From contig CALSPS010000006.1 of the NCBI GenBank assembly GCA_943788295.1, positions 26,192 to 90,191 on the forward strand: a DNA stretch of 64,000 nucleotides, in the 5' to 3' direction. Positions within the stretch are counted from its first letter, which is position 1, and the number at the start of each line of letters is the position of its first letter. Made by a program: the position numbers and the translations under genes. The notes under the pieces were generated by a model. That model had not been told where the DNA came from. It saw only the letters and a list, made by a program, of their open reading frames with translations, and did no database searches. This document shows, piece after piece, positions 1 through 64,000 of the stretch. This DNA comes from Candidatus Poseidoniaceae archaeon. Its GTDB lineage: Archaea; Thermoplasmatota; Poseidoniia; Poseidoniales; Poseidoniaceae.

Positions 1-354
1 TTTGGGATTCGCAAAATGACCCTTCGTCCTGTCACCCCGGGGACATCTGGGTGTTTTGCCGCTTCACCATAGCGACCCCACCACACTGGTACTCGACAAG
101 GATAGGTCCCCGAATAGGTATGTTTTCCTTTGTCGGCGACCTCCACATCAACACCTCAAAATTCTATGAGCGTCCAAAGAAGCAAGGTGAGCATCGATGC
201 AACACCGAGCAGGGCAGATAACCGTGTGGCCTCCACCCGTTTCGAGAAGTTTCGCAAATACCACGTTGTTACACCAAACACCATGACCAACACCCAAAGC
301 GCATACCAAGATGCAGGATAGGTGGTCATGTGCCTCGCTGGAGAGGTTCATGTA

Positions 355-3300
355 TCATGGTTGTCCTTGGTTTCGGTCAAGGTATTGCTGGCCATAGTGC
401 ACCCATTGTTCCATTGTCCAACCTGTTGGCAAACCACCTTCAGGTAGAGGTGGATGGGAGGGTTCAGTTGTTTGTTCGGGTTCAACCGGGACAACAGTCG
501 CCTGTTCTCCGCTGGTGGATACAGGCGGGCCGCTTGAGGTGGGAGGGCCAGATTGAATTGCTTCTGGAATTTCCTTTTCTAAGGTGAAATCCACTTCCTC
601 ACTCGAACGCGATCGCAACAGAAGCACCATGAGCAGGGAGAAGGCGAGCAAGACCGCTATCCCGCCTGCGACCACTTCAACGGTCATGCTTGCTTCGTCC
701 ACCGGACGTTCTTCAAACTGGTACACCTGCGCACCTTCCCAGGTGGTTTTGCCATCATGCGATGCGATCATGAATGTAATTTTACCGTCCAATGGACCGC
801 TTAATCTGTGAAGCGTGCATGGGACATCTTGCAATTGTGGGGTGATGTGTCCAGCACTAAATGTGAGGTTTTGCCCATTCGCATCCATCAACACTCCATT
901 GCAAACGAGTTGCCAACCGTCGGGGACATTCGCCATGAACAGCACGTGTTCTGATTGGCTAGAAACGCTCGTCATGTTGACGTAGAGTGGTGCACCCGTG
1001 CCGGTGGTATGGCTCATGGAACTCGGGGCGCTGAGTTCAGCCTCGACGTGCCGTTGCTGATCCACAACAACCAACGCCTCATGTTGCAATTCATACGGTT
1101 GCATTTCTGCATTCATACCAGCAATCACTTGGAAGGTAACGACGATTCTTGTGTTGAGGATCATGTCTTTGGGAAGAATCAGGTCGACGATGAGCAGGGT
1201 GGATTGATTTGCTAACAATGTGATTGTCAGTGGTTCATTGACAGCCTTTGAACTGCTGCTTAACCCGGTGGAGAAAAACGCGACCATATCGGGAATGGGT
1301 GGGGACGCAGATACACTTGCCAATACGATGATCTCATCATCTGCTGCGTTACCGATGTTGGTTAATGTGGCATTGATGCTGACCGTTCCTCCAACGATGG
1401 CCGATGTAGATCCAAGTCCCCCTTCCAATGAAGGTATTCGAACAGATGCCGTAATGGTGTCAAAAGTCACACTGTTGTCATCAGGGTTCAAATCTTCGAG
1501 ACCGAGGGCGTTTTCGGTGCTGATTGTAATGGTGTGGACTTCACTTGCTGCTTCTTCACTCGGCACCAAGACCCATAATTCAACGGTGGCGTTGTTCTCT
1601 AAATCATAAGGTGCAGACAGTGCAATGGTTCCATCATGTTGAGCGCCATCCACAGTCACCCATGTGCTCCAAGCTAACGGGAGATCAATTGTGTCGACGC
1701 TAGCCTCAATAGGCCCATTGCCATTATTGACCACTTCAAGGAGGATACGATTGGCAGTGCCGGGTCTCAATTTTGAAGGTGATTCTAACAGTTCAAGTGA
1801 AAGATCACTGATCGTTCGTACCACGATAGAATCAAAGTCATCGCCTGCGATTGTCATCCCGCTTCGTTCAGAAGTAATCTGGGGTGTGATCGTTGGTGCT
1901 TTATCGCCTGCCTGGCCGGTTTCGGGAGCGGTAATTTTTGCAGTGAAGGTTGTGGTTGCTCCCGGATTGATGACTGCGTCGGGGCGCGTTGGTTGTTCAA
2001 TGGCCCATAGCGATGATGTATCATGAAGGATTTCCATTGAAAATATATCTTGGCGGGAGGCATTATTCCAAATTGTAAATTCTATGGTTTTGGTTTCACC
2101 AGCATCGACCATCCAATCCTTTGATGCTTGGTTGTGGGTCATGCCCACCTCGGCTTCGCTGATCATTGATGCGGCAACATCGATGACTAATCCATGTGAT
2201 TTGGCTGAATTGTTTTGTGATTGGGCGATCATGGTGAACGAAACCACCGTGTCTGGGGTTGCTGTTGAGGGAACTGTCATTGTGAGGCCAACCATTACTG
2301 GGGTGTCAGGGCGAACGAGGATCGATTCTGATTGAGTCCACGACAACTGAACCATCCATTGCTCTGGTAAGCCTAAATGATCCAGCGAGAGATCAAACAC
2401 ATCGGTTGCGTCTCCAATGTTCCTTACTTCTATTTCGAAGGGGCAAGTGTAGCCCGGCGGGCATGATGGGCGTGTTTCGGGCTGCACGACCAATGGCTCA
2501 CGGTCCGGTAACACTTGGTACTGAACCGGTAATGTCGTGTTGATGGATTGATATTGACTTGATGTTCCTATGAACGTCATTTGTTCAAAACCGGTTGTTG
2601 CATTTTCATCCGGCTTTATTTTTACATCAATGGTTTTGCTCTCACCCGGTGCAAGCAAGACCCCGGTCTGTTCGTTGATCGAAACACCTGTTGGATGAGC
2701 GTAATACACCTCCCAATCGGCCGGCAATTGTTCGACAGAAGGAAGCACATAATCCGAAATGTTACCTTCATTGGTTAAACTCACGCTTACCGTTCCCCAT
2801 TCATTTGGCAAGGAACCCATTGTGGATACACCTGTCGATGAAAGTGCATATTCGAGGGGCTTGACTTTTTGGTCGTACACAATGACAATGTCATCCAGCC
2901 AAAAGCCCACATCATTGACTGATGCGTCAGTTGTAAGAATAAATCTAAATTTTGTTGAGGGCGAAAATCCACTCTGTGGGGCAGGAATCAGCGGTGATGA
3001 TGTGCCCTGATTGTTGACAGAAAATGTTTGCCATGATGCACCATCGATGAACACTTGGTCTATGGTTCCGGAGATCGTAGCAAGTTCTGTGTTGGTTCCA
3101 GCGTTGTTTTGAACATAGACTTTCAGTTCATCACCAGGTTGTGAACTTCCAGTGTAAAAGAATGAGAGTCCATTGGTCTGAAGAGGGGCTATGACCGCGT
3201 CAGACATATCGAAGGCTGGTGTTTCAAGAACACTTGATGTTGATGCAGAATACGTCGACGCTTCACCATTGCCAGCGTGACAAGCAGTTCCTTGAGACAA

Positions 3301-3915
3301 CGATGTGTCGGTGCTCATTCCCCATTCATTTGTGGTGGTCCACTGTGTGAGATCATTGCAATTGAAGTAATGAGAAGCCACTGTAAAATGACGGTTTCTT
3401 TGGTTATTTGAAGGGACATCATCGAGGATTGTAGAAGTGCCAATGACCTGGATCGAGTGGTTTCCTGAATAAGTAGGAGTAAAGGTGAACCCAATCGAAT
3501 TTGACGCACCACCAGACAATCCTGCCATTTGTTGAGTGATGTTGATCATCTCGAAGAGCTGGTATTCATTGTGAAGAACCTTCAAGTTCACATCAATGGT
3601 CCCGGATGGACTTGTTCCTCGGTTTTCTAACGTCACTTCAGCATAGATGGGGACATTGACAACTGCGTCGATGACATACAATTCAGCAGGCCGGTTGAAT
3701 GCGGGAATGGGGTGGTTTGAAGAGAACATCCGGTATTTTCCTTCATCCGCACTCGATGTGTATGAAAAGGATGTGTTCGATACTGTGACGTCGACACCTG
3801 TGGCTTTCGCATTGCTCTGGAGAGGTGATCCTTCTTCAGGCGCCAGTTGCGTTATTGGACTTGCAGTGCTCAGGACGAACAGAAGAACCAACAAAATTGC
3901 GGGGGCTCTTTTCAT
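355..3915 (-). CDS. Giant secreted cell-surface protein. It has an N-terminal signal peptide and long Thr/Ser-rich beta-sandwich (Ig-like) repeat regions. The C-terminal TM helix is followed by a Pro-rich cytoplasmic tail.
   Basis: ORF 355..3987 (1210 aa). The likely true start is the internal ATG at 3915 (MKRAPAILLVLLFVLSTASP, a signal peptide), verified on the minus strand. There is a C-terminal hydrophobic helix (GGIAVLLAFSLLMVLLL) followed by a PPTSSGPPVS...PPLPEGGLP tail. Confidence 0.6.
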   Translation of the reverse strand: MKRAPAILLVLLFVLSTASPITQLAPEEGSPLQSNAKATGVDVTVSNTSFSYTSSADEGKYRMFSSNHPIPAFNRPAELYVIDAVVNVPIYAEVTLENRGTSPSGTIDVNLKVLHNEYQLFEMINITQQMAGLSGGASNSIGFTFTPTYSGNHSIQVIGTSTILDDVPSNNQRNRHFTVASHYFNCNDLTQWTTTNEWGMSTDTSLSQGTACHAGNGEASTYSASTSSVLETPAFDMSDAVIAPLQTNGLSFFYTGSSQPGDELKVYVQNNAGTNTELATISGTIDQVFIDGASWQTFSVNNQGTSSPLIPAPQSGFSPSTKFRFILTTDASVNDVGFWLDDIVIVYDQKVKPLEYALSSTGVSTMGSLPNEWGTVSVSLTNEGNISDYVLPSVEQLPADWEVYYAHPTGVSINEQTGVLLAPGESKTIDVKIKPDENATTGFEQMTFIGTSSQYQSINTTLPVQYQVLPDREPLVVQPETRPSCPPGYTCPFEIEVRNIGDATDVFDLSLDHLGLPEQWMVQLSWTQSESILVRPDTPVMVGLTMTVPSTATPDTVVSFTMIAQSQNNSAKSHGLVIDVAASMISEAEVGMTHNQASKDWMVDAGETKTIEFTIWNNASRQDIFSMEILHDTSSLWAIEQPTRPDAVINPGATTTFTAKITAPETGQAGDKAPTITPQITSERSGMTIAGDDFDSIVVRTISDLSLELLESPSKLRPGTANRILLEVVNNGNGPIEASVDTIDLPLAWSTWVTVDGAQHDGTIALSAPYDLENNATVELWVLVPSEEAASEVHTITISTENALGLEDLNPDDNSVTFDTITASVRIPSLEGGLGSTSAIVGGTVSINATLTNIGNAADDEIIVLASVSASPPIPDMVAFFSTGLSSSSKAVNEPLTITLLANQSTLLIVDLILPKDMILNTRIVVTFQVIAGMNAEMQPYELQHEALVVVDQQRHVEAELSAPSSMSHTTGTGAPLYVNMTSVSSQSEHVLFMANVPDGWQLVCNGVLMDANGQNLTFSAGHITPQLQDVPCTLHRLSGPLDGKITFMIASHDGKTTWEGAQVYQFEERPVDEASMTVEVVAGGIAVLLAFSLLMVLLLRSRSSEEVDFTLEKEIPEAIQSGPPTSSGPPVSTSGEQATVVPVEPEQTTEPSHPPLPEGGLPTGWTMEQWVHYGQQYLDRNQGQP

Positions 3916-3961
3916 GGCGCTCGCTTTGCTACACCGCTTCAAGGTATATGAGGAGAGTGGC

Positions 3962-4828
3962 TCATTCCTTTTCCGAAATGGATTCACGCCCTAGAGCATT
4001 TTCAATGTCGTCTTCAGACTCTTTGAGTTTGACAGCATCTCGCTTTTCCTTGGCATTGGCTGCCCAATACACCGTAAAAGATGGGACTAAAACCATGGAG
4101 AAACATCCCGCAACGGCAGCTAAGGCCCACAAAAATTCTGTGGCGGCATCAACAGAAAACGGTTCTATGGTTGCGAAGGCTTCATTCACGGTCGTGATGC
4201 TCATTGCGGGTGCGGTTGTTCGGTTGCCACGTTCAATAATCTCAACCCTAAGAAGCGAGGGTGAGTGCTCATATTCAATCGCTTCTTCAGCCTTAACTTG
4301 TGCATCTTCAATGGTTTGAGCGTAGACAGTACCGTTTGATCGTCGGGCTGGATCTGTGCTTGTCAGGGCATTTATTCGCACATCGCCTCCATCCTCGGCA
4401 ATGTAGGAGTGAGAATTGTTCTTTTGGCAAGATTCTCTGCAGCTAAATCCATCAGCATCTGCAGTCCCTAAAAGGGGATGGCTGAACAAGCCCGCGCCGT
4501 TGATTAACCGGACCTCGGCACCATTCGATACTTCTGCTGCGGTCAAATTCACCCAGGTCAAATTTGCTCCATTTGCCGGCACTGACCACGTCCAAGTCGT
4601 CATATTCTGATCCTCTTGGTAGATTCGTGTGGGTTCGATCCCATCGTGAACGGTGGTTTCAGCATCTGTATCGTAGAGGTAATAGGAAGGGGAGACAGTA
4701 GCACCGTAAACGGCGTATGAGAGCATGAAAATAAGGGTGAAAGAGAGTCCTAATAGGGTTCGCAACAGGTTCGGGTTTTGAGCCAAAGCCTTCCTCATCA
4801 GGGTAAGCAAGGACACGCCCTTCATCAA
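3962..4828 (-). CDS. Hypothetical membrane-anchored protein. It has N- and C-terminal TM helices and an extracellular Asn/Thr-rich domain.
   Basis: 288-aa ORF with hydrophobic segments near both ends (LLGLSFTLIFMLSYAVYG and LWALAAVAGCFSMVLVPSFTVYWAA). It sits immediately upstream of the giant surface protein on the same strand. Confidence 0.45.
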   Translation of the reverse strand: MMKGVSLLTLMRKALAQNPNLLRTLLGLSFTLIFMLSYAVYGATVSPSYYLYDTDAETTVHDGIEPTRIYQEDQNMTTWTWSVPANGANLTWVNLTAAEVSNGAEVRLINGAGLFSHPLLGTADADGFSCRESCQKNNSHSYIAEDGGDVRINALTSTDPARRSNGTVYAQTIEDAQVKAEEAIEYEHSPSLLRVEIIERGNRTTAPAMSITTVNEAFATIEPFSVDAATEFLWALAAVAGCFSMVLVPSFTVYWAANAKEKRDAVKLKESEDDIENALGRESISEKE

Positions 4829-4903
4829 CCCTTGTCTGCCCCATGCATCTGGTGAGAAAACGCCACACGGCGTGAGTTGTTGGACACCTTAGCACCCGCT
4901 CTC

Positions 4904-4913
4904 TTCATATAGG
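4904..4913 (+). promoter_or_regulatory. Putative archaeal TATA-like element (TTCATATAGG) about 35-40 nt upstream of the rps19e ATG
   Basis: AT-rich hexamer in otherwise GC-balanced intergenic DNA at the expected distance from the start codon; no BRE/TSS data. Confidence 0.25.
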
Positions 4914-4947
4914 GGCGTAAGGTCGGCAAATTGCTTGGTGTATTGTC

Positions 4948-5439
4948 ATGACGACTCTCTATGATATCCCCGCAGAACTCTTGAACCCTGCACTTGCTGC
5001 GCGTTTGGCTGCTGAAAAGGCTGTTGAAACCCCAGATTGGGCAGAATTTGTCAAAACTGGCGTCTCCCGTGAACGCCCTCCAAGTCAGGACAATTGGTGG
5101 TTCCTACGGTCTGCCGCACTCATGCGAAAACTCGCACGTGAAGGTCCAATCGGTGTGACCCATCTTTCCCAAGCCTATGGCGGGCGCAAGGACAATGGCG
5201 CTGCACCCAACACCCCCGGTGTCGCTTCCCGCCACATCATTCGAACCGCTCTTCAACAACTCGAAGCCTCTGGCCTCGTCGAAAAGGTGCCAACCCGAAC
5301 CGTTGACACCGAGGACGGGCCTGTTCAACTTTACGCCGGACGTCGGATCACCGCAGCCGGTCAAAAGATGATTGATTCCGTCGCTCATGAATGCCGCCCA
5401 GCGGCAGAAGAGCAATTCCCAGGACTATCCAAGTACTGA
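4948..5439 (+). CDS. rps19e: 30S ribosomal protein S19e
   Basis: 163-aa translation matches the S19e family (TLYDIPAELL..., DWAEFVKTGVSRERPP, GGRKDNGAAPN, IIRTALQQLEASGLVEK). Confidence 0.9.
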   Translation: MTTLYDIPAELLNPALAARLAAEKAVETPDWAEFVKTGVSRERPPSQDNWWFLRSAALMRKLAREGPIGVTHLSQAYGGRKDNGAAPNTPGVASRHIIRTALQQLEASGLVEKVPTRTVDTEDGPVQLYAGRRITAAGQKMIDSVAHECRPAAEEQFPGLSKY

Positions 5440-5464
5440 AGAGGACGTGAAGAGGGTGGCCAGC

Positions 5465-5824
5465 ATGTCGACATCACACGATGATGAATTGAACATGCTC
5501 CGAGAACAACGCCGGGCTGCACTCCAACAACAACTTGAGGCTCAAGCAGCACAGCAAGCTGATGCAGAAGTGCAGGCACAACAAGCACAAGTGCAAGCAG
5601 CACAACTCGATGGCGCAATGCGAACGCTTCTCTCCAATGAGGCCCGTTCTCGTCTAGCAACCGTTGCATTGGCAACACCTGCTCGTGCCGCATCCATCAA
5701 ACAGAACATCGTTCAACTCCATTCACAAGGTAAATTCCAAGCCCCAATGTCCGACGATCAACTCAAACAGTTGCTCGCATCACACTCCAAGAGCCGCCGT
5801 AGTGCGTCCATCCGAAGAATCTGA
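5465..5824 (+). CDS. PDCD5/TFAR19-like DNA-binding protein; the usual archaeal neighbour of S19e
   Basis: ORF 5372..5824 overlaps the S19e stop. The internal ATG at 5465 (verified) gives a 119-aa protein with an [16 protein letters not shown] coiled-coil N-terminus and an [33 protein letters not shown]-terminus, typical of the family. Confidence 0.7.
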
Positions 5825-5838
5825 GAAGGTGCTCGAAC

Positions 5839-5994
5839 ATGTCAAGAAATAAACCAGCAGCAAAAAAAATCCGCCTCATGAAGGCAGGCAAGCAGAATCG
5901 GCGTGTCCCAGTTTGGGTCATGCTCAAGACCGACCGAAACACTGTGTCGCATCCAAAGCGACACCACTGGCGCCGTAGTAAGCTCCAACGCTGA
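5839..5994 (+). CDS. rpl39e: 50S ribosomal protein L39e (51 aa; below the ORF-track size cutoff)
   Basis: Hand translation gives [51 protein letters not shown], the L39e signature. Both the ATG at 5839 and the TGA at 5992-5994 were checked by coordinate. Confidence 0.85.
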
Positions 5995-6005
5995 GGTGAA
6001 GAAGT

Positions 6006-6281
6006 ATGGTACGACCTAATGAATCTGAACTCATTGTCCCACTCCGAAAGGCCTGGGCCATCACCCGCTACAAGCGAGCTCCAAGAGCAATGCAAATCAT
6101 CCGCGAACACGTGATCCAGCATCTCAGTGTCAGGGAAGACGAAGAAGTGTGGATTGACCCGTCGGTCAACGAGCACATTTGGGCTCGTGGCATTGAAAAT
6201 CCACCTCGCAAAATCAAGCTTCATGTGACACGTCACGACGAGCCTGATATTCCAATCGAAGTCAAACTATCAACGGAGTGA
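6006..6281 (+). CDS. rpl31e: 50S ribosomal protein L31e
   Basis: 91-aa translation (EVWIDPSVNEHIWARGIENPPRKIKLHV) is characteristic of L31e. Confidence 0.85.
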   Translation: MVRPNESELIVPLRKAWAITRYKRAPRAMQIIREHVIQHLSVREDEEVWIDPSVNEHIWARGIENPPRKIKLHVTRHDEPDIPIEVKLSTE

Positions 6282-6287
6282 TCAATA

Positions 6288-6479
6288 ATGGGAAATATTC
6301 GACCAAGTTTTATCAAAATCCGAGCCATACACCTTGTTGAAGATCACGGAGAAAAGTTCACCGATGATTTCGAACACAACAAACAGATGGTACAACAACT
6401 CACTGATGTTGAGTCCAAGAAACTCCGCAACTGGATCGCAGGATACGTCACGCGATACCGACAACGCCGAGTCGACTGA
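6288..6479 (+). CDS. rps17e: 30S ribosomal protein S17e
   Basis: 63-aa protein MGNIRPSFIKIRAIHLVEDHGEKFTDDFEHNKQMV...LRNWIAGYVTR matches the S17e pattern (MG.IR..FIKR, FT.DFE.NK, RN.IAGY.TR). Confidence 0.8.
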   Translation: MGNIRPSFIKIRAIHLVEDHGEKFTDDFEHNKQMVQQLTDVESKKLRNWIAGYVTRYRQRRVD

Positions 6480-6493
6480 GCAGGTGCTTCGAA

Positions 6494-6724
6494 GTGGCTC
6501 TGCGGGTCAACTGGGACCGCACTCCCGTTTCTGTGCATCACGAAAGCAAAGCATTGCTTGAGTTGTTGATTCTCCACCTCAAGAACAAACACGGATTGCG
6601 CAAGCGATCCATTGTTATGGAGGACCGAGAAGAGGGTCCTGGTTTCCTCTTTTTCTTGTATCAAGCGTGTGACCCACGCTGGATTTCTGAATTCGATATC
6701 GCTCAAGTTCCCGAGGAGGAATGA
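6494..6724 (+). CDS. Hypothetical 76-aa protein. Its stop overlaps the start of the downstream methyltransferase gene (ATGA).
   Basis: ORF starts 15 nt after the rps17e stop. Its TGA overlaps the ATG at 6721, suggesting translational coupling. No recognisable motif. Confidence 0.3.
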   Translation: MALRVNWDRTPVSVHHESKALLELLILHLKNKHGLRKRSIVMEDREEGPGFLFFLYQACDPRWISEFDIAQVPEEE

Positions 6725-7566
6725 AGCCAATGGGTGACAGGAGCACACTTCCGTTACCTCAATCCACTTACAGCCTGGAAATTGTGTTGATTGGAGTGTC
6801 CCACCCAGGGAATCTGGGTGCTGTTTGTCGGAGCATGTTGAATTATGGATTTACCAACCTGAGGCTGGTGAATCCCCGATGTGAACCGGATAACATCGAA
6901 GCGAGGAACCGAGCCAAGCATGCAGGTCGTGTCCTTGACCACTGCACCACATACGATTCCCTCGACGCAGCAACCGAAGATGCATCGATCATTATTGGCA
7001 CATCAGGCAAGCGAGAAATTGGTTCAAAAACTAATTTTAGGCACTTCGTCTATCCGTGGGAACTTTCAGAACGCTTGGAAAATTTCACCGGCAAAGTTTG
7101 TCTCGTCTTTGGCGAAGAAGGAAAAGGCATGTCCACGGAAGACTTAGCGAAATGCGACTACCTCGTCACACTCCCTACATGGGAAGGCTATCCAATTGCC
7201 AACCTCTCTCATGCAGTGAATGCCTGTGTCTATGAGTTGCATCGGAACCGGGTGATTGCCAGACAGGGCAAGGAAGAAGGCTTACCCGATGTGGTACCGC
7301 TTGAGCGATCGCTCAATCCGGAGTTGAAACAGATTCTTCATCAAACGGTGCGGGAATTAGCCAACGCCCTACCCGGCAACAATGAGCGTCGCCAAAGCTT
7401 TGGACAATCCCTGACCCGTTCCATCATGCGTTCAATGCCGACTCAGGGAGAGGCGACGAGGATGATTGGAGGTCTTCTTGATGCGACAACTGCAATCCAA
7501 TACGTCGAAGGGAACGAAGCGTGGCGCAGCCAACGAAGGCGCAAGATCAGTCCTGAGGAAGAATGA
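6721..7566 (+). CDS. SpoU/TrmH-family (SPOUT) RNA 2'-O-methyltransferase, TrmJ-like
   Basis: 281-aa translation has the SPOUT signature (EIVLIGVSHPGNLGAVCRSMLNYGFTNLRLVNP ... IIIGTSGK ... LVFGEEGKG). Confidence 0.7.
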   Translation: MKPMGDRSTLPLPQSTYSLEIVLIGVSHPGNLGAVCRSMLNYGFTNLRLVNPRCEPDNIEARNRAKHAGRVLDHCTTYDSLDAATEDASIIIGTSGKREIGSKTNFRHFVYPWELSERLENFTGKVCLVFGEEGKGMSTEDLAKCDYLVTLPTWEGYPIANLSHAVNACVYELHRNRVIARQGKEEGLPDVVPLERSLNPELKQILHQTVRELANALPGNNERRQSFGQSLTRSIMRSMPTQGEATRMIGGLLDATTAIQYVEGNEAWRSQRRRKISPEEE

Positions 7567-7572
7567 ATCTTC

Positions 7573-8022
7573 TCAAGCGTGCCAAGAAGCGACGCTTTTG
7601 GGTGTTTCTCGAACATGCATGGCCACCAAACGAAGCCTGTTCCCATAGGCAGATTTGATGTGTGGCTCAACTTGCTCGAAAGCCCACTTTGCAAGATTTT
7701 CTGCTGTTGGGACAAATGGGACCACTACAGTCCTGTGGTCTGAGTCCATCATTTTGAGGGCGGAACGTGCTTGCTCATCATGCTCGTAGACCACGAAGGC
7801 GTGATCGACCACATCATGGACGTAAAGGGTAAGAATCTCACTCACATCTGAAAAATCCATCAACATTCCCTCGTCCGAAACGCCGGGATCTTGAACAACA
7901 TCTCCCTCGATTTCTGCCTCAAATCGGTAGCGGTGACCGTGCATGTGCCGACATTTGCTCTTGTGGTTTGGCACACGATGGCCAGTATCAGTCTCAATGT
8001 ATCTTCGTATTCGTGTGGTCAT
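7573..8022 (-). CDS. queD: 6-carboxy-5,6,7,8-tetrahydropterin synthase (QueD / PTPS family)
   Basis: 149-aa translation has the PTPS CxxxHGH-type motif (CRHMHGHRYRFE) and a conserved C-terminus. Its stop overlaps the queC start. Confidence 0.8.
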   Translation of the reverse strand: MTTRIRRYIETDTGHRVPNHKSKCRHMHGHRYRFEAEIEGDVVQDPGVSDEGMLMDFSDVSEILTLYVHDVVDHAFVVYEHDEQARSALKMMDSDHRTVVVPFVPTAENLAKWAFEQVEPHIKSAYGNRLRLVAMHVRETPKSVASWHA

Positions 8023-9173
8023 TGTTCCAACTCCTCAAATTCCAACGAGGCTGAATTGATGCAATATCTCATTCCGCCGTGTTCTCTTGGTCCGTCGTTG
8101 AAAATGTGACCAAGATGTGCGTCGCATTTCGAACATCGAACCTCTGTTCGAATCATGCCATGCGCACGGTCTTCTATTTGATCAATGGACGCCCTTGCAT
8201 GCTCGCTGTGGAAGGATGGCCATCCACAACCGGAATCGAATTTCATGGCAGATGTGAAGAGGTGATGGCCGCAACAGATACAACTGTAATTCCCTGGTCT
8301 TTTCTCATCCCAATACGTACCTGTGAACGCACGCTCAGTCCCACTTTCTCGCGTGACATGATATTGCAGTTGCGTTAATTTCTCTTTGTAATATGCGTCT
8401 TTGTGTTTCCGTTCTGTTTCCAAGGCTGCAGCGAGGACGGTATCCCACGGTTCAGTGTATTCTATTGGGTCGACCAAGTCAAGTGCGTTGAAAGCTAGAA
8501 TTCGTTCCACATCAGAGCCACTACGCCCTGAACTTCTCCCTTCTTGATCAGGGTTGTACGACGTGATGGTGTTTTCAAACACACGGTCAAAATTCAAGCC
8601 AGTCTTGTCGCATGAAGCCAAGGCGTCTTTCAAAATGGTTACCTTGTCTCCGTCAATGTATGGTAGATGGAACGAAACTGTGTGACTGTCCCAGTTCCCC
8701 ACTGCAAAAGCATGCTCTAGGGCTTGGTAAAATTCTGGTCGGCAATCGGGATAGATCGCATGATCTCCTGAGTGCACCCCCAAGGCAATTTCGACATTGG
8801 TCTTTTCTCGTTTGCCCACTGACAGGGCGTATCCGTAGAGGATTGATGCGAAAATGGCGTTCCTATTTGGAACGACCGTTGATTTCATCTGATCTTCTTC
8901 ATAATGGCCTTCGGGAACCACGCTGCCTTTGTTTATCAGAGAAGATTCAAACAAGTTCATCGCTGAAGTCAAATCCACAATGTGATGCTCGATACTGTGT
9001 CCTTTGTCTAGCAAGTATGCAATGTTGTTTGATGCTCTTGTCAACTCAACGCTGTGTTTTTGACCGTAATTATAGGAGATGCAACTGACCTTTTTTCCTG
9101 CCGCTAGGGCGTTCAGGAGCAGTGAAGTAGAATCCATTCCCCCAGAGAGAGCCATGACTGTACGCCCGGACAT
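8019..9173 (-). CDS. queC: 7-cyano-7-deazaguanine synthase QueC fused to a C-terminal methionine-R-sulfoxide reductase MsrB (SelR) domain
   Basis: Residues 1-~230 carry the QueC PP-loop (ALSGGMDSTSLL, YNYGQKH, VVPNRNAIFASI, SGDHAIYPDCRPEF). Residues ~262-384 are a canonical MsrB domain (CxxC...CxxC zinc site, GCGWPSF, HLGHIFNDGP, RYCINS). Confidence 0.8.
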   Translation of the reverse strand: MSGRTVMALSGGMDSTSLLLNALAAGKKVSCISYNYGQKHSVELTRASNNIAYLLDKGHSIEHHIVDLTSAMNLFESSLINKGSVVPEGHYEEDQMKSTVVPNRNAIFASILYGYALSVGKREKTNVEIALGVHSGDHAIYPDCRPEFYQALEHAFAVGNWDSHTVSFHLPYIDGDKVTILKDALASCDKTGLNFDRVFENTITSYNPDQEGRSSGRSGSDVERILAFNALDLVDPIEYTEPWDTVLAAALETERKHKDAYYKEKLTQLQYHVTRESGTERAFTGTYWDEKRPGNYSCICCGHHLFTSAMKFDSGCGWPSFHSEHARASIDQIEDRAHGMIRTEVRCSKCDAHLGHIFNDGPREHGGMRYCINSASLEFEELEQ

Positions 9174-9838
9174 TAATCAACACCCATCCATTTGTGAGTT
9201 TGAAGGCTCAGGCGCCATTGTGGATTCTGTTTGACAATTGCTTCTGTCTCAGCGAAATTTTTTCCATTCCACTCCACAGATTCTAACTCCATGTAGCAAG
9301 GTTGGAGGAAGGTGTGTTTGAACCCTTGTCGCAATTCATCGTACATCGAAAGATCTTGACCTATGAACACGCACTTCAATTCATCTCCCGTACGTTGGCG
9401 TAATTTCACATCTGGATACATTTGATCCTTAGGTGACACACAAATCCAATCCAAGAGCCCTTCAGGGACCTCTATGGTTCCGTTCGTTTCGACCGATAAG
9501 GTGTAGCCTCTTGCCTTGAGCAAACGATGCAAGGGCCAAAGATCTTGCATCATTGGTTCTCCACCGGTGAAGATGATTCGCTTACAATCAAAGGTTGATA
9601 TTTCTCCAAGCAAGTCAATCGCATTCATAGTTTTGAATGTTAGGAAATCTGTATCGCACCATTCGCAACGTAAGTTACAGTTTCCAAAACGAACAAAAAC
9701 ATGAGGAATACCAGCATGGTAGCCTTCCCCTTGAACTGAATGGAACACTTCGACGATTGGATATTCTGAAGCCAAATCAGTCGGATTGTCAACAGGCGAG
9801 TCACCAGCACGAACACAGGATTCGTCAACACTCATCAT
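9173..9838 (-). CDS. queE: 7-carboxy-7-deazaguanine synthase QueE (radical SAM)
   Basis: 221-aa translation: YPIVEVFHSVQGEGYHAGIPHVFVRFGNCNLRCEWCDTDF (CxxxCxxC cluster motif and the QueE N-terminus). Stop and start overlap queC. Confidence 0.85.
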   Translation of the reverse strand: MMSVDESCVRAGDSPVDNPTDLASEYPIVEVFHSVQGEGYHAGIPHVFVRFGNCNLRCEWCDTDFLTFKTMNAIDLLGEISTFDCKRIIFTGGEPMMQDLWPLHRLLKARGYTLSVETNGTIEVPEGLLDWICVSPKDQMYPDVKLRQRTGDELKCVFIGQDLSMYDELRQGFKHTFLQPCYMELESVEWNGKNFAETEAIVKQNPQWRLSLQTHKWMGVD

Positions 9839-9844
9839 CTCACC

Positions 9845-10414
9845 TCAAAGGGGCCGTGAATGAATCAATTGCATGAGTTCTTGCCGTGCTTCTGGTCGTT
9901 CGAAAAACACCCCACGCATAGCCGATGTGGTCATGATTGAATTTTGCTTCTTGACACCTCTGCATCGCATGCATCCATGCGTTGCTTCAATGATGACTGC
10001 TGCTCCCAATGGCGCTAAATTGGCTTCTAAATCATCTGCAATGCCCTTGGTGATGCGTTCCTGATTTTGCAAGCGACGAGCATGGAGATCGATAATTCGT
10101 GCAAGCTTACTGATGCCCACAATCCGTTCGACAGGAATGTATGCAACGTGAGCGCGTCCATTAAACGGTTGTAAGTGGTGTTCACATGTGGAATGAAATT
10201 CAATATCCCTCAACAGGACAATACCATCGTACCCTTCTCCATTGAAGGTGGAATCAAGAAGTTCAGCGGCATCCATTTGGTAGCCACCAAAAATTTCGTC
10301 CCAAGAATCAATCACACGCTTCGGTGTCTTTGCTAAGCCCTCTCGGTTTGGGTCTGGTTCAAGGTACCCAAGGAGGGTATGCACTGCATCTTCTGCTTCT
10401 TCTCGCGTTACCAT
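9845..10414 (-). CDS. folE: GTP cyclohydrolase I (FolE, type I)
   Basis: ORF 9845..10528. The conserved FolE N-terminus (EEAEDAVHTLLGYLEPDPNREGLAKTPKRV) starts at the internal ATG at 10414; an alternative ATG lies at 10453. Catalytic-core motifs (HSTCEHHLQPF, EATHGCMRCRGV) are present. Confidence 0.8.
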   Translation of the reverse strand: MVTREEAEDAVHTLLGYLEPDPNREGLAKTPKRVIDSWDEIFGGYQMDAAELLDSTFNGEGYDGIVLLRDIEFHSTCEHHLQPFNGRAHVAYIPVERIVGISKLARIIDLHARRLQNQERITKGIADDLEANLAPLGAAVIIEATHGCMRCRGVKKQNSIMTTSAMRGVFFERPEARQELMQLIHSRPL

Positions 10415-10729
10415 TTCAATCGCCTCCGCGCCCGTGTCGTGCGTCAATTTCATCCAATTGGTCAAGCAATTTTCTGCAGGCTGTTCGGACTGCATCAGCC
10501 AGACTGACAAATTTATGCTCGTCCCCAACGTGTTTGCGGAGATCCTCTACGAGCTCCGCCGGCATGTCAAGGGAAATTTTGGGCATGTTTCGGCCACCTT
10601 CCTATGGCATATAAGTATTCGTAGAGTAATACCTTGCGAATACACCGACTTCCATTATTGACCTCCATTTCCATGATTTTTCATTCAATGCTAAGCCAAT
10701 GTTCAAGGCATTCCGTAACCGACGATGTT

Positions 10730-12241
10730 ATGATGACAGTCATGCTATCACCGCATCAGGCCCTCGAACACCTCCATGCTCTGCGTTCAAAGACTGGAAC
10801 GATGGACACGGTTGGGCTTCCTGACGAAGTCATTGACCGCTTTTGCACACTTGATCCAAAACTCGTCAAAGCCATTCATGAAGCAAGCATTCGATTTCAA
10901 GAAATTGAATCTGAATTTGGCTCGGATATGTTACAACATGATGAAGCGAACCTTGTGAAGGTCCTTCAGCACGATTTCGTTAATTTCTATGCACCAGCAA
11001 CCGTCAATCCATACATTGCGCTTTCCGGGCGAGGTCCATGGATCGTTACCGCCTACGGTGCAGTTCTTCACGACAATGGAGGCTATGGCATGCTTGGCGC
11101 AGGTCACGGGCCCGAGGAAGTCATTCAAGCAATGTCGGGGAACTGGGTAATGGCCAATGTCATGACGCCTTCCTTTAGTCAAAAGCGACTCGCCGAGCGA
11201 CTGGAGCGAGAACTTGGTCACACCCGTGGCTCTTGCCCATTCACGCGCTTCATTTGCATGAACAGTGGTTCTGAGTCGGTTACAGTGAGCCTCAGAATCG
11301 CCGATGTGAACGCTAGAAAACACACTGGCCCTGGTGGTCGGCATGAAGGAAAAGAAATCAAATTGCTTGCGATTGAGAAAGCCTTCCATGGCCGTACAGA
11401 CCGCCCAGCACAGATTTCTCACTCCTGCAAAGGCTCCTATGACAAGAATTTGGCAACATTCCGGGACAGGGATAACCTCCTGCTCGTCCCGGCAAATGAC
11501 ATCGCCTCTCTTGAAGCGATGTTCAAGCGCGCAGAAGAAGAAGATTGGTTCATTGAATTAATGGCCATTGAACCAGTACAGGGAGAAGGGAACCCTGGTG
11601 CTTGCGTTCAGCGTGATTTCTACGACGCTGCTCGAAGGCTCACCTTGGAGCACGGCTCAATGCTTCTGGTCGATTCGATTCAGGCTGGAATTAGGGGCCA
11701 AGGCTGCCTATCCATCATTGATTATGATGGATTTCAAGACGCCGAAGTGCCTGATTTGGAAACATGGTCAAAGGCATTGAACGCCGGCCAATATCCTCTT
11801 TCTGTGCTCGGCATGAACGATCGAGCTGCAGAGAACTACGTGGTTGGAATTTATGGGAACACGATGACGACGAACCCACGAGCTTTGGAAACGGCATGCG
11901 CAGTCCTTGACAGCATGACGCCAGAACTTCGTTCCAACATCAAAGACCGGGGTGATGAATTTGTCGATAAGTTGAAAATATTACGAGAAGAATTCCCCGG
12001 TATCATCACCAAAGTACAGGGCACTGGGCTTTTGCTCAGCGCTGAATTGGAACCCACTCGTTTCCCGGTTGTAGGGTTTGACGCCGTTGAGCCATGGTGC
12101 CGCCGACAAGGACTCGGTGTCATTCATGGTGGCGTGAACGCACTGCGATTTACACCACACTTCGGCATCACTTCAGAAGAAATTGATTTGATCATCGAAG
12201 TGGTTCGCGCCTCACTGATCGAATTCAACCAGCGCTCATGA
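10730..12241 (+). CDS. PLP-dependent class-III aminotransferase with an unusually long N-terminal extension
   Basis: ORF 10634..12241; the probable start is ATG 10730 (MMTVM...). The class-III fold is recognisable from about residue 110 (GPWIVTAYGAVLHDNGGYGMLGAGHGPEEV ... FICMNSGSESV ... EPVQGEGN ... LLVDSIQAG). The PLP lysine context is not unambiguous by eye. Confidence 0.65.
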   Translation: MMTVMLSPHQALEHLHALRSKTGTMDTVGLPDEVIDRFCTLDPKLVKAIHEASIRFQEIESEFGSDMLQHDEANLVKVLQHDFVNFYAPATVNPYIALSGRGPWIVTAYGAVLHDNGGYGMLGAGHGPEEVIQAMSGNWVMANVMTPSFSQKRLAERLERELGHTRGSCPFTRFICMNSGSESVTVSLRIADVNARKHTGPGGRHEGKEIKLLAIEKAFHGRTDRPAQISHSCKGSYDKNLATFRDRDNLLLVPANDIASLEAMFKRAEEEDWFIELMAIEPVQGEGNPGACVQRDFYDAARRLTLEHGSMLLVDSIQAGIRGQGCLSIIDYDGFQDAEVPDLETWSKALNAGQYPLSVLGMNDRAAENYVVGIYGNTMTTNPRALETACAVLDSMTPELRSNIKDRGDEFVDKLKILREEFPGIITKVQGTGLLLSAELEPTRFPVVGFDAVEPWCRRQGLGVIHGGVNALRFTPHFGITSEEIDLIIEVVRASLIEFNQRS

Positions 12242-13456
12242 GAGACTCGTTACGATGTCTTCTCGGCTGAATTGTCGGCTAGCATAGTAGGCTGCTAATC
12301 CAGCATACACGATGCTAGAAAAGGCCCACACGAAGATGTGTTCGGGGATGACCCTGTTCATCAACAATTCACGCAAGGCCAACAAGATGTTGACGACTGG
12401 AACCGCAAACCAAAATGATTCGATTCCATCGAGGTTGATGACTTGCGTAAATAATGCTGGGAAGACAATTAACAAAAGCATCGGGGCAAGGATAGAACCG
12501 GCTTCCTTGACGCTGTGCGAACGCATAGCCAAAGCAAGTTCAATGGCAACGACCATGATGGCGAACAGGAGAATTGCTCCAACGATCAACGCCACCGTTG
12601 TGATCGATAACTCTGGAAGACCAATCACACTGGAAGAGGCGAGGTAGCCGATGGCAAAGAGGAGGCCAAAAATCTGGAGGATTACCCCCACCCCCGTTAT
12701 GGTAGCAACTGCAACCCATTTGCCGAGAAGCAATTCAAGACGAGTGCATGGTAGGCAGAGAAGCGCCTCAAGGGTTCCACGTTCTCGCTCTCCTGCCGTC
12801 ATGTCGATCGATGGTTGTAATGCGCTTGAGTAGGTCCATATTGCTAAGACCAGCGGTATGAACAGCGACAACACCATACCCGCTTGTTCTCCACTTGTGG
12901 CCACATCACTCTGTGCCACATCGCCATCCCAACGGAGAGGATTCAGCGTCGAATTGACGTCCATGCCAGAATCTGAAATTCGCCGTTCAACCTCTTCGCT
13001 CTCCCATGTGTTCAATGCATCCAACAAACGATTCCAGGCTTCATTGGAACGTTCGGATGTCGACAATCGTAAAATGGCATAATCCCATGTTGAATTGACC
13101 TTCTCGACTCGTAAAATAGCGTCAACCGACCCATTCCGAACCCTTTCCAAATCCTCACCGGGTTCGGAAAGTTGTGATTGATTGTCCAATGGCTCCATCA
13201 CGATGTCAATTCCAGCACCAACAATGGCCTGTTCCATCGATTCCTCAAGCGAATTCGATTGCACAATCACTGTAAGTTCGAGCGCATCCAATTCTGCAGC
13301 TTCGGATTCAAGTAAGATCGGAAATAGGATGAACAAAAGTGGGAACATTAAGAGTGGAATGACAATGATGGCCATTATTGTGCGCCAATCGCGAACAAAT
13401 TCAACCACTTCTTTCTTAGCGATGGCCCGAATCCTATGCGTGGAAAATTTACTCAC
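12236..13456 (-). CDS. ABC-2 family transporter permease
   Basis: 406-aa protein with an N-terminal TM helix, a large extracytoplasmic loop and five C-terminal TM helices. Overlaps the downstream ATPase gene. Confidence 0.65.
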   Translation of the reverse strand: MSKFSTHRIRAIAKKEVVEFVRDWRTIMAIIVIPLLMFPLLFILFPILLESEAAELDALELTVIVQSNSLEESMEQAIVGAGIDIVMEPLDNQSQLSEPGEDLERVRNGSVDAILRVEKVNSTWDYAILRLSTSERSNEAWNRLLDALNTWESEEVERRISDSGMDVNSTLNPLRWDGDVAQSDVATSGEQAGMVLSLFIPLVLAIWTYSSALQPSIDMTAGERERGTLEALLCLPCTRLELLLGKWVAVATITGVGVILQIFGLLFAIGYLASSSVIGLPELSITTVALIVGAILLFAIMVVAIELALAMRSHSVKEAGSILAPMLLLIVFPALFTQVINLDGIESFWFAVPVVNILLALRELLMNRVIPEHIFVWAFSSIVYAGLAAYYASRQFSREDIVTSLS

Positions 13457-14291
13457 CTTCCTCGACCCCCCTGGAGGCTAGCATCGGTGGTTTAGGTGTG
13501 AAAAAGCGCCTCCACCAACCGGTAAACCGCCCTTCACCTTCATCGTCTTCTTGCCTTGGTCGCGCCGCATCTTTTGTCAGCGCAACATAGGCTTCCTCCA
13601 ATGATGTCGTCTGAGTTTGCTCCAGCAGAAGATCGGGCGAACCATCGGCTCGAATGTCTCCATTGTGGACAATGACAATCCGGTCGCACACTTGTTGCGC
13701 CTCTGAAAGTTGATGGGTTGAGTAGATGACTGTCCCCCCCTCCCGTTTCAGTTGGTTGACGAGTCGCCTTACTGTTCGTGCACTTGTAATGTCCAAACCT
13801 GCAGTCGGTTCATCCAATAAGAGGATCGAAGGCCCATGGGCTAAGGCCCTGAGCAGGGCTGTTTTTTGACGCATACCGCGGCTGAATCCCTTTGTATGAC
13901 GCCCAAGAGAATCCATCATGTCGAGGTGGTGTGCGAACTTTGCAGTCCTTGCCCAAGCATCCTCATCCGAAACTCCGTGCATCCGAGAATGATAGCGAAT
14001 GTTTTCCCATGCGGTGAGTCTTGAATAAAGGCCAGTGGATTCCGGGACCACACCGAGCACTTGACGCATGTCGCTCACAGGTTTTCCATCCGCAAGGAGG
14101 ACTTTTCCTGATGTCGGAGTGTACACGCCCGCCATTAACCGAAGAAGGGTGGTTTTTCCCGCGCCATTGCTCCCTACCAAACCGATGATTTCACCAGAGT
14201 TGATCTGCAGATCTATTTCAGTCAAAGCATGTAAATCTCCAAACGATTTCGACACACGCTTCAATGTAAGGAGTGGTTGCATAACGCCCAC
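13449..14291 (-). CDS. ABC transporter ATP-binding protein
   Basis: Walker A GSNGAGKTT, ABC signature and Walker B (ILLLDEPTAGLD) are present. It has an acidic C-terminal extension. Confidence 0.85.
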   Translation of the reverse strand: MGVMQPLLTLKRVSKSFGDLHALTEIDLQINSGEIIGLVGSNGAGKTTLLRLMAGVYTPTSGKVLLADGKPVSDMRQVLGVVPESTGLYSRLTAWENIRYHSRMHGVSDEDAWARTAKFAHHLDMMDSLGRHTKGFSRGMRQKTALLRALAHGPSILLLDEPTAGLDITSARTVRRLVNQLKREGGTVIYSTHQLSEAQQVCDRIVIVHNGDIRADGSPDLLLEQTQTTSLEEAYVALTKDAARPRQEDDEGEGRFTGWWRRFFTPKPPMLASRGVEEGE

Positions 14292-14294
14292 CTT

Positions 14295-14600
14295 TCATGA
14301 AGCTCGACCGGATTCTACCGCAGAATCTAGACCAGGGTGTTTTTCTTCCAGTCGGCAGGCGCGAGTGAGTTGTTCTTTCAATTGGCTGAAAATTTCTTTT
14401 TGTGGAACACCCATTTCAACGAGGTTACCAATCATGTTAAACGCACCTTGAATGGCACCCGCATCGAGGTATGCATCGTTGGAAATTTGCCCGGTTTGCC
14501 GCAGGACATCGAGTCGATCTGCGATGAATTGTGCTTCATTTCTGACGCTTGGTCCATCGACATGAGCGAGGGCGATCAATGTATCCACGCAGGTTCGCAT
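14295..14600 (-). CDS. Hypothetical protein (101 aa)
   Basis: ORF placed 3 nt downstream of the ABC ATPase gene on the same strand; no recognisable motif. Confidence 0.35.
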   Translation of the reverse strand: MRTCVDTLIALAHVDGPSVRNEAQFIADRLDVLRQTGQISNDAYLDAGAIQGAFNMIGNLVEMGVPQKEIFSQLKEQLTRACRLEEKHPGLDSAVESGRAS

Positions 14601-14659
14601 GACAATTCACCTGATGCGGACGATTAAGATGGTTTGCCTTTGGTGGCATGAAAAAAGGC

Positions 14660-15100
14660 TCAGTGACTCGATTCAGTGAGTTCTACCAAGACACCGCCGG
14701 TGGATTTAGGATGGACAAATGCAATTCGTTTGCCACCTGCCCCCTTCCTCGGTTCGTTGTCAATCATTCGGATTCCATTTTCCACAAGATGTGAGATAAG
14801 GCCTTCAAGATCCCCGACCCTGAAACATATTTGTTGAACACCAGGTCCACGTTTCTCAAGGAAACGCCCAATGGGGGTGTCTTCTCCCGTTGGTTCTAGC
14901 AGTTCAACCATTGGAGGGTGGGCGTCAAGAGAGAGTTGAGCGGTTGAGGTGGAAAAGAAACGCGTTTTTACCCCTTGATCTTCAACAACCTCATCATCCA
15001 TTGATTGAGATAGGCCAATCAACTTCCAAAACAAAGACGCATCATCTAAACTCGGGGTGGCAATTCCGATGTGATCGATATGTATTGGTCCAAAACTCAT
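14660..15100 (-). CDS. mce: Methylmalonyl-CoA epimerase (glyoxalase/VOC fold)
   Basis: 146 aa, IDHIGIATPSLDDA...GGVLVELTE, the typical VOC/MCE pattern. Lies adjacent to the mutase gene. Confidence 0.75.
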   Translation of the reverse strand: MSFGPIHIDHIGIATPSLDDASLFWKLIGLSQSMDDEVVEDQGVKTRFFSTSTAQLSLDAHPPMVELLEPTGEDTPIGRFLEKRGPGVQQICFRVGDLEGLISHLVENGIRMIDNEPRKGAGGKRIAFVHPKSTGGVLVELTESSH

Positions 15101-15109
15101 TTCCTCACC

Positions 15110-16711
15110 TCAAAATCCACTTGGTGCCATCCAAGTTCCAAACTCATCTTTCATGGCTTGCATTATTTCTCCTAATGTACAACCAGTTTTAACGGCCACA
15201 AGAACATGCGGGAATAGGTTTTGGCCACCATTTGCGGCATTCCTGATCGTCTCTAAGTTAGACTGGCAGGCATCATTGTCCCGATGTTTTCGGAGACTCT
15301 GGAGTTTCTTGCATTGGGCCTCGCCAACGGTGGGGTCGAGTTTCAATACCTCTGGTGCAGAATCTTCATCCATTACGCCGTGGTTGACTCCAACAATCTT
15401 TCTCGAACCAGCCTCCACATCGTTCAAATGAGCGTAGGCCGCATTGTGAATTTCCCGTTGCTGCCATCCTTGTTCGATGGCCTTCATTGCACCGCCAAGT
15501 GATTCGATTTGGGTGATTTGCTCTAGCGCTTGATCATGGATTCTTTTGGTCAACTGTTCCACGTGGTATGATCCCCCCAACGGGTCCACAACATCTGCTG
15601 CACCACTTTCTTCAGCGATAATTTGCTGTGTTCGCAGGGCAACGGTCGCTGATTTTTCTGTGGGCAAACCCAAGGCCTCATCGTAGGAATTTGTGTGGAG
15701 GCTCTGTGTGCCACCACAAACCGCAGCCAGTGCTTGGATGGTGACCCGTGCCACATTGTTGAGAGGTTGTTGCGCTGTGAGACTCACGCCTGCAACTTGT
15801 GTGTGGAAGCGTAACATTGCCGATTTAGGATTTTTTGGACTGTACCTTTCTGTGATCAACTCGTACCAAAGAGTCCGTGCTGCTCTAAATTTAGAAGCTT
15901 CTTCAAAGAAGTCATTATGGCAATTGAAGAAGAAGGACAGCCTTGGTCCAAAAGTGTCTATGTCAAGCCCAGATTCGATTGCTGCATCCACATATTGCAA
16001 TGCATTGGCCAACGTAAAAGCCACTTCTTGAACTGCGGTTGAACCAGCCTCTCGAATGTGATATCCTGAAATTGAAATTGTATTCCACTTTGGGACCTTG
16101 TCCGCACAATACTCGAAGATATCCGTGATCAGGCGCATGCTCGGCTCGGGTGGAAACACATAGGTGCCACGGGCAATGTATTCCTTCAGGATATCATTTT
16201 GAATGGTTCCAAGAACTTGTTCTGAAGGAACTCCTTGTTCCTCAGCTACTGCGATGTACATGGCTAAAAGGACCATGGCAGGGGCGTTAATGGTCATTGA
16301 AGTGCTGACCTTGTCGAGTGGAATACCATCAAGCAGTTCACGCATGTCATCAAGTTGCGAGATGGAAACGCCGACTTTGCCAACCTCTCCATACGACATC
16401 TCGTCGTCTGCATCTAATCCCAATTGAGTAGGCAAATCAAAAGCGACCGAAAGTCCTTTTTGGCCACGTTCGAGAAGAAGTTTGAATCGTTCATTTGTAG
16501 CCGCGGCACTGGAAAATCCAGCGTATTGCCGCATGGTCCACAAACGCGATCGGTACATTGTCGAATGAATACCGCGAGTGTATGGAGGGGACCCTGCATC
16601 CCCCAAGCCTGAAGCGTCTATGCCTTGTTGGCTCAATGATTCAGGAGTGCTTTGAAGCGGTAAATCCAACCCACTCAGGGTCTTCCACTCGTCCTTTCTT
16701 TGAGTGACCAT
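15110..16711 (-). CDS. mcmA: Methylmalonyl-CoA mutase, large (catalytic, N-terminal) subunit
   Basis: 533 aa with strong MCM catalytic-domain motifs (PPYTRGIHSTMYRSRLWTMRQYAGF, TNERFK, GLSVAFDLPTQ). No B12-binding domain. Confidence 0.85.
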   Translation of the reverse strand: MVTQRKDEWKTLSGLDLPLQSTPESLSQQGIDASGLGDAGSPPYTRGIHSTMYRSRLWTMRQYAGFSSAAATNERFKLLLERGQKGLSVAFDLPTQLGLDADDEMSYGEVGKVGVSISQLDDMRELLDGIPLDKVSTSMTINAPAMVLLAMYIAVAEEQGVPSEQVLGTIQNDILKEYIARGTYVFPPEPSMRLITDIFEYCADKVPKWNTISISGYHIREAGSTAVQEVAFTLANALQYVDAAIESGLDIDTFGPRLSFFFNCHNDFFEEASKFRAARTLWYELITERYSPKNPKSAMLRFHTQVAGVSLTAQQPLNNVARVTIQALAAVCGGTQSLHTNSYDEALGLPTEKSATVALRTQQIIAEESGAADVVDPLGGSYHVEQLTKRIHDQALEQITQIESLGGAMKAIEQGWQQREIHNAAYAHLNDVEAGSRKIVGVNHGVMDEDSAPEVLKLDPTVGEAQCKKLQSLRKHRDNDACQSNLETIRNAANGGQNLFPHVLVAVKTGCTLGEIMQAMKDEFGTWMAPSGF

Positions 16712-16752
16712 GCACCGCCCAGTACGGCCGGCTTCATCAAGACTCGCTTGAA

Positions 16753-17265
16753 TCAGTGGTGGTGTCCACCGGGTCCATGGACGTGTCCGTGGTCCAACTC
16801 TTCTGGAGTAGCTGGGCGTAATTCAACAATTTCGACAGCAAATGTCAGCGATTGTCCTGCAAGAGCGTGGTTGAAATCTGCTGTGACCATGTCATCGGTT
16901 AGATTTGTGATGGTGAATGGGGATGGTCCGTGTGGCATCTGTGCCACAAGTTGCATTCCGGTTTCCAATGAATTTTCTGCTTCAAGTTGGGCGAATTGCT
17001 CTCGTGGAATTTCCATGACTGCAGAATCGTCCCGATCACCGTAGGCTTGGTCTGATTCCAGTGTGAACTCCTTGCGGTCTCCTACCTTTGCACCCATGAT
17101 TTCTTTTTCAAACCCTGGAATCATTTGCTTTTGGCCAACGATGAAGGTTAACGGTTCGCGCCCTTCACTGCTGTCAAAAACTTCACCGTTCTCTGGGAGA
17201 GTCCCAGTATAATGCACGCTTGCAACCATGTTGTCGCTGACTGTATGTTCTGCCATATAATTCAC
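16753..17265 (-). CDS. FKBP-type peptidyl-prolyl cis-trans isomerase (SlyD-like, IF-domain insert, His-rich C-terminus)
   Basis: VHYTGTLPENGEVFDSS, PLTFIVGQKQMIPGFE, and a C-terminal ELDHGHVHGPGGHHH metal-binding tail. Confidence 0.8.
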   Translation of the reverse strand: MNYMAEHTVSDNMVASVHYTGTLPENGEVFDSSEGREPLTFIVGQKQMIPGFEKEIMGAKVGDRKEFTLESDQAYGDRDDSAVMEIPREQFAQLEAENSLETGMQLVAQMPHGPSPFTITNLTDDMVTADFNHALAGQSLTFAVEIVELRPATPEELDHGHVHGPGGHHH

Positions 17266-18242
17266 CTTCTTGTTGTCATTTTGTTGACTAAGTCTCGTAG
17301 TTTTTGAGCTGCATTCTCTGGAAGAATTTCCTCCATCACTTTTTGCTCAATAAACTCAATCGAATCGGACACACCCATTCGTTCTCCTTTGGCCCAAACT
17401 TGGCCTAGGATGTTGGATCTGTGTTCTTCGGGAATGTTTGGATTATCCAAAATATCCCTTGCAGCATACTTGTACTCGAGGTACTTTTGCCGGTTCAATT
17501 TTTTCTCTTGCTTTTGCCGACCGCCACCTTTCTTATCGTGTCGTCGGCGTTTTCTGCGTCGGTCACCAGATGGTTTTGCCACAGCGGTTTGAATGGTTTT
17601 GAACACATTGTTCGAACCTTGCTTTGCTTCCGGTTGGGATGCTTGTGATGAAACAGTTTCAACGTTGACATTGGCAGTTTCAATGTTCGGTTCCATGGTC
17701 GTGTCTTGATCCGCTGAAACCGCAACGGGTTCTGCTTGAACAACAGCGGCAACTTCGGCCGGCTTCGCCTTTGCCTTCGCATTTTGGCGCGATAGTTCGG
17801 ACTTTCTGCGAAGTTCTGCAAGGCGGTCTTCATGGGACACTTGTGGTTTAGCTGGTGCAGGTTTGGCAACCGAACTTGTGATGGTCGGGGTCGAATTTCC
17901 CGGTGTAGGCTCGGGCTTGGAAGTGGATGGTTTTGAGGCCCCACCTTGTTGGCGCTTCATCCGCTCCATTGCCTCTTTTTGCTTCTTTGCCAATTCGGTC
18001 ATGCCTGAATTGGCTTCGACTTGAGGGGTTGTAGGACGTGCCGGTGCTGGCCGGCGTTCTACGTTTTTGCGTTCGGTTTGACGCTTGTTGCGTTGAGCGG
18101 AAGCATTTGGGGCGAACGGATTGAACGGCTCGTCCCGTTTTTTTCTTCCGTTCCGGTCTGCGATGCGAGAGGCCCCCACGCTGTTCCCGCTTGTGACCGT
18201 ATAAAAACAATGAGTGTACCTTGCCGTGTTTAAACCGGCCAT
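17262..18242 (-). CDS. Hypothetical Lys/Arg-rich low-complexity protein with a short conserved-looking C-terminal domain. It overlaps the kae1 stop.
   Basis: 326-aa ORF. The first ~250 residues are basic low-complexity (KKQKEAMERMKRQQGG..., GDRRRKRRRHDKKGGGRQKQEKK). The C-terminal ~70 aa look globular (NILGQVWAKGERMGVSDSIEFIEQKVMEEILPENAAQKLRDLVNKM). 13-nt overlap with kae1; the true start may be internal. Confidence 0.5.
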   Translation of the reverse strand: MAGLNTARYTHCFYTVTSGNSVGASRIADRNGRKKRDEPFNPFAPNASAQRNKRQTERKNVERRPAPARPTTPQVEANSGMTELAKKQKEAMERMKRQQGGASKPSTSKPEPTPGNSTPTITSSVAKPAPAKPQVSHEDRLAELRRKSELSRQNAKAKAKPAEVAAVVQAEPVAVSADQDTTMEPNIETANVNVETVSSQASQPEAKQGSNNVFKTIQTAVAKPSGDRRRKRRRHDKKGGGRQKQEKKLNRQKYLEYKYAARDILDNPNIPEEHRSNILGQVWAKGERMGVSDSIEFIEQKVMEEILPENAAQKLRDLVNKMTTRR

Positions 18243-19246
18243 GTGACTGGTGTTTGGTCGGTCCGGAGGTATTGATCAACGGCGCTTTGTGCATAGGACG
18301 TTGTTCGCCCATGGTCGAGTTCGATTTTTCCAAGAAGCGCAATCATCGAGCCGTTGTCAATGCAGAACATCCGTGGTGGAGCATGAGAGGTTGCCTCTCG
18401 CTCTTCAGCCATGAGCGTGCACATTTCTCTTAACCGATTGTTGCACGCAACACCGCCACCCAACAGGACTTCTGACTTGCCGGTGTGTGCTAACGCTCGC
18501 TCGGCAATTTCCACACAGGCTGCAAACGAGTGCTCTTGCAGCGACCAACACACAGCGCCCAGTTCCGCACCATTGTCCAGGAGTCGTTGTGCAGCAGTCA
18601 TGACGCCGGAAAAGGCAAGGTCCATGCCACGTACGGCAAAAGGCAACTCAAGCCCTTCTAGACTTGCATTTGGGTTTTTATCAAGCCATTCCTTTGCGAG
18701 TTTTTCGATGACAGGGCCGCCGGGGAAAGGGATGCCTTGGCCGCGAGCAAACTTATCGAGCATGTTCCCAATACCGATGTCCAATGTCTCACCGAGGACT
18801 CTGTAGCGACCATCGAGGTGGGCAATGACTTGCGTGTTTCCACCTGATACATAGAGAAGAATAGGATCGTTGCACCCACACTGCTGGCGTCCTATCTCAA
18901 TGTGAGCCACACAGTGATTGACTCCAATGAGGGGCGCTTCTAATTTACTCGCCATACCGCGGGCAATCGCAGCTCCAACCCTCAAACACGGTCCCAAACC
19001 GGGTCCTTGTGAATAGGCTACGGCACCGATGTCGTCTGCCGTGATTCCATTCGTTTCGAACAGGCGTTCGAGCAAGCCAAATGCAGCATCTTTGTGATGG
19101 TCTGCTGCCTCACGAGGGTGAATTCCGCCTTCGTCAGGTCGGACGGTCGATGAACTGGCTGGCGTGGGGACTCCATTTTGATCCACCAAACCAAAAGAAA
19201 GGGTGTGAGCGGTCGATTCGATACCCAAGGTCCACTGGCCCGGCAT
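18230..19246 (-). CDS. kae1: tRNA N6-adenosine threonylcarbamoyltransferase Kae1 (KEOPS catalytic subunit)
   Basis: 338 aa; GIESTAHTLSFGLV, HCVAHIE, YVSGGNTQVI, GGGVACNNRLR are Kae1/TsaD hallmarks. No fused Bud32 domain. Confidence 0.9.
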   Translation of the reverse strand: MPGQWTLGIESTAHTLSFGLVDQNGVPTPASSSTVRPDEGGIHPREAADHHKDAAFGLLERLFETNGITADDIGAVAYSQGPGLGPCLRVGAAIARGMASKLEAPLIGVNHCVAHIEIGRQQCGCNDPILLYVSGGNTQVIAHLDGRYRVLGETLDIGIGNMLDKFARGQGIPFPGGPVIEKLAKEWLDKNPNASLEGLELPFAVRGMDLAFSGVMTAAQRLLDNGAELGAVCWSLQEHSFAACVEIAERALAHTGKSEVLLGGGVACNNRLREMCTLMAEEREATSHAPPRMFCIDNGSMIALLGKIELDHGRTTSYAQSAVDQYLRTDQTPVTWPV

Positions 19247-19297
19247 GGTAAGGGGTTAGAGCCATTGTTCTTCAACCCTCAGCCTCAGCAGGCAACC

Positions 19298-20563
19298 ATG
19301 CGGACCGTTCTATTGGACATCGGGCCCATGGCGCACCTTGGAGGGAAGGGTCCTCTTTCTGGACTTTCGGCCACCGATTATGATTTACTTACATACGCTG
19401 CTGGAAAGGGGATTGTTGTAACTGATGATGTAATAGAGAAAATCGGGGAATCATCCGAACTGCGCTCTGAGTATGGTTCGCCAAAGGATTCAACCCAAGA
19501 TACCGCTATTCATTCCATGGAAGGATGCGCAGTCGTGCCCGGGTTGGTGGATGGGCATAACCATTTGATTTGGGCTGGTGATCGTTCCAACGAGATCACG
19601 ATGAAGCAGCAAGGTATGACATATCAACAAATAGCATCCACGGGTGGCGGTATTCAACACACCGTCAGAGAAACTTCGCAGGCCACATACGAGGAATTGA
19701 TCAAACTTGGTTACCAACGCATGCGCCATGCTCTTGTTCATGGCACGACACACCTAGAAAGCAAGAGTGGATATGGATTGTCGACGGAGTCTGAACTGAA
19801 ACTTCTGAATGTTGCACACGATCTAAGCCAAATGAATCACCTCCCAACGATGGAGTTGACATGGCTTGGCGCTCATGACACACCTAAAGGTGTCAAACGT
19901 TCGGACTATGTTGAGGAAATCCTTAGCGATCAACTTCCTAAAGTTCTTGACCAAGGCTATGCCAATGCCGCTGATGTCTTTTGCGAACCTGGTTGGTTCA
20001 CTGTAGAAGAAAGCGAATCCATCCTATTGGCCGCCGGAAAGGGCGGACTTCGCAAACGAATCCACATTGATGAATTCGAGGATGGTGGTGGTGGGGAATT
20101 AGCAGCTTCAATGGGGGTCATCACGGCAGATCATGCCCATTATACCGCACATGAAACGCGGTCGAGGATGGAATCTGCCGGTGTCAATACGGGGTTTTTG
20201 CCTGGGACTCCCTACACTATGGGTGCCGATTGGCCTTCGTTTTCAGATGCGACAGAGCAAGGGATTAGGTGGACGGTTGCAACCGACTTCAATCCAAACT
20301 GCAACATTCTCAGCATGCCACTCATTGGTTCGATGCTTGTTCATCGCAACCAAGTGGATCCACTGCTCGCATTGGTGGCCTCGACCAGAAATGCAGCAGA
20401 AACAACACCACATCCAACTGGAAGGCCACACGGGCGAATCGAGGTTGGCGCAGTAGCCAACCTCAACATCCTCGATGGAACTCAGTGGCAATCATGGTGC
20501 AACCGTCCAGGCACCACGCCATTCAAATCCACAATGCTGAATGGAACCTTAGTCCATCACTGA
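19298..20563 (+). CDS. hutI: Imidazolonepropionase (HutI)
   Basis: ORF 19178..20563; ATG 19298 (MRTVLLDIG) was verified. HutI metal ligands and motifs are present (VPGLVDGHNHLIWAG, HLESKSGYGL, GAHDTP, HIDEF, ADHAHY, VATDFNP). Confidence 0.8.
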   Translation: MRTVLLDIGPMAHLGGKGPLSGLSATDYDLLTYAAGKGIVVTDDVIEKIGESSELRSEYGSPKDSTQDTAIHSMEGCAVVPGLVDGHNHLIWAGDRSNEITMKQQGMTYQQIASTGGGIQHTVRETSQATYEELIKLGYQRMRHALVHGTTHLESKSGYGLSTESELKLLNVAHDLSQMNHLPTMELTWLGAHDTPKGVKRSDYVEEILSDQLPKVLDQGYANAADVFCEPGWFTVEESESILLAAGKGGLRKRIHIDEFEDGGGGELAASMGVITADHAHYTAHETRSRMESAGVNTGFLPGTPYTMGADWPSFSDATEQGIRWTVATDFNPNCNILSMPLIGSMLVHRNQVDPLLALVASTRNAAETTPHPTGRPHGRIEVGAVANLNILDGTQWQSWCNRPGTTPFKSTMLNGTLVHH

Positions 20564-20608
20564 AATACATCTAATATCCATCTCAAATCTAATTGTTGCA
20601 TTTGGTGC

Positions 20609-20956
20609 GTGAAATATATGAAATCAGAAATCAACACTGTCCTTGTGGAAACTGTGGTTTGTGCCGGTGCCGAAGGGAAGCAAGCGAGATTTTTACGAAT
20701 GCTCGAAACGCGCCAGGCATACAAACGACGTCAGAAGGGATGCCTTGCCGCTTGGGTTGGACCATCCACCGATGGAGCTGGATTGGTGTTGGTCCAAACT
20801 GTGTTTTCAGATCGTGACAGTTGGAAATCCATTTCTGAATCCGTCATCAACACACTCGATGCAAAAGACGGTGGACTAGAATCTGTATTGGCGGGTCCTC
20901 CTCTTGTTGGAATGTTTGAAATTGATCCTTCCAAACTTATTTTTGAGGATGCGTGA
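20609..20956 (+). CDS. Antibiotic-biosynthesis-monooxygenase (ABM/Dabb)-like small protein
   Basis: 115 aa. The pattern GCLAAWVG...GLVLVQTVFSDRDSWKSISES resembles the ABM ferredoxin-like domain. Weak. Confidence 0.4.
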   Translation: MKYMKSEINTVLVETVVCAGAEGKQARFLRMLETRQAYKRRQKGCLAAWVGPSTDGAGLVLVQTVFSDRDSWKSISESVINTLDAKDGGLESVLAGPPLVGMFEIDPSKLIFEDA

Positions 20957-21229
20957 AGATATCACTCATATTCCATGCCACGATGTGTCGCATAATGTAT
21001 GTTATACGACAACGGGCCAAAAAGGGAATTGATCCATTCATTTGTACGTTACAAATATGCCTCGCAGTACCCCTTTTAGAGTGAAATACAATTTGTCCTT
21101 TGGCCAATAACATGAAATTTCACCCACCAAGGAGGGGGTCAGAGGGTGGATTTGGCAGATTTTTGCAAAAGTACTTGCTTTGGATGAAATTATGACGAAG
21201 CAACTAAGAAATGAATATCTCAGGAGGAA

Positions 21230-21391
21230 ATGAGTTCGATGTCTGCTGTGGAAGGATTCTGTTTGAAGTGCAAGACCTATGGGCCGATTAAGGACGGTCA
21301 ACTGATCAAAATGAAAAACGGCCGCACGCGTATGGCTGGCTTCTGTTCACAAACTGGCTGCACGGGAAAAATTTCCAAAATCGTAAGCTAA
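21230..21391 (+). CDS. Small zinc-ribbon protein (53 aa; missed by the ORF track)
   Basis: Hand translation gives MSSMSAVEGFCLKCKTYGPIKDGQLIKMKNGRTRMAGFCSQTGCTGKISKIVS. It has CxxC...CxxxC cysteine pairs. A GGAGG Shine-Dalgarno-like motif lies 6-10 nt upstream. The pattern recalls the small archaeal DUF5679-type zinc ribbon. Confidence 0.55.
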   Translation: MSSMSAVEGFCLKCKTYGPIKDGQLIKMKNGRTRMAGFCSQTGCTGKISKIVS

Positions 21392-21415
21392 CTTCACTGA
21401 TTCGAACCGATGCGG

Positions 21416-21423
21416 TTTAATAC
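21416..21423 (+). promoter_or_regulatory. Putative TATA box (TTTAATAC) about 30 nt upstream of the tRNA-Val 5' end
   Basis: AT-rich octamer at the canonical archaeal distance from the mature tRNA 5' end. Confidence 0.3.
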
Positions 21424-21449
21424 ACCGGTTCGGTGGCCAAATTACCTAG

Positions 21450-21525
21450 GGGCTCGTGGTCTAGGGGTTATGACGTCGCCTTGACATGGCGAAGATCGAG
21501 AGTTCAATTCTCTCCGAGCCCACCA
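21450..21525 (+). tRNA. tRNA-Val (anticodon GAC), with the 3' CCA encoded in the genome
   Basis: Manual cloverleaf: 7-bp acceptor GGGCUCG/CGAGCCC; D-arm; anticodon stem UCGCC/GGCGA with loop UUGACAU; T-arm GAGAG/CUCUC with loop UUCAAUU; discriminator A followed by CCA. No intron. Confidence 0.85.
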
Positions 21526-21608
21526 TTGCTCTATTCTTACAAGCAATGAATAATGGATATATGTTTTTAAATGGTAATTAAAATTCAACCGATTCAAAAA
21601 CCGTCTAA

Positions 21609-21980
21609 TTAATCTTCAACCTGAGTCAAATCCTCAGGGTCGGGTAAAACGAGATCGTCAGGGTCAACGCGAGAGAGGGGACGTTCTTCGATCTCTTCCA
21701 TTGTGAAATCAGATGAACCACCATCCCAATTCACTAAATCCTCAGTTTCTTCGAATATCTCATCAGGTAGAGCCTGCTCGGCTGAAAGCGAGTAGGCTGT
21801 AGGGTCAATTGGTTCTCGTTGAACTGGTTCAGGATTGGCTGGAGCGTTGCGTTCTTCCATGTGGATTCCAGAATGGAATGTGCCACACTCCGAACATCGG
21901 ACCGTACCTTTCCTCTCGAAACAGCCGCAGTTAGGGCATGATGCCAAGGCCGCGTACACGTCCAATGGATCCTTGCCCAT
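21609..21980 (-). CDS. Zinc-ribbon protein with an acidic C-terminal tail
   Basis: 123 aa; N-terminal CPNCGC...CSECG zinc ribbon, then a Pro/Glu/Asp-rich tail (EIFEETEDLVNWDGGSSDFTMEEIEERP). Confidence 0.5.
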   Translation of the reverse strand: MGKDPLDVYAALASCPNCGCFERKGTVRCSECGTFHSGIHMEERNAPANPEPVQREPIDPTAYSLSAEQALPDEIFEETEDLVNWDGGSSDFTMEEIEERPLSRVDPDDLVLPDPEDLTQVED

Positions 21981-21984
21981 TCAA

Positions 21985-23886
21985 TCACTCCACGAACATG
22001 TCTTCCTGGTAGCCCGTGATGATGTCGCCGGTTTCGTCTTCTTCGATGGTCACCGTTTCATCTTCGTCATCAAACTCGATAATGGTGCCAAAGACTTCCT
22101 CATCCTCAAGCGTTAGGCCAATGTGAGAGCCTATGTCGATCTCTCCTTCCCCTTCAGCGTCCTCGTCTTCCACGGATTCTTCGTCGGACTCATCATCCAA
22201 TTCTTCTTCCTCGAAATCCTCTTCGAGGGCTTCTTCCATCTCATCTTCGATGTTATCTTCTTCTTCCGATTCTGATTCAGTCGAAGCATCTGCTTGGTCG
22301 TCTTGGACTTCCTTCATTGCCTTCGCACGTCCACGCCAAGTCGGCATGAGGACCAGATGCATGTAGAGGGAACCAACAAGCCCCGCTGCTCCAAGAATCA
22401 TGAACAGTATTCCGTCCCAATAGAAGCCTGCAGGCATCGAACTGGATTTGCCACCCAGAGGCGTTAATGAGTTCTTACAATCCCCTTCCTGAATCGCAGG
22501 GTCACAGGGATATGAATCGCCTTCAGCAAGACCTGCTGGTGGGAGTAAGTTGCCCTTGGTCTCCAATTCAATTGGACCACCAGTTCCATCAACAATCACG
22601 CCGAATCCATTGACAACCCATAGGGCGATGAACAGTCCAAACGCTAGATGAATCAATGGCCATACATATTCGTTCCATTGCTTACCCATCATGCGCTTTT
22701 GCATCTCTGTTGGGAATGGCTTTGATGGTTTGCTGATGACGGCCCGATCATCTGTGGCTTCATCGGCATCAGCCAAATTTTCTAGGGCGGTGATAAATTC
22801 AATCATGTCCACGGTTCGATCGTTGTCCTCATCGACTTCGCTCAAGAATTCTTCGATTTGCTCGTGCCCGATTTCCTCATCAAACAACTTGTTCAATTCG
22901 TTCATTAATTCAACAACATCCACTCTGCCATTGGCATCTCGGTCAATGCTCCTGAAGAATTGAGCCGGGGAAGTTTCCATTTCATCCATGGCGTCAGCAA
23001 TCTTGCGAATGAGAGAGATCTCTTCGGAGCTTTCGACTTCCTCGGAGTGTGTTTCTTCAGTTTCTTCTTCGTCCATCGATTCTTCGATGCCATCATCTTC
23101 GACTTCCGACGTGTCCTCTTCAGCAACTTCTTCTTCACTCGATTCAGGATCGTCAGATTCAACATCTTCTTCAGAATCTTCGGTTGCCTCTTCTTCAAGT
23201 TCTGAATCTGATTCAACATCTTCTTCAGAATCTTCGGTTGCCTCTTCTTCAAGGTCTGAATCTGATTCAACATTTTCGTCAGTTGCTTCCTCTTCTTCCA
23301 CGGTTTCGGTTTCCACTTCATCTTCAGATTCAGTTTCTTGTTCTTCTTCGGTTCCCGCCACATTCACTTCTTCAGGTTCCTCCATAGCGGTGGTTGAGGT
23401 ATCGTTCAGTTCGTCTTCTGGCAAATCATCTCCAGTGATGGTTTTGTGCAACTCAGCAAGATCGATCCTTCCATCTCCGTCAGCATCTATTGTTTCGATA
23501 AGACGCTCAACTTGTGAAGGCGGCAAGTCTGCCAGATTGAGACTTAACAATCCAGACTTCAACTCACTTGAGTCGATTTGGCCATCGCCGTCCTTGTCGA
23601 ATTTGTTGAAGAGGATCGGAATCGTGATGCCTGTTGTTGCTAACCAATTTCGCAGTACGTCGACCACATCATCGGCAATGAAAACTGTACCGCAGTGGGT
23701 GCATTTGGTCGAATCTAACGGCACGAGGCCACCGCAAGCACCACACTCGCCGAGGGCTTCATCAGAGACTCCGGAAAAGGAAATATTGCATTCTGGACAC
23801 TTGGTTGAATCAAGGGGAATTACTGCTCTGCAAGCACCACATTCTCCTGTGGCAACTTCTTCAGTCTTGTCTTCGGACATAGGCAC
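21985..23886 (-). CDS. Double-zinc-ribbon, four-EF-hand, highly acidic membrane protein
   Basis: 633 aa. Two tandem CxxC...CxxC ribbons at the N-terminus. Four EF-hand loops (DKDGDGQIDSSE, DADGDGRIDLAE, DRDANGRVDVVE, DEDNDRTVDMIE). An acidic tandem-repeat block. Two hydrophobic helices (WPLIHLAFGLFIALWVV and ILFMILGAAGLVGSLYMHLVL). A poly-acidic C-terminal tail. Confidence 0.6.
   Translation of the reverse strand: MPMSEDKTEEVATGECGACRAVIPLDSTKCPECNISFSGVSDEALGECGACGGLVPLDSTKCTHCGTVFIADDVVDVLRNWLATTGITIPILFNKFDKDGDGQIDSSELKSGLLSLNLADLPPSQVERLIETIDADGDGRIDLAELHKTITGDDLPEDELNDTSTTAMEEPEEVNVAGTEEEQETESEDEVETETVEEEEATDENVESDSDLEEEATEDSEEDVESDSELEEEATEDSEEDVESDDPESSEEEVAEEDTSEVEDDGIEESMDEEETEETHSEEVESSEEISLIRKIADAMDEMETSPAQFFRSIDRDANGRVDVVELMNELNKLFDEEIGHEQIEEFLSEVDEDNDRTVDMIEFITALENLADADEATDDRAVISKPSKPFPTEMQKRMMGKQWNEYVWPLIHLAFGLFIALWVVNGFGVIVDGTGGPIELETKGNLLPPAGLAEGDSYPCDPAIQEGDCKNSLTPLGGKSSSMPAGFYWDGILFMILGAAGLVGSLYMHLVLMPTWRGRAKAMKEVQDDQADASTESESEEEDNIEDEMEEALEEDFEEEELDDESDEESVEDEDAEGEGEIDIGSHIGLTLEDEEVFGTIIEFDDEDETVTIEEDETGDIITGYQEDMFVE
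23161..23274. repeat. Perfect-to-near-perfect 57-nt direct tandem duplication (2 copies) inside the acidic region of the EF-hand protein gene
   Basis: aacatcttcttcagaatcttcggttgcctcttcttcaag(t/g)tctgaatctgattc occurs twice back to back. It encodes the repeated peptide ESDSxLEEEATEDSEEDV. Confidence 0.6.
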
Positions 23887-24021
23887 ACCTATTCTACCGA
23901 CAACAACAACGGATATAATGATTCATAGTCTTTCAACGGTTACCCATACCAATGGAGGGTTCAAACATGAGTGGCGTGACGAGTAAAAACCTCCTACGCG
24001 GACAGTTGTACAGTTGCAATT

Positions 24022-24843
24022 TTGCCGATGGAAGGGCCATGTTTGAATGGATCGATACCACATCCCAATCGAAGGATGATCATCTCGTTTTTGTCTCGAG
24101 ACTGCCCCATAGAAGGCTTGCTGGATCGCATTGATGTCTCAAAGGTCGAAACATATTGGATGACTCACCGAGTTGGACAGGCCCATATTGCTCCTGATTT
24201 GGAACAGTTACACGAATTAATCCTCTCCCGTATATCGAACCATCATGGTTGTATTATTCTCGAAGGGCTAGAGTGGTTGGTGACGTTGCATGGCGAAACG
24301 GTGATGTTAAATTTCGTTCGCAGTTTGAGGGATGATTTACATCGAACACAGTGGTCTATACTCATACCAATCAAGCCTCTGGCCTTTAATTCAATTTGGC
24401 TTGCAAGGTTCCACCGTGAAGCGCCGGAAATTGAATTGGAAACAGAAGAGCATAACGAAGTAGAAATCCATGTTGCGGACGAAATTGGGGAGGAACAAAC
24501 GATGGATACGACATCAACAGAGGAGGGATTACCAGTTCTTGTGATGCTGAATCGTCTCCCCGAAGTAGGGTTTACTAAGTCCATTTTACGGAAACGAATT
24601 TTACAGTGGCGGAGGATGGGGCTTGATGTATCGGAAGTTGAACCCGCTCTCCATTTTGATTCCGCTGAATCATACGCGTTGTATGCCTCCGTCGAAGAAA
24701 AAGTTCGACGGGCCGTGGAACTCGAACACTTGGTAGATGCAACTCATGAACACCTTACTGCAAGTGAACAAACCACATGTAAATTTAGAATTCGCCAACT
24801 CACTGGACTCGATGAAATCCAAGCGATGTTGATGTCCCGCTGA
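24022..24843 (+). CDS. DUF835-like domain protein. The N-terminal part may continue in another frame from 23952.
   Basis: 273-aa ORF with the DUF835-type core (GCIILEGLEWLVTLHGETVMLNFVRSLRDDLHRTQWSILIPIKPLAF). ORF 23952..24134 in a different frame looks like the family N-terminus. The DUF835 assignment is from memory. Confidence 0.45.
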   Translation: MPMEGPCLNGSIPHPNRRMIISFLSRDCPIEGLLDRIDVSKVETYWMTHRVGQAHIAPDLEQLHELILSRISNHHGCIILEGLEWLVTLHGETVMLNFVRSLRDDLHRTQWSILIPIKPLAFNSIWLARFHREAPEIELETEEHNEVEIHVADEIGEEQTMDTTSTEEGLPVLVMLNRLPEVGFTKSILRKRILQWRRMGLDVSEVEPALHFDSAESYALYASVEEKVRRAVELEHLVDATHEHLTASEQTTCKFRIRQLTGLDEIQAMLMSR

Positions 24844-26394
24844 TCATCGTGGGATACGGCCGTTCTCCGCTTCGATCCGTGCTAACCAGGCCCCATCTGA
24901 CAATGCGGTAGCGATGTTGATGAGTTCTTGACTTGTGCTGCGGTCACCGCTGAGTGGCTTTGCTAGTGTGCGAACGCGTTGCTTCAAGCTTGCAACATAA
25001 GTGGACGGTTCAAGTGATTCAAACTCCAATGCCTCGCACGCAACCAACAGTTCGCACGCTAAAACTTCCGACAAACGTTGCGTGGCTTGAAGCAGATTCC
25101 ATGCAGCGGTGGCGCCCATGCTCACATGGTCCTCTTGTCCAGCAGAAGTGCTGGTGGAAAAGGCAGCTCGTGGACTTGCGTGACCATGGAGTTCTGCCAA
25201 AGATGCTCCGGCAACATACTGAACAATCATCAAACCGGATTCCAAGCCAGAGTTTCTGGCCAGGAAAGCTGGCAATTCACTTCGTGCTGGATCCAGCATT
25301 TGGTCAATCCTACGTTCAGAAATAGATCCGAGCTCAAACAAGGCTGCAGACATAGAATCTGCTGTTAAGGCAATCACCTCTCCATGGAAATTCCCCTGGG
25401 AAATGACTTCATGTGGGCCTGGGTTCTTCGGGTCTGGAAAAATAAGTGGGTTATCTGTTGCACTGTTCAATTCGATCGTGAGCGTTTCAAGCATGGCAGT
25501 GTATTTTTGTAAAACTGCACCATGAACCTGGGGGGCGCATCGGAATGAATACGCATCTTGTACTCGTTCACAATCTGCGTGTGAGTCAAGAATCTCGGAT
25601 TTGACCATCAAGCTTCGAATCCTTTTGGCAACGAGACTCTGACCCGGATGGGGTCGCGCATCATGTACACGCGGATCTGAAGGTTGGATGCTTGCCTTTC
25701 TGGCTTCCATTGAGGTGCAAAGGATCAAATCGGCCAGTGGTAGAAGCGATGACAATCTTCGTTCGGCAAGGGTCATGAAGGCCAACATTTGACTGGTGCC
25801 GTTGATCAAAGATAATCCGTCCTTTGCACCCAATTTTATCCCGATAAGACCGTGTTCCCTAAGCACGGCTTCTGTTGGCGCAGGTGCTCCATTTTGGTCC
25901 AAAACATAGCCTTCTCCGAGCAATGCTAAGGCCATGTGAGAGAGTGGTGCTAAGTCCCCACTTGCACCAAGGCTTCCAATTCTCGGCACGTAAGGAATGA
26001 TATCTTTATTGAGAAATTCCAGAAGTTGATCTAAGACATTTGGGTGGACGCCTGAGTGGCCTTTAACGAGCGAATTAATTCGGACAGCCATCATTGCACG
26101 GACAGCGTTTTTGGGCATTGCCTCTCCAAGTCCAGTAGCGTGTGAACGGACCAAATTGGTTTGCAACTGAGCCAAATCATCGGGAGAAATTCGTTCATGG
26201 ACCAAGGCGCCGAACCCAGTATTAATTCCATACACCGTTTCACCGCGGGAAAGAATTCCATCCACAACAGAACGAGCAGCGTGGACCTTTTGCCAAGCAT
26301 CTTCTGAAATAGCTACATCTGCATGATTCGAAGCGATGCGTTCAACTTCAGCCGGAGTTAATGTGGTGCCATCAAAATGGATTGTGTTTCTCAT
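24844..26394 (-). CDS. hutH: Histidine ammonia-lyase (HutH)
   Basis: 516 aa with the MIO-forming ASG triad context (GSLGASGDLAPLSH) and the HAL family N-terminus. Confidence 0.9.
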   Translation of the reverse strand: MRNTIHFDGTTLTPAEVERIASNHADVAISEDAWQKVHAARSVVDGILSRGETVYGINTGFGALVHERISPDDLAQLQTNLVRSHATGLGEAMPKNAVRAMMAVRINSLVKGHSGVHPNVLDQLLEFLNKDIIPYVPRIGSLGASGDLAPLSHMALALLGEGYVLDQNGAPAPTEAVLREHGLIGIKLGAKDGLSLINGTSQMLAFMTLAERRLSSLLPLADLILCTSMEARKASIQPSDPRVHDARPHPGQSLVAKRIRSLMVKSEILDSHADCERVQDAYSFRCAPQVHGAVLQKYTAMLETLTIELNSATDNPLIFPDPKNPGPHEVISQGNFHGEVIALTADSMSAALFELGSISERRIDQMLDPARSELPAFLARNSGLESGLMIVQYVAGASLAELHGHASPRAAFSTSTSAGQEDHVSMGATAAWNLLQATQRLSEVLACELLVACEALEFESLEPSTYVASLKQRVRTLAKPLSGDRSTSQELINIATALSDGAWLARIEAENGRIPR

Positions 26395-28448
26395 GGATCA
26401 TCACCGTCTGGAAAAAGAGAATCGAGAAAGACAGAATCGGTCGAATGAGGGAGTGTGATTGTAAGCCGCTTTTCGGCCTCCATTGCCCTTTTGATGGCGA
26501 ATTTTGCACCGTTATTACGTGCCCAGGCTCTTCTCGCAACGCCATTGTTGACATCCCAATGGAGCATGGATTGGAGTTTCTTCTCACATTCATCGCTCCC
26601 ATCGAGCAACATGCCAAACCCACCGTTCATCACTTGACCCCATCCGACGCCCCCACCATTGTGAAGGCTGACCCATGTTGCGCCTCGAAACGCATCGCCA
26701 ACAAAATTCTGAACGGCCATGTCTGCGGTCCACATGGATCCGTCCCGAATGTTAGCGGTTTCCCGATACGGGCTGTCGGTTCCCGACACATCGTGGTGGT
26801 CACGACCCAAAACAATGGGCCCGGATAGTTCTCCGTTACGAATGGCTTGATTCATCGCAGAAGCAATTTTTCTGCGACCTTCATCGTCTGCATAGAGAAT
26901 GCGAGCTTGGGAACCAACCACCATTTGATTTTGACCGGCTTCCTTAATCCACCGAATGTTGTCTTTCATTTGTTGGGTAATTTCTGGCGGCGAAGTATCC
27001 ATCATTGATTCGAGAACTTCCATTGCAATTTGATCCGTCTTCTTCAGATCGTTTGAATCCCCAGAACAGCATACCCATCGGTATGGACCAAACCCATAGT
27101 CGAAACACATGGGGCCCATGATATCTTCAACATAACTGGGGTACCTAAAACTCCCATCGCCGTTGATTACGTCTGCGCCTGCTCTACCCGCTTCGAGCAA
27201 GAAGGCGTTTCCATAATCCCAGAAATACATGCCCGCTTCCGACATGACATTGATTGCAGCAGCGTGGCGTACGAGGGTTTCACGAACTTTCGTTTTGAAC
27301 AGTTCTGGATCGTTTGAGAGCATTTCTGCGGCCTCTGAATATGGCATTCCTACTGGGAAATAACCACCTTGGAATGGGTTGTGAAGGCTTGTTTGATCAG
27401 AACCAAGATCGACGCGGACTTTCCGTTCTACCAACCGCTCCCAAAGTTCGACAATGTTACCAACATACCCGATGGATATTGCTTGGCGGTTGGCGGCGCA
27501 TTCGACCATTCGATCAATGGCAACATCGATGTCCTCGGTCACCTCAGATAACCAACCTTGCTGGTGACGCTTGTATGCTGCGTGTTGGTTGGATTCAGCC
27601 ACAATGCATGACGCGCCTGCGATGACGGCTGCTTTTGCTTGTGCCCCAGACATACCTCCAAGGCCAGAGGTGACGAAGGTGACGCCCTCCAGCCCCGAAT
27701 CGCCGGATATGCCCAAATGCGCTCTTGCAGCGTTAAGGAGCGTTATGGTTGTGCCATGGACGATGCCTTGGGGCCCGATGTACATGTAAGAGCCTGCTGT
27801 CATCTGCCCGTATTGTGTGACGCCCAGTGCGTTGAGGCGTTCGTAATTATCTGGTGTCGATTCACTTGGAATCATCATCCCATTGGTGACAACCACCCGA
27901 GGTGCGTTGACATTGGAGGGAAAAAGACCCATTGGATGGCCAGAATACATGACGAGCGTTTGTTCATCGCTCATGACTGAAAGGTATTGCATGGTCAACC
28001 TGTACTGAGCCCAGTTTTGAAACACGGAACCGTTCCCACCATAGGTGATGAGTTCATGTGGAAATTGTGCAACAGCAGGATCCAAATTATTCTGAATCAT
28101 GAGCATGATTGACGCGGCATGGATTGATTTTGCAGGGTATGCGTCGATTGGATGGGCTTTCATATCGTATTCTGTGGGGCGAAACCTCCACATAATGATG
28201 CGTCCGAAGGTGTTCAATTCCTCTGCAAACTCGGGGCCTAGAATTGCATGATGTTTTTCATCAAAATAACGCAAGGCGTTTTCCAAGGCCAATTTCTTTT
28301 CTTTTTGGGTAAGGACTTGGCGTCTTTTTGGCGCCCTATCGACGTTCGAATCAATGCCAGGGTGCGCAGGAAGTGTGTCGGGGATACCCTCTCCTATATG
28401 CGCCCTCAACCCGCGAACATCCGTGCCCATGTTTGCTTGAAACCGCAC
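26391..28448 (-). CDS. hutU: Urocanate hydratase (HutU), long form
   Basis: 685 aa; typical urocanase motifs (MTAGSYMYIGPQGIVHGTT, NAD-binding GLGGMSGAQ). Overlaps the hutH start by 4 nt. Confidence 0.9.
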   Translation of the reverse strand: MRFQANMGTDVRGLRAHIGEGIPDTLPAHPGIDSNVDRAPKRRQVLTQKEKKLALENALRYFDEKHHAILGPEFAEELNTFGRIIMWRFRPTEYDMKAHPIDAYPAKSIHAASIMLMIQNNLDPAVAQFPHELITYGGNGSVFQNWAQYRLTMQYLSVMSDEQTLVMYSGHPMGLFPSNVNAPRVVVTNGMMIPSESTPDNYERLNALGVTQYGQMTAGSYMYIGPQGIVHGTTITLLNAARAHLGISGDSGLEGVTFVTSGLGGMSGAQAKAAVIAGASCIVAESNQHAAYKRHQQGWLSEVTEDIDVAIDRMVECAANRQAISIGYVGNIVELWERLVERKVRVDLGSDQTSLHNPFQGGYFPVGMPYSEAAEMLSNDPELFKTKVRETLVRHAAAINVMSEAGMYFWDYGNAFLLEAGRAGADVINGDGSFRYPSYVEDIMGPMCFDYGFGPYRWVCCSGDSNDLKKTDQIAMEVLESMMDTSPPEITQQMKDNIRWIKEAGQNQMVVGSQARILYADDEGRRKIASAMNQAIRNGELSGPIVLGRDHHDVSGTDSPYRETANIRDGSMWTADMAVQNFVGDAFRGATWVSLHNGGGVGWGQVMNGGFGMLLDGSDECEKKLQSMLHWDVNNGVARRAWARNNGAKFAIKRAMEAEKRLTITLPHSTDSVFLDSLFPDGDDP

Positions 28449-28488
28449 CCTGTCCTTGAGCGTTCGTATTGAGTTATTTCACATCAAT

Positions 28489-29730
28489 TCATGTGGCACG
28501 GGGTTCTGCTCGCCACAAAGAAAAGAATGCTCCTGAAACGATCATCACCACGGAGAAAATCAAAAATCCATTTTGTAATGTGAAATATTGTTTCTCTAAA
28601 AGATAGCCTGCAGTTGCACTGGATATCGAGAAAGCGATTGACATCATCAGCATGTCCATCGAAAACACACGGCCGCGCACTTCATCTTCGACCCATTTCT
28701 GAGTCAAGATGGTGGACAACACCCAATTTGCACCGGAGGCAGCATGGGCGAGCATTACGAGTGGGATAGTAAGGAAAATACTCATTCCAAGTGTCCAACC
28801 GACGAGGAAATAAAATGCTCCTGATAGCATCACCAACAATCCAACCATAACTGGCCATCGTTCTTCATTGGTGAGCAAGGCCCTTGCCGCAATTGGACCA
28901 ATTCCAGTGCCCACCCCACGGGCAAAGAAGAAAATCCCAAACCCTAGAGCCATGCCGAATCCGTCGAGGTCGGATCCCGCAACAACAAGAAACACTCCTG
29001 CTAAGCCACCCCCTGCTATGTTCCATGAGGATTTAGCAAACACGATGCGCAAGAGCCTTTTTTCACTGATAATTCGTTTCCAACCGTTCTTTATGTTGGT
29101 GAGCGCAGTGGACACAAGTGGCCCTTTCATATCCTCATCAATGGTTTGAGGGATGCTCAAATTTCTAAGCATATATGCCCCAAAGGCAAATGTCACTGCA
29201 TCGATGATAAAGGCTGCATCAGTGCCCCAAATTTCCACAACAATACCGCCGAGCATTGCACCCAAGCAGAGGGCTGTTGACCAACTCGCCGCATCTAAGG
29301 CGTTTGCTGTTGCGAGGTGTTCAGCCGGTACAATGTTAGGCAATGCTGCCCTTTCTGCGGTGACATACATCCCATGCATGATCATCATAGCCCCGGTGAG
29401 AATGTAAATCCAAACAATGTGATTTTTTCCGTCTATGAATAGGAAGCATAACGCTAGGCCAACCTGGATGATATTGGTCCAAACCATGATTGTTTTTCGA
29501 TTCAAACGGTCTGCTAAGAGCCCTCCAAATGGCTGGAATGCAGCAAAACAAAGCATTCGCATTGTAAACAGAAGGCCGAGAAAAAATTCTGATTCCGTGT
29601 ATTGGAAAATAAGCAGAAAAAGGGCAATGGTGTTGAACCATTCCCCCAACATGGAAATGACTGATGCAGACCATAACCGCCTAAATGCGTGGTTGGTCCT
29701 GATCAACTCTAGGTAACCAATCTGATTCAT
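28489..29730 (-). CDS. MFS transporter (12 TM)
   Basis: 413 aa, hydrophobic throughout, with MFS-type loop motifs. Co-directional with the hut genes. Confidence 0.7.
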   Translation of the reverse strand: MNQIGYLELIRTNHAFRRLWSASVISMLGEWFNTIALFLLIFQYTESEFFLGLLFTMRMLCFAAFQPFGGLLADRLNRKTIMVWTNIIQVGLALCFLFIDGKNHIVWIYILTGAMMIMHGMYVTAERAALPNIVPAEHLATANALDAASWSTALCLGAMLGGIVVEIWGTDAAFIIDAVTFAFGAYMLRNLSIPQTIDEDMKGPLVSTALTNIKNGWKRIISEKRLLRIVFAKSSWNIAGGGLAGVFLVVAGSDLDGFGMALGFGIFFFARGVGTGIGPIAARALLTNEERWPVMVGLLVMLSGAFYFLVGWTLGMSIFLTIPLVMLAHAASGANWVLSTILTQKWVEDEVRGRVFSMDMLMMSIAFSISSATAGYLLEKQYFTLQNGFLIFSVVMIVSGAFFSLWRAEPRAT

Positions 29731-32030
29731 TCTTCTTCATGCTCCATGTCGACCTGAGTCTTGGCATGGATAGAAACCGTGATCCATTTTGATGTAGGTG
29801 TGTTCGAAAGTTCTGCGGTGGAGTCGAGGGGCACAATGCTGTTTGCTTCAGGGAAATAGCTAGCAACGTTTCCTCGTGGAATATCATAAGCAACAAGTTG
29901 CCAATCGTCTGATGAGCGTTGTTGTCCTTTGAAATGACTCGTTAGGCTTACTTTTTGACGGTTTTTCCACCCTCGCTCAACCATGTCCAGCGCGTTCATT
30001 AACACCACTCGGCGGTTTCCATGGATGCCCCTGTAACGGTCGTGCACATCGTAAATGGTGGTGTTGTACTGATCGTGTGAACGCATGGTCATCATGGTGT
30101 AGCATTCATCTGGAATGTTTAGGTCGGGCAATGAATGAGTGGTGAAGTGTGCTTTTTGATCCGGAGTGGTAAACGAGCGAGTGTCACGCGGGGGATTTGG
30201 TAGGGCAAATCCATTTTCCTCACGAACGCGGGTGTTGTATTGTTCAAAACCGGCTAAACTGTTGCTCATCAAATCTCTGATAAGATCGTAATTTCCTGCG
30301 AGTTTCATCCAATCAATAGGACTTGAATCTAAGGTCTCGTTGGCCATTCTTGCTACAATCATCGGTTCGCTGAGCAATGCGGTTGATGCTGGATTGAGCC
30401 CCCCTGTGGAGCGATGTACTACGCCCATGGAATTTTCCACAGTGACGAACTGTTTCCCAGTTTCCTGCATGTCCAATTCAGTCCTCCCTAAGCAAGGGAG
30501 GATCAAAGCAGATTTCCCAGTGATGAGGTGCGAGCGATTTAATTTGGTCGAAACTTGTACGGTCAAGTTCACATTTCTGAGACCTTCCGCCGTCACATTG
30601 GTGTCAGGTGTTGCAGACAGAAAGTTGCCTCCCATACAGAAAAACAAGTCGACACGGTCGTCCACCATCGCCTTGATAGCGTTCACCACATCATATCCGT
30701 GTTCTCGAGGCATGGGTATTCCTAAGCCCTCTTCCATTCGGTCAAGGAAGTGTTCCGAAGGAGCCTCCCAAATTCCTACTGTTCGGTCCCCTTGAACGTT
30801 TGAGTGGCCACGGACGGGGCAGAAACCTGCACCCGGGCGGCCCACATGCCCGCCCATGAGCAGTAAATTCACAACCTCTTGAATGACAGCAACTCCATTG
30901 GGTTGCTGAGTTAGACCCATGGCCCAGCATGCGATGGTTGCGTTAGATCGGGCGAGCAATCGACCGACCGTTTCAATCTCATCTTTTGAAACTCCGCTGT
31001 CTTTGACAATCGTGCCCCAAGGCGTGCTGTTTGCCATTGATGCCATGGATTCGTACCCGTTTGTGGATGAATCGATAAATGCTTCATCCAACCCGCCTTG
31101 TTCGATATGAACCTTGATGAATCCCTTCATTAAAGCGGCATCTCCACCAATCCTGACTTGGAGATGATGGTCTGAGAGTTTAGTCGATTTGAAATCCAAC
31201 TTCATGTAATCTTGCGGATGTTTGAACCGCTCTAGGCCAGCTTCAGGGAGTGGATTGATGTTGATAATTGTAGAACCATTGTGCTTTGCATCTCGTAAAG
31301 CCGTGAGCATTCGCGGATGGTTCGTACCAGGGTTTTGGCCGATGACAAGGATCACTTGTGCAGAATTAAAATCATCGAGGGTGACGGTTCCTTTTCCTAT
31401 GCCAATGGTTTGACCTAGCCCTTTACCACTGGATTCGTGGCACATGTTGGAACAATCCGGCATGTTATTGGTTCCTAGGGAGCGAACAAATGCTTGGTAA
31501 AGAAAAGCCGCTTCATTCGATGTTCGCCCCGATGTGTAAAACACAGCGCGCTCTGGCTTCGAGAGTGAATGGATTTGATTGGCAATCCGGCCAAATGCGT
31601 CATCCCAAGATATTTCCTTGTAATGTGATTCTCCTTCTTCGAGAACCACGGGGTGCGAAATTCGTCCTTGTTTGTTGAGCCAATGATCGCTCTTCATTGC
31701 CAAAGAATGAATGCTGTGTTTGGAAAAAAAATCTGGAGTCACCTTTGCCTTCATTGCTTCGTCAGCAACTGCTTTTGCGCCATTCTCGCAGAATTCGAAT
31801 GTTGTCCTGTGCTCGGGATCGGGCCATGCGCAACCTGGGCAATCAAAACCGTCTTGCTGATTGACCATTGTGAGGGTTTTGACAGTTTTCACAAGGCCCA
31901 TTTTTGTCACGCCGTGTTTCATTGACGAAACAGCGGCTGGTATCCCTGCTGCCAATTTCTTTGGTTTTCCGAGTCGAAGGCTGAGCTGGTCCTCCGGTGT
32001 TTCTGGTGAAATGGGTGACCTCATGACCAA
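29727..32030 (-). CDS. Molybdopterin oxidoreductase, FdhA-like alpha subunit (formate-dehydrogenase family)
   Basis: 767 aa. N-terminal Cys cluster (DCPGCAWPDPEH), MGD-binding motifs, CHESSG near the active-site position. No in-frame TGA. Confidence 0.75.
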   Translation of the reverse strand: MVMRSPISPETPEDQLSLRLGKPKKLAAGIPAAVSSMKHGVTKMGLVKTVKTLTMVNQQDGFDCPGCAWPDPEHRTTFEFCENGAKAVADEAMKAKVTPDFFSKHSIHSLAMKSDHWLNKQGRISHPVVLEEGESHYKEISWDDAFGRIANQIHSLSKPERAVFYTSGRTSNEAAFLYQAFVRSLGTNNMPDCSNMCHESSGKGLGQTIGIGKGTVTLDDFNSAQVILVIGQNPGTNHPRMLTALRDAKHNGSTIININPLPEAGLERFKHPQDYMKLDFKSTKLSDHHLQVRIGGDAALMKGFIKVHIEQGGLDEAFIDSSTNGYESMASMANSTPWGTIVKDSGVSKDEIETVGRLLARSNATIACWAMGLTQQPNGVAVIQEVVNLLLMGGHVGRPGAGFCPVRGHSNVQGDRTVGIWEAPSEHFLDRMEEGLGIPMPREHGYDVVNAIKAMVDDRVDLFFCMGGNFLSATPDTNVTAEGLRNVNLTVQVSTKLNRSHLITGKSALILPCLGRTELDMQETGKQFVTVENSMGVVHRSTGGLNPASTALLSEPMIVARMANETLDSSPIDWMKLAGNYDLIRDLMSNSLAGFEQYNTRVREENGFALPNPPRDTRSFTTPDQKAHFTTHSLPDLNIPDECYTMMTMRSHDQYNTTIYDVHDRYRGIHGNRRVVLMNALDMVERGWKNRQKVSLTSHFKGQQRSSDDWQLVAYDIPRGNVASYFPEANSIVPLDSTAELSNTPTSKWITVSIHAKTQVDMEHEEE

Positions 32031-32060
32031 GCCTCACCCATAACGGAAAGACTGGGGTTC

Positions 32061-32858
32061 TCAAGGGTTGTCCTTCATTGCCGGTTGTATGTATCCAATT
32101 CCTATGCTGCGGTGGGGTTTCACAAAACTGAAAATTCTCATTCCCAAAGCACGAGCCGTTTCGGCTGCGAGCGTAGAGCAGGCACCCACACAAGCAATGG
32201 TTCCAATCCCAGCACGAGCGGACTTAGCCACGATGTCCCAGCCACATCGGCCTGAGAGAAGGAGAACGGTGTCTGCCCAATTTTGGCCAAGGGAAGCACG
32301 TGTGCCCACGGCCTTGTCGACAGCATTGTGGCGCCCTATATCCTCACACACAATAGGGCTCTCTTCTTCGAAACTGAACAAACCCGCAGCATGCATGCCG
32401 CCAGTTTTTGAAAATCCAATTTGCATTGCCTTCATGATCTCAAAGGACTGATTAAGCCAATTCAAATCGATGATTGTATGAGTTCCAGTGTAGGTTGGTA
32501 GAAGGTCAAGCAAGTGTTCAACTCCTGGGGAATTGCATGCTCCACATGAGGTTGACACAATCTGATTTGATCTCGATTTACCAATTTCATTCACTGTGTG
32601 TTCAAGCGCTTGGACCTTGTAGCCTTCTTCTGACACCGTCACTTCTATTTTGGCCCCGGGGGGGAGGCCATAACCTTCGGTGATGCAATGGCCAATGAGC
32701 AATTCAGGAAGGTCTGTCGGTGTAGCGAGTAGCGTGGTGAACACGCCTTCTTGGTCGGATAATTTAACCACCGTTTCCATAGCGAGGTTATCAGTTGTCA
32801 AGGTGTTTCCTTCTTGAGCCACCGTGTGCACTCCAATTTGTTTAAACAAATCACTCAT
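32061..32858 (-). CDS. fdhD: Formate-dehydrogenase accessory sulfurtransferase FdhD
   Basis: 265 aa with the conserved FdhD motifs (TSCGACNSPG, GGMHAAG, GRHNAVDKA). Confidence 0.75.
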   Translation of the reverse strand: MSDLFKQIGVHTVAQEGNTLTTDNLAMETVVKLSDQEGVFTTLLATPTDLPELLIGHCITEGYGLPPGAKIEVTVSEEGYKVQALEHTVNEIGKSRSNQIVSTSCGACNSPGVEHLLDLLPTYTGTHTIIDLNWLNQSFEIMKAMQIGFSKTGGMHAAGLFSFEEESPIVCEDIGRHNAVDKAVGTRASLGQNWADTVLLLSGRCGWDIVAKSARAGIGTIACVGACSTLAAETARALGMRIFSFVKPHRSIGIGYIQPAMKDNP

Positions 32859-33445
32859 GAATCATCCTCCGATTCTTTCAAATGATCTAAATTGAAGAAC
32901 TCAAATTGTAAAGCGACCAATTCAGCGCTCGATTTTGCCGCCGCATAAGCCTCTAAAGGCTCACGATTCAATTCAAAAAACCGTTCACCCCAACGGAATG
33001 CACCAAGAACACTGCGTGCCTGTTCCTCATGACCAAGCAAATAGAGAACGGTTGCCAGTGCTTCGGCTGTCGTGAGACGCCCTGGCTTCCCCCAATTAAC
33101 GGGGTTAGCAGCGAGAAGAAGCGGCAGCATTCGCGGTTGAAGCCTTGTCCGCTTCATCACCTGTGCCACACTTGACTCGATGTGCGCCCAGCTGCAATCA
33201 AGGCCCACAATGGATCCGCCTTGGTCTAAAATCAAAGAGTGGTCCTCGGGTCCGAACACCTTCCCACAAAGAGGCTCTAGGATAATGCCTCTTCGAGGTA
33301 GGCTGTTGACTTTTTTGTGAAGGTTTAGATCACCGCGGCGGGATGCAAGAACTGCAGTGTTCTTCTTTGGATCATCCTGTGCCAGCCAAAGGGCATGAAC
33401 GGGTAAATCGTTGTTTGTATCAACTGTTTTCATTGAAGTAATCAC
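32855..33445 (-). CDS. tsr3: 16S rRNA aminocarboxypropyltransferase Tsr3 (DUF367)
   Basis: 196 aa; GLDCSW, LLAANPVNWGKPGRLTTAEALATVLYLLG, FRWGERFFELNREPLEAY are Tsr3 hallmarks. Confidence 0.75.
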   Translation of the reverse strand: MITSMKTVDTNNDLPVHALWLAQDDPKKNTAVLASRRGDLNLHKKVNSLPRRGIILEPLCGKVFGPEDHSLILDQGGSIVGLDCSWAHIESSVAQVMKRTRLQPRMLPLLLAANPVNWGKPGRLTTAEALATVLYLLGHEEQARSVLGAFRWGERFFELNREPLEAYAAAKSSAELVALQFEFFNLDHLKESEDDS

Positions 33446-33932
33446 CTAAGGTCATGCCTCTGCTCGATGAGCGATCTAATTGAGTGGTGGTCTCCTCTGT
33501 GGCCATAACCCATAGTGATATTCCAAGAACACGTTCGAATTTTTTGAGAACACCATCGGTAGGTCGTTTTCCAGCTTCGGTTGCTTTGATAATATTGACA
33601 GTTTCCGCCATTCTTTTCCCGAGAGTCGCATGATTCCAACCCTTGTTTTTCCTTGCTTGAGTGATCCTCTTACCAAAATCGGATGCAAGTTCTTTTTCAG
33701 TCTTCAACATGATGTCCTTGCCTTTCTTGCCGCGCGCTGCGTAAGACGAATTGTGGGCTGGCCTGCTATGCATGGATTGAGCCTTGGCCAAACCCGGAGC
33801 TGTTTCCTTGGGTCCAAGGTTCATTCGTTCAATGCAACGTGAACAGGCAGCCACTTCAGTCTTCCCGGTTTTTACTCGGCGAACACTCACTTTCATTGCG
33901 CCACACAATTCACAATCTGCCATTTGCCTCAC
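33420..33932 (-). CDS. mbf1: Archaeal multiprotein-bridging factor 1 (aMBF1): zinc ribbon plus HTH
   Basis: 170 aa; N-terminal CELCG...CSRC ribbon and a C-terminal XRE-type HTH (ITQARKNKGWNHATLGKRMAETVNIIKATEAGK). Confidence 0.75.
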   Translation of the reverse strand: MRQMADCELCGAMKVSVRRVKTGKTEVAACSRCIERMNLGPKETAPGLAKAQSMHSRPAHNSSYAARGKKGKDIMLKTEKELASDFGKRITQARKNKGWNHATLGKRMAETVNIIKATEAGKRPTDGVLKKFERVLGISLWVMATEETTTQLDRSSSRGMTLGDYFNENS

Positions 33933-34025
33933 TCCCAGTGCTATGGTTCGGTCGACATCCTTTGAAGGCTTCGTCTTTGATGCCTGCGTGTTTAAACTCC
34001 CGGTTTGTTCTTATAACCTGAGCAT

Positions 34026-35264
34026 GTGGGTTCAATAGATAGCATGGGTGCAGAAGTCGAACAAAATGCTCCTTCCCGGTCACCACCTCAGGAAGATGAA
34101 ATCAAATCACTTGAACTCGCATACTCGGATTTGCAAGACCAAGCCCAGAATTTGATCAACGAGCGCTCGCAACTGGAAAGTGACATACGTAACTTGAAGA
34201 AAAGAGCCCAGCGGCTTGACGATGAAGTGCGTCTGCTAAAGTCCCCTCCATTGATCATTGGGCATTTGCAGGATGTATTGGATGATCGAACAGCCATCGT
34301 TCGTTCATCGAATGGGACGGTTTTCCAAGTTTCCCTCAATCAGCGTCTCGAACCAAAAACGCTCAAACCAGGAACACGCGTTGCCTTGAATCAAGATACA
34401 CTCGCGGTGATTGAAGTCCTCCACGATGCATGGGACCCAATGGTGAGTGGCGCTGAAATGGTGACAAAGCCAGACATTACTTATGAGGCGGTCGCAGGAT
34501 TGGATGAACAAGTGGAATCCGTTCGTGAGGCCATTGAACTGCCTCTAACATCCCCTGAATTGTTCAAGAAAGTTGGCATCACACCGCCCAAAGGAATTTT
34601 GCTCGTAGGGCCACCTGGCTGTGGAAAAACCCTCCTCGCCAAAGCCGTAGCAAATCAAACAGATGCGACATTCATCCGAATGGTCGGTAGCGAATTAGCA
34701 CAGAAATACATTGGAGAGGGAGGTCGAATGGTGCGGGAATTGTTTTCCCTTGCAAAGGACAAATCTCCGTCAATTATTTTCTTGGATGAAATTGATGCAA
34801 TAGGCGCTAAGCGTTTGGATGGCTCAACCAGTGGTGACCGCGAAGTCCAACGAACCCTCATGCAATTGTTGGCAGAATTGGATGGATTCGATGCTCTAGA
34901 AGATGTCAAAATTATTGCAGCAACCAACCGACCAGATATCCTCGATGACGCCCTTCTACGCCCGGGTCGATTTGACAGGATCATTACCATACCGCTACCA
35001 GATGAAAAGGGACGTAAAGCAATTTTATCATTGCACATCTCAACCATGTCCTCAAAAAGAATCAATCTTCAGCGGATTGTGGAAAAGACAGAAGGCTATT
35101 CAGGTGCAGAACTCAAAGCAACCTGTGTGGAAGCTGGAATGATTGCGATTCGTGATGGTCGTAGTTCAGTCTCGAACGACGATCTTCTTCAGGCGGTTAC
35201 CCGAATCAATGAGAAGAAAACAAATGGCGGTCGCAGTGCATCTCCTGACGCTCTCTATTCGTGA
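34026..35264 (+). CDS. pan: Proteasome-activating nucleotidase (PAN, AAA+)
   Basis: 412 aa; N-terminal coiled coil, OB domain, Walker A GPPGCGKT, Walker [13 protein letters not shown] motif. A TTTAAA/TTATAA pair lies 15-30 nt upstream. Confidence 0.9.
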
Positions 35265-35318
35265 TTTCATCCCAATTTACAGTGAACATTGAAGGTCCGA
35301 GTAGGCCGAACAACGGTC

Positions 35319-36365
35319 ATGCACCCCCTCGTCGAATGCGTACCTAATATCTCAGAAGGCAGAGATGTTGAGAAAATCCAACGAATCGTTGATGCAGCAT
35401 CCACATTCGATGGGTGCTCAGTGTTGGGAGTGGAACCTGATGCTGATTACAACCGAACTGTCATCACCATAGCTGGAACTCCAGAGTCAGTTACATCGGC
35501 TGCGTTCGCACTAGTCTCTACGGCCATTGCAGAAATTGACATGCAGAAGCATAGCGGGGAACACCCACGGTTAGGTGCCGTCGATGTGTGCCCATTTGTC
35601 CCATTGAAGGACATTACAATGGAGGAATGCGCTGAACTTGCAAGATCGCTTGCCCAAAGGGTGGCGAAAGATCTGAACATTCCAACCTTCTTGTATGGGG
35701 CAGCAGCCACCCATTCGGCTAAGTCACTCTTGTCGACCATTCGGAAGGGGGAATATGAGGGGCTGGAAGCACGCCTTTCAGATGGAGACTCTCCTCATGA
35801 TGAGCACACACGGTACCCAGATTTTGGTCCACTCGAGTGGTCCGAACGCGTAGCGCGGTCCGGTGGTTTGACGTTTGGCGCTAGGGAGATACTCGTTGCC
35901 TACAATGTCAATTTGAGTGAGTCGGGCGCTAAAGTCGCCCGATTGGTTGGATCATTAGTGCGTTCATCCGGCCGTTTAATCAAACAAGACGATGGGCGAA
36001 AAATGAGGTTTCCGGGTTCCTTGCCAATGGTCCAAGGCATGGGTGTTCCACTCGAAACCCACGGCATTAGCCAAGTTTCGATGAACCTCAGGGATGTCAA
36101 CCAATGTCCAATGCATGTGGCCTTTGAAGCCTGTAAATCAATTGCAGGTGACCACGGCGTTGATGTTCCGGGAAGCGAGGTTGTTGGCCTCGTTCCACTT
36201 TCCGCCATTTTAACAGCGGGCCACTGGTATGCAAAAGAAGGGGAAACAGAAGAATCTGCACTGGTTGATGCAGCCATTCGTGGCCTCGGATTAAACAATT
36301 TAAATTCATTCGATCCGAAAGAACGGATTATTGAATATGCACTCGAAGAAGGTGGTATTCAATGA
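35319..36365 (+). CDS. ftcD: Glutamate formimidoyltransferase (FtcD formiminotransferase domain)
   Basis: ORF 35289 (TTG)..36365; ATG 35319 gives MHPLVECVPNISEGRD, the canonical formiminotransferase N-terminus. HPRLGAVDVCPFVP is also conserved. Confidence 0.8.
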   Translation: MHPLVECVPNISEGRDVEKIQRIVDAASTFDGCSVLGVEPDADYNRTVITIAGTPESVTSAAFALVSTAIAEIDMQKHSGEHPRLGAVDVCPFVPLKDITMEECAELARSLAQRVAKDLNIPTFLYGAAATHSAKSLLSTIRKGEYEGLEARLSDGDSPHDEHTRYPDFGPLEWSERVARSGGLTFGAREILVAYNVNLSESGAKVARLVGSLVRSSGRLIKQDDGRKMRFPGSLPMVQGMGVPLETHGISQVSMNLRDVNQCPMHVAFEACKSIAGDHGVDVPGSEVVGLVPLSAILTAGHWYAKEGETEESALVDAAIRGLGLNNLNSFDPKERIIEYALEEGGIQ

Positions 36366-36991
36366 ATTGGATGGATCTAACTTTGAGTGAATTTCAGGCG
36401 CATCTGGCATCGGATGATGCAACACCAGGAGGGGGTACCGCAGCAGCAATTGCATTGGGCCAAGCCGCGGCACTCACTGAAATGGTAGCTGGCCTTACAT
36501 TGGGCAAAGAAAAATGGCAATCAGGATGGACTGCGGCTGAAACCGCAAGGAAGGTAGCCGTACGGATTATGGTGCGTTCCGGTGAACTCGCCAACGAAGA
36601 CAGTGAGGCCTTCGACTCGGTGGTGGCTGGATTTAAAATGCCAAAATCCACTGAGGAGGAGAAGGATGCTCGTCGCCAGTCCATTCGGCTTGCGACTCTA
36701 CGTGCTGCCGAGGTTCCATTGTCAACCTCGCAACATGGAATGGAATTACTGAATGTCCTTTCCGATTTAGCCACTGATGGCAATGCAAATGCTGCGTCAG
36801 ATGTAGGTGTAGCCTCTCTTCTTGCCAGTGCTGCTGTCAAAGGGGCTCTGTTCAACGTAGACATCAACGTAGCATCATTACCAGATGAGATGGCTCAGCA
36901 AGTCATCGACCAATGCTCAGGGATGCGTGAAGAATGCAGCAGAGTCTCTCGCCTTGTGATGCATGCCGTGCATGACAGGATTAATTCTTGA
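36362..36991 (+). CDS. Formimidoyl-tetrahydrofolate cyclodeaminase (FtcD C-terminal domain homologue, stand-alone)
   Basis: 209 aa, all-helical and Ala-rich (PGGGTAAAIALGQAAALTEMVAGLT...), typical of the cyclodeaminase domain. Its start overlaps the formiminotransferase stop. Confidence 0.65.
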   Translation: MNWMDLTLSEFQAHLASDDATPGGGTAAAIALGQAAALTEMVAGLTLGKEKWQSGWTAAETARKVAVRIMVRSGELANEDSEAFDSVVAGFKMPKSTEEEKDARRQSIRLATLRAAEVPLSTSQHGMELLNVLSDLATDGNANAASDVGVASLLASAAVKGALFNVDINVASLPDEMAQQVIDQCSGMREECSRVSRLVMHAVHDRINS

Positions 36992-39268
36992 TCAACGGAC
37001 TTGTGAGCCCGTTGAAATGTCGCCGTCGATCGTGATAAGACGAACGTTGTCGTTCCCATCATCCGCCGCTAACATCATCCCTTCCGAGACGACACCGCGG
37101 AGTGGACGTGGTTTTAGGTTCGCAACAAACACAACCGATTTGCCTTGCATTTCTTCTGGGGAATAATACGCTTTAAGGCCTGCACAAATGGTTCTGCCAC
37201 CTTCTGTCCCGTCATCGATGGTGACCACATACAATCGGTCAGCGTTTGGATGATCTTCGACGTTGGTGATTTTACCGACTCTAAGATCGACTTCCATGAA
37301 TGTTTCAAAATTCAAATATGTTGTTCCTTCTGGTGCTTCTGGCATTTTTTGTTCCTCCTTGGTCTTGTTCTTTCCTTTCTTCCCACCTTTAATGGCGTGG
37401 GTAGCAGAAGTTGACGGTGAATCTTCTTCGACTAAGGCCTGTTCTGATTCGAGAATTTCGTCAAGGTCCAATCGCTTGAACAAAGGAACGGGTTCATCCG
37501 AGTTCCATGTCATTGGCGCCCCCCAATCTAGAGCTGCATTCCAATGTGCATTCGAAACCTCTCCGTCTTGACCGAGTGCTTCCCAGAGCCTTTGGGCGCT
37601 GAAGGGCATGAAAGGTTGAGTGGTGATGGCTAAGAAGCGAGCGATGCGCCAACCAAATGCGAGGTCTGCCAAGGACCGTGATCGTTCATCAGACGGCGTG
37701 TCATCCTTGAGGAACTTCCAAGGCGTTGCTGCCTGAAGCACCTGATTCCCATATTGGGCTGCATTCATGACAAAACGCAGGGCTTCTTTGTAACGGTGCT
37801 TTTCCAGTGAAGCAGTGATGGAAGCATGTAAACTTTCTAATTTCTCTTGGTGAGGTGCAGTGAATTCCTTGGCTTCACAAGGTGCGAGTGGACCGTTCGT
37901 GCTTGTTGGTAGGCGATGGCCGAGTGTGAGGACACGATGGACAAAATTACCGTAGGCAGCGATTAATTCGGTGTTTATTTTTTCCACAAAATCAGGCCAG
38001 TTGAAATCGGTATCATGATTTTCTGGCATGTTGATGCTGAGGTAGTACCTCAACGTATCCGGGTCAAAACGTTCTAAGAATGATGGCAACCATACCGCGT
38101 GTTTTCGAGATTTTGAAAATTGCCCACCTGCCAACATAAGGTACTCCATTGCGGGAACATTGGTTTCTAAGGCCATTTCACCGGGCCCAGGCAGTTGAAT
38201 GGGGTCATCTATCGTTAGCCCTTTCTCGGCTTGGTTAAGGCCGAGGATGAGGGCTGGCCAAATGACAGTGTGAAACGGAATGTTGTCCTTGCCGAGAAAA
38301 TACAAATGGCGTGGTTTTGTTCCATCCTCTGCCACATGCCACCATTGCTTCCATGCATCTTTCCCATCGGGGTGGGATGCACTGGCTGCTACAGATTCGG
38401 CCCAGATGCGCGCACAGGTGGAATAGCCTTGTACGGCTTCGAACCAAACATAGACGCATTTTCCATCCCATTGGTCTTCGTTTAGTGGAAGAGGGATGCC
38501 CCAAGACAGATCTCGTGTGACGGCTCTCGGTCGCAAACCCATGTCAAGCCACTGTTTGGTCATGGCTTTGACATTGGATTTCCATACTTTTTGCTGCCCA
38601 CTTGCATGATGTTCAAGAGCAGTTTGAAACGCATCTAAACGGTAGAAAAGATGCTCTGTGTCCCGAACCTCAATCTTTGCTTCTGGATTCATTTTTGAAA
38701 CGGGTCGCAGCAATTCTTCTGCCTCATACGTAGCACCACAAGCATCACATTGGTCTCCACGTGCGCCATCGGCACCACAAGAGGGGCATACTCCTTCGAC
38801 ATAGCGATCTGGAAGAAAGCGCCCACTGCCGTCTTCGTTTGTTTCATAATATTGCTTCATCGTTTTCTGTTCGAAAAAACCTGCATCAAGCAAGGATGTG
38901 AAATTTTCTTGAACCATAGCTTTGTGACGCTCGTCGGTCGTTCTGTTGAATAGGGCACCACCGTATTCAATTCCGCGTGGATCGATTTGTGGCTCCCATG
39001 AACAACCCAAATTAAGCAACGCTTGAGTGTTTAATGCGTGGTACTGATCCACAACATCTTGAGGTGTAACTCCTTTCTGTTCTGCGGACACAGTGATTGG
39101 TGTACCGTGTTCATCAGAGCCCGACACCATGAGCACTCTATTGCCCAATGACCGCTCAAATCGGGCCTGAATGTCTGGAGGGAGGTAGCATCCTGCGACA
39201 TGGCCGAGGTGAAGTGGTCCGTTGGCGTATGGCCAAGCGACACAAATCAACACATAGTCGTCAGTCAT
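36992..39268 (-). CDS. metG: Methionyl-tRNA synthetase with a C-terminal Trbp111/EMAP-like tRNA-binding domain
   Basis: ORF to 39355; the conserved start MTDDYVLICVAWPYANGPLHLGH is at ATG 39268 (verified). Zinc knuckles (CPSCG...CDACG) are present. A Lys-rich linker (KGGKKGKNKTKEEQK) precedes the OB-fold tail. Confidence 0.9.
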   Translation of the reverse strand: MTDDYVLICVAWPYANGPLHLGHVAGCYLPPDIQARFERSLGNRVLMVSGSDEHGTPITVSAEQKGVTPQDVVDQYHALNTQALLNLGCSWEPQIDPRGIEYGGALFNRTTDERHKAMVQENFTSLLDAGFFEQKTMKQYYETNEDGSGRFLPDRYVEGVCPSCGADGARGDQCDACGATYEAEELLRPVSKMNPEAKIEVRDTEHLFYRLDAFQTALEHHASGQQKVWKSNVKAMTKQWLDMGLRPRAVTRDLSWGIPLPLNEDQWDGKCVYVWFEAVQGYSTCARIWAESVAASASHPDGKDAWKQWWHVAEDGTKPRHLYFLGKDNIPFHTVIWPALILGLNQAEKGLTIDDPIQLPGPGEMALETNVPAMEYLMLAGGQFSKSRKHAVWLPSFLERFDPDTLRYYLSINMPENHDTDFNWPDFVEKINTELIAAYGNFVHRVLTLGHRLPTSTNGPLAPCEAKEFTAPHQEKLESLHASITASLEKHRYKEALRFVMNAAQYGNQVLQAATPWKFLKDDTPSDERSRSLADLAFGWRIARFLAITTQPFMPFSAQRLWEALGQDGEVSNAHWNAALDWGAPMTWNSDEPVPLFKRLDLDEILESEQALVEEDSPSTSATHAIKGGKKGKNKTKEEQKMPEAPEGTTYLNFETFMEVDLRVGKITNVEDHPNADRLYVVTIDDGTEGGRTICAGLKAYYSPEEMQGKSVVFVANLKPRPLRGVVSEGMMLAADDGNDNVRLITIDGDISTGSQVR

Positions 39269-39452
39269 ACTGCTTGTTGGGGTGCATGACCACGACTTAA
39301 ACTCATCATTCGCTCGATATCCAAAAATGACCAATGGGGACGCTCCTGCCCTCACCGACCGAATTCTTCGTGTGAGAACATAGCGTCATTTTGAAGAACC
39401 CACCGGTCTTGGAAGAGAATACACCCGAACGGTCAGGGGCTCTCGAAAGTAC

Positions 39453-40541
39453 ATGGATTACTCAGCAATGGCAGCGGTCGTAACCGCATCTAACGGCACC
39501 GGTGATGGCGACATCACCCTCCTTCTCTTCTATGTATCACTCGCTCTGGGTGTCTCATTTCTATGCTCTATATTGGAGGCAGTTGTCCTTTCAATCCCAC
39601 ACACACAAATTGCAATGTGGGAAAAAAATGGACGAGCAGAAGGCTCTGTTTGGTCTTCTCTAAAATCAGATGATGCTGTAAAACCACTCACTGCAATTCT
39701 CACGCTCAACACCATTGCTCACACGATGGGTGCAGCAGGTGTTGGTTCTGAAGTGGCCAAAATTTGGGGGAGTGAAGTCCTCACCGGCGCCTCAATTATC
39801 CTCACATTGCTTGTTCTCTTCCTTTCGGAGATTATACCCAAGACCTTGGGGACAGCTTACTGGAGGCAACTTGCAAGGCCAACAGGTTGGATTTTGAAGA
39901 ACCTCACCTTCGTTCTTAGTTTCCTTATCGTACCGATTCAAATGCTTAAATCAATTTTACCAAAGGGCGATTACACGCTCGTCACACGTGACGATGTGGC
40001 AGCGCTTGCTGATCTTGGGGAGGAAGAAGGTATCATCGAAAAAGATGAAGAAACAGTCATCCACAATTTGTTAAAATTGCGAGAAATGCAAGTGGGTGAA
40101 ATTATGACGCCCCGTGTTGTAATGACTGCGTTTGAAACAACCCAGACCATCAAATCAGTCCTCGATGAACACAAAATCATTCGTGTATCAAGAATACCTG
40201 TGTTCGATGAATCCGTCGATGACATCTCTGGGATCGTGATCCGATCAGAACTGCTCATGGCAGCAAGCCGAGATGAGTGGGATGTTACCATGGCTGAACT
40301 CAGAAAGGATGTGATGTTCCTTGATGCAAAATCCTCAGTCGATCATGCACTTGAGATGTTTCTGACCGAGCGACAACAGTTCGCAGTTGTCCGCGATGAA
40401 TTCGGTGGTACAGCGGGTCTTGTCACCATGGAAGATGTCTTAGAAACCCTCCTGGGTGAAGAAATCGTGGATGAATTGGATGAAGTCGACGATATGCGGG
40501 AATTAGCTCGTGAGCAAGCCGACTCACAAGAGCAAGAGTGA
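39453..40541 (+). CDS. CNNM/DUF21 transmembrane domain plus tandem CBS-pair protein (HlyC/CorC-like ion-transport mediator)
   Basis: 362 aa; four N-terminal TM helices, two CBS motifs, and an acidic C-terminus without a CorC_HlyC domain. Confidence 0.75.
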   Translation: MDYSAMAAVVTASNGTGDGDITLLLFYVSLALGVSFLCSILEAVVLSIPHTQIAMWEKNGRAEGSVWSSLKSDDAVKPLTAILTLNTIAHTMGAAGVGSEVAKIWGSEVLTGASIILTLLVLFLSEIIPKTLGTAYWRQLARPTGWILKNLTFVLSFLIVPIQMLKSILPKGDYTLVTRDDVAALADLGEEEGIIEKDEETVIHNLLKLREMQVGEIMTPRVVMTAFETTQTIKSVLDEHKIIRVSRIPVFDESVDDISGIVIRSELLMAASRDEWDVTMAELRKDVMFLDAKSSVDHALEMFLTERQQFAVVRDEFGGTAGLVTMEDVLETLLGEEIVDELDEVDDMRELAREQADSQEQE

Positions 40542-41534
40542 TTATTCCCTCTTGCTCAACCATTCAGCGATCAGTTGATTTCTCTCAGGATGGATCTTAG
40601 CACCTGTATGAGTGAGTCCCTTCACGCGATGTGCGGTCAGCAGTTCTGATTCCCCACGCTGTTTGTAGGTCGACAGCAATCGATTGTAATGCTCCATGCC
40701 TAACCGCTGATCTGGCTCTGCTTGGATGCAAAGAACCGGGATGGAAGGTCCACCCCACAAAGGTAAGTCAAATTCATCCATTGATTGGAAATTCCCCCTG
40801 GGCGTAATGGAGGCATTAAACCTCTGAATGAGTCGTCGCCGATAGGTGCTTTTGAGTGAGGGTGGTACGCGCAAAGCAGTGGATATTTCTTCGAGGATGG
40901 GGCTGTACATTGTCATTGGTGACTCCAAAATAAGTCCGCTAAATGATTGGCCCCCGATGCATAGGTCTGGTTGGTTGAGCAGTCTTAAACCCACAAAACC
41001 ACCCATGCTATGCCCGTAATACATCGATGACTGAATCTTATCTGCTTCCACAAGTTGCTCGATGTTCCGACACACACACTCGACTGCTTGCATGGATTTG
41101 TATGCCGACCAAACCGGCGTGGTTTCCGAAGAGCCGTGACTCGGCAATTCAATCATCAGCACATGCCAACCACGCTCAGCAAACCATCGTCCACGATCGC
41201 TCACAGACGATGAGGAGGCTCTCCATCCATGAACTAAAACAAGCAAAGGGGCAGGTGTTTCCTTCCAATGTGAGATGGTATGAACCACACGAGACTCAAA
41301 CGTAAATTTGTGCTGTTGCCAACCCTCTGCTTCGAAGGATGGTTTAGGGCGCCCCGGTGTCAAGAAACTCAGCGAAACCAATGATTCAAGAACAGCATTG
41401 TACAATGAAAAGATTCCTAGCGGAATGATGAAAATGTACGGGAGATTGACAGCGTAGCCACCAAAGAAGGTGGTTATCAACAGCAGAAGCCATAGCAATG
41501 GCTTCGCAAATAGATGTGGCGCCATGTGAATCAA
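40542..41534 (-). CDS. Membrane-anchored alpha/beta-hydrolase
   Basis: 330 aa; two N-terminal TM helices, nucleophile elbow GHSMGG, HGW motif near the oxyanion hole. Confidence 0.6.
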   Translation of the reverse strand: MIHMAPHLFAKPLLWLLLLITTFFGGYAVNLPYIFIIPLGIFSLYNAVLESLVSLSFLTPGRPKPSFEAEGWQQHKFTFESRVVHTISHWKETPAPLLVLVHGWRASSSSVSDRGRWFAERGWHVLMIELPSHGSSETTPVWSAYKSMQAVECVCRNIEQLVEADKIQSSMYYGHSMGGFVGLRLLNQPDLCIGGQSFSGLILESPMTMYSPILEEISTALRVPPSLKSTYRRRLIQRFNASITPRGNFQSMDEFDLPLWGGPSIPVLCIQAEPDQRLGMEHYNRLLSTYKQRGESELLTAHRVKGLTHTGAKIHPERNQLIAEWLSKRE

Positions 41535-41545
41535 TGATCAACGGT

Positions 41546-42466
41546 TCACTTAGGTGAGTCTTCTTTCGAAGCGTCCTTTTTCTTATCGTTTTTCGATTTC
41601 GTGTCGTCTTTGCTAACGTCATCAGATGCAGCACTTTCAGCAAGGGTTGCCTCCTTTTTCACAGCACGTTTCTTAGCAGCATTTTCTTGGCGCTTTTGGA
41701 AGGAGTCACCAAAGTTCGCCATGCTTTCAAGCCGGAGGGCGATCCCAGTGAGTTCTTCACCTTCTGCACGGACATATTTGACGAGGTAAGCGCCGAACAA
41801 CATGTCGTATAGACCTTGGTTTTGGTCGCTGTTTTTCTTAAATCGACCATCAATAATGCGAACTGAAAACAGAATGATACCAAGCACAAGGAGTCCAATA
41901 GCAACCGGGTTGGCTTTGCCAGCAGTGTCGAAGAGATTGCCCATGTTGATAATCACCAATGAAAGTCCCACAAGAGCCATCAGTCCAACTGAATTGACAA
42001 GGAACCCATGCAAGGGGTTAGGCTTAGAGTCAGCTGAGGTGATGTACCTTGTTCTTGACATAAAATTGCCAAGGGTTCGCCCAGTCATGATCGGAATGAC
42101 AAAGACGTTTGTGATGATCATTAAGAGAGCTAGAACAGCGGGGATGGTGGGTGTCGAGCCCATGACTGAAAGGAAAATGGCGGCAAAGAGAACGCCAAAA
42201 TTCCAAATGAAATTCATCAACCAGGCCAAAAACCGGGAGTTTTGCGTAGCAATTTCATACCCTTCCGGGAGTCCGGCAGTGCTTAATTTGGGCTTTTTTG
42301 CACGAGGTGCTTTTGCTGCCTTTGCAGCCTTGACTGGTTTTGCTACAGCAGCTACTGTTTGTGGAATGGGTTTCGCCACTGCCTTTTTGGCTACGGCCTT
42401 GGGGGGCACTTCCTTTGTTTCGCTGCCTGCTGTGTTTGCCTTGTCTAGTAGTCCCATCGTGGTCAC
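41546..42466 (-). CDS. RDD-family membrane protein flanked by Lys/Ala-rich N- and C-terminal tails
   Basis: 306 aa; histone-H1-like AKK/AKP tail (KAVAKKAVAKPIP...AKAAKAPRAKKPK), three TM helices with an RDD-like core, and a C-terminal KKRAVKKE...KKKDASKEDSPK tail. Confidence 0.5.
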   Translation of the reverse strand: MTTMGLLDKANTAGSETKEVPPKAVAKKAVAKPIPQTVAAVAKPVKAAKAAKAPRAKKPKLSTAGLPEGYEIATQNSRFLAWLMNFIWNFGVLFAAIFLSVMGSTPTIPAVLALLMIITNVFVIPIMTGRTLGNFMSRTRYITSADSKPNPLHGFLVNSVGLMALVGLSLVIINMGNLFDTAGKANPVAIGLLVLGIILFSVRIIDGRFKKNSDQNQGLYDMLFGAYLVKYVRAEGEELTGIALRLESMANFGDSFQKRQENAAKKRAVKKEATLAESAASDDVSKDDTKSKNDKKKDASKEDSPK

Positions 42467-43464
42467 TCACCGTTGTATTGTGCGCCAATAGCGCTGTAAA
42501 TTTGGAAATTCTCTGAGGCAACAAAGGCATTGATGTCTGACTCGGCCATGTTCCCGAGTTGACCGTCAACTATGGTGAAGAAAGCAGCCCTCATTTCGTC
42601 ACTTGCATTGTGAGGGTCGCTTCCGACGGCCTCGTAGACTGCGAAATCTTCACTGCCCACAAACGCGGTGACAACCTCTTCTGGCAAATTTGAGCCAAGA
42701 AGGTCGTCAACAATTCCGACAAAGGTGACAAACATGTCATCACTTTGCTCTGTTTCGGTAGAAATTGGTTGTGCTGTAGTCACTTCATCAGACGCGCCAG
42801 CAATCATTGATTGGAGGGACTTTCGTTCAGCCATCAACGTTTCAAGAACTGGCCGCAGTTCTGCAAGAACCTGAGCGTCTCCTGCAACCTTTGCTGCTTG
42901 GTATTCGGGCTTCAAGGAGCGCAGTTCATCCTCAATCATGCTTAATTGAGTTTGGAGTTCATTCCCAACGGTCTCTGATTCAAGAAGTTCGACAACAGGG
43001 GCGTCTCGAACTTCAGAAACTTTTTCTTCGTGTTCTTGCTTGCGCAAAACGATGATGTCTCTGTCAAGTGCATGGCCAAAGCGGTCGGCATAGCGATCCA
43101 GGAGCGACCCGGCATCTGCGGATGAAATCCGGTCAATGTGGCCGTAAATCTGCGGGAGTGGTTTCTCTGAACGCTTGGCCCATAGGTCGCCGTATTTGTC
43201 AGAGCCGGGTGCATCGGAAGATGCAGGGGGGCGATCGTTGTTCCAAACTGATGCCTCCGCAGGTGTAGGGAGTGGCGCATCAGGAAGTGGAAGCGCTGGT
43301 GCTGCAGCCGGTGCGGGTGGCAATGGTAGTGGAGGGTTGCCAGCAGCGGCTCCTGGAGGTGCCGGCATAGGCGGCATACCGGGCAATGGCGGCAATGGAA
43401 GTCCTGGTGTTGGTTCGGCTGGAGCCTTGTTTTTCTTACCTTTCCTCAGACCCACACGGTTCAC
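42463..43464 (-). CDS. Hypothetical protein: polyproline N-terminus, central coiled coil, duplicated C-terminal motif
   Basis: 333 aa; PLPPLPGMPPMPAPPGAAAGNPPLPLPPAPAAAPALPLP. A heptad-like region (LQTQLSMIEDELRSLKPEYQAAK). C-terminal internal repeat FVGSEDFAVYEAVGSD / FVASENFQIYSAIGAQ. 4-nt overlap with the RDD gene. Confidence 0.5.
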   Translation of the reverse strand: MNRVGLRKGKKNKAPAEPTPGLPLPPLPGMPPMPAPPGAAAGNPPLPLPPAPAAAPALPLPDAPLPTPAEASVWNNDRPPASSDAPGSDKYGDLWAKRSEKPLPQIYGHIDRISSADAGSLLDRYADRFGHALDRDIIVLRKQEHEEKVSEVRDAPVVELLESETVGNELQTQLSMIEDELRSLKPEYQAAKVAGDAQVLAELRPVLETLMAERKSLQSMIAGASDEVTTAQPISTETEQSDDMFVTFVGIVDDLLGSNLPEEVVTAFVGSEDFAVYEAVGSDPHNASDEMRAAFFTIVDGQLGNMAESDINAFVASENFQIYSAIGAQYNGE

Positions 43465-43551
43465 CCCTAAACCTGTGGATGGTAGCGCGGTCTTGAACCT
43501 TACCTCAAAAAGTGGTGACGAAAAGCCGAGTTTTCAAAGGAATTATATTCG

Positions 43552-44754
43552 CTATGCAATGACTTTTGCCCATCCTTTGAGAACCAAAAACGTAGCACCT
43601 GCTTCGTGAATTTCAAATTGGTCACCACTGGCCTTATCATACACGTTGTCGCCGAATTGGGCAATTGAATCATCGACCGTCATTTCCACTGTTAGCATGT
43701 CTTGAGTGCTTAATGCGAGTGCTTCATGAAGGGGTGAATATGGATTCGAACCGTCAGGATCAAGCCTCGATAGAGGGAATTCACTCACCCTCATGCCCGA
43801 CTTGCCATGAAGCGATGTAGGCCATCGAATTTGCCGACGAACGTCGATGGTAACAACTTCATCGGTTTCACCCGCCGAACCCAGAACCACTGAAGTATCC
43901 GTTTTGAGCAAATCCAGAAAAAGGGCCTGATGTTTATCGAGGACTCCAAAATTCCCATCCCTCAATCGAGAGGCACGGTCTGGATGATTGACAATGGATG
44001 CGAGTTGTTCGATGGATGTCGGTCCTTTAGTTGATTTTCGACCTTCGCGTTGAGACTGTGACTTCAATCCTTCATGGAGTGTTTTAATCACTTTTTTGTG
44101 ACCCTCATTTTTTTCAGCAATGCCCTGCAATTTAGCAATCATGCCACCCATTCCATCGCGAATTCTACGCGTCCAACCCTCGCTCGAAAGGTCGTGATAT
44201 CGCGCGAGTCCCCCTTTGACATCCACGCCTTCGCCTCTGATGTATGACACCATTTCCCTTCGAGCTTCTGAATCGAGATGGAAGAGCGATGGATCTCGAT
44301 AGTGGAGGTGGAACCCTCTGTGGCCCGAAAAGGTCACTTGCAAGTATTTTTCTTGAAATCCAAATTCTGGTTCAAGAAAGTCATTCCACAACGACCATGC
44401 TTGTTCGTGGATGACTTCGAGCATTCCCGGGAAATCTTTGTCGGTCACACCCGGTAAGTGATCACCGTCTAAATCAAAAATTAAATCAGCACCCAGCCAA
44501 TTTTTATCGGCCATTTTCATCTCAAAAGGGCGCTCCCAATATGCGGTTGAGTAGAAGCAAGAGTGCATTGCTCGGTCTGTAAGGAATTGACGGACCCCTT
44601 GCATATCACTGAATCCCTTGTGGCGGATTGGAGGCGCCCCCCCGAATGGAATGAACATCCATTCTCTGGTTTTCATGCGCGGAGGTGTCCAAAATTCTGA
44701 ACTGCGATAGTATGCACCAAAACGATGTGCAAACCTAGCCCAACCTGTTGCCAA
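43552..44754 (-). CDS. priS: DNA primase small (catalytic) subunit PriS
   Basis: 400 aa; catalytic acidic motif LIFDLDGDH, SGHRGFHLHY. Archaeo-eukaryotic primase fold pattern. Confidence 0.8.
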   Translation of the reverse strand: MATGWARFAHRFGAYYRSSEFWTPPRMKTREWMFIPFGGAPPIRHKGFSDMQGVRQFLTDRAMHSCFYSTAYWERPFEMKMADKNWLGADLIFDLDGDHLPGVTDKDFPGMLEVIHEQAWSLWNDFLEPEFGFQEKYLQVTFSGHRGFHLHYRDPSLFHLDSEARREMVSYIRGEGVDVKGGLARYHDLSSEGWTRRIRDGMGGMIAKLQGIAEKNEGHKKVIKTLHEGLKSQSQREGRKSTKGPTSIEQLASIVNHPDRASRLRDGNFGVLDKHQALFLDLLKTDTSVVLGSAGETDEVVTIDVRRQIRWPTSLHGKSGMRVSEFPLSRLDPDGSNPYSPLHEALALSTQDMLTVEMTVDDSIAQFGDNVYDKASGDQFEIHEAGATFLVLKGWAKVIA

Positions 44755-44807
44755 TAAAGTCCCTCCAATCCACTGAAAGAACGAGGGTTCTTGAACACTG
44801 AGGGCGC

Positions 44808-45017
44808 TTATTCGTTGGTCATCCAGAAACGTTCTTCCGCTTCTCCGACTGATGTTGCGGTGTCTGCACCGGTTGATTCAACGTAGTGTTCCCAGCACAT
44901 GTAGAACTTGCCAACAACCATAGCGTTGCCAAAAGTAAGGCGGACGCCGCATGATTCACAGCGAGGGCCAATTTCACCATTTGGTGCTTGAGCGAGGGTG
45001 ATGTGTTCGTGTGGCAT
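44808..45017 (-). CDS. Small TRASH/L24e-like zinc-ribbon protein (hypothetical)
   Basis: ORF 44808..45116; the internal ATG at 45017 avoids overlap with the upstream gene. The motif CESCGVRLTFGNAMVVGKFYMCWEHY recalls the C-x2-C...FCS-type TRASH ribbon. Confidence 0.3.
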   Translation of the reverse strand: MPHEHITLAQAPNGEIGPRCESCGVRLTFGNAMVVGKFYMCWEHYVESTGADTATSVGEAEERFWMTNE

Positions 45018-45076
45018 TGCTGTCCCCTTGTTTGTGCTGTGGACGCTCAAGTCTTTGAACTTGAGCCTCGTTGAAC

Positions 45077-45571
45077 CTACCAACTGGTTTCTTCCCACTG
45101 TGGTGATTTGCACCATTGAAGTAAATCAAGGGCGACTTCGCAAGATTCTGCAACTTCTGGATTCGCGTCGCCGAGGTGAGCTTCAAGCACATGCATCACG
45201 CTTGGGTCGCCAATGGCCCCCATTGCTTCGGCAGCTTCGTGTCGAACCATGATATGCTCCTGATCGTCGCTGAGCCTTTCGATGAGGGTTGGTAAGGCCG
45301 TAGGATTTTGCATTTGGCCAAGCACATACGCCAATTCATGACGCAACAATGCACTGCTTGATATGAACGCTCCACACAATGCTAAGCATGCTTCGTCTGA
45401 CCCGTCGTTGCGAAGAGAGAACACTGTTCGCATTCTTTGGAACATTGGTGCCGTTTCATCCATCAGGAGAGCCGACCACTCATCGAGTGTTCCTGTGTTC
45501 TGCGGGGGGGCAGGGTCAACCGAACCATATTGGCTCACTCCCGGCGCCCTTTCAGCCATAAAAATCACCAC
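45077..45571 (-). CDS. Half-length deoxyhypusine-hydroxylase (DOHH)-like HEAT-repeat protein with two His-Glu metal motifs
   Basis: 164 aa. SVDPAPP linker-like N-terminus; ALLRHELAYVLGQMQ and VRHEAAEAMGAIGDPSV HE motifs. A C-terminal ESCEVALDLL closely resembles one half of eukaryotic DOHH (E-Z-type HEAT pairs). Confidence 0.6.
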   Translation of the reverse strand: MVIFMAERAPGVSQYGSVDPAPPQNTGTLDEWSALLMDETAPMFQRMRTVFSLRNDGSDEACLALCGAFISSSALLRHELAYVLGQMQNPTALPTLIERLSDDQEHIMVRHEAAEAMGAIGDPSVMHVLEAHLGDANPEVAESCEVALDLLQWCKSPQWEETSW

Positions 45572-46459
45572 TCAGGACTCATTTGAGCCAATAAATTGCA
45601 TCTCTGCAGGATTAAAGGTTTGATCAATCAGACCGAGTTCTTGTCCTTCGGTGATGAATTGGCGGATAGAAGCACGACCTTCTTGTTTGTAATCGATTGT
45701 ACGGTCATTGACGTACATGCTCACGAATTCCTTATTCGTTTCATCGTCAATTCCTCTGCCCCATTTCTTGGCGAATTCAAGTGCTTCAGCAGGTGACTTC
45801 AGAGCATACTCGATGCTCATTTTAGTGTACATGGTGATGTCTTCCATTGCTTTTGAGCCAAGATCACGCCGGACGACATTTCCTCCGAGCGGCATTGGCC
45901 AGCCACCCGTTCGCTCGTTCCACCAAACGCCAAGGTCGATGTGAACGTGGAGGTCGTGTTCAACATAGGTCAGTTGACCTTCGTGAATAATGAGGCCACT
46001 CAAGTAGGTTCCGTCGAGGACTCTTGGAATGATTTCGTCAAAAGGAACAACCGCAACTTCACAATCCCCCCAAGCCAAGCGCAATCCCATGTAGGCACTG
46101 GTCTTCAGGCCCGGAACGGCAATGACATTGCTTCGAACATCTGACTCACTTGCACCTTGCATTGAAACAACCATTGGGCCGTAGCCCTCACCCATCGATG
46201 CACCACAATTCATCAAAGCATAGTTCTCGGAAATTTCGGGGAAAGCGTGGATGGAAACTGCTGAAACTTCGAGATCGCAATTCATTGCACGGTGATTGAG
46301 GGTTTCGATGTCTTGCAATTCGTGGACAAAATTGTAACCTGGTGTTGGAAAGGCCCCGGTTGTCATGGCGTGGAACATAAACGCATCATCTGGGTCGGGG
46401 GAGTGACCAATTCGAACAATTTTGTTGCCGTTTTCATCGAGGGGTAACTGAGCCACCAT
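45572..46459 (-). CDS. mqnD: 1,4-dihydroxy-6-naphthoate synthase MqnD-like (MqnA/MqnD periplasmic-binding-fold family)
   Basis: ORF to 46492; IGHSPDPDDAFMFHAM resembles the MqnD GYSPCPNDTFIFYAL N-terminus. An internal ATG at 46459 is the likely start. Confidence 0.55.
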   Translation of the reverse strand: MVAQLPLDENGNKIVRIGHSPDPDDAFMFHAMTTGAFPTPGYNFVHELQDIETLNHRAMNCDLEVSAVSIHAFPEISENYALMNCGASMGEGYGPMVVSMQGASESDVRSNVIAVPGLKTSAYMGLRLAWGDCEVAVVPFDEIIPRVLDGTYLSGLIIHEGQLTYVEHDLHVHIDLGVWWNERTGGWPMPLGGNVVRRDLGSKAMEDITMYTKMSIEYALKSPAEALEFAKKWGRGIDDETNKEFVSMYVNDRTIDYKQEGRASIRQFITEGQELGLIDQTFNPAEMQFIGSNES

Positions 46460-46627
46460 GGAGGTTCGACAGGCGCGTCCTTGATGAACCAACCGCTATT
46501 TTTTCCTGAGTTGTACAATTCCGACATCTGTGATGCATTCACCGATTTGTTTTCAGTGTTGATTGATTCATCAAAGCCTAAGGGGAGTCATTGTTTGGGG
46601 GTCAAATCAACTGGTTGCATTGCATTC

Positions 46628-48802
46628 ATGCTGTTGGTGATGCTTTCTATGCCTGTGGCCTCAAGTGCGTCAACCATATCGTTCACTGGCGCCACTACCG
46701 TGGAGGCCACTGACGGATCTTCCGCCCTAACCATTGATTCTGAACAGAAATACCTAGCGAGCGGTTACGATGACCACATGGCCATTATGTGGCTAGAAAA
46801 TTTGTCGCTGATTGAAATTATTGATGTTGATCGACCCGTCGAATCGCTGGAATTTTCGCCAGATGGTTCTCAATTGGCCATTGCGATATCAGGTTCTGAA
46901 ACGAAGGTCGACACCATTCAATTATTCGATGTCCAAAGCATGACCATGAGCGCTAAGCAGCAAGCTGCAAACGCACGGCCAGTGGACATTGCCTGGTCCC
47001 CAGATGGTCTTTTGCTCGCCGTTCCAAACGCCAATAATGGCATTGATTTAATCCGTATTTCCGATATGGAAATTGAGCGGAGTTTGACTGGTGAGCATAA
47101 CACGGACGTAACATGTGTCGGATTCACAAGCAATGGTGGCCACATCATCAGCGGAGATGAGTCTGGGCGAATGGTTATGTGGAACAGCGATGGTACGCCA
47201 ACATCCAAAAAATGGGAGTTTGGGAATGAACTCAAAGCATGTTCCTTTGATCCAACTGACACACGCATAGCATCGCTTACCACAGACGGAGCGTTGAACA
47301 CCTTCTCCTTCGCCGGTGGTGCATTACAAAGCACGCAATTCACTTCCGGAGGCGGCATGTCATGGTCTCACGAGGGGACCTACATTCACTTGACTGAAAA
47401 CGGAGATGAACCGCGATTACTGACGCTGGATGCTTCTACATTTGAACAAGTGGAAGCAACCTCTATGGCTCATCAGGTGCTCGATGTTGCAACTATCGAA
47501 AACCAATTTGGGTTAATCCAAGAATTCTACGCAGCGACCAATACTCTTCACTTAGCCGGGTATGGCAGCCATTCCGTGCCTGAAGGAATGGGTGTGGCCG
47601 GAGCTGACCTCGACGGAGACGGCATCCCTGATACCCTTGATGATGACGACGATGGCGATGCGATATTGGACCAGTGGGATACCTACTGCGGCGAGATAGA
47701 AACTGATTGTTCACGCTCCCCTCACGAAGATCATATTCGTTCACTTACGATTCAAATGAACGCCACGCACATGACCATTAAGGATCGGATCAAATTAGAT
47801 ATCGTCCTTTCATCCTCAATCAGAAATATGTCGAGAATATCTGTCATTGAGGATGCCCAACTCAGTGTCAGCGAGACCGATTTATTTGCCCGCTCCATTT
47901 GTGCCAACCACGATGAAACAAGAATCCTCGAACAGTGGAAAGATACGTTGATGCTTTCTGAAGGTCAATTAGAAGGTGGGGTCGTGAACTGCGCGGTAAG
48001 CGAAGGCATGACGCTTCGTGCGCAAAATGATTTCAAAACTCACATCGGTGTTGAATACACTATTTCCTTCAACCTGTCCTCGTCACCGGCATTTCCGTTG
48101 ACTGTTAGGTTCGAAGAGCAAACTGTAGCCACTGATGCGTCATTGACCCATCTTGCAGAAATGCATCCCATTCATGTGGTCCTCTCTGCAAACGGGGCAA
48201 ATGATGTCGAATTGTCTCCTTGGTGGACCACTGAATCTCCTTTGGAACTCACATTGGAAGAACGTGTTGTCAAAGAGCCTACCTTGACTCAGAAAGGTGT
48301 GGGTTTATTCGCTGATTATCCCATTCTCTTTGTCGTCGTCCTTGGCTTCCTTGGAGGAGGTATTTTGCTTGTATTGAGGACTAAAAATACAATGGGAATG
48401 GATCTCAACATCTTTGATGAAGATGATGACGATGAGCCTAGTTCCGAAGAAGACGTGGCTGAACCAAGCGCACAAATTGAGCAAGAAACTTTGAACGAGG
48501 CATCCAATGTTGAAACCGAAACAGAACATCTCGTCGATTCAAAAACTACTGTTCGGGACACAACAAGCGATCGCTCAGTTCAATCAACTAAGCGTAGGAA
48601 AGTGAGCCCATCCACAACCAGAGATGGCCCTATTACAACGGTAAAGAGAAAGCGCTTGGATGGAGGAGGGAACCCTCCTGTCCAGAAGAGATCAACCAGC
48701 AAAAAACGAGTTGTCAAGGTGAGTGAAACGACGAAGCGGAAGACCAGAAGGGTTGTGACTCAAGCCGATAAAGATGAAGAAGACACTTCACCAAGCGAAT
48801 GA
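46628..48802 (+). CDS. Secreted WD40/beta-propeller repeat surface protein with a C-terminal TM anchor and a Lys/Arg-rich cytoplasmic tail
   Basis: ORF 46481..48802; a signal-peptide-like start is at ATG 46628 (MLLVMLSMPVASSAS). Repeated SPDG-, WSPDG-, GD.SG-type WD/PQQ-like blades. A DLDGDGIPDTLDDDDDGD calcium-binding-like loop. A TM helix (LFVVVLGFLGGGILLVL) and a basic tail. Confidence 0.55.
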   Translation: MLLVMLSMPVASSASTISFTGATTVEATDGSSALTIDSEQKYLASGYDDHMAIMWLENLSLIEIIDVDRPVESLEFSPDGSQLAIAISGSETKVDTIQLFDVQSMTMSAKQQAANARPVDIAWSPDGLLLAVPNANNGIDLIRISDMEIERSLTGEHNTDVTCVGFTSNGGHIISGDESGRMVMWNSDGTPTSKKWEFGNELKACSFDPTDTRIASLTTDGALNTFSFAGGALQSTQFTSGGGMSWSHEGTYIHLTENGDEPRLLTLDASTFEQVEATSMAHQVLDVATIENQFGLIQEFYAATNTLHLAGYGSHSVPEGMGVAGADLDGDGIPDTLDDDDDGDAILDQWDTYCGEIETDCSRSPHEDHIRSLTIQMNATHMTIKDRIKLDIVLSSSIRNMSRISVIEDAQLSVSETDLFARSICANHDETRILEQWKDTLMLSEGQLEGGVVNCAVSEGMTLRAQNDFKTHIGVEYTISFNLSSSPAFPLTVRFEEQTVATDASLTHLAEMHPIHVVLSANGANDVELSPWWTTESPLELTLEERVVKEPTLTQKGVGLFADYPILFVVVLGFLGGGILLVLRTKNTMGMDLNIFDEDDDDEPSSEEDVAEPSAQIEQETLNEASNVETETEHLVDSKTTVRDTTSDRSVQSTKRRKVSPSTTRDGPITTVKRKRLDGGGNPPVQKRSTSKKRVVKVSETTKRKTRRVVTQADKDEEDTSPSE

Positions 48803-49594
48803 AGATCCTTGGGTGAGATCGCAAGCTTCGACCAAGAATTCTTCTAATCCTTGAATGTGTTCAGGGTCTAAACGATTGAACACTTCTCCAAAGTAACGGT
48901 TCAACCGTTCATATTTGAGGTCTGATTTGGACATCGACCATTCGATCACTGCCTTTCTTGTCACAGGGTCAGTTTCAAAATGTGAAAGGCGATGAAGCAA
49001 GGCTTCCTGTGCGGCTTGCACATCTTCTATTGGTGTGTCTTTTCTGGCAGCGAAGACGCCGAAAACCATTGGCTTTTGAGTTCGATTCAACCATGCTTGA
49101 CCCAAATCGAGTTGAACGCGTTCTGGTTGTTTTTTGGCTTCCTCCAAAGCACGGTCGCCGATGAGAAGGGCTCCATCACATTTCGAAAGCATGGTGGTCA
49201 AATCAGGCCCCATCAAGTGAGTTTGTGGCTTCAAACGTTCTTGTTTCAAAATGTACTTGAGGAGTGCGACGGATGTCATAGAGTCTGTGGGCAATGCGAT
49301 GCTTTTCATGGTTGACAGAGGCATATCGCCAAACACCAAAACGCTTCCAACTTCTCCTTTGCTGCAAATTCCTATTTCGGGGACCAGAACCAGTTCATCT
49401 GCATGTCGCGCATAGTCTGCTGCTGGTATGGGGGCTAAAACGCAATCTCTTCTCAAGAGGTGTCCGGTCAGCCATGAAGGTGGAGCGGGAAGGACTTGCC
49501 ACTCATCGCCAAGGCCATAAAAAAGTGGATCGCAATTAAGGAAGGCCACGCGACCAATGATGCGCTTCCATTGGGGAGGTTGAGGGACTTGCAT
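48788..49594 (-). CDS. mqnA: Chorismate dehydratase MqnA (futalosine pathway)
   Basis: 268 aa; RVAFLNCDPLFYGL, the N-terminal signature of MqnA family proteins. Confidence 0.6.
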   Translation of the reverse strand: MQVPQPPQWKRIIGRVAFLNCDPLFYGLGDEWQVLPAPPSWLTGHLLRRDCVLAPIPAADYARHADELVLVPEIGICSKGEVGSVLVFGDMPLSTMKSIALPTDSMTSVALLKYILKQERLKPQTHLMGPDLTTMLSKCDGALLIGDRALEEAKKQPERVQLDLGQAWLNRTQKPMVFGVFAARKDTPIEDVQAAQEALLHRLSHFETDPVTRKAVIEWSMSKSDLKYERLNRYFGEVFNRLDPEHIQGLEEFLVEACDLTQGSSFAW

Positions 49595-49602
49595 TTGTCC
49601 AT

Positions 49603-50832
49603 CTACTCCTGTATAACTGTCAATCTTTTGCGGCGTTTTGGTTCAGGTGCAACATAGATTTCAAACCGTTCGTATGTGGTGTTTCTTTGAATTGGGACGC
49701 ACCCTGCATCTTTGATCAAACGGGATAATTGATACCGGTCATGATCCAGTGGTGTTGTCGATCCTGCCAAATGCATGATTGATTCCTTCTGAACAGTCCC
49801 GTCAATATCATCTGCTCCAAATTGAAGAGCGAGTTCTGCCAGTTCATCGCCAATGTTCATCCTGTATGCCTTGATGTGAGGGATTGAATGAAGCATGAGA
49901 CGAGATACTGCAATGGTTCGTAGAATCTCACTTCCCGTCGCTAATTGTGCTTCAGGCAGGCGTGTGTCATCCGGGAGGAAAGGATAGGGGACAAAGCACT
50001 GGAATCCACCCGTTTCTGAGGCAAGTTCGCGCAAAGAGATCATGTGTTCCACTCGTTGTTTGAGCGTTTCAATGGTTCCAAAAAGCATGGTGCAGTTCGT
50101 AGAAAGACCGACTTCGTGGGCCGACCTGTGGATATCAAGATATTCTTGAGAGCTCTCTTTTCCGTTGCAGATAATGGCCCTGACGTCATCGTCTAGAATC
50201 TCTGCACCACCGCCTGGTAATGAACCCAATCCGGCATTCTTCAACCGCTGGAGCGTTTGGGTGTATGAAAGGTTGGAAAGTTGCGAAATATGTTTGATTT
50301 CAACAGCGGTGAGTGCTTTGATGGTAATGTGGGGGAACCGTGATTTTGTTGCGCGGAAAAGTTCCTCATAATGATCAATCCCCCAATCCGGGTGGAGGCC
50401 TCCAACGGAGTGGACTTCATCTACAAATTCGGCATACTGGCCAAGGTCTTCGAGATAATCACTGACATCCATTGCGTACGCATCTTCTGCCTTTTTACTT
50501 CTGCGAAAGGCACAGAATTTACAGGCTAAGACGCAAACATTGGTTTGATTGACATGGACGTTGCTGTTGAAAAACGCCTTGTCATCGAAGCGAGCGGTTC
50601 GAACCTCATGGGCTAACCGGCCAACTTCACTGAGGTTTGGGTGGTTGTAGAGGGTGAGTCCGTCTTCTAATGAGAGTGACTTGCCATCGGCCAATTTTGT
50701 GACCAGCGGTTGGATGGCCTCGCTCCAGTCGGAACCTTGCTGAAGTGATTCTGTCAGGCGCTGTTGCCAATCTTGGTTTGAACCAGCGTCAAACCGCGAT
50801 GTTGTCCATGCTGACATATTCGTTCCTACCAT
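49603..50832 (-). CDS. Radical-SAM enzyme of the MqnC/MqnE family (futalosine pathway)
   Basis: ORF to 50937; CVLACKFCAF is the CxxxCxxC motif at the position typical of MqnC/MqnE. Start ATG 50832 was chosen to avoid overlap with the convergent ATPase gene. Confidence 0.65.
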   Translation of the reverse strand: MVGTNMSAWTTSRFDAGSNQDWQQRLTESLQQGSDWSEAIQPLVTKLADGKSLSLEDGLTLYNHPNLSEVGRLAHEVRTARFDDKAFFNSNVHVNQTNVCVLACKFCAFRRSKKAEDAYAMDVSDYLEDLGQYAEFVDEVHSVGGLHPDWGIDHYEELFRATKSRFPHITIKALTAVEIKHISQLSNLSYTQTLQRLKNAGLGSLPGGGAEILDDDVRAIICNGKESSQEYLDIHRSAHEVGLSTNCTMLFGTIETLKQRVEHMISLRELASETGGFQCFVPYPFLPDDTRLPEAQLATGSEILRTIAVSRLMLHSIPHIKAYRMNIGDELAELALQFGADDIDGTVQKESIMHLAGSTTPLDHDRYQLSRLIKDAGCVPIQRNTTYERFEIYVAPEPKRRKRLTVIQE

Positions 50833-50872
50833 GATGCATTCTTGAAGATGTGGATGAACCCATGGGGAAAAT

Positions 50873-53806
50873 TCACTGAGAACCTGGTGTGAAGAAGTTC
50901 GAGTTAACGATGAATTTTCTGAACTCGTCGATGACAAAAACCGAACCGGATACCGCGAATATGATTGCCCAATCCGTCGCAGTTAACACTGTTGTTGACA
51001 TCAAGTCACCCACCAGTAAAGTGGTGAATGGAATGCTGTGTTCTGCAAGTTGAACAAAGAACATCAACAAACCGAGCGAGAATAAAAAGGCGTAATTGAT
51101 CCATTGATTTGAAAATAAACCAAGTTTAAACGCGCTTTCCCTATTGCTTCGGCAATTCATCACGTTAAACAGTTGATAGACAATGAACACGGAGAACGTC
51201 ATGGTTTGAGCATGTTGGAACAATTCCTCGTTTTTTGTTTCCGAGGCCTGAATTGCGGCGAGTTGTTCTTCACTGGCTTCATCGCCCATTCGCTCACCAA
51301 GTTCACATTGGGCGACATCGAATGGAGCCTCTGCTTCAGTTTGCAGCGGGTGGATCTCACAAGTACCCACTCCACCACCTGCAAGGAAGAAGACAATCAG
51401 CGTCCCAGTGACCATCACAGCACCAAGATAGAAGATTAGGGTGATGTCACTGAAATTAGGCATGCCTTCATTGACTGGACGCGGTGGTTGATTCATGACA
51501 TCCCCGTGGTTTTTCTCAACACCAAGCGCGACGGCTGGTGGACCATCCATCAGGATGTTGATCACGAGAATTTGTGTTGCGGTCAAAGGTAAATTCCAAC
51601 CGAACAAGAACGTCGAAATAATGATCAAAGCAACAGCTGCGACGTTCGTAGAGACTTGATAGCGCACGAAATTGCGAATGTTCTGGTAAATTTTGCGACC
51701 TTCTTCAACAGCATGGACAATGTTGGCAAAATTGTCATCTTGGAGCACCATGTCTGCTGCGTCTTTTGCTACGTCAGTACCTGCGATGCCCATTGCAATT
51801 CCGATGTTCGCACGAGATAAAGCGGGGGCGTCATTGACACCATCACCGGTCATGGCCACAATTTCCCCTTGGTCTTGTAGTGATGAGACAATCCGCATTT
51901 TCTGTTCAGGTGTCACTCTGGAGAAGATGGAGGCTTGAGCCGATGCTTCACTCAATTGTTCATCATCAAAATCCGCCAAAGCATTACCGTTGACTGGTGG
52001 TATGCCACCTTCGGTAATGTTCAACTCTCGACCAATGGCTTCCGCAGTGTATTGTTGATCACCAGTGATCATTTTCACGCGGATACCCGCACGCTGACAC
52101 ACTTCAATAGCATCTTTCACTTCGGCTCGTGGCGGGTCCATGATACCAACGAGTCCTAGGAAAATGAAGCTTGATTCAACTGTGTTGATGTCCTCGATGT
52201 CTTCGTCCTCATCAAGACGACGAGCACAAAGTGCGATGACGCGCATGGCTTGTCCTGCCATGGCCTTGTTGGCCTCAGAGGCTAGATCGAAGTCTGCATC
52301 CTCAATAGGAACGATTTCTCCATCTTTAATTTTCCAGTTCACAAGAGAAACATATCCACCGGCACCACCTTTCGAAAAGACCCAACGTTCGCCTTCGTAG
52401 TCGTGAATCACCGACATCCGCTTTCTGTTGGTGTCGAAAAAGAATTCATGGAGCCGTGAATGGCGTTGAGCAAATTTCTTCACATCACCGTTGATTTTCC
52501 AACCAAGAACAGCACATGCTGAGTCTGTTGGGTCGCCAAGCGCCTGCCATTGGCCGTCCACTTTAGAAATTTGAGAGTTATGGCACAGGCTCAAGCATGC
52601 GGCAGAGAGACGGAAGGCAAGATCGCTTTGGTACCCTGAGAGTTCCTCTCCAGTGACTGTTTTTCCGTTGTAAGAGAGTTCACCTTTTGGTTTGAAACCC
52701 TCACCCGAGATTGTAAATGTACCATCCGTAGTGGTCAATTGGCGTGCAGTCATTTGGTTCTTGGTGAGTGTACCGGTTTTGTCAGAGCAAATGACAGTTG
52801 TGGAACCAAGCGTTTCAACAGCCTTCATCCGTCGAATAATCGCTTTGTGTTTGGCCATATTCCGCATACCAAGCGCGAGCGTAATAACAAGGATAATTGG
52901 CAAGCCTTCTGGAACAATGGCAACAAAGATGGCAATGGCCACGATGAATTGTTCAACCGCCACCTCTCGCAAATCGGCTGTCGGATCGCCATAGGCAATC
53001 ATCATCTTGATGGCGACCATGAGAACCGCTACGACAAGCGCTACAATGCCTAGGAATTTACCCAGGGATTCGAGTTTGTGCTCAAGTGGGGTTTTTGGCG
53101 ACTCCGAGCCGACGATATCACTGGCAATCCGGCCAAGTTCGGTGTTCATTCCAATGTTGACCACAATGCCGACAGCACGTCCAGTGGCTACACTTGTGCC
53201 CATGTAAGCCATGTTATTCCTGTCAGCAAGCAATGCCTCGGTAGGGAGCGGTGCTGTGGTTTTCTTGATGCTGTCAGATTCACCAGTCAACGATGATTCA
53301 TCGATTTTGCATTGATAGGACTCGACCACGCGAACGTCGGCTGGCACATTGATGCCTTCTTCCAGTTTGACCACGTCGCCGGGAACCAAGAGGGGCGTAG
53401 GCACCTCTTGCTCAACGCCATCGCGGACAACAATACAACTTGAAACTGCCATTTGTTTGAGCGAATCCATCGCCTGTTCCGCTTGTCCTTCTTGCCAAAA
53501 TCCAAACACTGCATTTGCAGTGAGGACTGAAAAAATGAAAATAGCATCTCCCGGTTGATCTGGATGTATTGAGAGAGCAACAAGAGCAGCTCCGATGAGA
53601 AGATAATTCAGTGGATCGTTGTATTGGGAAAGGAAACGCAACCATGCTGGGGTTTTTTCTGGTTCTTGAAGCTTGTTTTCACCGTACTTAGCTCGTCGAA
53701 TATCAACCTCAGAAGCAGTTAAGCCTTCAGGCTGGGTCTCGAGCGTGAGATAAGTGTCTTCAGAAGTCACATCGTGCCATTGTTGTTGTGCCATGGAATT
53801 CACCAA
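50873..53806 (-). CDS. P-type cation-transporting ATPase (type IIA, Ca2+-ATPase-like)
   Basis: 977 aa; DKTGTLT phosphorylation motif, TGES, GDGVNDAPAL, 10 TM helices. Confidence 0.9.
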   Translation of the reverse strand: MVNSMAQQQWHDVTSEDTYLTLETQPEGLTASEVDIRRAKYGENKLQEPEKTPAWLRFLSQYNDPLNYLLIGAALVALSIHPDQPGDAIFIFSVLTANAVFGFWQEGQAEQAMDSLKQMAVSSCIVVRDGVEQEVPTPLLVPGDVVKLEEGINVPADVRVVESYQCKIDESSLTGESDSIKKTTAPLPTEALLADRNNMAYMGTSVATGRAVGIVVNIGMNTELGRIASDIVGSESPKTPLEHKLESLGKFLGIVALVVAVLMVAIKMMIAYGDPTADLREVAVEQFIVAIAIFVAIVPEGLPIILVITLALGMRNMAKHKAIIRRMKAVETLGSTTVICSDKTGTLTKNQMTARQLTTTDGTFTISGEGFKPKGELSYNGKTVTGEELSGYQSDLAFRLSAACLSLCHNSQISKVDGQWQALGDPTDSACAVLGWKINGDVKKFAQRHSRLHEFFFDTNRKRMSVIHDYEGERWVFSKGGAGGYVSLVNWKIKDGEIVPIEDADFDLASEANKAMAGQAMRVIALCARRLDEDEDIEDINTVESSFIFLGLVGIMDPPRAEVKDAIEVCQRAGIRVKMITGDQQYTAEAIGRELNITEGGIPPVNGNALADFDDEQLSEASAQASIFSRVTPEQKMRIVSSLQDQGEIVAMTGDGVNDAPALSRANIGIAMGIAGTDVAKDAADMVLQDDNFANIVHAVEEGRKIYQNIRNFVRYQVSTNVAAVALIIISTFLFGWNLPLTATQILVINILMDGPPAVALGVEKNHGDVMNQPPRPVNEGMPNFSDITLIFYLGAVMVTGTLIVFFLAGGGVGTCEIHPLQTEAEAPFDVAQCELGERMGDEASEEQLAAIQASETKNEELFQHAQTMTFSVFIVYQLFNVMNCRSNRESAFKLGLFSNQWINYAFLFSLGLLMFFVQLAEHSIPFTTLLVGDLMSTTVLTATDWAIIFAVSGSVFVIDEFRKFIVNSNFFTPGSQ

Positions 53807-53908
53807 AGTAGGGCGGACCCTAGAATAAGGGGTTCTATATTGGACTTATGATAATAATGGTGGCATTCCCTTGACTCTAGCAGCGATGCGTTCACAAACT
53901 GGGTTGTT

Positions 53909-55975
53909 TTGGAAGTTGGTATGAGCGCCGACCATCAGCCGTATATTCCGGCTACTGAATCACCCAGTGAATTGACACTGCGTGTGATTGTGGTTGGAAT
54001 TTTGCTCGGTATTTTGATGACCGCTGCGAATGCATACCTCGGTTTGTATGCAGGGATGACTGTTTCGGCAAGCATACCCGCCGCCGTCATGTCAATGATC
54101 ATCTTACGCGGCATCTTCAACGATGTAAGTATTCTAGAAAATAACGCTGTTCAAACTATGGCAAGCGCTGGAGAGTCCCTAGCGGCTGGCGTGATTTTCA
54201 CCGTACCAGCCATGTTGGTGATTGGTCTTTGGACTGAAATTCAATGGTTCGACACACTCATGATCGCCACTCTTGGTGGGCTATTAGGGACGATGTTTAC
54301 GATTGCCCTAAGGCGTCTTTTCATCGTTGAAGAAGCTTTACCATACCCGGAAGGGGTAGCATGCCGTGAAGTCCTGGTCGCGGGAGAAGAAGGCGGCGAA
54401 GGTGCATTGGCTATTCTTTACGCCTTAGGCATTGGTGCCATTTATGGACTCATGGTAAAGGGATTCGAAGTCACTCACCACACCGTTGAATCGGCCGTTG
54501 GGTTCCTTGGCACTCGTTTGTATGCAGGAATGGATTTGTCCATCGCTTTGCTTTCTGTTGGATACATCGTCGGTGTGCGTATTGCCTCATTCATTTTCTT
54601 GGGAGGTGTCTTGGGGTTCGGACTTCTTGTGCCAATGTACGGCCTTATTCATGGCTGGCCAAATTCGCCAACCCTCGTCGAAGGTTTTTACGACATCTGG
54701 GCTGAACAAATCCGGTATGTTGGTGTCGGTGCAATGGTTGTTGGTGGCGTGTACACGCTCTGGTCAATGAGAAAAACAATCATCACAGGTCTCTCAAAAG
54801 CCCTGATCAAAACGGAGGATGAGACCGAAGAACCACTTCGTACCGAAATCGACTTGCCTCTTGACAAGGTCATCATGTTTTGTGGGTTCCTTGTTCTCAT
54901 GACGTTCCTGTACTATTGGCACGCAACCGGTTCGTTCGGTTTGGCACTGGCTGGCGCCCTGTTCCTTGGCGTGGTTGCGTTCTTTTTCGCTGCAGTTGCC
55001 GGTTACATCGCTGGTGTTGTTGGTTCATCCAATTCACCAGTTTCAGGCATGACCATAGCCACGCTCCTGTTCACTGTAGCGCTCGTTTGGATTGTTGGTG
55101 ATTTCATGCTCGGTTTGGGCACTGAGGAACTCATGCTGGCAACATTGTTAATTGCAGCAGTTGTTGCTTCATCAGCAGCGATTGCTGGAGACGTCATGCA
55201 GGATCTGAAGACCGGCCACATGGTTGGTGCAACACCCTGGCGGCAGCAGGTTGCAGAAATCATTGGTGTGTTAACCGGTGCAGTGGTGATTGGACCAACG
55301 CTTGCGCTTTTGCATAATGCCTTCCAAATTTCCAAGACCGCCTGTGCCAACACAAACCTGAACCTTGCAGTTGCGGACCAATACGACTGCAGCAACGCAC
55401 TCTTTGCACCACAAGCTGAGTTGATTGGCGCCATCATCCAAGGTGCTTTTGGTGGGGACCTCAACCTCCAAATGGTGACCTTGGGGGCAATCATCGCCAT
55501 CGTTTTGATTTATTTGAAAATGCCAGTGATGTCCGTGGCCATTGGAATCTACCTGCCATTGGGCCTTTCAGTTCCAATTATGCTTGGTGGAATCATCTCC
55601 TTCTTCGCTCTAAGAACGGCGCATTACCGAGTGGATGGCCGCCTTGACATGATTCCATCCAAACAAGCCCAATCCGCAGCGAAAGAAGTCGAAAATCGTG
55701 GCGTGCTTATTGGAGCAGGATTCATTGCTGGTGAGTCGATTCTCGGCGTGTTCATTGCCGTGTTGATTGTAGCCGATATCCGTTTGCCAGAAATCTTCGG
55801 CGTGGTCACCCTCAATGATCTCTTCTCGTTGGTCTTCTTTGGTTGGTTCGTGGCTGTGTTCATTTGGCTTGCGACCCGCGCCCTTCCAAAGGGCGGCAAT
55901 CTAATGAGCGATGCTGTTGTTGTCGCCATGGATGTTGCCTCTCGATTCAAGGCTGCGTTGTTGCCCCGAAAGTGA
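53909..55975 (+). CDS. OPT-family oligopeptide transporter
   Basis: 688 aa polytopic membrane protein with OPT-family conserved blocks (NAYLGLYAGMTVSASIPAAV). Confidence 0.75.
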   Translation: MEVGMSADHQPYIPATESPSELTLRVIVVGILLGILMTAANAYLGLYAGMTVSASIPAAVMSMIILRGIFNDVSILENNAVQTMASAGESLAAGVIFTVPAMLVIGLWTEIQWFDTLMIATLGGLLGTMFTIALRRLFIVEEALPYPEGVACREVLVAGEEGGEGALAILYALGIGAIYGLMVKGFEVTHHTVESAVGFLGTRLYAGMDLSIALLSVGYIVGVRIASFIFLGGVLGFGLLVPMYGLIHGWPNSPTLVEGFYDIWAEQIRYVGVGAMVVGGVYTLWSMRKTIITGLSKALIKTEDETEEPLRTEIDLPLDKVIMFCGFLVLMTFLYYWHATGSFGLALAGALFLGVVAFFFAAVAGYIAGVVGSSNSPVSGMTIATLLFTVALVWIVGDFMLGLGTEELMLATLLIAAVVASSAAIAGDVMQDLKTGHMVGATPWRQQVAEIIGVLTGAVVIGPTLALLHNAFQISKTACANTNLNLAVADQYDCSNALFAPQAELIGAIIQGAFGGDLNLQMVTLGAIIAIVLIYLKMPVMSVAIGIYLPLGLSVPIMLGGIISFFALRTAHYRVDGRLDMIPSKQAQSAAKEVENRGVLIGAGFIAGESILGVFIAVLIVADIRLPEIFGVVTLNDLFSLVFFGWFVAVFIWLATRALPKGGNLMSDAVVVAMDVASRFKAALLPRK

Positions 55976-56041
55976 TATCGGGGCTGACGGCCAACCAATC
56001 CGATGCACAACCATCAAAGGTCGCCCGTTAAGGCCTTAGAA

Positions 56042-56890
56042 ATGGCAGGGGATTATATGTCAACGAGCATTGAAGAAATTGAAGAAATTGCACGAAAGTG
56101 CAGGGTAGAGATTGTGAAGATGGTCTATCGTGCCCAAGCAGGCCACCCCGGTGGCTCATTATCTGAAATTGATCTGCTCGCTGCGCTGTATGCCACGCGC
56201 ATGCGCGTTCGACCATCGGAGCCAAAATGGAACGACCGAGATCGATTCATATTGTCGAAGGGTCACGCCTCTCCTGGTATGTATGCCATTTTAGCGGAAA
56301 TGGGATTCATCAGCCATGAGGATTTGAAATCATACAGAGTTCTTGGTGGTGTCTGTCAAGGCCACGTTGACATGAAGTGGTGCCCCGGAGTTGATTTCTC
56401 CGCCGGTTCGCTTGGCATGGGCCTGTCGTTTGGAATGGGTTGTGCTATTGCAGCAAGGCTCGACAACAGCGACCGGAGAGCCTTTGTCATGATTGGTGAC
56501 GGAGAAATGCAAGAAGGAAGCGTTTGGGAAGCCGCAATGGCTGCCGCTCATCACGAATTGGGCAATCTAAAGGTGATCTTGGATCGGAACCGCATACAAA
56601 ACGATGATTTTTGTGAGGAACAAATGCGCATGTTCGACATACCGGCAAAGTGGAAGGCTTTTGGTTGGAACGTCAAAGAAATTGACGGACACAACATGCA
56701 AGACGTCATGGACGGACTTGATTTCCTCGAGGCAGAAGAAAATTGCAACGGACCTTCAATTCTTATTGCACACACCATCAAGGGTGGTGGGATTTCTTAC
56801 ATGGAGAACAATCCATCGTTCCACGGAGCTGCTCCAAATGAGGAACAGTACAATCAAGCCATGATGGAACTCGGGGAGGTGGAAGCATGA
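56042..56890 (+). CDS. Transketolase, N-terminal (TPP-binding) subunit
   Basis: ORF 56003..56890; GHPGGSLS, GHASPGMYA and GDGEMQEGSVWEA motifs. ATG 56042 or 56057 is the likely start. Confidence 0.85.
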   Translation: MAGDYMSTSIEEIEEIARKCRVEIVKMVYRAQAGHPGGSLSEIDLLAALYATRMRVRPSEPKWNDRDRFILSKGHASPGMYAILAEMGFISHEDLKSYRVLGGVCQGHVDMKWCPGVDFSAGSLGMGLSFGMGCAIAARLDNSDRRAFVMIGDGEMQEGSVWEAAMAAAHHELGNLKVILDRNRIQNDDFCEEQMRMFDIPAKWKAFGWNVKEIDGHNMQDVMDGLDFLEAEENCNGPSILIAHTIKGGGISYMENNPSFHGAAPNEEQYNQAMMELGEVEA

Positions 56891-57822
56891 CCCGGATGGC
56901 AGCAACCCGAGATGGTTACGGCCAAGCATTGCTCGACCTTGCAGACAATCCGAAGGTTGTGGTGTTGGAAGCGGATTTAGGAAAATCAACCAAATCCCTT
57001 CACTTTAGAAAAGCACATCCTGAGCGAACAGTTTCATGTGGAATTGGTGAACAAAACATGCTGTTGGTTGGCGCTGGTTTGGCCTCCGCAGGTTACATTC
57101 CATTCGCCAGCACCTTCGCCATCTTCACCGAACGTGCCTTCGAACAAATGAGAAACGGAGTGGCTCGTCCTAATTTGCCAGTCCATCTTTGTGGAAGCCA
57201 CGGTGGTACACACACCGGTACTGACGGATCATCCGCACAATCCATTGAGGACCTCGCAGTGTTCAGGACCCTTCCAAACGTTGTCGTGATGCATCCTTGC
57301 GATGATGTGAGCACTCGAGCACTCACCATGCAATTACCCGCACTTGGAAAACCATCCTACATGCGTACCGCACGCAACAAAACTCCAGTGCTCTACGACG
57401 GAAGGGAAGCCGAGATTCAAATTGGTAAAGGAGTCGTTTTGGAAGAAGGTACAGATGTGGCCATCATCGCTTGTGGCGTTTTGGTATCTGAAGCACTCAA
57501 AGCAGCAAACCGTCTGAAGCAAGAAGGCGTGTCGGCGTGTGTTGTGGATATGCACACCCTCAAACCGCTGGATGGTGCTTTGATTGACAGGCTTGTCGAA
57601 CAATGTGGTGCGCTCGTCACTGCTGAAGATCACAACATCATCGGAGGACTTGGTGGCGCTGTTGCTGAGCACCTCGTTTCGAACACCCTTGCTCCATTGG
57701 AGCGGGTCGGTGTCCCTGATCGGTTTGGAGAGTCAGGACAAGCCGATGAGATGTTGGAAGTCATGCAAATTTCGGCCCCGCACATTGCAAAAGCCGCCCA
57801 GCGAGCTATCACGCGAAAGTGA
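56887..57822 (+). CDS. Transketolase, C-terminal (pyrimidine-binding) subunit
   Basis: 311 aa; overlaps the N-terminal subunit gene by 4 nt. Typical Tkt C-terminal motifs (GIGEQNM, GSHGGTHTGTDGSS). Confidence 0.85.
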   Translation: MTRMAATRDGYGQALLDLADNPKVVVLEADLGKSTKSLHFRKAHPERTVSCGIGEQNMLLVGAGLASAGYIPFASTFAIFTERAFEQMRNGVARPNLPVHLCGSHGGTHTGTDGSSAQSIEDLAVFRTLPNVVVMHPCDDVSTRALTMQLPALGKPSYMRTARNKTPVLYDGREAEIQIGKGVVLEEGTDVAIIACGVLVSEALKAANRLKQEGVSACVVDMHTLKPLDGALIDRLVEQCGALVTAEDHNIIGGLGGAVAEHLVSNTLAPLERVGVPDRFGESGQADEMLEVMQISAPHIAKAAQRAITRK

Positions 57823-57858
57823 GCCAAGAACCATTAGGGTCGTGGCTAGACAACGACC

Positions 57859-58221
57859 ATGGCCGATACCGATCGCCTCGCTCAAACGAACCGTGTGCTT
57901 GAATCATTCATCCAAGAACGGGATTGGGAACAATTTCACACCATCAAAAACATCATTGCCTCGATTGGAATTGAAGCGGCAGAGTTGGCCGAAACTGTTC
58001 AATGGTCGAACCCATCGGTTGATGATGCTAAGAATGATCCAAATCTAATGCAAAACCTTTCTCATGAGTTGGCCGATGTGATGTTGTATTGCCTCCGATT
58101 GTCCAGTATTTTAGGCCTCGACCCGATTGAATTAATGAATAAAAAAATCATCCTCAATGCAGAAAAATATCCCGCAGATTTGGTCCGTGGTTCATCTGCA
58201 AAATACACGGAATACGTCTGA
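57859..58221 (+). CDS. MazG-like nucleotide pyrophosphohydrolase (small, all-alpha)
   Basis: 120 aa; EAAELAE...[12 protein letters not shown] matches the MazG/dCTPase EExxE motifs. Confidence 0.65.
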
Positions 58222-58277
58222 AATGTTTTGAAAGTTCAGGCGCATACTTGATGGGGTGGGTCCAACAACCGACCTTC

Positions 58278-58940
58278 ATGGAGTTCTTTTTGGACACAGC
58301 CGACGTAGATGAAATTCGTGAAATTGCAGCTTGGGGCATCTTAGATGGTGTGACCACAAACCCTTCATTGATTAAGAAAAGTGGTCGAGATTTTAAGCAA
58401 GTCGTTGCAGAAATTGCCTCCATTTGTGACGGCCCAATCTCGGCAGAAGTCACGGCAATGGACACCGAAGGAATGGTCGCTCAGGGCATGGCGCTCAAGG
58501 ATGAGTTGCCAGAAAATGTCATTATCAAAATTCCATGCACTCCAGAAGGGTTGGCTGCGACTAAAATTCTCACAGAAGCGAACATCAAAACGAACGTCAC
58601 CCTAATTTTCTCAGCATCTCAAGCCTTGATGGCGGCGAAAGCAGGGGCAACCTATGTTTCGCCATTCATTGGTCGAATTGACGATACGGGACATGATGGA
58701 ATGAACCTGATTGCGGAGATTATGGAAACTTGGAACAATTATCCCACGATCACCACCAAAGTTCTTGCAGCATCCATCAGGCACCCGACACATGTGCTCC
58801 AGTGCATTCAATTGGGCGCTCATACCGCAACAATGCCAGCAAAGACCTTCCGTCAACTCATGACTCATCCCTTAACCGACAAAGGCCTTGAAGGATTCAT
58901 GCGAGATTGGGCTGAAGTCGAAAAGGCTGGAAACGCTTGA
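58278..58940 (+). CDS. tal: Transaldolase / fructose-6-phosphate aldolase (short Tal type)
   Basis: ORF from 58248; ATG 58278 gives [10 protein letters not shown], the canonical start. Schiff-base lysine context IKIP and TTNPSL are present. Confidence 0.85.
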
Positions 58941-58999
58941 TACCGAACAAATCGAAGCGTTGTTGGAAAAGGAGGATTCTTCAATGAAGTCCTCCCCGC

Positions 59000-59596
59000 T
59001 TGGTGTATAGGGGGTTTACCATGAGTTCATCAAGAGACCGGCTTCAGCAGTTGTTGGATGGAGACCTTTCCCCTGAGGACATCGCTGAAGACCCTGCGCT
59101 TGTCAGTCTTGCTGACCGTCTCTACGGAATCAAAATCGCACCCGCTCGGCCTAAGAAGGCAAGGGACATGGTCGACAACCCGGTTGCCGATGTGACAGAA
59201 GTGGCACCGCCCACAGACATGTTGATTGAGGTCATTGGCGATATTGGCACTGCAGCACCACTTCCTGATCTTCCGGCAGGTGGTCTTCCAGCAATCGCAC
59301 CGATTCCTGGCGCCAAGGGAAAGATGAATCCCCTCGTCTACGGTCTTGGGGCTGGGCTAGCATTCGTCGTTGCGAACCTCTTTGGCTTGTTCCAATCTGT
59401 GCTTGGCAACAACTGTCAAGCAAGTGACCTTTGCCCTGCCGACGGTTATACGCGAATGAATTTACTTGATCTTCACAACCTTGACACAGGCATGGGTTGG
59501 TCCCTTCCTTTGCAAGAAGGTGCTTACGGTATCCCTGACGTGGTCGCTGTGCTCGTGCTCACAATCAGCATTGTTGTGCTCATGCGTCGATCGTGA
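59000..59596 (+). CDS. Hypothetical membrane protein
   Basis: 198 aa with Pro/Ala-rich segments and two hydrophobic helices. Confidence 0.35.
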   Translation: MVYRGFTMSSSRDRLQQLLDGDLSPEDIAEDPALVSLADRLYGIKIAPARPKKARDMVDNPVADVTEVAPPTDMLIEVIGDIGTAAPLPDLPAGGLPAIAPIPGAKGKMNPLVYGLGAGLAFVVANLFGLFQSVLGNNCQASDLCPADGYTRMNLLDLHNLDTGMGWSLPLQEGAYGIPDVVAVLVLTISIVVLMRRS

Positions 59597-59841
59597 TTTT
59601 AATGATGCTAGAAACGGCAACGGAGGTCCTTTCCTACATAGGAATGATGGCAATTCTTGCCGCATTTGTTCTTGAAACTCGAAATGTGCTTCACAGTAAA
59701 CAGACCAGTTATTTGGCCCTCATGGCTGTTGGTTCAGCCCTTCTTGGCATCCGGGCTTTTCTCATAGAAGAATGGGCCTTTTTGATCTTGGAAGCGGCAT
59801 GGTGCTTTGCTGCAGTGTGGGCCTACATCCAAACCCGATAA
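59593..59841 (+). CDS. Hypothetical small membrane protein (3 TM)
   Basis: 82-aa ORF (GTG start in track; ATG at 59602), hydrophobic. Confidence 0.3.
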   Translation: MILMMLETATEVLSYIGMMAILAAFVLETRNVLHSKQTSYLALMAVGSALLGIRAFLIEEWAFLILEAAWCFAAVWAYIQTR

Positions 59842-59876
59842 CCCAGTGCATCGAGCAAAGAAGAAGCGTCATCTTG

Positions 59877-61433
59877 ATGAGCAAGAGATTGCCGAGAGCA
59901 ATCATGAGCCAAGGACCGGGTAAGGCCAAGCGAGGCATTCCTTCGAAAGAAGAGAACTTCAACGAATGGTACCCTTTCATTGTTGAAGCGGCGGAATTGG
60001 TTGACAAACGCTATCCAATCAAGGGCATGGATGTGTGGCGACCCTATGGTTGGAAAACCATGAAGCTCATCGACGCGTTGACTCATCGAGAGATGGAGCG
60101 AACCGACCATGAAGAAGTCAATTTCCCACTCCTCATCCCAGAGAACCTCCTTGATCGTGAAAACGCTCTCGTAGCCCGGTTGAAGCGCGCAAGAGAGGAG
60201 GGTGTCGACCCTGATGACCTTCGCGATGAAGAGGAAGAAGGCGGCTTCAAAAAAGAAGTTTATTGGGTCAAACACGCTGGTGAAAATGAACTTGACATTC
60301 CGATGTTTTTGCGACCAACCTCCGAAACGGCAATGTACACTATGTTCCCACTTTGGATTCGTTCTCACAAGGATTTACCGCTGAAAGTTTACCAAATGGT
60401 CAACACCTTCCGATATGAAACTAAACAGACGAGGTCGTTTATTCGGGTGAGGGAAATTCACTTTTTCGAAGCGCATACCGCCCACGCAGACGAAGCCGAC
60501 GCAACACGGCAAATCGAACAGGATTTGGAAATCGTTGACACCATCATGCATGACCTATGCCTTCCGGTGATCAAGGCAAAGCGTCCTCTTTGGGATACAT
60601 TCCCTGGCGCATGGTACACAATCGGTATCGACGCAGTGATGCCAAATGGACGAACCCTCCAAGTGGCATCATGCCACCATTACCAAGACCAGTGGGCGAA
60701 AGCATTCGATTTAACATACGAAAACCTCGATGCTCAACAGCAACATTGCCATCAAACGACTTACGGCATGTCGGAACGCTTGTTGGGTGCAGTGGTTGGT
60801 ATGCATGGAGATGAAAACGGACTCATCATGCCACCCGCGGTAGCACCATTCCAAGTGGTCGTCTGTCCAATGATCAAGAAGAATTCAGAAGTCGACACGG
60901 TGGCTGCCGCTGATGAATTAGCGGCCAAGTTGCGCCGTCATGGTCTGCGGGTCAAGGTTGATTCACGCGACATTCGTGCAGGCCAGAAGTACTACGATTG
61001 GGAAATCAAAGGCGTGCCGCTTCGCCTCGACTTAGGCCCACGGGATCTCGCTCAAGGAACAGCCTATGCAGCCCGAAGAACAGGGGGCAAAGAGCCAATT
61101 CCTCTTGATGGAATAGAAGAAGCATGCCTGTCAATCCTCGAAGAAATTTCAGAGGAGTTGCGCCGTCGGTCACACGCCCACATGAACGATGTTGTCCAAC
61201 CGTTGCCCGCAATCAATTTGGTCGATGGTGCCTATGTTCTTGAAGGCGAAGTCAAAGACGGCCACATTTACGAATTGCCATTCGATGGCACAGATGCTCA
61301 CGCTGAAACAATTGAACGATTAACCGGCTTTGCATTTTTAGGTGATTCCACCGATGAGTACGAATCAGTGCGTCCGTGTCACATGAGTGGAACGCCTACA
61401 CGCCGTCGAGTTCTCTTAGCCAAAACGTATTGA
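59877..61433 (+). CDS. proS: Prolyl-tRNA synthetase (archaeal/eukaryotic type)
   Basis: ORF from 59772; ATG 59877 (verified) precedes NFNEWYPFIVEAAELVD. Class II motifs and a C-terminal zinc-binding ProRS domain. Confidence 0.85.
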   Translation: MSKRLPRAIMSQGPGKAKRGIPSKEENFNEWYPFIVEAAELVDKRYPIKGMDVWRPYGWKTMKLIDALTHREMERTDHEEVNFPLLIPENLLDRENALVARLKRAREEGVDPDDLRDEEEEGGFKKEVYWVKHAGENELDIPMFLRPTSETAMYTMFPLWIRSHKDLPLKVYQMVNTFRYETKQTRSFIRVREIHFFEAHTAHADEADATRQIEQDLEIVDTIMHDLCLPVIKAKRPLWDTFPGAWYTIGIDAVMPNGRTLQVASCHHYQDQWAKAFDLTYENLDAQQQHCHQTTYGMSERLLGAVVGMHGDENGLIMPPAVAPFQVVVCPMIKKNSEVDTVAAADELAAKLRRHGLRVKVDSRDIRAGQKYYDWEIKGVPLRLDLGPRDLAQGTAYAARRTGGKEPIPLDGIEEACLSILEEISEELRRRSHAHMNDVVQPLPAINLVDGAYVLEGEVKDGHIYELPFDGTDAHAETIERLTGFAFLGDSTDEYESVRPCHMSGTPTRRRVLLAKTY

Positions 61434-61490
61434 GGAGCCATAGAAGTTCGAGTTTACGTCATCTCTGTTTTGCTGGGATATGAGGTGGTA

Positions 61491-62840
61491 TCATTCGGTC
61501 CATGTGCCGTGGAAATCTTCGGCATTGTCCACCCTGATGAAAAGATCCAGAGAACTCCATACAAGGCTGTTAAAACCGCTTTCCATGCCTTCTTGACCAC
61601 CAGCTTTAGCCGTCATAAATTCGAATGTGTCTGATGGAGAATGCCATTCCTGCCAGAACGAAATGTCGCCACCGGGGCTAAAGAAATTGAATGTTGGATA
61701 CCCTTCTGAGAAGAACGCACAATGATCAGATGCACACGATTCAGAAATCTGCCAAGTGATCGGATTAGCGTCGGTTGGCTGATAGGACAAATCATCATCA
61801 ATCGTGGTGCCAACCCAATCATACATTCGTTCCATGTTGGATTGATTTGCACCAGCGATGCTGATGGTCCAGTCGTATTTTGTTGCCGAAAAAAGTTCTC
61901 CGCCAGGGCCGATAATTGGTTCCGATAGAGGTACAATCGGATAGTTGAGCGAGACCATGTCGAAGTTCATGTAAGCGCGAACTGATACATTTTCAGGAAG
62001 GTGTTCAACGTAAGCAAGGGAACCGAGGAGACCTTCTTCTTCGCACGCCCATAGACCTGCCACCACGGTATGATCAAATTCCATCTGTGCAAGGGCTTGG
62101 GCCATCTCCAACGAAACGGTCGAACCTGATGTGTCGTCGTTGGCCCCTTCGTTCGTACCGCCACCAGGTGGGGTAAACATGTAGGCGATGTCGAAATGCC
62201 CTCCTATTACGATGTATTCGTCAGGGGTGACTCGGCCCCAATTATAGCCAACAACATTGAGTTGGTCGGGATCATCATCATAGCGAGTGACTTCAACAAA
62301 ATCAAAGCCCATCAATCGCATTTCTTCGGCCATTGCTTCTGCAGCTGCTTCGTACGCTGCACCACCCTCGTGAACTGAGGCTGAAGCGCACCAACGGTTG
62401 TTGTAGGAGTTCGTCAGCATGTCGATGGTTTCGAAGGCACGCCTACCATCGACGAGCATGAGTTCAGAACTTTCCTCTAATTGGACCGTATGATTGGCAA
62501 CCAAGGAATCAGCTGTCACGTTGAATCCAATGAATGTCCGTTCCGTGTCCAAGATAAGAACATCAACGGTTTGGACATCTGCATCAAAGTCCATGATGAC
62601 ATCGTCTCTGTACACACCATATTCGTCCATGAAGAAGGCTCCAGGGGTTCGTTCAATGGTGTAATCAATGTTCGATTCAACGTGAAGTGTGTACACTTGC
62701 CCCCTGGGTGCAGTGGCTGCATTCAATGATTCATCGAGGAAAAGGATACTCGATTCCTTCACTTCTGTTTCACCGTAACAGCCAGACATGACCATGCTGA
62801 TCATGAGGAGGCTTAACAGCACTGATCGGAGAGGGTTCAT
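61491..62840 (-). CDS. Secreted M28-family metallo-aminopeptidase
   Basis: 449 aa with a signal peptide (LLSLLMISMVMSGCYG, a lipobox-like Cys) and M28 zinc ligands (HFD, DDTSGS, EEEGLLGS). Confidence 0.7.
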   Translation of the reverse strand: MNPLRSVLLSLLMISMVMSGCYGETEVKESSILFLDESLNAATAPRGQVYTLHVESNIDYTIERTPGAFFMDEYGVYRDDVIMDFDADVQTVDVLILDTERTFIGFNVTADSLVANHTVQLEESSELMLVDGRRAFETIDMLTNSYNNRWCASASVHEGGAAYEAAAEAMAEEMRLMGFDFVEVTRYDDDPDQLNVVGYNWGRVTPDEYIVIGGHFDIAYMFTPPGGGTNEGANDDTSGSTVSLEMAQALAQMEFDHTVVAGLWACEEEGLLGSLAYVEHLPENVSVRAYMNFDMVSLNYPIVPLSEPIIGPGGELFSATKYDWTISIAGANQSNMERMYDWVGTTIDDDLSYQPTDANPITWQISESCASDHCAFFSEGYPTFNFFSPGGDISFWQEWHSPSDTFEFMTAKAGGQEGMESGFNSLVWSSLDLFIRVDNAEDFHGTWTE

Positions 62841-62892
62841 GGTGAATGCTCAGGGTGTCCCTATATGAATTGACGGAAGTTGAGTCTCGCCA

Positions 62893-64000
62893 TCACATAC
62901 CAAAGGAAGATGGGTCCAAATCCATGTCTCCATCCTTCATCATCTTCCGCATTTGTTTGTTGAGTTTGCGGTTTCCGCCCATGCCTTTCATCATCTTGCG
63001 GGAACGGTTCCATTGGGCGATAAGTTCTCGCACGTCCTTTTCTCGAACCCCAGCGCCACGAGCAACACGGCGGATCCTGTCAGCCTTGATTTTGGCTGGT
63101 TCGTTCTTTTCCCATGCCGTCATGCTGTCCATGATGGTGCGATATCGATCAAGGTTGCCTTGCATGGCTTCCTTTTGCCCCTTTGACATGGCACCCATTC
63201 CACCAAGCATGTTGCCTGGCAAAAAAGACATCAGTTTGTCAATCGTTCCAACCTTAGACATCATTTCCATTTGTTTGTACATGTCGTTGAGGGTGAATCG
63301 TCCACTCATCAGGCGCTGAGTCAACCGCATGGCTTCTTCTTCGTCCATGTCCTCAGGAGCCAAATCGATGAGGCCCTGAATATCGCCCATACCAAGAAGA
63401 CGTGAAATGAACCGATCGGATTCAAACTTCTCCAAATCCCCGATGTTTTCTCCAACACCAATGTGGACGATTGGGGCACCGGTTGCAGCCACAGCAGAAA
63501 GAGCGCCACCGCCGCGTGCCGTTCCGTCCAATTTGGTGATGACAATGCCAGTGACACCCGCAAGTGTATGGAAGGATGCAGCAACGGGACCCGCTGCCTG
63601 TCCTACTTGTGCATCGATGACGAGCCACCGCTCGTTGGCGCGCGTCAGGCCAGAAATTTGTTCTAATTCATCAACCAATTCCTGATCGAGTTGATGCCGT
63701 CCAGCAGTGTCGACGATCACAAGATCTGCAGCAGCACATGCTTTCAAACCGTTTCTGACAATGGTTGGCGCATCCTTTGTTTCAGGTTCGCCGTAGACTT
63801 GCACGGTTGAATCTTCCAAAAGTTGCGAGAGTTGGGCATAGGCACCAGGTCGATGCACGTCAGCCTCGATGACCGCCACGCGAAGACCATGCTTCCGGCG
63901 GTACCATTCTGCCAATTTAGCGGTCGTGGTTGTTTTTCCCTGTCCGTACAGACCAACCAACAGAAGGGTTGCTCCATGAGGTTGGAATTCATGGGCAGGA
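62893..64000 (-). CDS. srp54: Signal recognition particle protein SRP54 (partial; N-terminus lies beyond the window end)
   Basis: GxxGxGKTTT P-loop, DTAGR, TKLDG GTPase motifs and a Met-rich C-terminal M domain. The reading frame is open to position 64000. Confidence 0.85.
   Translation of the reverse strand, partial: PAHEFQPHGATLLLVGLYGQGKTTTTAKLAEWYRRKHGLRVAVIEADVHRPGAYAQLSQLLEDSTVQVYGEPETKDAPTIVRNGLKACAAADLVIVDTAGRHQLDQELVDELEQISGLTRANERWLVIDAQVGQAAGPVAASFHTLAGVTGIVITKLDGTARGGGALSAVAATGAPIVHIGVGENIGDLEKFESDRFISRLLGMGDIQGLIDLAPEDMDEEEAMRLTQRLMSGRFTLNDMYKQMEMMSKVGTIDKLMSFLPGNMLGGMGAMSKGQKEAMQGNLDRYRTIMDSMTAWEKNEPAKIKADRIRRVARGAGVREKDVRELIAQWNRSRKMMKGMGGNRKLNKQMRKMMKDGDMDLDPSSFGM

Follow-up and report, generated by a model that had tools for sequence, protein, structure and literature searches.

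Canonical preQ0 synthases (QueC) are recognised by the motifs SGGxDS, YxQxHxxE, VPxRN and YPDC and by an essential tyrosine beside the first zinc-site cysteine (Cys1). QueC is held to be marked by its zinc motif and to need zinc in order to function (PMC13329287). [quoted passage not shown] Our literature searches on QueC with MsrB, on QueC with Poseidoniales and on Msr with Marine Group II returned nothing relevant, and we found no paper describing either a QueC-MsrB fusion or a zinc-free QueC clade. Here we describe a gene that combines both features, encoded in the 64,000-nucleotide stretch of Candidatus Poseidoniaceae DNA that was analysed (the window).

The fusion gene is the third of four minus-strand genes ordered folE-queE-queC::msrB-queD (Table 1), and its linkage to queE and queD, as looked for in a QueC gene, takes the form of overlapping stop and start codons. 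At every Poseidoniales locus queE precedes queC, and the downstream position of queD is also conserved; the gene for a SpoU-family methyltransferase adjoins queD in most of them. Alignments of folE orthologues begin at about residue 30-39. The surroundings in the window are archaeal housekeeping genes (proteasome-type AAA ATPase, primase, SRP54); genes for the ribosomal proteins S19e, L31e and L39e, recognised by eye from their translations rather than by family search, also lie nearby. The initial annotation had placed the fusion in a "preQ0/archaeosine operon". The preQ0 part is confirmed by the folE, queE and queD neighbours. Neither of the archaeosine-specific genes arcTGT and ArcS was present among the scanned ORFs (about 52 of the 57 window ORFs of at least 80 aa), so we refer to a preQ0 operon, and for archaeosine we can only infer a role.

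Table 1. Features of the queC::msrB locus (window coordinates).
Feature	Coordinates	Strand	Basis or remark
queC::msrB fusion gene, 384 aa	8019..9173	minus	ORF; Pfam QueC + SelR; >120 full-length orthologous clusters
QueC catalytic PP-loop ATPase domain, residues 1-230	8484..9173	minus	PF06508 residues 5-230; motifs; Foldseek 3bl5
PP-loop SGGMDS, residues 10-15	9129..9146	minus	invariant in 43 orthologues
Former zinc-knuckle loop TSYNPDQEGRSSGRSGSDVER, residues 204-224	8502..8564	minus	alignment to Cys-containing relatives
QueC C-terminal extension, residues 231-262 (DPIEY..W..VL..AL helix), straight into MsrB	8388..8483	minus	
MsrB domain, residues 263-384	8022..8387	minus	PF01641, TIGR00357, Foldseek 3cez
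MsrB CxxC pairs	8271-8282 and 8124-8135	minus	C298/C301 and C347/C350
MsrB resolving Cys316 (GCGWPSF)	8226-8228	minus	
MsrB catalytic RYCINS (C371)	8052-8069	minus	
queE, radical-SAM 7-carboxy-7-deazaguanine synthase	9173..9838	minus	TAATG: queE stop overlaps queC start
folE, GTP cyclohydrolase I, zinc-type	9845..10528	minus	PF01227 E 1.3e-66; exact start codon uncertain
queD, 6-carboxytetrahydropterin synthase	7573..8022	minus	PF01242 E 5e-26; ATGA: queD start overlaps queC::msrB stop
SpoU-family RNA 2'-O-methyltransferase, convergent conserved neighbour of the preQ0 operon	6721..7566	plus	PF00588

The assignment of the N-terminal 230 residues to the QueC PP-loop ATPases, proposed from the sequence at the outset, was borne out at several levels. 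Pfam PF06508 covers residues 5-230 (E 2.5e-41, score 141.9 against a cut-off of 22), and an AlphaFold2 (AF2) model matched Bacillus subtilis QueC in a Foldseek search (3bl5, target-normalised TM 0.81). Alignment showed that SGGMDS, YGQKHSVE, VPNRN, YPDC and Y206 are all retained, so that every catalytic motif listed for QueC (PMC13329287) is present except the zinc cysteines. The score for the NCBIfam QueC equivalog TIGR00364, 139.4 bits, is below its cut-off of 150.3. L070, a member of the same clade that does contain the cysteines, also falls below this cut-off, which suggests that the low score reflects the divergence of the clade.

The canonical C(x)8CxxCxxC zinc motif is absent from the window protein. 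Residues 204-221 read TSYNPDQEGRSSGRSGSD, and the ligand columns, which we set by aligning 150 cluster representatives (50% identity), hold S205 (codon TCG), S215 (TCA), S218 (AGT) and D221 (GAT) when compared with cysteine-containing relatives such as P0124 (TCYNPDKEGRSCGKCGSCQER). Against B. subtilis QueC (3BL5), too, TSYN falls opposite TCYN. The QueC part holds three cysteines (31, 144 and 188), none of them in the loop, whose lack of cysteine had been noted from the sequence alone. Among 43 orthologues at 66-95% identity, T204, S205, Y206, P208, D209, G212, R213, G216, G219, D221, E223 and R224 are invariant and S214, S215 and S218 nearly so; as judged from this alignment, the cysteine-free loop is strongly conserved and not decaying. 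We considered whether the serines and the aspartate form a hard-metal site. Ligand position 2 can be S, H, D, N, A, E, P or I, and a fixed four-ligand replacement site is therefore unlikely. Zinc economy is also unconvincing as a driver, because FolE (CEHH, HGCMRCRG), QueD (CRHMHGH) and MsrB of the same operon keep their zinc ligands.

The C-terminal part was expected to be a complete MsrB domain with both CxxC pairs and the RYCINS cysteine, and both domain scores and residue conservation support this. Residues 266-380 match PF01641 SelR/MsrB (Pfam, E 2.1e-50, 170 bits), passing the SelR cut-offs, and TIGR00357 MsrB (NCBIfam) scores 176.7 bits against a cut-off of 113. The two zinc pairs C298/C301 and C347/C350, the resolving C316, the catalytic C371 and the HLGH motif (H353, H356) are invariant in the 43 orthologues and also in 36 fused or free MsrB proteins from species-representative genomes. 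A Foldseek search with the AF2 model retrieved the MsrB 3cez (target-normalised TM 0.89, 52% identity).

A sequencing or assembly error could in principle have joined two genes, as the unfused arrangements of other lineages might suggest, and the initial annotation had advised looking for a stop or frameshift around 8390-8420. Nothing else speaks for such an error. The frame is uninterrupted at the domain junction (window ~8388-8420), the junction residues are conserved, and the same continuous frame recurs in 28 species-representative genomes and in over 120 protein clusters (66-95% identity) drawn from independent assemblies (JGI, ENA, NCBI, Logan, Tara). The best relatives are named Candidatus Poseidoniaceae or Thalassarchaeaceae, which places the window on a Marine Group II (Poseidoniales) chromosome. 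With the Pfam calls for both domains and this shared architecture, the QueC-MsrB fusion is genuine, and we regard the chance of an artefact as practically negligible.

A scan with one genome per species yielded 47 Poseidoniales-type operons, 44 of which could be scored, and these fell into three states. queC and msrB are fused in 28 of the 44 loci. They are separate and adjacent in nine (L019, L038, L040, L042, L046, L047, L054, L061 and L066), where msrB has its own GGAGG-like ribosome-binding site and, in most cases, an overlapping ATGA/TGA-type boundary. In the remaining seven (L033, L035, L036, L037, L039, L043 and L045) no msrB was found within 6 kb and queD directly follows queC. An msrB gene, fused or adjacent, thus lies between queC and queD in 37 of the 44 operons. 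Comparison of the junctions (L038, ...FKEANT* then MNETNN...LTDLQYQIT; window, ...HKDAYYKEKLTQLQYHVT) shows what reads as a simple loss of the stop/start boundary, and the fusion types differ in linker length (362-405 aa). Neighbour-joining trees, drawn without bootstrap support, were built separately from the QueC and MsrB portions; both returned matching lineage groups, among which the three states were intermixed. This pattern fits an msrB that would have been inherited vertically within the operon and have undergone fusion, splitting or loss more than once.

The co-occurrence of a cysteine-free QueC and an MsrB in one polypeptide had led to the proposal that the MsrB zinc ribbon replaces, or has been exchanged for, the lost QueC zinc subdomain, and the invariance of the MsrB zinc cysteines agrees with such a structural stand-in. 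The distribution of the loop contradicts it. The cysteine-free loop occurs in all Poseidoniales QueCs, be msrB fused, adjacent (nine loci) or absent (seven loci). Marine Pirellulaceae and other Planctomycetota have standalone cysteine-free QueCs at 53-60% identity, with the loop type S-H-T-D, and at least 14 Planctomycetota loci combine a cysteine-free QueC with the lack of MsrB; the one such locus examined has an ordinary bacterial chromosomal context. None of the 80 best IMG/VR relatives is fused to MsrB, and 75 of them lack the cysteines: 64 belong to the S/D/S/S type and 11 to the S/x/[ST]/D type. The nearest non-fused metagenomic relatives, P0122 and P0123, carry an identical S/S/S/D loop at 59% identity. 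These results show that the cysteines were lost before the fusion arose, in a wider range of lineages and independently of MsrB, and leave the replacement proposal very improbable.

When the loop was masked before tree building, the fusion clade still fell within a mostly cysteine-free group. P0122, P0123 and others are found on virus-like contigs with DpdA, FolE, QueD, QueE, DNA polymerase or ligase, and inteins. The clade consists mostly of viral sequences, with inteins and homing endonucleases, which suggests that viruses may have disseminated zinc-free QueC and transferred it to Poseidoniales and Planctomycetes.

Cysteine-free QueCs share a further feature, a C-terminal extension. Beyond ER..AF, all 53 unfused S..D-type QueCs and 72 of 73 cysteine-free QueCs of the SD.S type have a W..V..A helix tail of 28 residues or more. 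Only 25% of 102 cysteine-containing QueCs have one, and this quarter includes the cysteine-containing proteins nearest to the clade. In these sequences, the helix extension does track cysteine loss, and this clade-specific helix probably stabilises the former zinc region. In the AF2 model of the window protein (mean pLDDT 86, pTM 0.79) the helix spans residues 243-265 with a pLDDT of ~87-93 and leads almost without a linker into MsrB, a possible reason for the fairly high pTM. Such a value for domains of 260 and 120 residues hints at a defined inter-domain arrangement, so that some structural coupling in the fusion is conceivable.

If zinc is required for QueC function, as cited above (PMC13329287), the cysteine-free proteins might fall short of full preQ0 synthesis, stopping at ADG or using another substrate, and the operon would then lead to a different 7-deazaguanine. 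The score below the TIGR00364 equivalog cut-off points the same way, as does the QueC* variant of Campylobacter phages, which is proposed to stop at ADG. However, the cysteine-containing L070 shares the low score, and CP220 QueC* keeps four cysteines, so that cysteine loss is not a QueC* signature; QueC* differs instead in YxQxH and YPDC, motifs that the window protein retains. Phage immuto also argues against this reading. Its QueC is cysteine-free (43.6% identity to the window QueC) and is encoded together with DpdA3, FolE, QueD, QueE and QueF, and a preQ0-derived base occupies all guanines of its DNA. For the sister S/D/S/S type, to which the phage protein belongs, this is good indirect evidence that zinc-free QueC is active, although the host QueC could contribute there. 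On balance, an incomplete synthase seems distinctly unlikely. We also rejected a QueC-like protein of the defence type (QatC, Cap9), a type marked by loss of the canonical substrate motifs, a motif set of its own and QatABD or CBASS neighbours: the window protein retains the canonical motifs, its gene lies beside folE, queE and queD, and PADLOC gave only a weak PP-loop match (43.9 bits).

We therefore consider it likely that the gene encodes a bifunctional product of neighbour-gene fusion in which QueC and MsrB would act independently. According to this proposal, the translationally coupled neighbours queC and msrB of the Poseidoniales preQ0 operon would have lost their stop/start boundary and become one polypeptide. 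The N-terminal domain would be an orthologue of the preQ0 synthase QueC, converting 7-carboxy-7-deazaguanine, NH3 and 2 ATP to 7-cyano-7-deazaguanine, and would belong to a zinc-independent subclade in which the zinc cysteines became Ser/Ser/Ser/Asp; the preQ0 would be supplied presumably for archaeosine in tRNA. The C-terminal domain would be an MsrB of the usual zinc-containing, two-cysteine kind, reducing methionine-R-sulfoxide, presumably with thioredoxin. The fusion would give co-expression and not new chemistry.

Alternatively, as the initial annotation had also allowed with its redox-repair activity tethered to tRNA-modification chemistry, the two activities could be functionally coupled, with MsrB tethered to or co-transcribed with the preQ0 enzymes and repairing oxidised methionines in QueC or QueE, or gating preQ0 synthesis by oxidative stress in sunlit surface water. 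The persistence of msrB within the operon in most Poseidoniales loci may exceed historical accident, and the pTM hints at a fixed arrangement of the domains. QueE is an oxygen-sensitive radical-SAM enzyme, and this sensitivity also favours coupling, as do the invariant methionines M13 (PP-loop) and M96 (lid) of QueC. These two residues, M13 being the methionine of SGGMDS, are nonetheless equally conserved in the MsrB-less QueCs of Pirellulaceae and viruses. They are common in MsrB-less relatives and do not track MsrB, and we found no other QueC feature that tracks its presence. Moreover, msrB has gone from the operon in seven Poseidoniales lineages whose QueC looks unchanged, linker length varies across the fusion types, and the literature on QueC and MsrB yielded no paper linking both enzymes. 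We judge coupling unlikely, and the independent bifunctional enzyme remains our preferred reading. A broader scheme, equally doubtful as a whole, would recognise a distinct and widespread zinc-independent class of preQ0 synthases in viruses, Marine Group II and marine Planctomycetes in which the helix replaces the zinc knuckle and, in Poseidoniales, the lasting partnership with msrB is a redox coupling through repair or oxidative-stress gating.

The existence of a large conserved clade that lacks the zinc cysteines, with the other catalytic motifs and the pathway context kept, qualifies the current definition of QueC and suggests that zinc in QueC is probably structural and replaceable. It also affects annotation. 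The NCBI QueC equivalog model under-scores the zinc-free clade, and the fusion is named only "MsrB" at NCBI and only "QueC" at JGI; automated reconstructions that go by the NCBI name would overlook the preQ0 synthesis of Marine Group II archaea. The zinc-free clade and this annotation consequence are the part best worth following up. The locus also offers a gene fusion caught mid-process, with absent, adjacent and fused msrB coexisting in one order, and these three states caution against inferring mechanism from domain fusion.

Compared with the closest known systems, the window protein shares with canonical QueC (E. coli P0AG67, B. subtilis 3BL5; PF06508 "Cluster 1", PMC13329287) the PP-loop ATPase fold, the SGGxDS/YxQxHxxE/VPxRN/YPDC motifs with the essential tyrosine after the first ligand position, and the operon partners queD, queE and folE. 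It differs from it by having S, S, S and D in place of the four zinc cysteines, by an extra C-terminal helix extension of ~30 residues, by its position below the TIGR00364 equivalog cut-off and by its fusion to MsrB. The phage immuto QueC belongs to the same clade and is likewise cysteine-free, with a C-terminal helix tail and FolE, QueD and QueE alongside, but it has S/D/S/S rather than S/S/S/D at the ligand positions and a longer loop, lacks MsrB, and functions in DNA modification (DpdA3, QueF, fdPreQ1). QueC* of CP220 has YGSNH, FPDC and four cysteines, whereas the window protein has YGQKH, YPDC and no cysteine in the loop. The MsrB domain is 49-54% identical to the MsrB of E. coli (6SYM) and B. 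pseudomallei (3CEZ) and to human MSRB3 (6QA0), with the same fold (target-normalised TM 0.8-0.9) and the same CxxC zinc pairs, RYCxN catalytic cysteine, GCGWPSF resolving cysteine and HLGHVF; these known MsrB proteins stand alone, whereas that of the window sits on the C-terminus of QueC. Precedents exist for either enzyme in multi-domain fusions, namely MsrA-MsrB/PilB (3E0M, 5FA9, 7E43) and the archaeosine synthase Gat-QueC, which carries an N-terminal class-II glutamine amidotransferase domain; Pfam detected no such domain in the window protein. We know of no common substrate or cofactor of QueC and MsrB, whereas the MsrA-MsrB partners have a common substrate class and Gat feeds ammonia to QueC.

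Nearly all cysteine-free QueCs of both types (53/53 and 72/73) end in a helix-bearing tail 28 or more residues long, compared with only 25% of the cysteine-containing QueCs. In the QueC of the window, the corresponding helix tail lies directly before MsrB. Within the same operon, FolE and QueD have kept their zinc-ligand motifs (CEHH... and HGCMRCRG in FolE, CRHMHGH in QueD), whereas QueC has not.

Several close relatives of this QueC are split by inteins (Intein_splicing, LAGLIDADG), and one member of the intein/endonuclease set carries an N-terminal HNH endonuclease. Such insertions and fusions are hallmarks of mobile elements within this QueC clade.

The synteny of the SpoU-family RNA methyltransferase and the class-III aminotransferase with the operon is conserved in Poseidoniales. 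A complete folE-queE-queC::msrB-queD operon of Poseidoniales type, together with the SpoU neighbour, was also found on a contig labelled 'Phycisphaerae bacterium MED703' (L025; NZFX01000056.1, 1-9255), which is probably a mis-binned archaeal contig.

Elsewhere in the window, genes for an MFS transporter and for a molybdopterin oxidoreductase together with FdhD lie between the two histidine-utilisation stretches. The only tRNA detected in the window, tRNA-Val(GAC), has its CCA end encoded in the genome and presents A14-G15, where archaeosine would be located. Unusually for an archaeon, EF-hand calcium-binding motifs occur together with a weak match to a double zinc ribbon in one protein of 633 aa.

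Features of the window and related QueC proteins
Feature	Window position	Remarks
SpoU-family RNA methyltransferase	6721-7566	adjoins operon in most Poseidoniales loci
QueD	7573-8022	
QueC::MsrB	8019-9173	
C-terminal helix tail of QueC	8388-8483	
FolE	9845-10528	
Class-III aminotransferase	10634-12241	adjoins operon in about ten Poseidoniales loci
tRNA-Val(GAC)	21450-21525	
633-aa protein	21985-23886	
Histidine-utilisation genes	24844-28448 and 35289-36991	histidine ammonia-lyase, urocanase, glutamate formiminotransferase, cyclodeaminase
QueC relatives, intein/endonuclease set		P0123, P0124, P0139, P0145, P0132

QueC* of Campylobacter phage CP220 (L169, 1492-2151), a proposed ADG synthase, retains the four zinc cysteines and differs in its motifs, with YGSNH in place of YGQxH and FPDC in place of YPDC. 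These two changes are candidates for what would make the enzyme stop at the amide.

Follow-up and report, generated by a model that had tools for sequence, protein, structure and literature searches.

The locus described here lies within a window of 64,000 nucleotides, by which we mean the whole stretch of DNA that was analysed, and consists of two genes on the minus strand, a large one (BIG) and a small one (SMALL), flanked by a tRNA gene and a gene for a DUF835 protein. Its features are listed below; residues of the large protein are given in the 633-aa numbering.

21450..21525, plus strand: tRNA-Val(GAC), convergent with SMALL (ARAGORN)
21609..21980, minus strand: small gene (SMALL), 123 aa, beginning 4 nt past the stop of the large gene (open reading frame)
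21699..21806, minus strand: short motifs in the acidic tail of SMALL (DPxxYSL, lPDExFEE, WxGGSxDFtF; aa 59-94; orthologue alignment)
21870..21944, minus strand: single Cys4 zinc ribbon of SMALL (aa 13-37, CPxCGC..KG..RCxECGTFH; CxxC at 15 and 29)
21985..23880, minus strand: large gene (BIG), 631 aa from the ATG at 23880, stop included (open reading frame and homologues)
21988..22143, minus strand: predicted C-terminal Tudor/SH3-like beta-barrel (aa 582-633; AF2, Foldseek)
22144..22296, minus strand: acidic disordered linker 2 (aa 531-581; pLDDT <50; D+E 65% across the family)
22297..22428, minus strand: TM helix 2 and basic juxtamembrane segment WRGRAKAMKEV (aa 487-530; hydropathy, AF2)
22429..22587, minus strand: predicted extracellular loop (aa 434-486; motif YPCDP..Q.GDCKNSLTP..G..SSMPxGFYxDG)
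22588..22722, minus strand: basic juxtamembrane helix (KPFPTEMQKRMMGKQW) and TM helix 1 (aa 389-433; hydropathy, AF2, invariant residues)
22750..23013, minus strand: EF-hand pair 2 (aa 292-379), loops DRDANGRVDVVE and DEDNDRTVDMIE (Pfam; pLDDT 93-95)
23017..23424, minus strand: acidic disordered linker 1 (aa 155-290, D+E ~51%; pLDDT <50)
23156..23282, in the minus-strand gene: tandem repeat of 2.4 copies of a 54-bp unit within linker 1 (TRF)
23434..23670, minus strand: EF-hand pair 1 (aa 73-151), loops DKDGDGQIDSSE and DADGDGRIDLAE (Pfam EF-hand_1/EF-hand_7; pLDDT 88-91)
23680..23847, minus strand: double zinc ribbon of two Cys4 units (aa 14-37 and 46-69; CxxC pattern, Pfam DZR)
24022..24843, plus strand: DUF835 (inactivated KaiC-like) gene, divergent from the large gene (Pfam PF05763, 37.3 bits against a cut-off of 33.1)

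The initial annotation of this DNA had described two adjacent, co-directional genes, and both open reading frames are indeed found on the minus strand, 4 nt apart. It had given the larger product 633 residues; while the frame is open from a GTG at 23886 (21985..23886 in the list of open reading frames), the homologues favour the 631-aa form, as they start at the ATG at 23880, two codons after the GTG, with those of 99-100% identity using exactly this ATG. The sequence GGTG stands 5 nt upstream of it. Databases hold 1655 homologues of the large protein, 590-640 aa long. Wherever a locus offers enough sequence, SMALL is the next gene after BIG, and this applies to the distant L047 and L052-L054 as well; across 17 loci the gap between the two ranges from -20 to +12 nt and usually measures 4 nt, and in four distant loci with a differing downstream neighbour it is 4-6 nt. 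Asp and Glu make up 30.8% of the large and 24.4% of the small protein, against 12.8 +/- 2.3% in the 40 other open reading frames of the window. A Ser-rich plus-strand frame of 332 aa (22988..23986) was rejected as an antisense shadow of the GAA/GAT-rich linker, the homologues backing the minus-strand gene; the purine-rich coding of this linker also accounts for the dip in GC and AT skew at 22-24 kb.

Both proteins begin with Cys4 zinc ribbons, with CxxC pairs present in each, just as had been read from the sequence at the outset. In the large protein there are four such pairs (aa 16/30 and 48/62), whose eight cysteines are kept in 34 of the 35 aligned relatives. The DZR model of Pfam scores 20 bits in a full-length scan, below its cut-off of 27.3, and 28.8 bits with the 65-aa N-terminus alone, while UPF0547 reaches 30 bits against a cut-off of 29 when the ribbons are scanned by themselves; DZR was matched by all 17 family members tested (best E=3e-10). 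The proposed N-terminal double zinc ribbon thus holds, and with 62-68% pairwise identity it is the most conserved part of the protein. A sequence search of the PDB with the ribbons gave nothing significant, the best matches, at chance level with E > 0.005, being ribbons of RNA polymerase or the ribosome and C2H2 fingers.

The four 12-residue EF-hand loops of the initial annotation, which start at aa 97, 134, 315 and 352 and form two pairs, likewise passed profile validation. EF-hand_1 matches four stretches with E=4.5e-17 and 60.7 bits (cut-off 25.4), joined by EF-hand_7 (59.8 bits, cut-off 30), EF-hand_6 (55.6, cut-off 25) and EF-hand_5 (47.5, cut-off 25.9). The loops are paired; in each, positions 1, 3, 5 and 12 provide oxygen ligands and position 8 is hydrophobic, and the ligand positions are occupied by D, N, S or E in ~30-34 of 35 relatives of 31-91% identity. 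One caveat concerns position 6 of loop 4, which is Gly or Arg across the family and Arg in 14 of the 35 aligned relatives, this protein included. In sequence searches the EF regions match calmodulin at E~1e-12; AF2 models both pairs with pLDDT 88-95 as helix-loop-helix units resembling calmodulin lobes, and Foldseek of the whole AF2 model matched only calmodulin and troponin C. The ligand positions are under purifying selection, and the EF-hands presumably bind Ca2+. In EF pair 1, most residues beyond the ligands are also invariant in closer relatives (59-91% identical overall), as would be expected of a sensor that has an interaction surface rather than of a buffer.

Two hydrophobic segments (aa 407-433 and 487-515) enclose Cys461 and Cys470, which are both kept in 32 of 35 relatives, and AF2 places helices at aa 392-398 and 400-426 (pLDDT 92-94) and a single long helix at 488-536, with the W, R and K residues of the second juxtamembrane segment invariant. 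The two membrane helices bracketing a Cys-containing loop, as first described, are therefore borne out by hydropathy, modelling and conservation. Which side of the membrane do the EF-hands face? The helices carry 4-5 Lys/Arg at their N- and C-terminal flanks, the loop is net acidic, and two relatives (L015, L032) have an additional EF pair past helix 2, which places both arms in one compartment. Zinc ribbons are cytoplasmic modules. From the positive-inside rule and this architecture we infer that both termini, and hence the EF-hands, are cytoplasmic; the topology check proposed in the initial annotation, resting on charge distribution and the EF-hands on both arms, thus predicts the cytoplasm.

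The two acidic linkers differ sharply from the folded parts in their conservation: pairwise identity is 54-68% in the zinc ribbons, EF pair 1 and the C-terminal barrel, against 27% in linker 1, which is 30-228 aa long across the family, and 30% in linker 2, with 34-106 aa. Between close strains, the folded domains are nearly invariant and the linkers differ by substitutions and indels. One 18-aa repeat unit is absent from the near-identical P0011 and also from P0025; the repeat is a recent duplication that varies among strains. The Glu/Asp/Ser-rich block noted earlier is real, and its tandem array comprises only 2.4 copies of the unit.

Both proteins had been said to end in poly-acidic tails. 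This applies to SMALL, while the large protein ends in a predicted folded acidic barrel of about 50 aa, with 54% pairwise identity and 37% D+E. Modelled alone, the barrel reaches an AF2 pLDDT of 90.4 and has four DSSP strands plus a short terminal strand, and the predicted model shows the five-stranded bent beta-barrel of the Tudor/SH3 fold. The best Foldseek matches are the Tudor domains of SMN, PHF1 and TDRD3, Agenet and Spt5 KOW (TMq 0.78-0.84, rmsd 1.4-2.9 A), with a probability of 1.00 yet E about 0.01 and a sequence identity of 5-20%. All Pfam matches are sub-threshold, with the RimP_C SH3 domain in 13 of 19 members (best E=1.5e-4) and Tudor in 3 of 19, and a sequence search of the PDB found nothing significant. 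Conserved aromatic residues in the alignment are an F/Y preceding an invariant Gly, F26 and F52. The barrel is also borne by unrelated proteins, as expected for a portable docking module. On a possibly viral 41-kb contig encoding one barrel-bearing protein (P0173), PHROGs and Pfam gave only a polynucleotide kinase-like match and a weak phosphatase match. A scan of IMG/VR found no relatives of the barrel, so that the idea of its being common in viruses is unsupported in that collection.

The zinc ribbon of SMALL is conserved across 15 aligned orthologues, with all zinc-ribbon matches in a Pfam scan under threshold, and the motifs of its tail are kept in distant orthologues. Of 33 homologues none has a Pfam domain, and the few that are named bear only hypothetical or generic automated names. 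An origin of SMALL as a duplicate of the N-terminus of the large protein was considered and set aside, the 24-aa similarity at the level of the CxxC pattern (E=8e-4 in a single comparison) being insufficient.

The DUF835 gene probably has its true start at the ATG near 24076. All related loci have it in this position, L052-L054 among the distant ones, and its orthologues carry a precomputed DUF835 match; the order of DUF835 gene and large-small pair holds in every locus, distant ones included. The block is flanked by hutU/hutH and hutI in all loci, again including distant ones. Since the collinear block is wider and also includes Kae1 and methylmalonyl-CoA mutase, the synteny with DUF835 and hut genes is weak functional evidence, and we discounted that of the hut genes. 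The initial annotation had called the pair tRNA-proximal. No significance of this proximity is supported: tRNA-Val is a vertically conserved neighbour, found at the same position in 13 of 14 related loci with identical surrounding gene order, and marks no island boundary. With normal GC for the window at the pair and no integrase seen at 19.2-28.4 kb, an integrated element or genomic island at the tRNA was rejected. The Ca2+-type P-ATPase (50873..53806) and WD40 protein (46481..48802) cited as context are real genes, but lie 22-27 kb away with no tie to the pair.

The family was found in 38 GTDB genomes, all 38 of them from Poseidoniales, and the membrane-spanning C-terminal half is matched by only 87 of 1.84 billion representative proteins. 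For the large protein, neither Pfam nor NCBIfam holds a curated family-level model, NCBIfam yielding only a sub-threshold XopAW match, and the public names of its homologues are generic ('EF-hand domain-containing protein', 'hypothetical protein'), in agreement with the original view that the architecture is not assignable to a known family. The search for syntenic homologues in related genomes that had been suggested found them, with the large-small pair conserved. The family is real, uncharacterised and, among the GTDB genomes in which it occurs, restricted to Poseidoniales, and it brings two domains outside every curated family, namely the acidic Tudor-like barrel and the hairpin that encloses the Cys loop.

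What can be proposed for the function of such a pair? In our preferred reading, to which we give roughly even odds (about 0.5), the large protein is a membrane-tethered, cytoplasm-facing scaffold under EF-hand Ca2+ control that acts with the co-transcribed small zinc-ribbon protein. The two-helix hairpin would anchor it, exposing a small disulfide-stabilised knob outside, and two long polyanionic disordered arms would extend into the cytoplasm, the N-terminal one bearing the double zinc ribbon and the EF pairs and the C-terminal one ending in the docking barrel. Seawater contains about 10 mM Ca2+, so that leaks or influx would be a real signal. Upon a rise in cytosolic Ca2+ the EF pairs would load and shift in conformation, binding or releasing a target, which may be the protein's own basic juxtamembrane helices or the conserved motifs in the tail of SMALL, and this switch would alter the cargo of zinc ribbons and barrel at the membrane. 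Both this downstream target and a contact between the large and small proteins are putative. Bacteria offer a precedent, as calmodulin-like EF-hand pairs joined to signalling domains at the membrane are known there (PMC7016017). Of the earlier proposal of a membrane-associated, high-capacity Ca2+-binding or Ca2+-sensing protein, the membrane anchor and the now validated EF-hands are retained and the high-capacity reading is given up.

A different emphasis is suggested by the number of EF pairs, which ranges from 0 to 4 per family member. One protein (P0195, locus L053) lacks EF-hands, yet everything else is retained, from the conserved core to the neighbouring DUF835 gene and SMALL; Ca2+ binding is therefore an addition to this core, whose own function is Ca2+-independent. 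The large protein could then be a structural tether anchoring nucleic-acid or protein machinery, with the EF-hands as structural metal sites or lineage decoration; that zinc ribbons and barrel are its most conserved parts would agree with this, as Tudor/KOW/SH3-like barrels and zinc ribbons are usual modules of nucleic-acid and protein docking. We consider this possible though hardly probable, as the Ca2+ ligands are strongly conserved wherever EF-hands occur and few regions are as conserved as EF pair 1, which is unexpected of decoration. The poly-Glu/Asp blocks, in turn, had been likened to calsequestrin, and a membrane-attached high-capacity, low-affinity Ca2+ buffer or store could be seen in linkers that retain 51-65% D+E in every family member despite their sequence turnover, and in an overall acidity more than 7 SD over that of the other open reading frames of the window. 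However, Pfam and Foldseek found neither a thioredoxin fold nor any other calsequestrin feature, and the blocks are predicted to be disordered (pLDDT <50) and to face the cytoplasm, a compartment of low free Ca2+, and a prokaryote offers no storage lumen. Their length and sequence are unconstrained even between strains, which a spacer or entropic bristle fits better, and the strongest constraint rests on zinc ribbons, EF pair 1 and barrel instead. The likeness has therefore been abandoned; a calsequestrin-like store is unlikely, and of the readings weighed here we give that of a buffer or store very little credence.

Alternatively, the signal could come from outside, with the Cys loop sensing an external cue and passing it through the hairpin to the cytoplasmic arms, DUF835 and SMALL, possibly controlling the histidine-utilisation genes. 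The loop, with the motif YPCDP..C.NSLTP..SSMP, shows good conservation at 48% pairwise identity and, being present twice in P0160/P0185, behaves as an independent module; DUF835, an iKaiC output domain of archaeal response regulators (PMC5847659), is encoded divergently from the large gene in every locus, and hutU/hutH and hutI flank even the distant loci. Yet the loop measures only ~55 aa and is modelled with modest confidence (four short strands, pLDDT 64-79), it is replaced or without its Cys motif in the distant members P0181, P0191 and P0195, Pfam and NCBIfam scans gave no kinase, HAMP or other transducer domain, and the synteny extends to unrelated housekeeping genes, indicating general collinearity. 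Such an outside-in receptor is rather unlikely.

Going beyond the Ca2+-controlled scaffold that we prefer, one may speculate that DUF835 (iKaiC), large and small protein form a dedicated archaeal cytosolic Ca2+-signalling module, in which the sensor would capture or release SMALL on Ca2+ influx, controlling gene expression or another process, and mobile elements of these archaea would carry copies of the Tudor-like domain to interfere. This extension is itself unlikely; if true, it would be evidence of Ca2+ serving as a second messenger in an archaeal group that is among the most abundant of the ocean. Whether archaea signal by cytosolic Ca2+ has hardly been explored, experiments on EF-hand sensors have been confined to a few bacteria, and Poseidoniales-specific calcium-binding families are covered by one sentence in the searchable literature (PMC9258230). 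Here, a calmodulin-like EF-hand protein is kept with a fixed small partner gene across the order Poseidoniales (Marine Group II), which is among the most abundant planktonic archaea, and its soluble pieces are of a size suited to recombinant expression, which matters for organisms that have not been cultured. Should the large protein be no more than a structural tether, the gain is a modest one in annotation, for about two thousand database entries.

Among known systems, the prokaryotic calmodulin-like EF-hand fusions reviewed by Schaffer, Iyer, Burroughs and Aravind (2020; PMC7016017) resemble the large protein in having paired EF-hands closest to those of calmodulin within a multidomain, membrane-associated protein. 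While the fusions nearest to eukaryotic calmodulin in that review are bacterial (cyanobacteria, actinobacteria, proteobacteria, verrucomicrobia), with 7TM, redox and other domains, the large protein is archaeal, and its combination of EF pairs, double zinc ribbon, two-helix hairpin and Tudor-like barrel is absent from the review. Among prokaryotic EF-hand Ca2+ sensors that have been studied by experiment, EfhP (PA4107) of Pseudomonas aeruginosa comes nearest. EfhP has ~150 aa and one anchor helix, and its two EF-hands are thought to be periplasmic, whereas the large protein has four EF-hands predicted to be cytoplasmic, along with zinc ribbons, acidic arms and a docking barrel; we saw no sequence relationship between them beyond the EF-hand motif. 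EfhP is a membrane-anchored sensor that binds Ca2+ and mediates Ca2+ regulation (PMC9132961, PMC4053335). With calsequestrin, the large protein shares a very high density of acidic residues, but calsequestrin has thioredoxin-like domains and acidic folded surfaces and resides in a lumen, in place of disordered acidic linkers predicted to be cytoplasmic. The Tudor, Agenet, KOW and SH3-like barrels, such as those of SMN, PHF1, Spt5 KOW and the C-terminal SH3 domain of RimP, have the fold in common with the C-terminal barrel, which differs in its extreme acidity and in reaching no Pfam threshold. Finally, the two consecutive CxxC-x10-CxxC ribbons, above both cut-offs when isolated, are shared with DZR (PF12773) and UPF0547 (PF10571); DZR itself is a generic module to which no defined function belongs, and what sets the family of the large protein apart is that DZR is joined there to EF-hands and a membrane hairpin.

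We read the large protein as a calcium-regulated membrane tether working with the small zinc-ribbon protein, and give this reading a probability of about one half. A hairpin of two membrane helices would anchor the large protein in the membrane, and two flexible polyanionic arms would extend into the cytoplasm, bearing zinc ribbons, calmodulin-like sensors and a docking barrel. The genes and elements concerned are the following.

Gene pair and flanking features
21985..23886, minus strand: large gene, ORF of 633 aa from GTG
21609..21980, minus strand: small gene, ORF of 123 aa, co-directional with the large gene
21450..21525, plus strand: tRNA-Val(GAC), convergent with the small gene
19178..20563, 24844..26394 and 26391..28448 (listed ranges): hutI, hutH and hutU (histidine utilisation), flanking the gene pair
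21988..22143, within the large gene: window copy of the predicted barrel (other copies within L055:6601-7065, L056:4720-5184, L048:8001-12086 and L057:965-1687)

Residues of the large protein are numbered from the GTG at 23886. An ATG two codons further on (23880, 631 aa) is the start in the closest database homologues (99-100% identical), with GGTG at 5 nt upstream and a TATA-like 'cattatat' farther away. Only 4 nt separate the stop of the large gene from the start of the small one. As the minus-strand acidic coding is rich in GAA and GAT, GC skew and AT skew both dip (-0.15 each) in the bin 22001..24000, and a Ser-rich plus-strand ORF of 332 aa (22988..23986) appears, which we rejected as a gene since it is an antisense shadow of the acidic region.

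Direct inspection of the large protein gives four CxxC pairs (aa 16/30 and 48/62), four EF loops (aa 97, 134, 315 and 352) and two hydrophobic segments (aa 407-433 and 487-515) with Cys461 and Cys470 between them. The EF-hands proposed in the initial annotation withstand profile validation: Pfam EF-hand_1 scores 60.7 bits over four stretches (cut-off 25.4), EF-hand_7 scores 59.8 bits, and both EF pairs match calmodulin at E 1e-12 to 1e-13 (phmmer against PDB sequences). Its double zinc ribbon is likewise borne out; with the full-length protein as query DZR does not reach its cut-off (20 bits versus 27.3), and the isolated 65-aa N-terminus reaches 28.8 bits, together with UPF0547 at 30 versus 29, DZR being matched by all 17 family members tested. 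The small protein carries a single Cys4 ribbon (CPxCGC..KG..RCxECGTFH), so that both genes do begin with such ribbons, and the absence of a known family for the large protein stands as well, NCBIfam yielding only a sub-threshold XopAW match as a family-level model. AlphaFold2, run on 35 diverse members of the family, gives a pLDDT of 88-95 for the EF pairs, 92-94 for both membrane helices and 91-95 for the last 50 residues; values are intermediate for the zinc ribbons (64-83) and for the loop between the helices (64-79), and fall below 50 in the two acidic blocks, aa 165-284 and 540-578 (631-aa numbering; add 2 for 633-aa). A fold search of the whole model against the PDB matches only calmodulin and troponin C. 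Modelled alone, the C-terminal domain forms a small beta-barrel (pLDDT 90.4), whose best structural matches are SMN, PHF1, TDRD3 Tudor, Agenet and Spt5 KOW (TMq 0.78-0.84, E about 0.01), and 13 of 19 family members weakly match the RimP C-terminal SH3 domain there. Thus the acidic tail once assigned to this end gives way to what the model presents as a folded, very acidic Tudor/SH3-like barrel.

Acidity is specific to the two proteins within the window, with D+E at 30.8% in the large and 24.4% in the small protein versus 12.8 +/- 2.3% (maximum 16.5%) in the 40 other ORFs. Across 35 relatives, both acidic linkers keep 56-65% D+E at a pairwise identity of only 27-30% and at lengths of 30-228 and 34-106 aa; identity is 62-68% for the zinc ribbons, 55% for EF pair 1, 54% for the barrel and 48% for the external loop. 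Of the Glu/Asp/Ser-rich tandem-repeat block described initially, the repeat itself is real (54-bp unit, 2.4 copies), but not a conserved array, as its unit count varies between strains: exactly one 18-aa unit is missing in the near-identical strain P0011 and in the 91%-identical P0025, despite nearly invariant folded domains. These comparisons point to a recent duplication within a fast-evolving disordered spacer rather than a conserved functional array.

Which side of the membrane do the arms face? Four to five Lys/Arg lie ahead of helix 1 and again behind helix 2, and the loop joining the helices is net acidic with two conserved Cys. At loci L015 (4965-7247) and L032 (2787-5060), members of about 760 aa with up to four EF-hand pairs carry an additional pair between helix 2 and the barrel; with EF-hands on both arms, these must share one compartment. 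If the charge pattern and the zinc ribbons of the N-terminal arm are added, it would be simplest to place both termini in the cytoplasm and a loop of about 55 aa, with a putative disulfide, outside. A calsequestrin-like buffer, the high-capacity role first suggested, is the reading least consistent with linkers that are disordered, unconstrained and predicted to be cytoplasmic, any calsequestrin fold being absent, and we consider it improbable.

The two zinc ribbons, the hairpin with an acidic arm on either side, and the barrel are common to every full-length member, whereas EF pairs range from four (L015, L032) to none in the 427-aa P0195 (L053:3636-4919), whose locus also retains the DUF835 neighbour and a small downstream gene. 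This member speaks for a tether independent of calcium, which we deem unlikely; where EF-hands exist, about 30-34 of 35 sequences have D/N/S/E at loop positions 1, 3, 5 and 12, and among closer relatives (59-91% identical overall) EF pair 1 is invariant at most of its residues. An outside-in receptor, acting via the external loop and the divergently transcribed DUF835 gene, we hold to be somewhat less likely still. The literature describes DUF835 as an inactivated, KaiC-like domain through which archaeal response regulators exert their output (PMC5847659); on this ground it is a plausible, if unproven, third component.

Returning to the tether and its partner, the acidic tail behind the small protein's ribbon bears short motifs (DPxxYSL, lPDExFEE and WxGGSxDFtF) retained even in distant orthologues. 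Docking sites typically take this form, short conserved motifs within a disordered tail, and on the large protein either the EF pairs or the barrel would be obvious candidates for binding them. In one database entry (P0202, 193 aa) the barrel runs straight into the small protein's ribbon, although its garbled tail makes a frameshift in the assembly likelier than a genuine fusion.

A search for syntenic homologues in related archaeal genomes, as initially proposed, recovers one gene order in every locus with enough sequence: hutU, hutH, DUF835 (opposite strand), large gene, small gene, tRNA-Val (opposite strand), DUF5679, an ABM-domain gene and hutI. Across 17 loci the large and small genes usually lie 4 nt apart (range -20 to +12). 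Four members are distant, with 25-33% identity beyond the N-terminal domains and a hutH only 34% identical to the window's; in all four the small gene follows at 4-6 nt, and the pairing is therefore a property of the family; DUF835 is kept there where upstream sequence is available, and an AlaX-like gene is inserted farther downstream. Since the wider synteny takes in Kae1 and methylmalonyl-CoA mutase genes, it probably reflects general collinearity rather than a role in histidine catabolism. The hut genes are split by five unrelated genes and the tRNA, a layout conserved across Poseidoniales and distant relatives; formiminotransferase-cyclodeaminase genes also lie upstream at L054, and no regulator of the hut genes is evident. 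Adjoining the tRNA, the Cys-rich 53-aa DUF5679 protein (21230..21391, plus strand; Pfam 21.7, below the cut-off of 27) is up to 92% identical across Poseidoniales and 62-64% in distant loci. A very basic 326-aa ORF (17262..18242, minus strand; pI 10.2) without Pfam match overlaps the Kae1/TsaD gene end, with an unannotated 338-aa gene at the equivalent position in L053.

Two modules of the large protein occur elsewhere. The barrel also stands, at 60-67% identity, at the end of unrelated proteins. One is P0176 (154 aa), whose gene neighbours those of a tyrosine recombinase and an N6/N4 DNA methylase; another, P0173 (1361 aa), has a region resembling a phosphatase and is encoded on a 41-kb contig whose ORFs are large, co-directional and unannotated; P0199 is a small protein of the membrane. 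Such recurrence suggests a docking module that is portable and that mobile elements may have borrowed. No additional copy came up in a scan of IMG/VR. The basic proteins P0160 (L049:1541-3460) and P0185, of about 610-640 aa, carry the hairpin and Cys loop twice in tandem (..YPCDP..C.N..TP..SMP.G.Y.D..) and no zinc ribbon, EF-hand or barrel, making the hairpin-loop, which has no Pfam family, an independent module.

A word-indexed search returned 1655 homologues of the large protein, the best 120 of which have 590-640 aa; the few named among the matches listed are generic, such as 'EF-hand domain-containing protein [Euryarchaeota archaeon]'. Among the GTDB species representatives there are 38 true matches, all of them Poseidoniales MAGs or MAGs labelled only Euryarchaeota or Methanobacteriota archaeon, and one of them is CM001443.1, the original MG-II assembly; the remaining eight matches are bacterial and cover EF-hands only. 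Searched exhaustively by phmmer with the membrane and C-terminal half (aa 386-633) as query, 1.84 billion representatives yielded no more than 87 proteins, of which 25 have E<=1e-30. The small protein has 33 homologues, few named and those as hypothetical or by generic automated names, none with a Pfam domain. These matches assign the window to a Poseidoniaceae (MGIIa) genome, and the family, judged from the same searches, is essentially confined to Poseidoniales and some unplaced marine relatives.

The large protein thus combines familiar modules, and two modules without a curated family, in an undescribed architecture conserved throughout an archaeal order of global abundance. On this order the searchable literature offers one sentence about lineage-specific families with calcium-binding domains (PMC9258230). 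An EF-hand sensor that has been studied by experiment is EfhP of Pseudomonas aeruginosa (PMC9132961), and in bacteria calmodulin-like EF-hand pairs are found fused to membrane-associated signalling domains (PMC7016017). The large protein likewise places calmodulin-like EF pairs in a membrane protein but, in contrast to those bacterial fusions, is archaeal.

What the first reader, a model, noticed from the sequence alone, without database searches (positions are those of the whole stretch)
45077..45571. Stand-alone half-size deoxyhypusine hydroxylase (DOHH) homologue in an archaeon
The 164-aa protein aligns by eye almost residue-for-residue with one half of eukaryotic DOHH. Shared elements are the SVDPAPP inter-half linker, F.LRN.G...A, LxHELAYVLGQxQ, VRHEAxEAxGAIG and ESCEVALD.

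Eukaryotic DOHH is a four-His-Glu diiron enzyme built from two such halves. This ORF carries only two HE motifs and is flanked tightly by mqnD, so it is not a truncated remnant of a full-length gene. No DOHH is recognised in archaea, and the hydroxylase step of hypusine formation in archaea is unassigned.

A homodimeric half-DOHH would be an ancestral-like form. It could be the missing archaeal enzyme, or a eukaryote-derived transfer.
Basis: partly seen in the sequence, partly recalled or inferred. Interest (0 to 1): 0.7.

Follow-up and report, generated by a model that had tools for sequence, protein, structure and literature searches.

The report
Half-size archaeal deoxyhypusine hydroxylase homologue
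A marine archaeon (Marine Group II) carries a well-conserved gene for exactly one half of the eukaryotic enzyme that completes the hypusine modification of translation factor 5A, an enzyme that reviews say has no archaeal counterpart, and two copies probably pair up to rebuild its two-iron active site.

Summary
The minus-strand ORF 45077-45571 (more likely start ATG 45559, 160 aa) matches human DOHH (PDB 4D4Z) at E=4e-67. It aligns without gaps to both halves: 44.8% identity to the N half and 47.6% to the linker plus C half. The two human halves share 40%.

The Fe-binding and deoxyhypusine-binding residues are invariant in the 53 orthologues aligned (H74-E75, G81, H107-E108), as is the GSVDPAPP tail.

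The host is Ca. Poseidoniales. Single-copy orthologues of about 160 aa occur in at least 80 species-level genomes. They are found in both families, always just downstream of mqnD, with dN/dS of 0.02-0.18 and no GC anomaly.

A head-to-tail tandem of the protein models confidently (pLDDT 92) onto human DOHH (TM 0.93, 2.0 A).

In distance analyses the archaeal clade sits near the N/C split, with the shortest path to that node. It is not inside either crown eukaryotic half-clade, so a recent eukaryotic transfer is unlikely. Tree resolution is weak.

Best reading: a homodimeric DOHH-type diiron hydroxylase acting on deoxyhypusinated aIF5A. Activity, dimerisation and substrate are inferred. IMG already labels it automatically, but I found no paper describing it.

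The parts
45077..45559 (-). Coding sequence of the half-size DOHH homologue: 160 aa plus stop, four HEAT repeats and two His-Glu motifs.
   Evidence: The ORF is listed, and the ATG start is used by gene callers. It matches human DOHH 4D4Z at E=4e-67. dN/dS is 0.02-0.18.
45564..45569 (-). SD-like GGTGAT, 5 nt upstream of the ATG. It lies inside the 12-nt spacer after the mqnD stop codon (45572-45574).
   Evidence: Read directly from the sequence. The function is inferred.
45503..45526 (-). N-terminal tail motif G12-S-V-D-P-A-P-P19. It is equivalent to the inter-half linker motif of eukaryotic DOHH (human S151-P157).
   Evidence: The alignment is. Residues 12-18 are invariant and P19 is at least 90% conserved across 53 orthologues. 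The second-copy tail in the tandem model has pLDDT of about 94.
45335..45340 (-). First His-Glu motif, H74-E75 (CAT GAA). It is equivalent to human H56-E57 and H207-E208.
   Evidence: H74 invariant; E75 invariant among the 53 orthologues and at least 90% conserved in the alignment with eukaryotic DOHH. The residue roles come from PMC9117371.
45317..45319 (-). G81, equivalent to human G214 and its N-half counterpart (a substrate-binding glycine).
   Evidence: It is invariant. The role comes from PMC9117371.
45236..45241 (-). Second His-Glu motif, H107-E108 (CAC GAA). It is equivalent to human H89-E90 and H240-E241.
   Evidence: The residue roles come from PMC9117371.
45572..46459 (-). Upstream mqnD-like gene (VitK2_biosynth, futalosine pathway). 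It is probably co-transcribed with the DOHH homologue.
   Evidence: Pfam gives E=4.9e-61. The adjacency is conserved in all loci. In MGIIb the pair is inverted as a unit.
44808..45017 (-). Downstream conserved 69-aa Cys/His-containing protein of unknown function. It travels with PriS, not with the DOHH gene.
   Evidence: It has no Pfam hit.
43552..44754 (-). Archaeal DNA primase small subunit PriS. It serves as a context marker of an archaeal chromosome.
   Evidence: Pfam and NCBIfam hits.

Best explanation
The gene encodes a functional DOHH-family protein that is one 'arm' of the eukaryotic enzyme. It has an N-terminal GSVDPAPP tail, four HEAT repeats and two His-Glu motifs.

Two identical chains most likely associate head-to-head, as the N and C arms of eukaryotic DOHH do. 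Each chain would supply two His and one Glu (H74, H107, E108) to one iron, building a symmetric non-haem diiron centre on the dyad axis. E75 and G81 from both chains would line the pocket for the deoxyhypusine side chain.

Using O2, the dimer would hydroxylate deoxyhypusine on aIF5A to hypusine in these aerobic marine archaea.

**Shown:** specific homology to DOHH, conservation of the catalytic and substrate-binding residues, purifying selection, order-wide vertical inheritance, and compatibility of a tandem with the DOHH fold.

**Inferred:** dimerisation, iron binding, the aIF5A substrate, and the evolutionary reading. That reading is that the protein descends from, or stayed close to, the pre-duplication half-size ancestor of eukaryotic DOHH.
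For: **Homology.** Human DOHH matches at E=4e-67 with gap-free alignment to both halves. Identity is 44.8% to the N half and 47.6% to the linker plus C half, against 40.2% between the human halves.

**Residues.** H74, E75, G81, H107 and E108 are invariant in 53 orthologues; H74, G81, H107 and E108 are also invariant in a 102-row alignment with eukaryotic DOHH, where E75 is at least 90% conserved. These are the residues reported to anchor the diiron centre and bind the deoxyhypusine chain (PMC9117371).

**Selection and distribution.** dN/dS is 0.02-0.18. Orthologues occur in 80 species-level Poseidoniales genomes with conserved synteny. They are also in Thalassarchaeaceae. There is one copy per locus.

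**Structure.** The tandem model has pLDDT 91.8 and pTM 0.90. It superposes on 4D4Z with TM 0.93 and rmsd 2.0 A over 288 columns. Other HEAT proteins give TM at or below 0.7 and rmsd of about 7-22 A.

**Evolutionary position.**
- Identity to N halves is 41% and to C halves 44%, against 37% between N and C.
- The profile fit is nearly equal to both halves.
- The path to the common node is the shortest: 0.40, against 0.60 for C and 0.69 for N. All three stems have confidence intervals above zero.
Against: - No biochemical data exist. aIF5A and deoxyhypusine synthase were not found in the window or the fetched loci. Their presence in the genome rests on literature only.
- Early amino-acid analyses found mostly deoxyhypusine, with no or only low hypusine, in cultured Euryarchaeota including Thermoplasmatales.
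- The only strictly conserved neighbour is a menaquinone gene, not a translation gene.
- The tandem model was guided by an alignment of full-length eukaryotic DOHHs. It shows compatibility, not independent evidence for a homodimer.
- NJ bootstrap for the placement is weak: MGII monophyly 75, N 35 and C 29 of 100.
Confidence: 0.6

Rival explanations
1. The fold and diiron chemistry are the same, but the substrate is different. The protein would be a hydroxylase tied to menaquinone or quinone metabolism, because it is co-transcribed with mqnD inside the futalosine gene cluster.
For: The gene lies 0-15 nt downstream of, or overlapping, mqnD in every locus. In MGIIb the mqnD-DOHH pair is inverted as a unit and sits between mqnD and mqnA/mqnC. 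No translation gene is a conserved neighbour.
Against: - From established knowledge, the futalosine route to menaquinone needs no hydroxylation step.
- The residues that bind the aminobutyl-lysine chain in human DOHH (E57/E208 and G214 equivalents) are invariant here.
- 45-48% identity to human DOHH across domains suggests an unchanged, highly constrained substrate.
- The whole region is syntenic across the order, so adjacency alone is weak evidence.
Confidence: 0.1
2. This rival concerns origin. The gene would be a secondary fission product: the linker plus C-terminal half of a eukaryotic two-arm DOHH, acquired by horizontal transfer and then re-adapted to homodimerise. It would not be an ancestral-type half.
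For: - The GSVDPAPP tail matches only the eukaryotic inter-half linker. No such motif was found at the N terminus of 133 eukaryotic representatives.
- Identity and HMM scores are slightly higher to C halves.
- At the few diagnostic columns, MGII is C-like at 3 and N-like at 1.
- No homologue was seen in other archaea.
Against: - In the core, MGII fits the N-half profile about as well as the C-half profile (-193 against -200). True C halves fit the N profile much worse (-221).
- MGII is closer to N halves (41%) than C halves are (37%).
- The stem separating MGII from crown C halves is above zero (0.150, CI 0.082-0.228).
- The best eukaryotic C half is only 53.5% identical.
- There is no GC anomaly.
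- Two eukaryotic N termini carry SVKPAPP or DPAP-like vestiges.

A transfer from the eukaryotic stem just after the duplication cannot be excluded.
Confidence: 0.2
3. The protein is an obligate heterodimer with a second, still unidentified HEAT half encoded elsewhere in the genome.
For: Eukaryotic DOHH is built from two non-identical arms. Only about 20 kb per genome was examined here.
Against: - There is one copy per locus and none elsewhere in the 64-kb window.
- The genome scan returned one locus per genome.
- Among the top 150 50%-identity representatives there is a single half-size cluster.
Confidence: 0.06
4. The protein is a non-catalytic HEAT/PBS-lyase-like scaffold, and the DOHH resemblance is generic.
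For: Pfam and NCBIfam return only HEAT_2, HEAT_PBS and weak NblB/CpcE hits. NCBI names it a HEAT repeat domain-containing protein or PBS lyase.
Against: - The DOHH match (E=4e-67) exceeds any other HEAT protein by more than 30 orders of magnitude.
- The NblB and CpcE scores (22 and 19 bits) are far below their cut-offs of 300 and 330.
- Both His-Glu motifs are invariant.
Confidence: 0.03

Closest known systems
Eukaryotic deoxyhypusine hydroxylase (human DOHH, yeast Lia1; EC 1.14.99.29; PDB 4D4Z)
   Same: - The HEAT-repeat arm is the same: 45-48% identity to each human arm, aligned without gaps.
- The His-Glu metal motifs and the substrate-binding Glu and Gly are the same.
- The Y.SVDPAPP element is the same.
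- A tandem of the archaeal protein models onto 4D4Z at TM 0.93.
   Different: - It has one arm only: 160 aa, four HEAT repeats and two His-Glu motifs, against about 300 aa, eight repeats and four motifs. The active site would therefore need two chains.
- The SVDPAPP element is a free N-terminal tail, not an inter-arm linker.
- The host is an archaeon.
- The gene is co-transcribed with mqnD.
PBS-lyase HEAT-like proteins (CpcE/CpcF, NblB; Pfam HEAT_PBS/HEAT_2)
   Same: They share the short HEAT-like repeat type. These are the only library families that match.
   Different: Scores are far below the family cut-offs: 22 and 19 bits against 300 and 330. Foldseek gives TM below 0.35 to CpcE/F and MpeQ structures. 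The organism is not a cyanobacterium and has no phycobilisome context. The DOHH-specific His-Glu motifs are present.
Architectural analogy only: retroviral aspartic protease (homodimer of one lobe) versus pepsin (two fused lobes)
   Same: A half-size chain would form an active site on a dyad axis that the fused, duplicated relative forms within one chain. This is established knowledge, used only as an analogy.
   Different: The fold and chemistry are unrelated. Dimerisation of the archaeal protein is not demonstrated.

Membership tests
Deoxyhypusine hydroxylase (DOHH/Lia1) | Specific sequence homology to characterised DOHH over the whole HEAT arm. | tested here: met
   phmmer against 4D4Z gives E=4e-67. 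Both arms align without gaps at 44.8% and 47.6% identity.
Deoxyhypusine hydroxylase (DOHH/Lia1) | Conserved His-Glu motifs that anchor the diiron centre (human H56, H89, E90, H207, H240, E241). | tested here: met
   H74, H107 and E108 are invariant in 53 orthologues and in the alignment with 101 eukaryotic DOHHs. Residue roles come from PMC9117371. There are two motifs per chain, not four.
Deoxyhypusine hydroxylase (DOHH/Lia1) | Residues that bind the deoxyhypusine side chain (human E57, E208, G214 and the N-arm glycine). | tested here: met
   E75 and G81 are invariant.
Deoxyhypusine hydroxylase (DOHH/Lia1) | Single chain of eight HEAT repeats forming a symmetric dyad with four His-Glu motifs. 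| tested here: not met
   The protein has 160 aa, four repeats and two motifs. No second half lies within 10 kb or in the window. The dyad could form only between two chains.
Deoxyhypusine hydroxylase (DOHH/Lia1) | The two arms pack into the closed DOHH shape around the metal site. | tested here: inconclusive
   The tandem model has pLDDT 91.8 and TM 0.93 to 4D4Z. However, its alignment consisted of fused eukaryotic DOHHs. No multimer prediction or model coordinates were available.
Deoxyhypusine hydroxylase (DOHH/Lia1) | Binds two Fe and hydroxylates deoxyhypusine on (a/e)IF5A with O2. | not testable with these tools
   This needs biochemistry or mass spectrometry.
Deoxyhypusine hydroxylase (DOHH/Lia1) | Co-occurs with IF5A and deoxyhypusine synthase in the same genome. 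| not tested
   Neither gene is in the window or the fetched loci. The literature reports DHS homologues in all archaeal genomes and a DHS-like speY next to speDA and speB in MGII.
PBS-lyase HEAT-like proteins (CpcE/NblB) | Score above the NCBIfam equivalog cut-off. | tested here: not met
   NblB scores 22.1 bits against a cut-off of 300. CpcE scores 18.9 bits against 330.

The most novel reading that the evidence does not exclude
Poseidoniales retain the pre-duplication, homodimeric form of deoxyhypusine hydroxylase. On this reading they make true hypusine on aIF5A. The eukaryotic two-arm enzyme would have arisen by tandem duplication and fusion of such a half, with the free N-terminal tail becoming the inter-arm linker. 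That implies an ancient gene exchange, or shared ancestry, between this archaeal lineage and the eukaryotic stem.
Probability: 0.3. Interest if true: 0.85.

Novelty: new variant of a known kind. Interest (0 to 1): 0.7.

Why it matters
Hypusine is a unique and essential modification of one translation factor. Reviews repeatedly state that archaea have the first enzyme (DHS) but no DOHH orthologue, which leaves archaeal hypusine formation and the origin of DOHH unexplained.

This gene would matter in three ways:
- It provides a concrete, easily expressed candidate in one of the most abundant archaeal groups of the surface ocean.
- It offers a natural 'half enzyme' for asking how a diiron site forms between HEAT arms.
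- It gives an outgroup-like sequence for reconstructing how the eukaryotic enzyme arose by duplication and fusion.

It does not explain hypusine in Crenarchaeota, where no homologue is reported.

Tried and rejected
- **Stop-codon readthrough fusion of MqnD and DOHH.** In the window the two ORFs are in the same frame, separated by one TGA. Across 86 loci the frame relation and spacing vary, so I rejected this.
- **Contamination or a chimeric eukaryotic contig.** I rejected this because of conserved archaeal synteny in more than 80 MAGs and SAGs, contigs up to 1.68 Mb, and the adjacent PriS.
- **Recent horizontal transfer.** There is no GC or GC3 anomaly. No eukaryotic half exceeds 53.5% identity.
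- **Second paralogous half nearby.** None was found.
- **Single-sequence AlphaFold model.** It was too poor to use (pLDDT 54).
- **Tandem rows of other MGII proteins in the alignment.** Only the window tandem plus eukaryotic rows could be used.
- **NJ bootstrap.** It could not resolve whether MGII branches with N, with C, or between them.
- **Diagnostic-column test.** Too few columns were available: 2-5.
- **afdb50 fold library.** It was unavailable.
- **Park et al. 2006 (PMC1324997).** The paper is not held.
- **Promoter and terminator scan.** Results were at background level.
- **Literature searches.** Searches for DOHH with Marine Group II, Poseidoniales, Asgard, or 'deoxyhypusine monooxygenase' in archaea found nothing relevant.

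Full report
**What is there**

The minus strand carries an ORF at 45077..45571, 164 aa counted from a GTG that directly follows the mqnD stop codon. Gene callers on near-identical public contigs start it at ATG 45559, giving 160 aa. That start is preceded by GGTGAT at 45569-45564, read directly from the sequence. I use the 160-aa numbering below.

**Is the DOHH resemblance real?**

Yes. phmmer against all PDB chains gives human deoxyhypusine hydroxylase 4D4Z at E=4e-67.

- There are two gap-free alignments. Query residues 31-155 (the query was the 164-aa ORF) match human residues 14-138 (N arm, 104.9 bits). Query residues 10-152 match human residues 144-286 (linker plus C arm, 124.5 bits).
- Identity is 44.8% to the N arm and 47.6% to the linker plus C arm. 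The two human arms are 40.2% identical to each other in the same register.
- The next PDB hits are synthetic alphaRep consensus HEAT proteins, at no more than 30 bits per stretch.
- Pfam sees only HEAT_2 and HEAT_PBS. NCBIfam gives NblB and CpcE at 22 and 19 bits, against cut-offs of 300 and 330.

The generic library labels therefore reflect the absence of a DOHH-specific model among the returned families. They do not mean the similarity is generic.

**Organism and conservation**

A scan of one genome per prokaryotic species returned 80 loci. Nearly all are labelled Poseidoniales, Poseidoniaceae or Poseidonia (Marine Group II), at 60-97% identity, one per genome. Two are obviously mis-binned records.

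Gene order is the same in all 80: mqnA-like, an optional WD40 gene on the other strand, mqnD, the DOHH half, a 69-aa protein, PriS, and two further conserved genes.

The most divergent half-size cluster, P0266, is 55% identical. It belongs to a clade that includes a protein labelled Ca. Thalassarchaeaceae (MGIIb). The gene is therefore present in both families of the order.

Further evidence that it is a maintained archaeal gene:
- Pairwise dN/dS is 0.02-0.18.
- GC is 52.8%, against 49% for the window, within the range of neighbouring genes.
- Only one copy exists per locus and in the window.

This is a long-resident, vertically inherited, functional gene. It is neither a remnant nor a contaminant.

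**Catalytic residues**

In 53 orthologues the invariant positions include H74-E75, G81, H107-E108 and S13-P18 of the tail.

In an alignment of a tandem of the window protein with 101 full-length eukaryotic-type DOHHs, the invariant columns are essentially these same positions, in both copies.

According to the Park review (PMC9117371):
- Human H56, H89, E90, H207, H240 and E241 anchor the diiron centre.
- E57, E90, E208, E241 and two glycines bind the deoxyhypusine side chain.

The archaeal protein has the equivalent of every one of these, once per chain. By that assignment each human arm supplies two His and one Glu. Two identical archaeal chains would therefore supply the same ligand set.

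**Architecture**

A single-sequence AlphaFold run was uninformative (pLDDT 54).

A head-to-tail tandem of the window protein, using eukaryotic DOHHs as the alignment, gave pLDDT 91.8 and pTM 0.90.

- The tail of the second copy, acting as linker, is confidently placed (pLDDT about 94 at SVDPAPP).
- The first copy's tail is disordered.

Foldseek against PDB puts 4D4Z first, with TM 0.93, rmsd 2.0 A and 288 columns. All other HEAT proteins give TM at or below 0.7 and rmsd of about 7-22 A.

This shows that two copies are compatible with the closed DOHH dyad. It is not independent proof of a homodimer, because the alignment rows are fused enzymes.

The GSVDPAPP motif is at least 95% conserved at a free N terminus. 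That suggests the element does more than link two arms. My inference is that it packs on the partner chain or near the active-site entrance.

**Context**

The only neighbour that always stays with the gene is mqnD.

- In MGIIa the order is mqnC/E, mqnA, (WD40), mqnD, DOHH, small protein, PriS.
- In MGIIb the mqnD-DOHH pair is inverted as a unit. It sits between the small-protein/PriS block and mqnA/mqnC, and the mqnD stop abuts the DOHH ATG.
- Spacing is 0-15 nt or overlapping, with varying frame relations.

This indicates co-transcription and rules out a programmed readthrough fusion.

I treat a quinone-related role as a rival, but a minor one. The futalosine pathway has no known hydroxylation step (established knowledge). 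The side-chain-binding residues of DOHH are intact. The whole region is syntenic anyway.

No aIF5A or DHS gene lies in the window or in the fetched loci. Their presence in the genome rests on two sources. One is the statement that all archaeal genomes encode DHS. The other is a reported speDA-speB-DHS-like cluster in MGII. That cluster resembles the ADC-agmatinase-DHS arrangement proposed for deoxyhypusine synthesis in Haloferax.

**Evolutionary position**

I split 98 two-arm representatives into N and C halves. Examples checked are eukaryotic: Plasmodiophora and EukProt entries, and a picoeukaryote-like contig context. I compared the halves with MGII sequences over 127 core columns, excluding the tail.

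| Comparison | Mean identity |
|---|---|
| MGII vs N | 41.3% |
| MGII vs C | 44.2% |
| N vs C | 36.6% |
| N vs N | 39.8% |
| C vs C | 47.2% |

Column-profile log-likelihoods:

| Sequences | Under N profile | Under C profile |
|---|---|---|
| MGII | -193 | -200 |
| C halves | -221 | -156 |
| N halves | -183 | -252 |

A three-point distance analysis with 25 MGII sequences and 300 bootstraps gave the following:
- Paths from the common node are 0.40 for MGII (CI 0.31-0.50), 0.60 for C and 0.69 for N.
- Stems are 0.148 (MGII), 0.117 (N) and 0.150 (C), all with confidence intervals above zero.

On the full data, NJ recovers three clean clades. Bootstrap support is weak: 75, 35 and 29 of 100.

MGII is thus a slowly evolving lineage that joins near the N/C split. 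It is not nested in a crown eukaryotic half. This argues against a recent eukaryote-to-archaeon transfer. It fits either a pre-duplication half or a very early post-duplication offshoot.

In favour of a C-arm origin, the tail motif occurs only in the linker. It was absent from the N termini of 133 eukaryotic representatives, except for SVKPAPP and DPAP-like vestiges in two.

There is a selection caveat. The eukaryotic sample is the top 150 hits to the MGII query, which slightly inflates MGII-to-eukaryote similarity.

**What is known**

- A 2021 review repeats this.
- Early analyses found hypusine in Crenarchaeota but mainly deoxyhypusine in Euryarchaeota, including Thermoplasmatales.
- Full-text searches combining DOHH or deoxyhypusine with Marine Group II, Poseidoniales, Asgard, homodimer, or 'deoxyhypusine monooxygenase' found no description of this protein.
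- IMG/JGI already auto-annotates many of these genes as 'deoxyhypusine monooxygenase'. NCBI calls them HEAT repeat proteins or PBS lyase.

The homology has thus been seen by pipelines, but I found no discussion of it in the literature searched.

**Verdict**

The protein is a genuine DOHH-family protein with a half-size architecture, conserved across Poseidoniales. The most likely mechanism is a homodimeric diiron monooxygenase that converts deoxyhypusine-aIF5A to hypusine-aIF5A. Poseidoniales are aerobic surface-ocean archaea (established knowledge), which suits an O2-dependent enzyme.

It fails one defining feature of the eukaryotic family, the single-chain eight-repeat dyad. I therefore file it as a new variant, not a plain member.

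**Limits**

- The representative search list was truncated at 169 bits. Other half-size families outside Poseidoniales cannot be excluded.
- No multimer model or model coordinates were available.
- Substrate, metal content and oligomeric state are untested.

Noticed in passing
window 45557-45574 (minus strand); loci L001-L086: The mqnD stop (TGA) and the DOHH ORF are in the same frame in the window, separated by GTG GTG ATT TTT before the ATG. Across orthologous loci the spacing and frame vary: abutting, 3-15 nt apart, or overlapping in another frame. This looks like translational coupling, not a readthrough fusion.
   Followed up: yes
L085/L086 9143-10480, compared with window 45077-46492: In MGIIb the two-gene unit mqnD-DOHH is inverted relative to MGIIa, while the flanking blocks keep their order and orientation: small protein and PriS on one side, mqnA and mqnC on the other. 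Why a hypusine-pathway homologue is locked to a menaquinone gene is unexplained.
   Followed up: partly
window 44808-45017 (-): A conserved 69-aa protein with no Pfam hit carries near-invariant MPH, GPRC..C, TFG and YMCW motifs. It sits immediately upstream of PriS in all 86 loci and stays with PriS in MGIIb. It may be a zinc-binding primase accessory protein.
   Followed up: partly
window 46481-48802 (+): A 773-aa protein has an N-terminal WD40 beta-propeller, with best matches to eukaryote-type propeller families, and a long acidic/basic low-complexity tail. It is inserted on the opposite strand between mqnA-like and mqnD. It is present only in a subset of MGIIa genomes (L001-L017) and absent from most Poseidonia loci.
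   Followed up: partly
window 21985-23886 (-): A 633-aa protein has several EF-hand calcium-binding motifs, which is unusual for an archaeon.
   Followed up: no
window 8019-9173 (-): This appears to be a fusion of QueC (7-cyano-7-deazaguanine synthase) with a C-terminal SelR/MsrB methionine-sulfoxide reductase domain. It lies next to a radical-SAM gene (possibly QueE-like) and GTP cyclohydrolase I.
   Followed up: no
proteins P0265 and P0267 (eukaryote-type DOHH representatives, N termini): Two full-length DOHH representatives carry SVKPAPPS or repeated DPAP at their extreme N terminus. This resembles the SVDPAPP linker/tail motif. It could be a vestige of an ancestral N-terminal tail on the first arm.
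   Followed up: partly
window 42463-43464 (-) and 41546-42466 (-): A 333-aa protein with a Pro/Ala-rich N terminus and no Pfam hit is followed by a weak RDD-family membrane protein with a Lys/Ala-rich N terminus. Both are conserved downstream of PriS across the order.
   Followed up: no
L061 and L066 (records titled Verrucomicrobiales bacterium and Salinimicrobium sp.): These two public MAG contigs carry the full Poseidoniales synteny block (mqnD, DOHH, small protein, PriS). They are therefore probably mis-binned archaeal contigs.
   Followed up: partly
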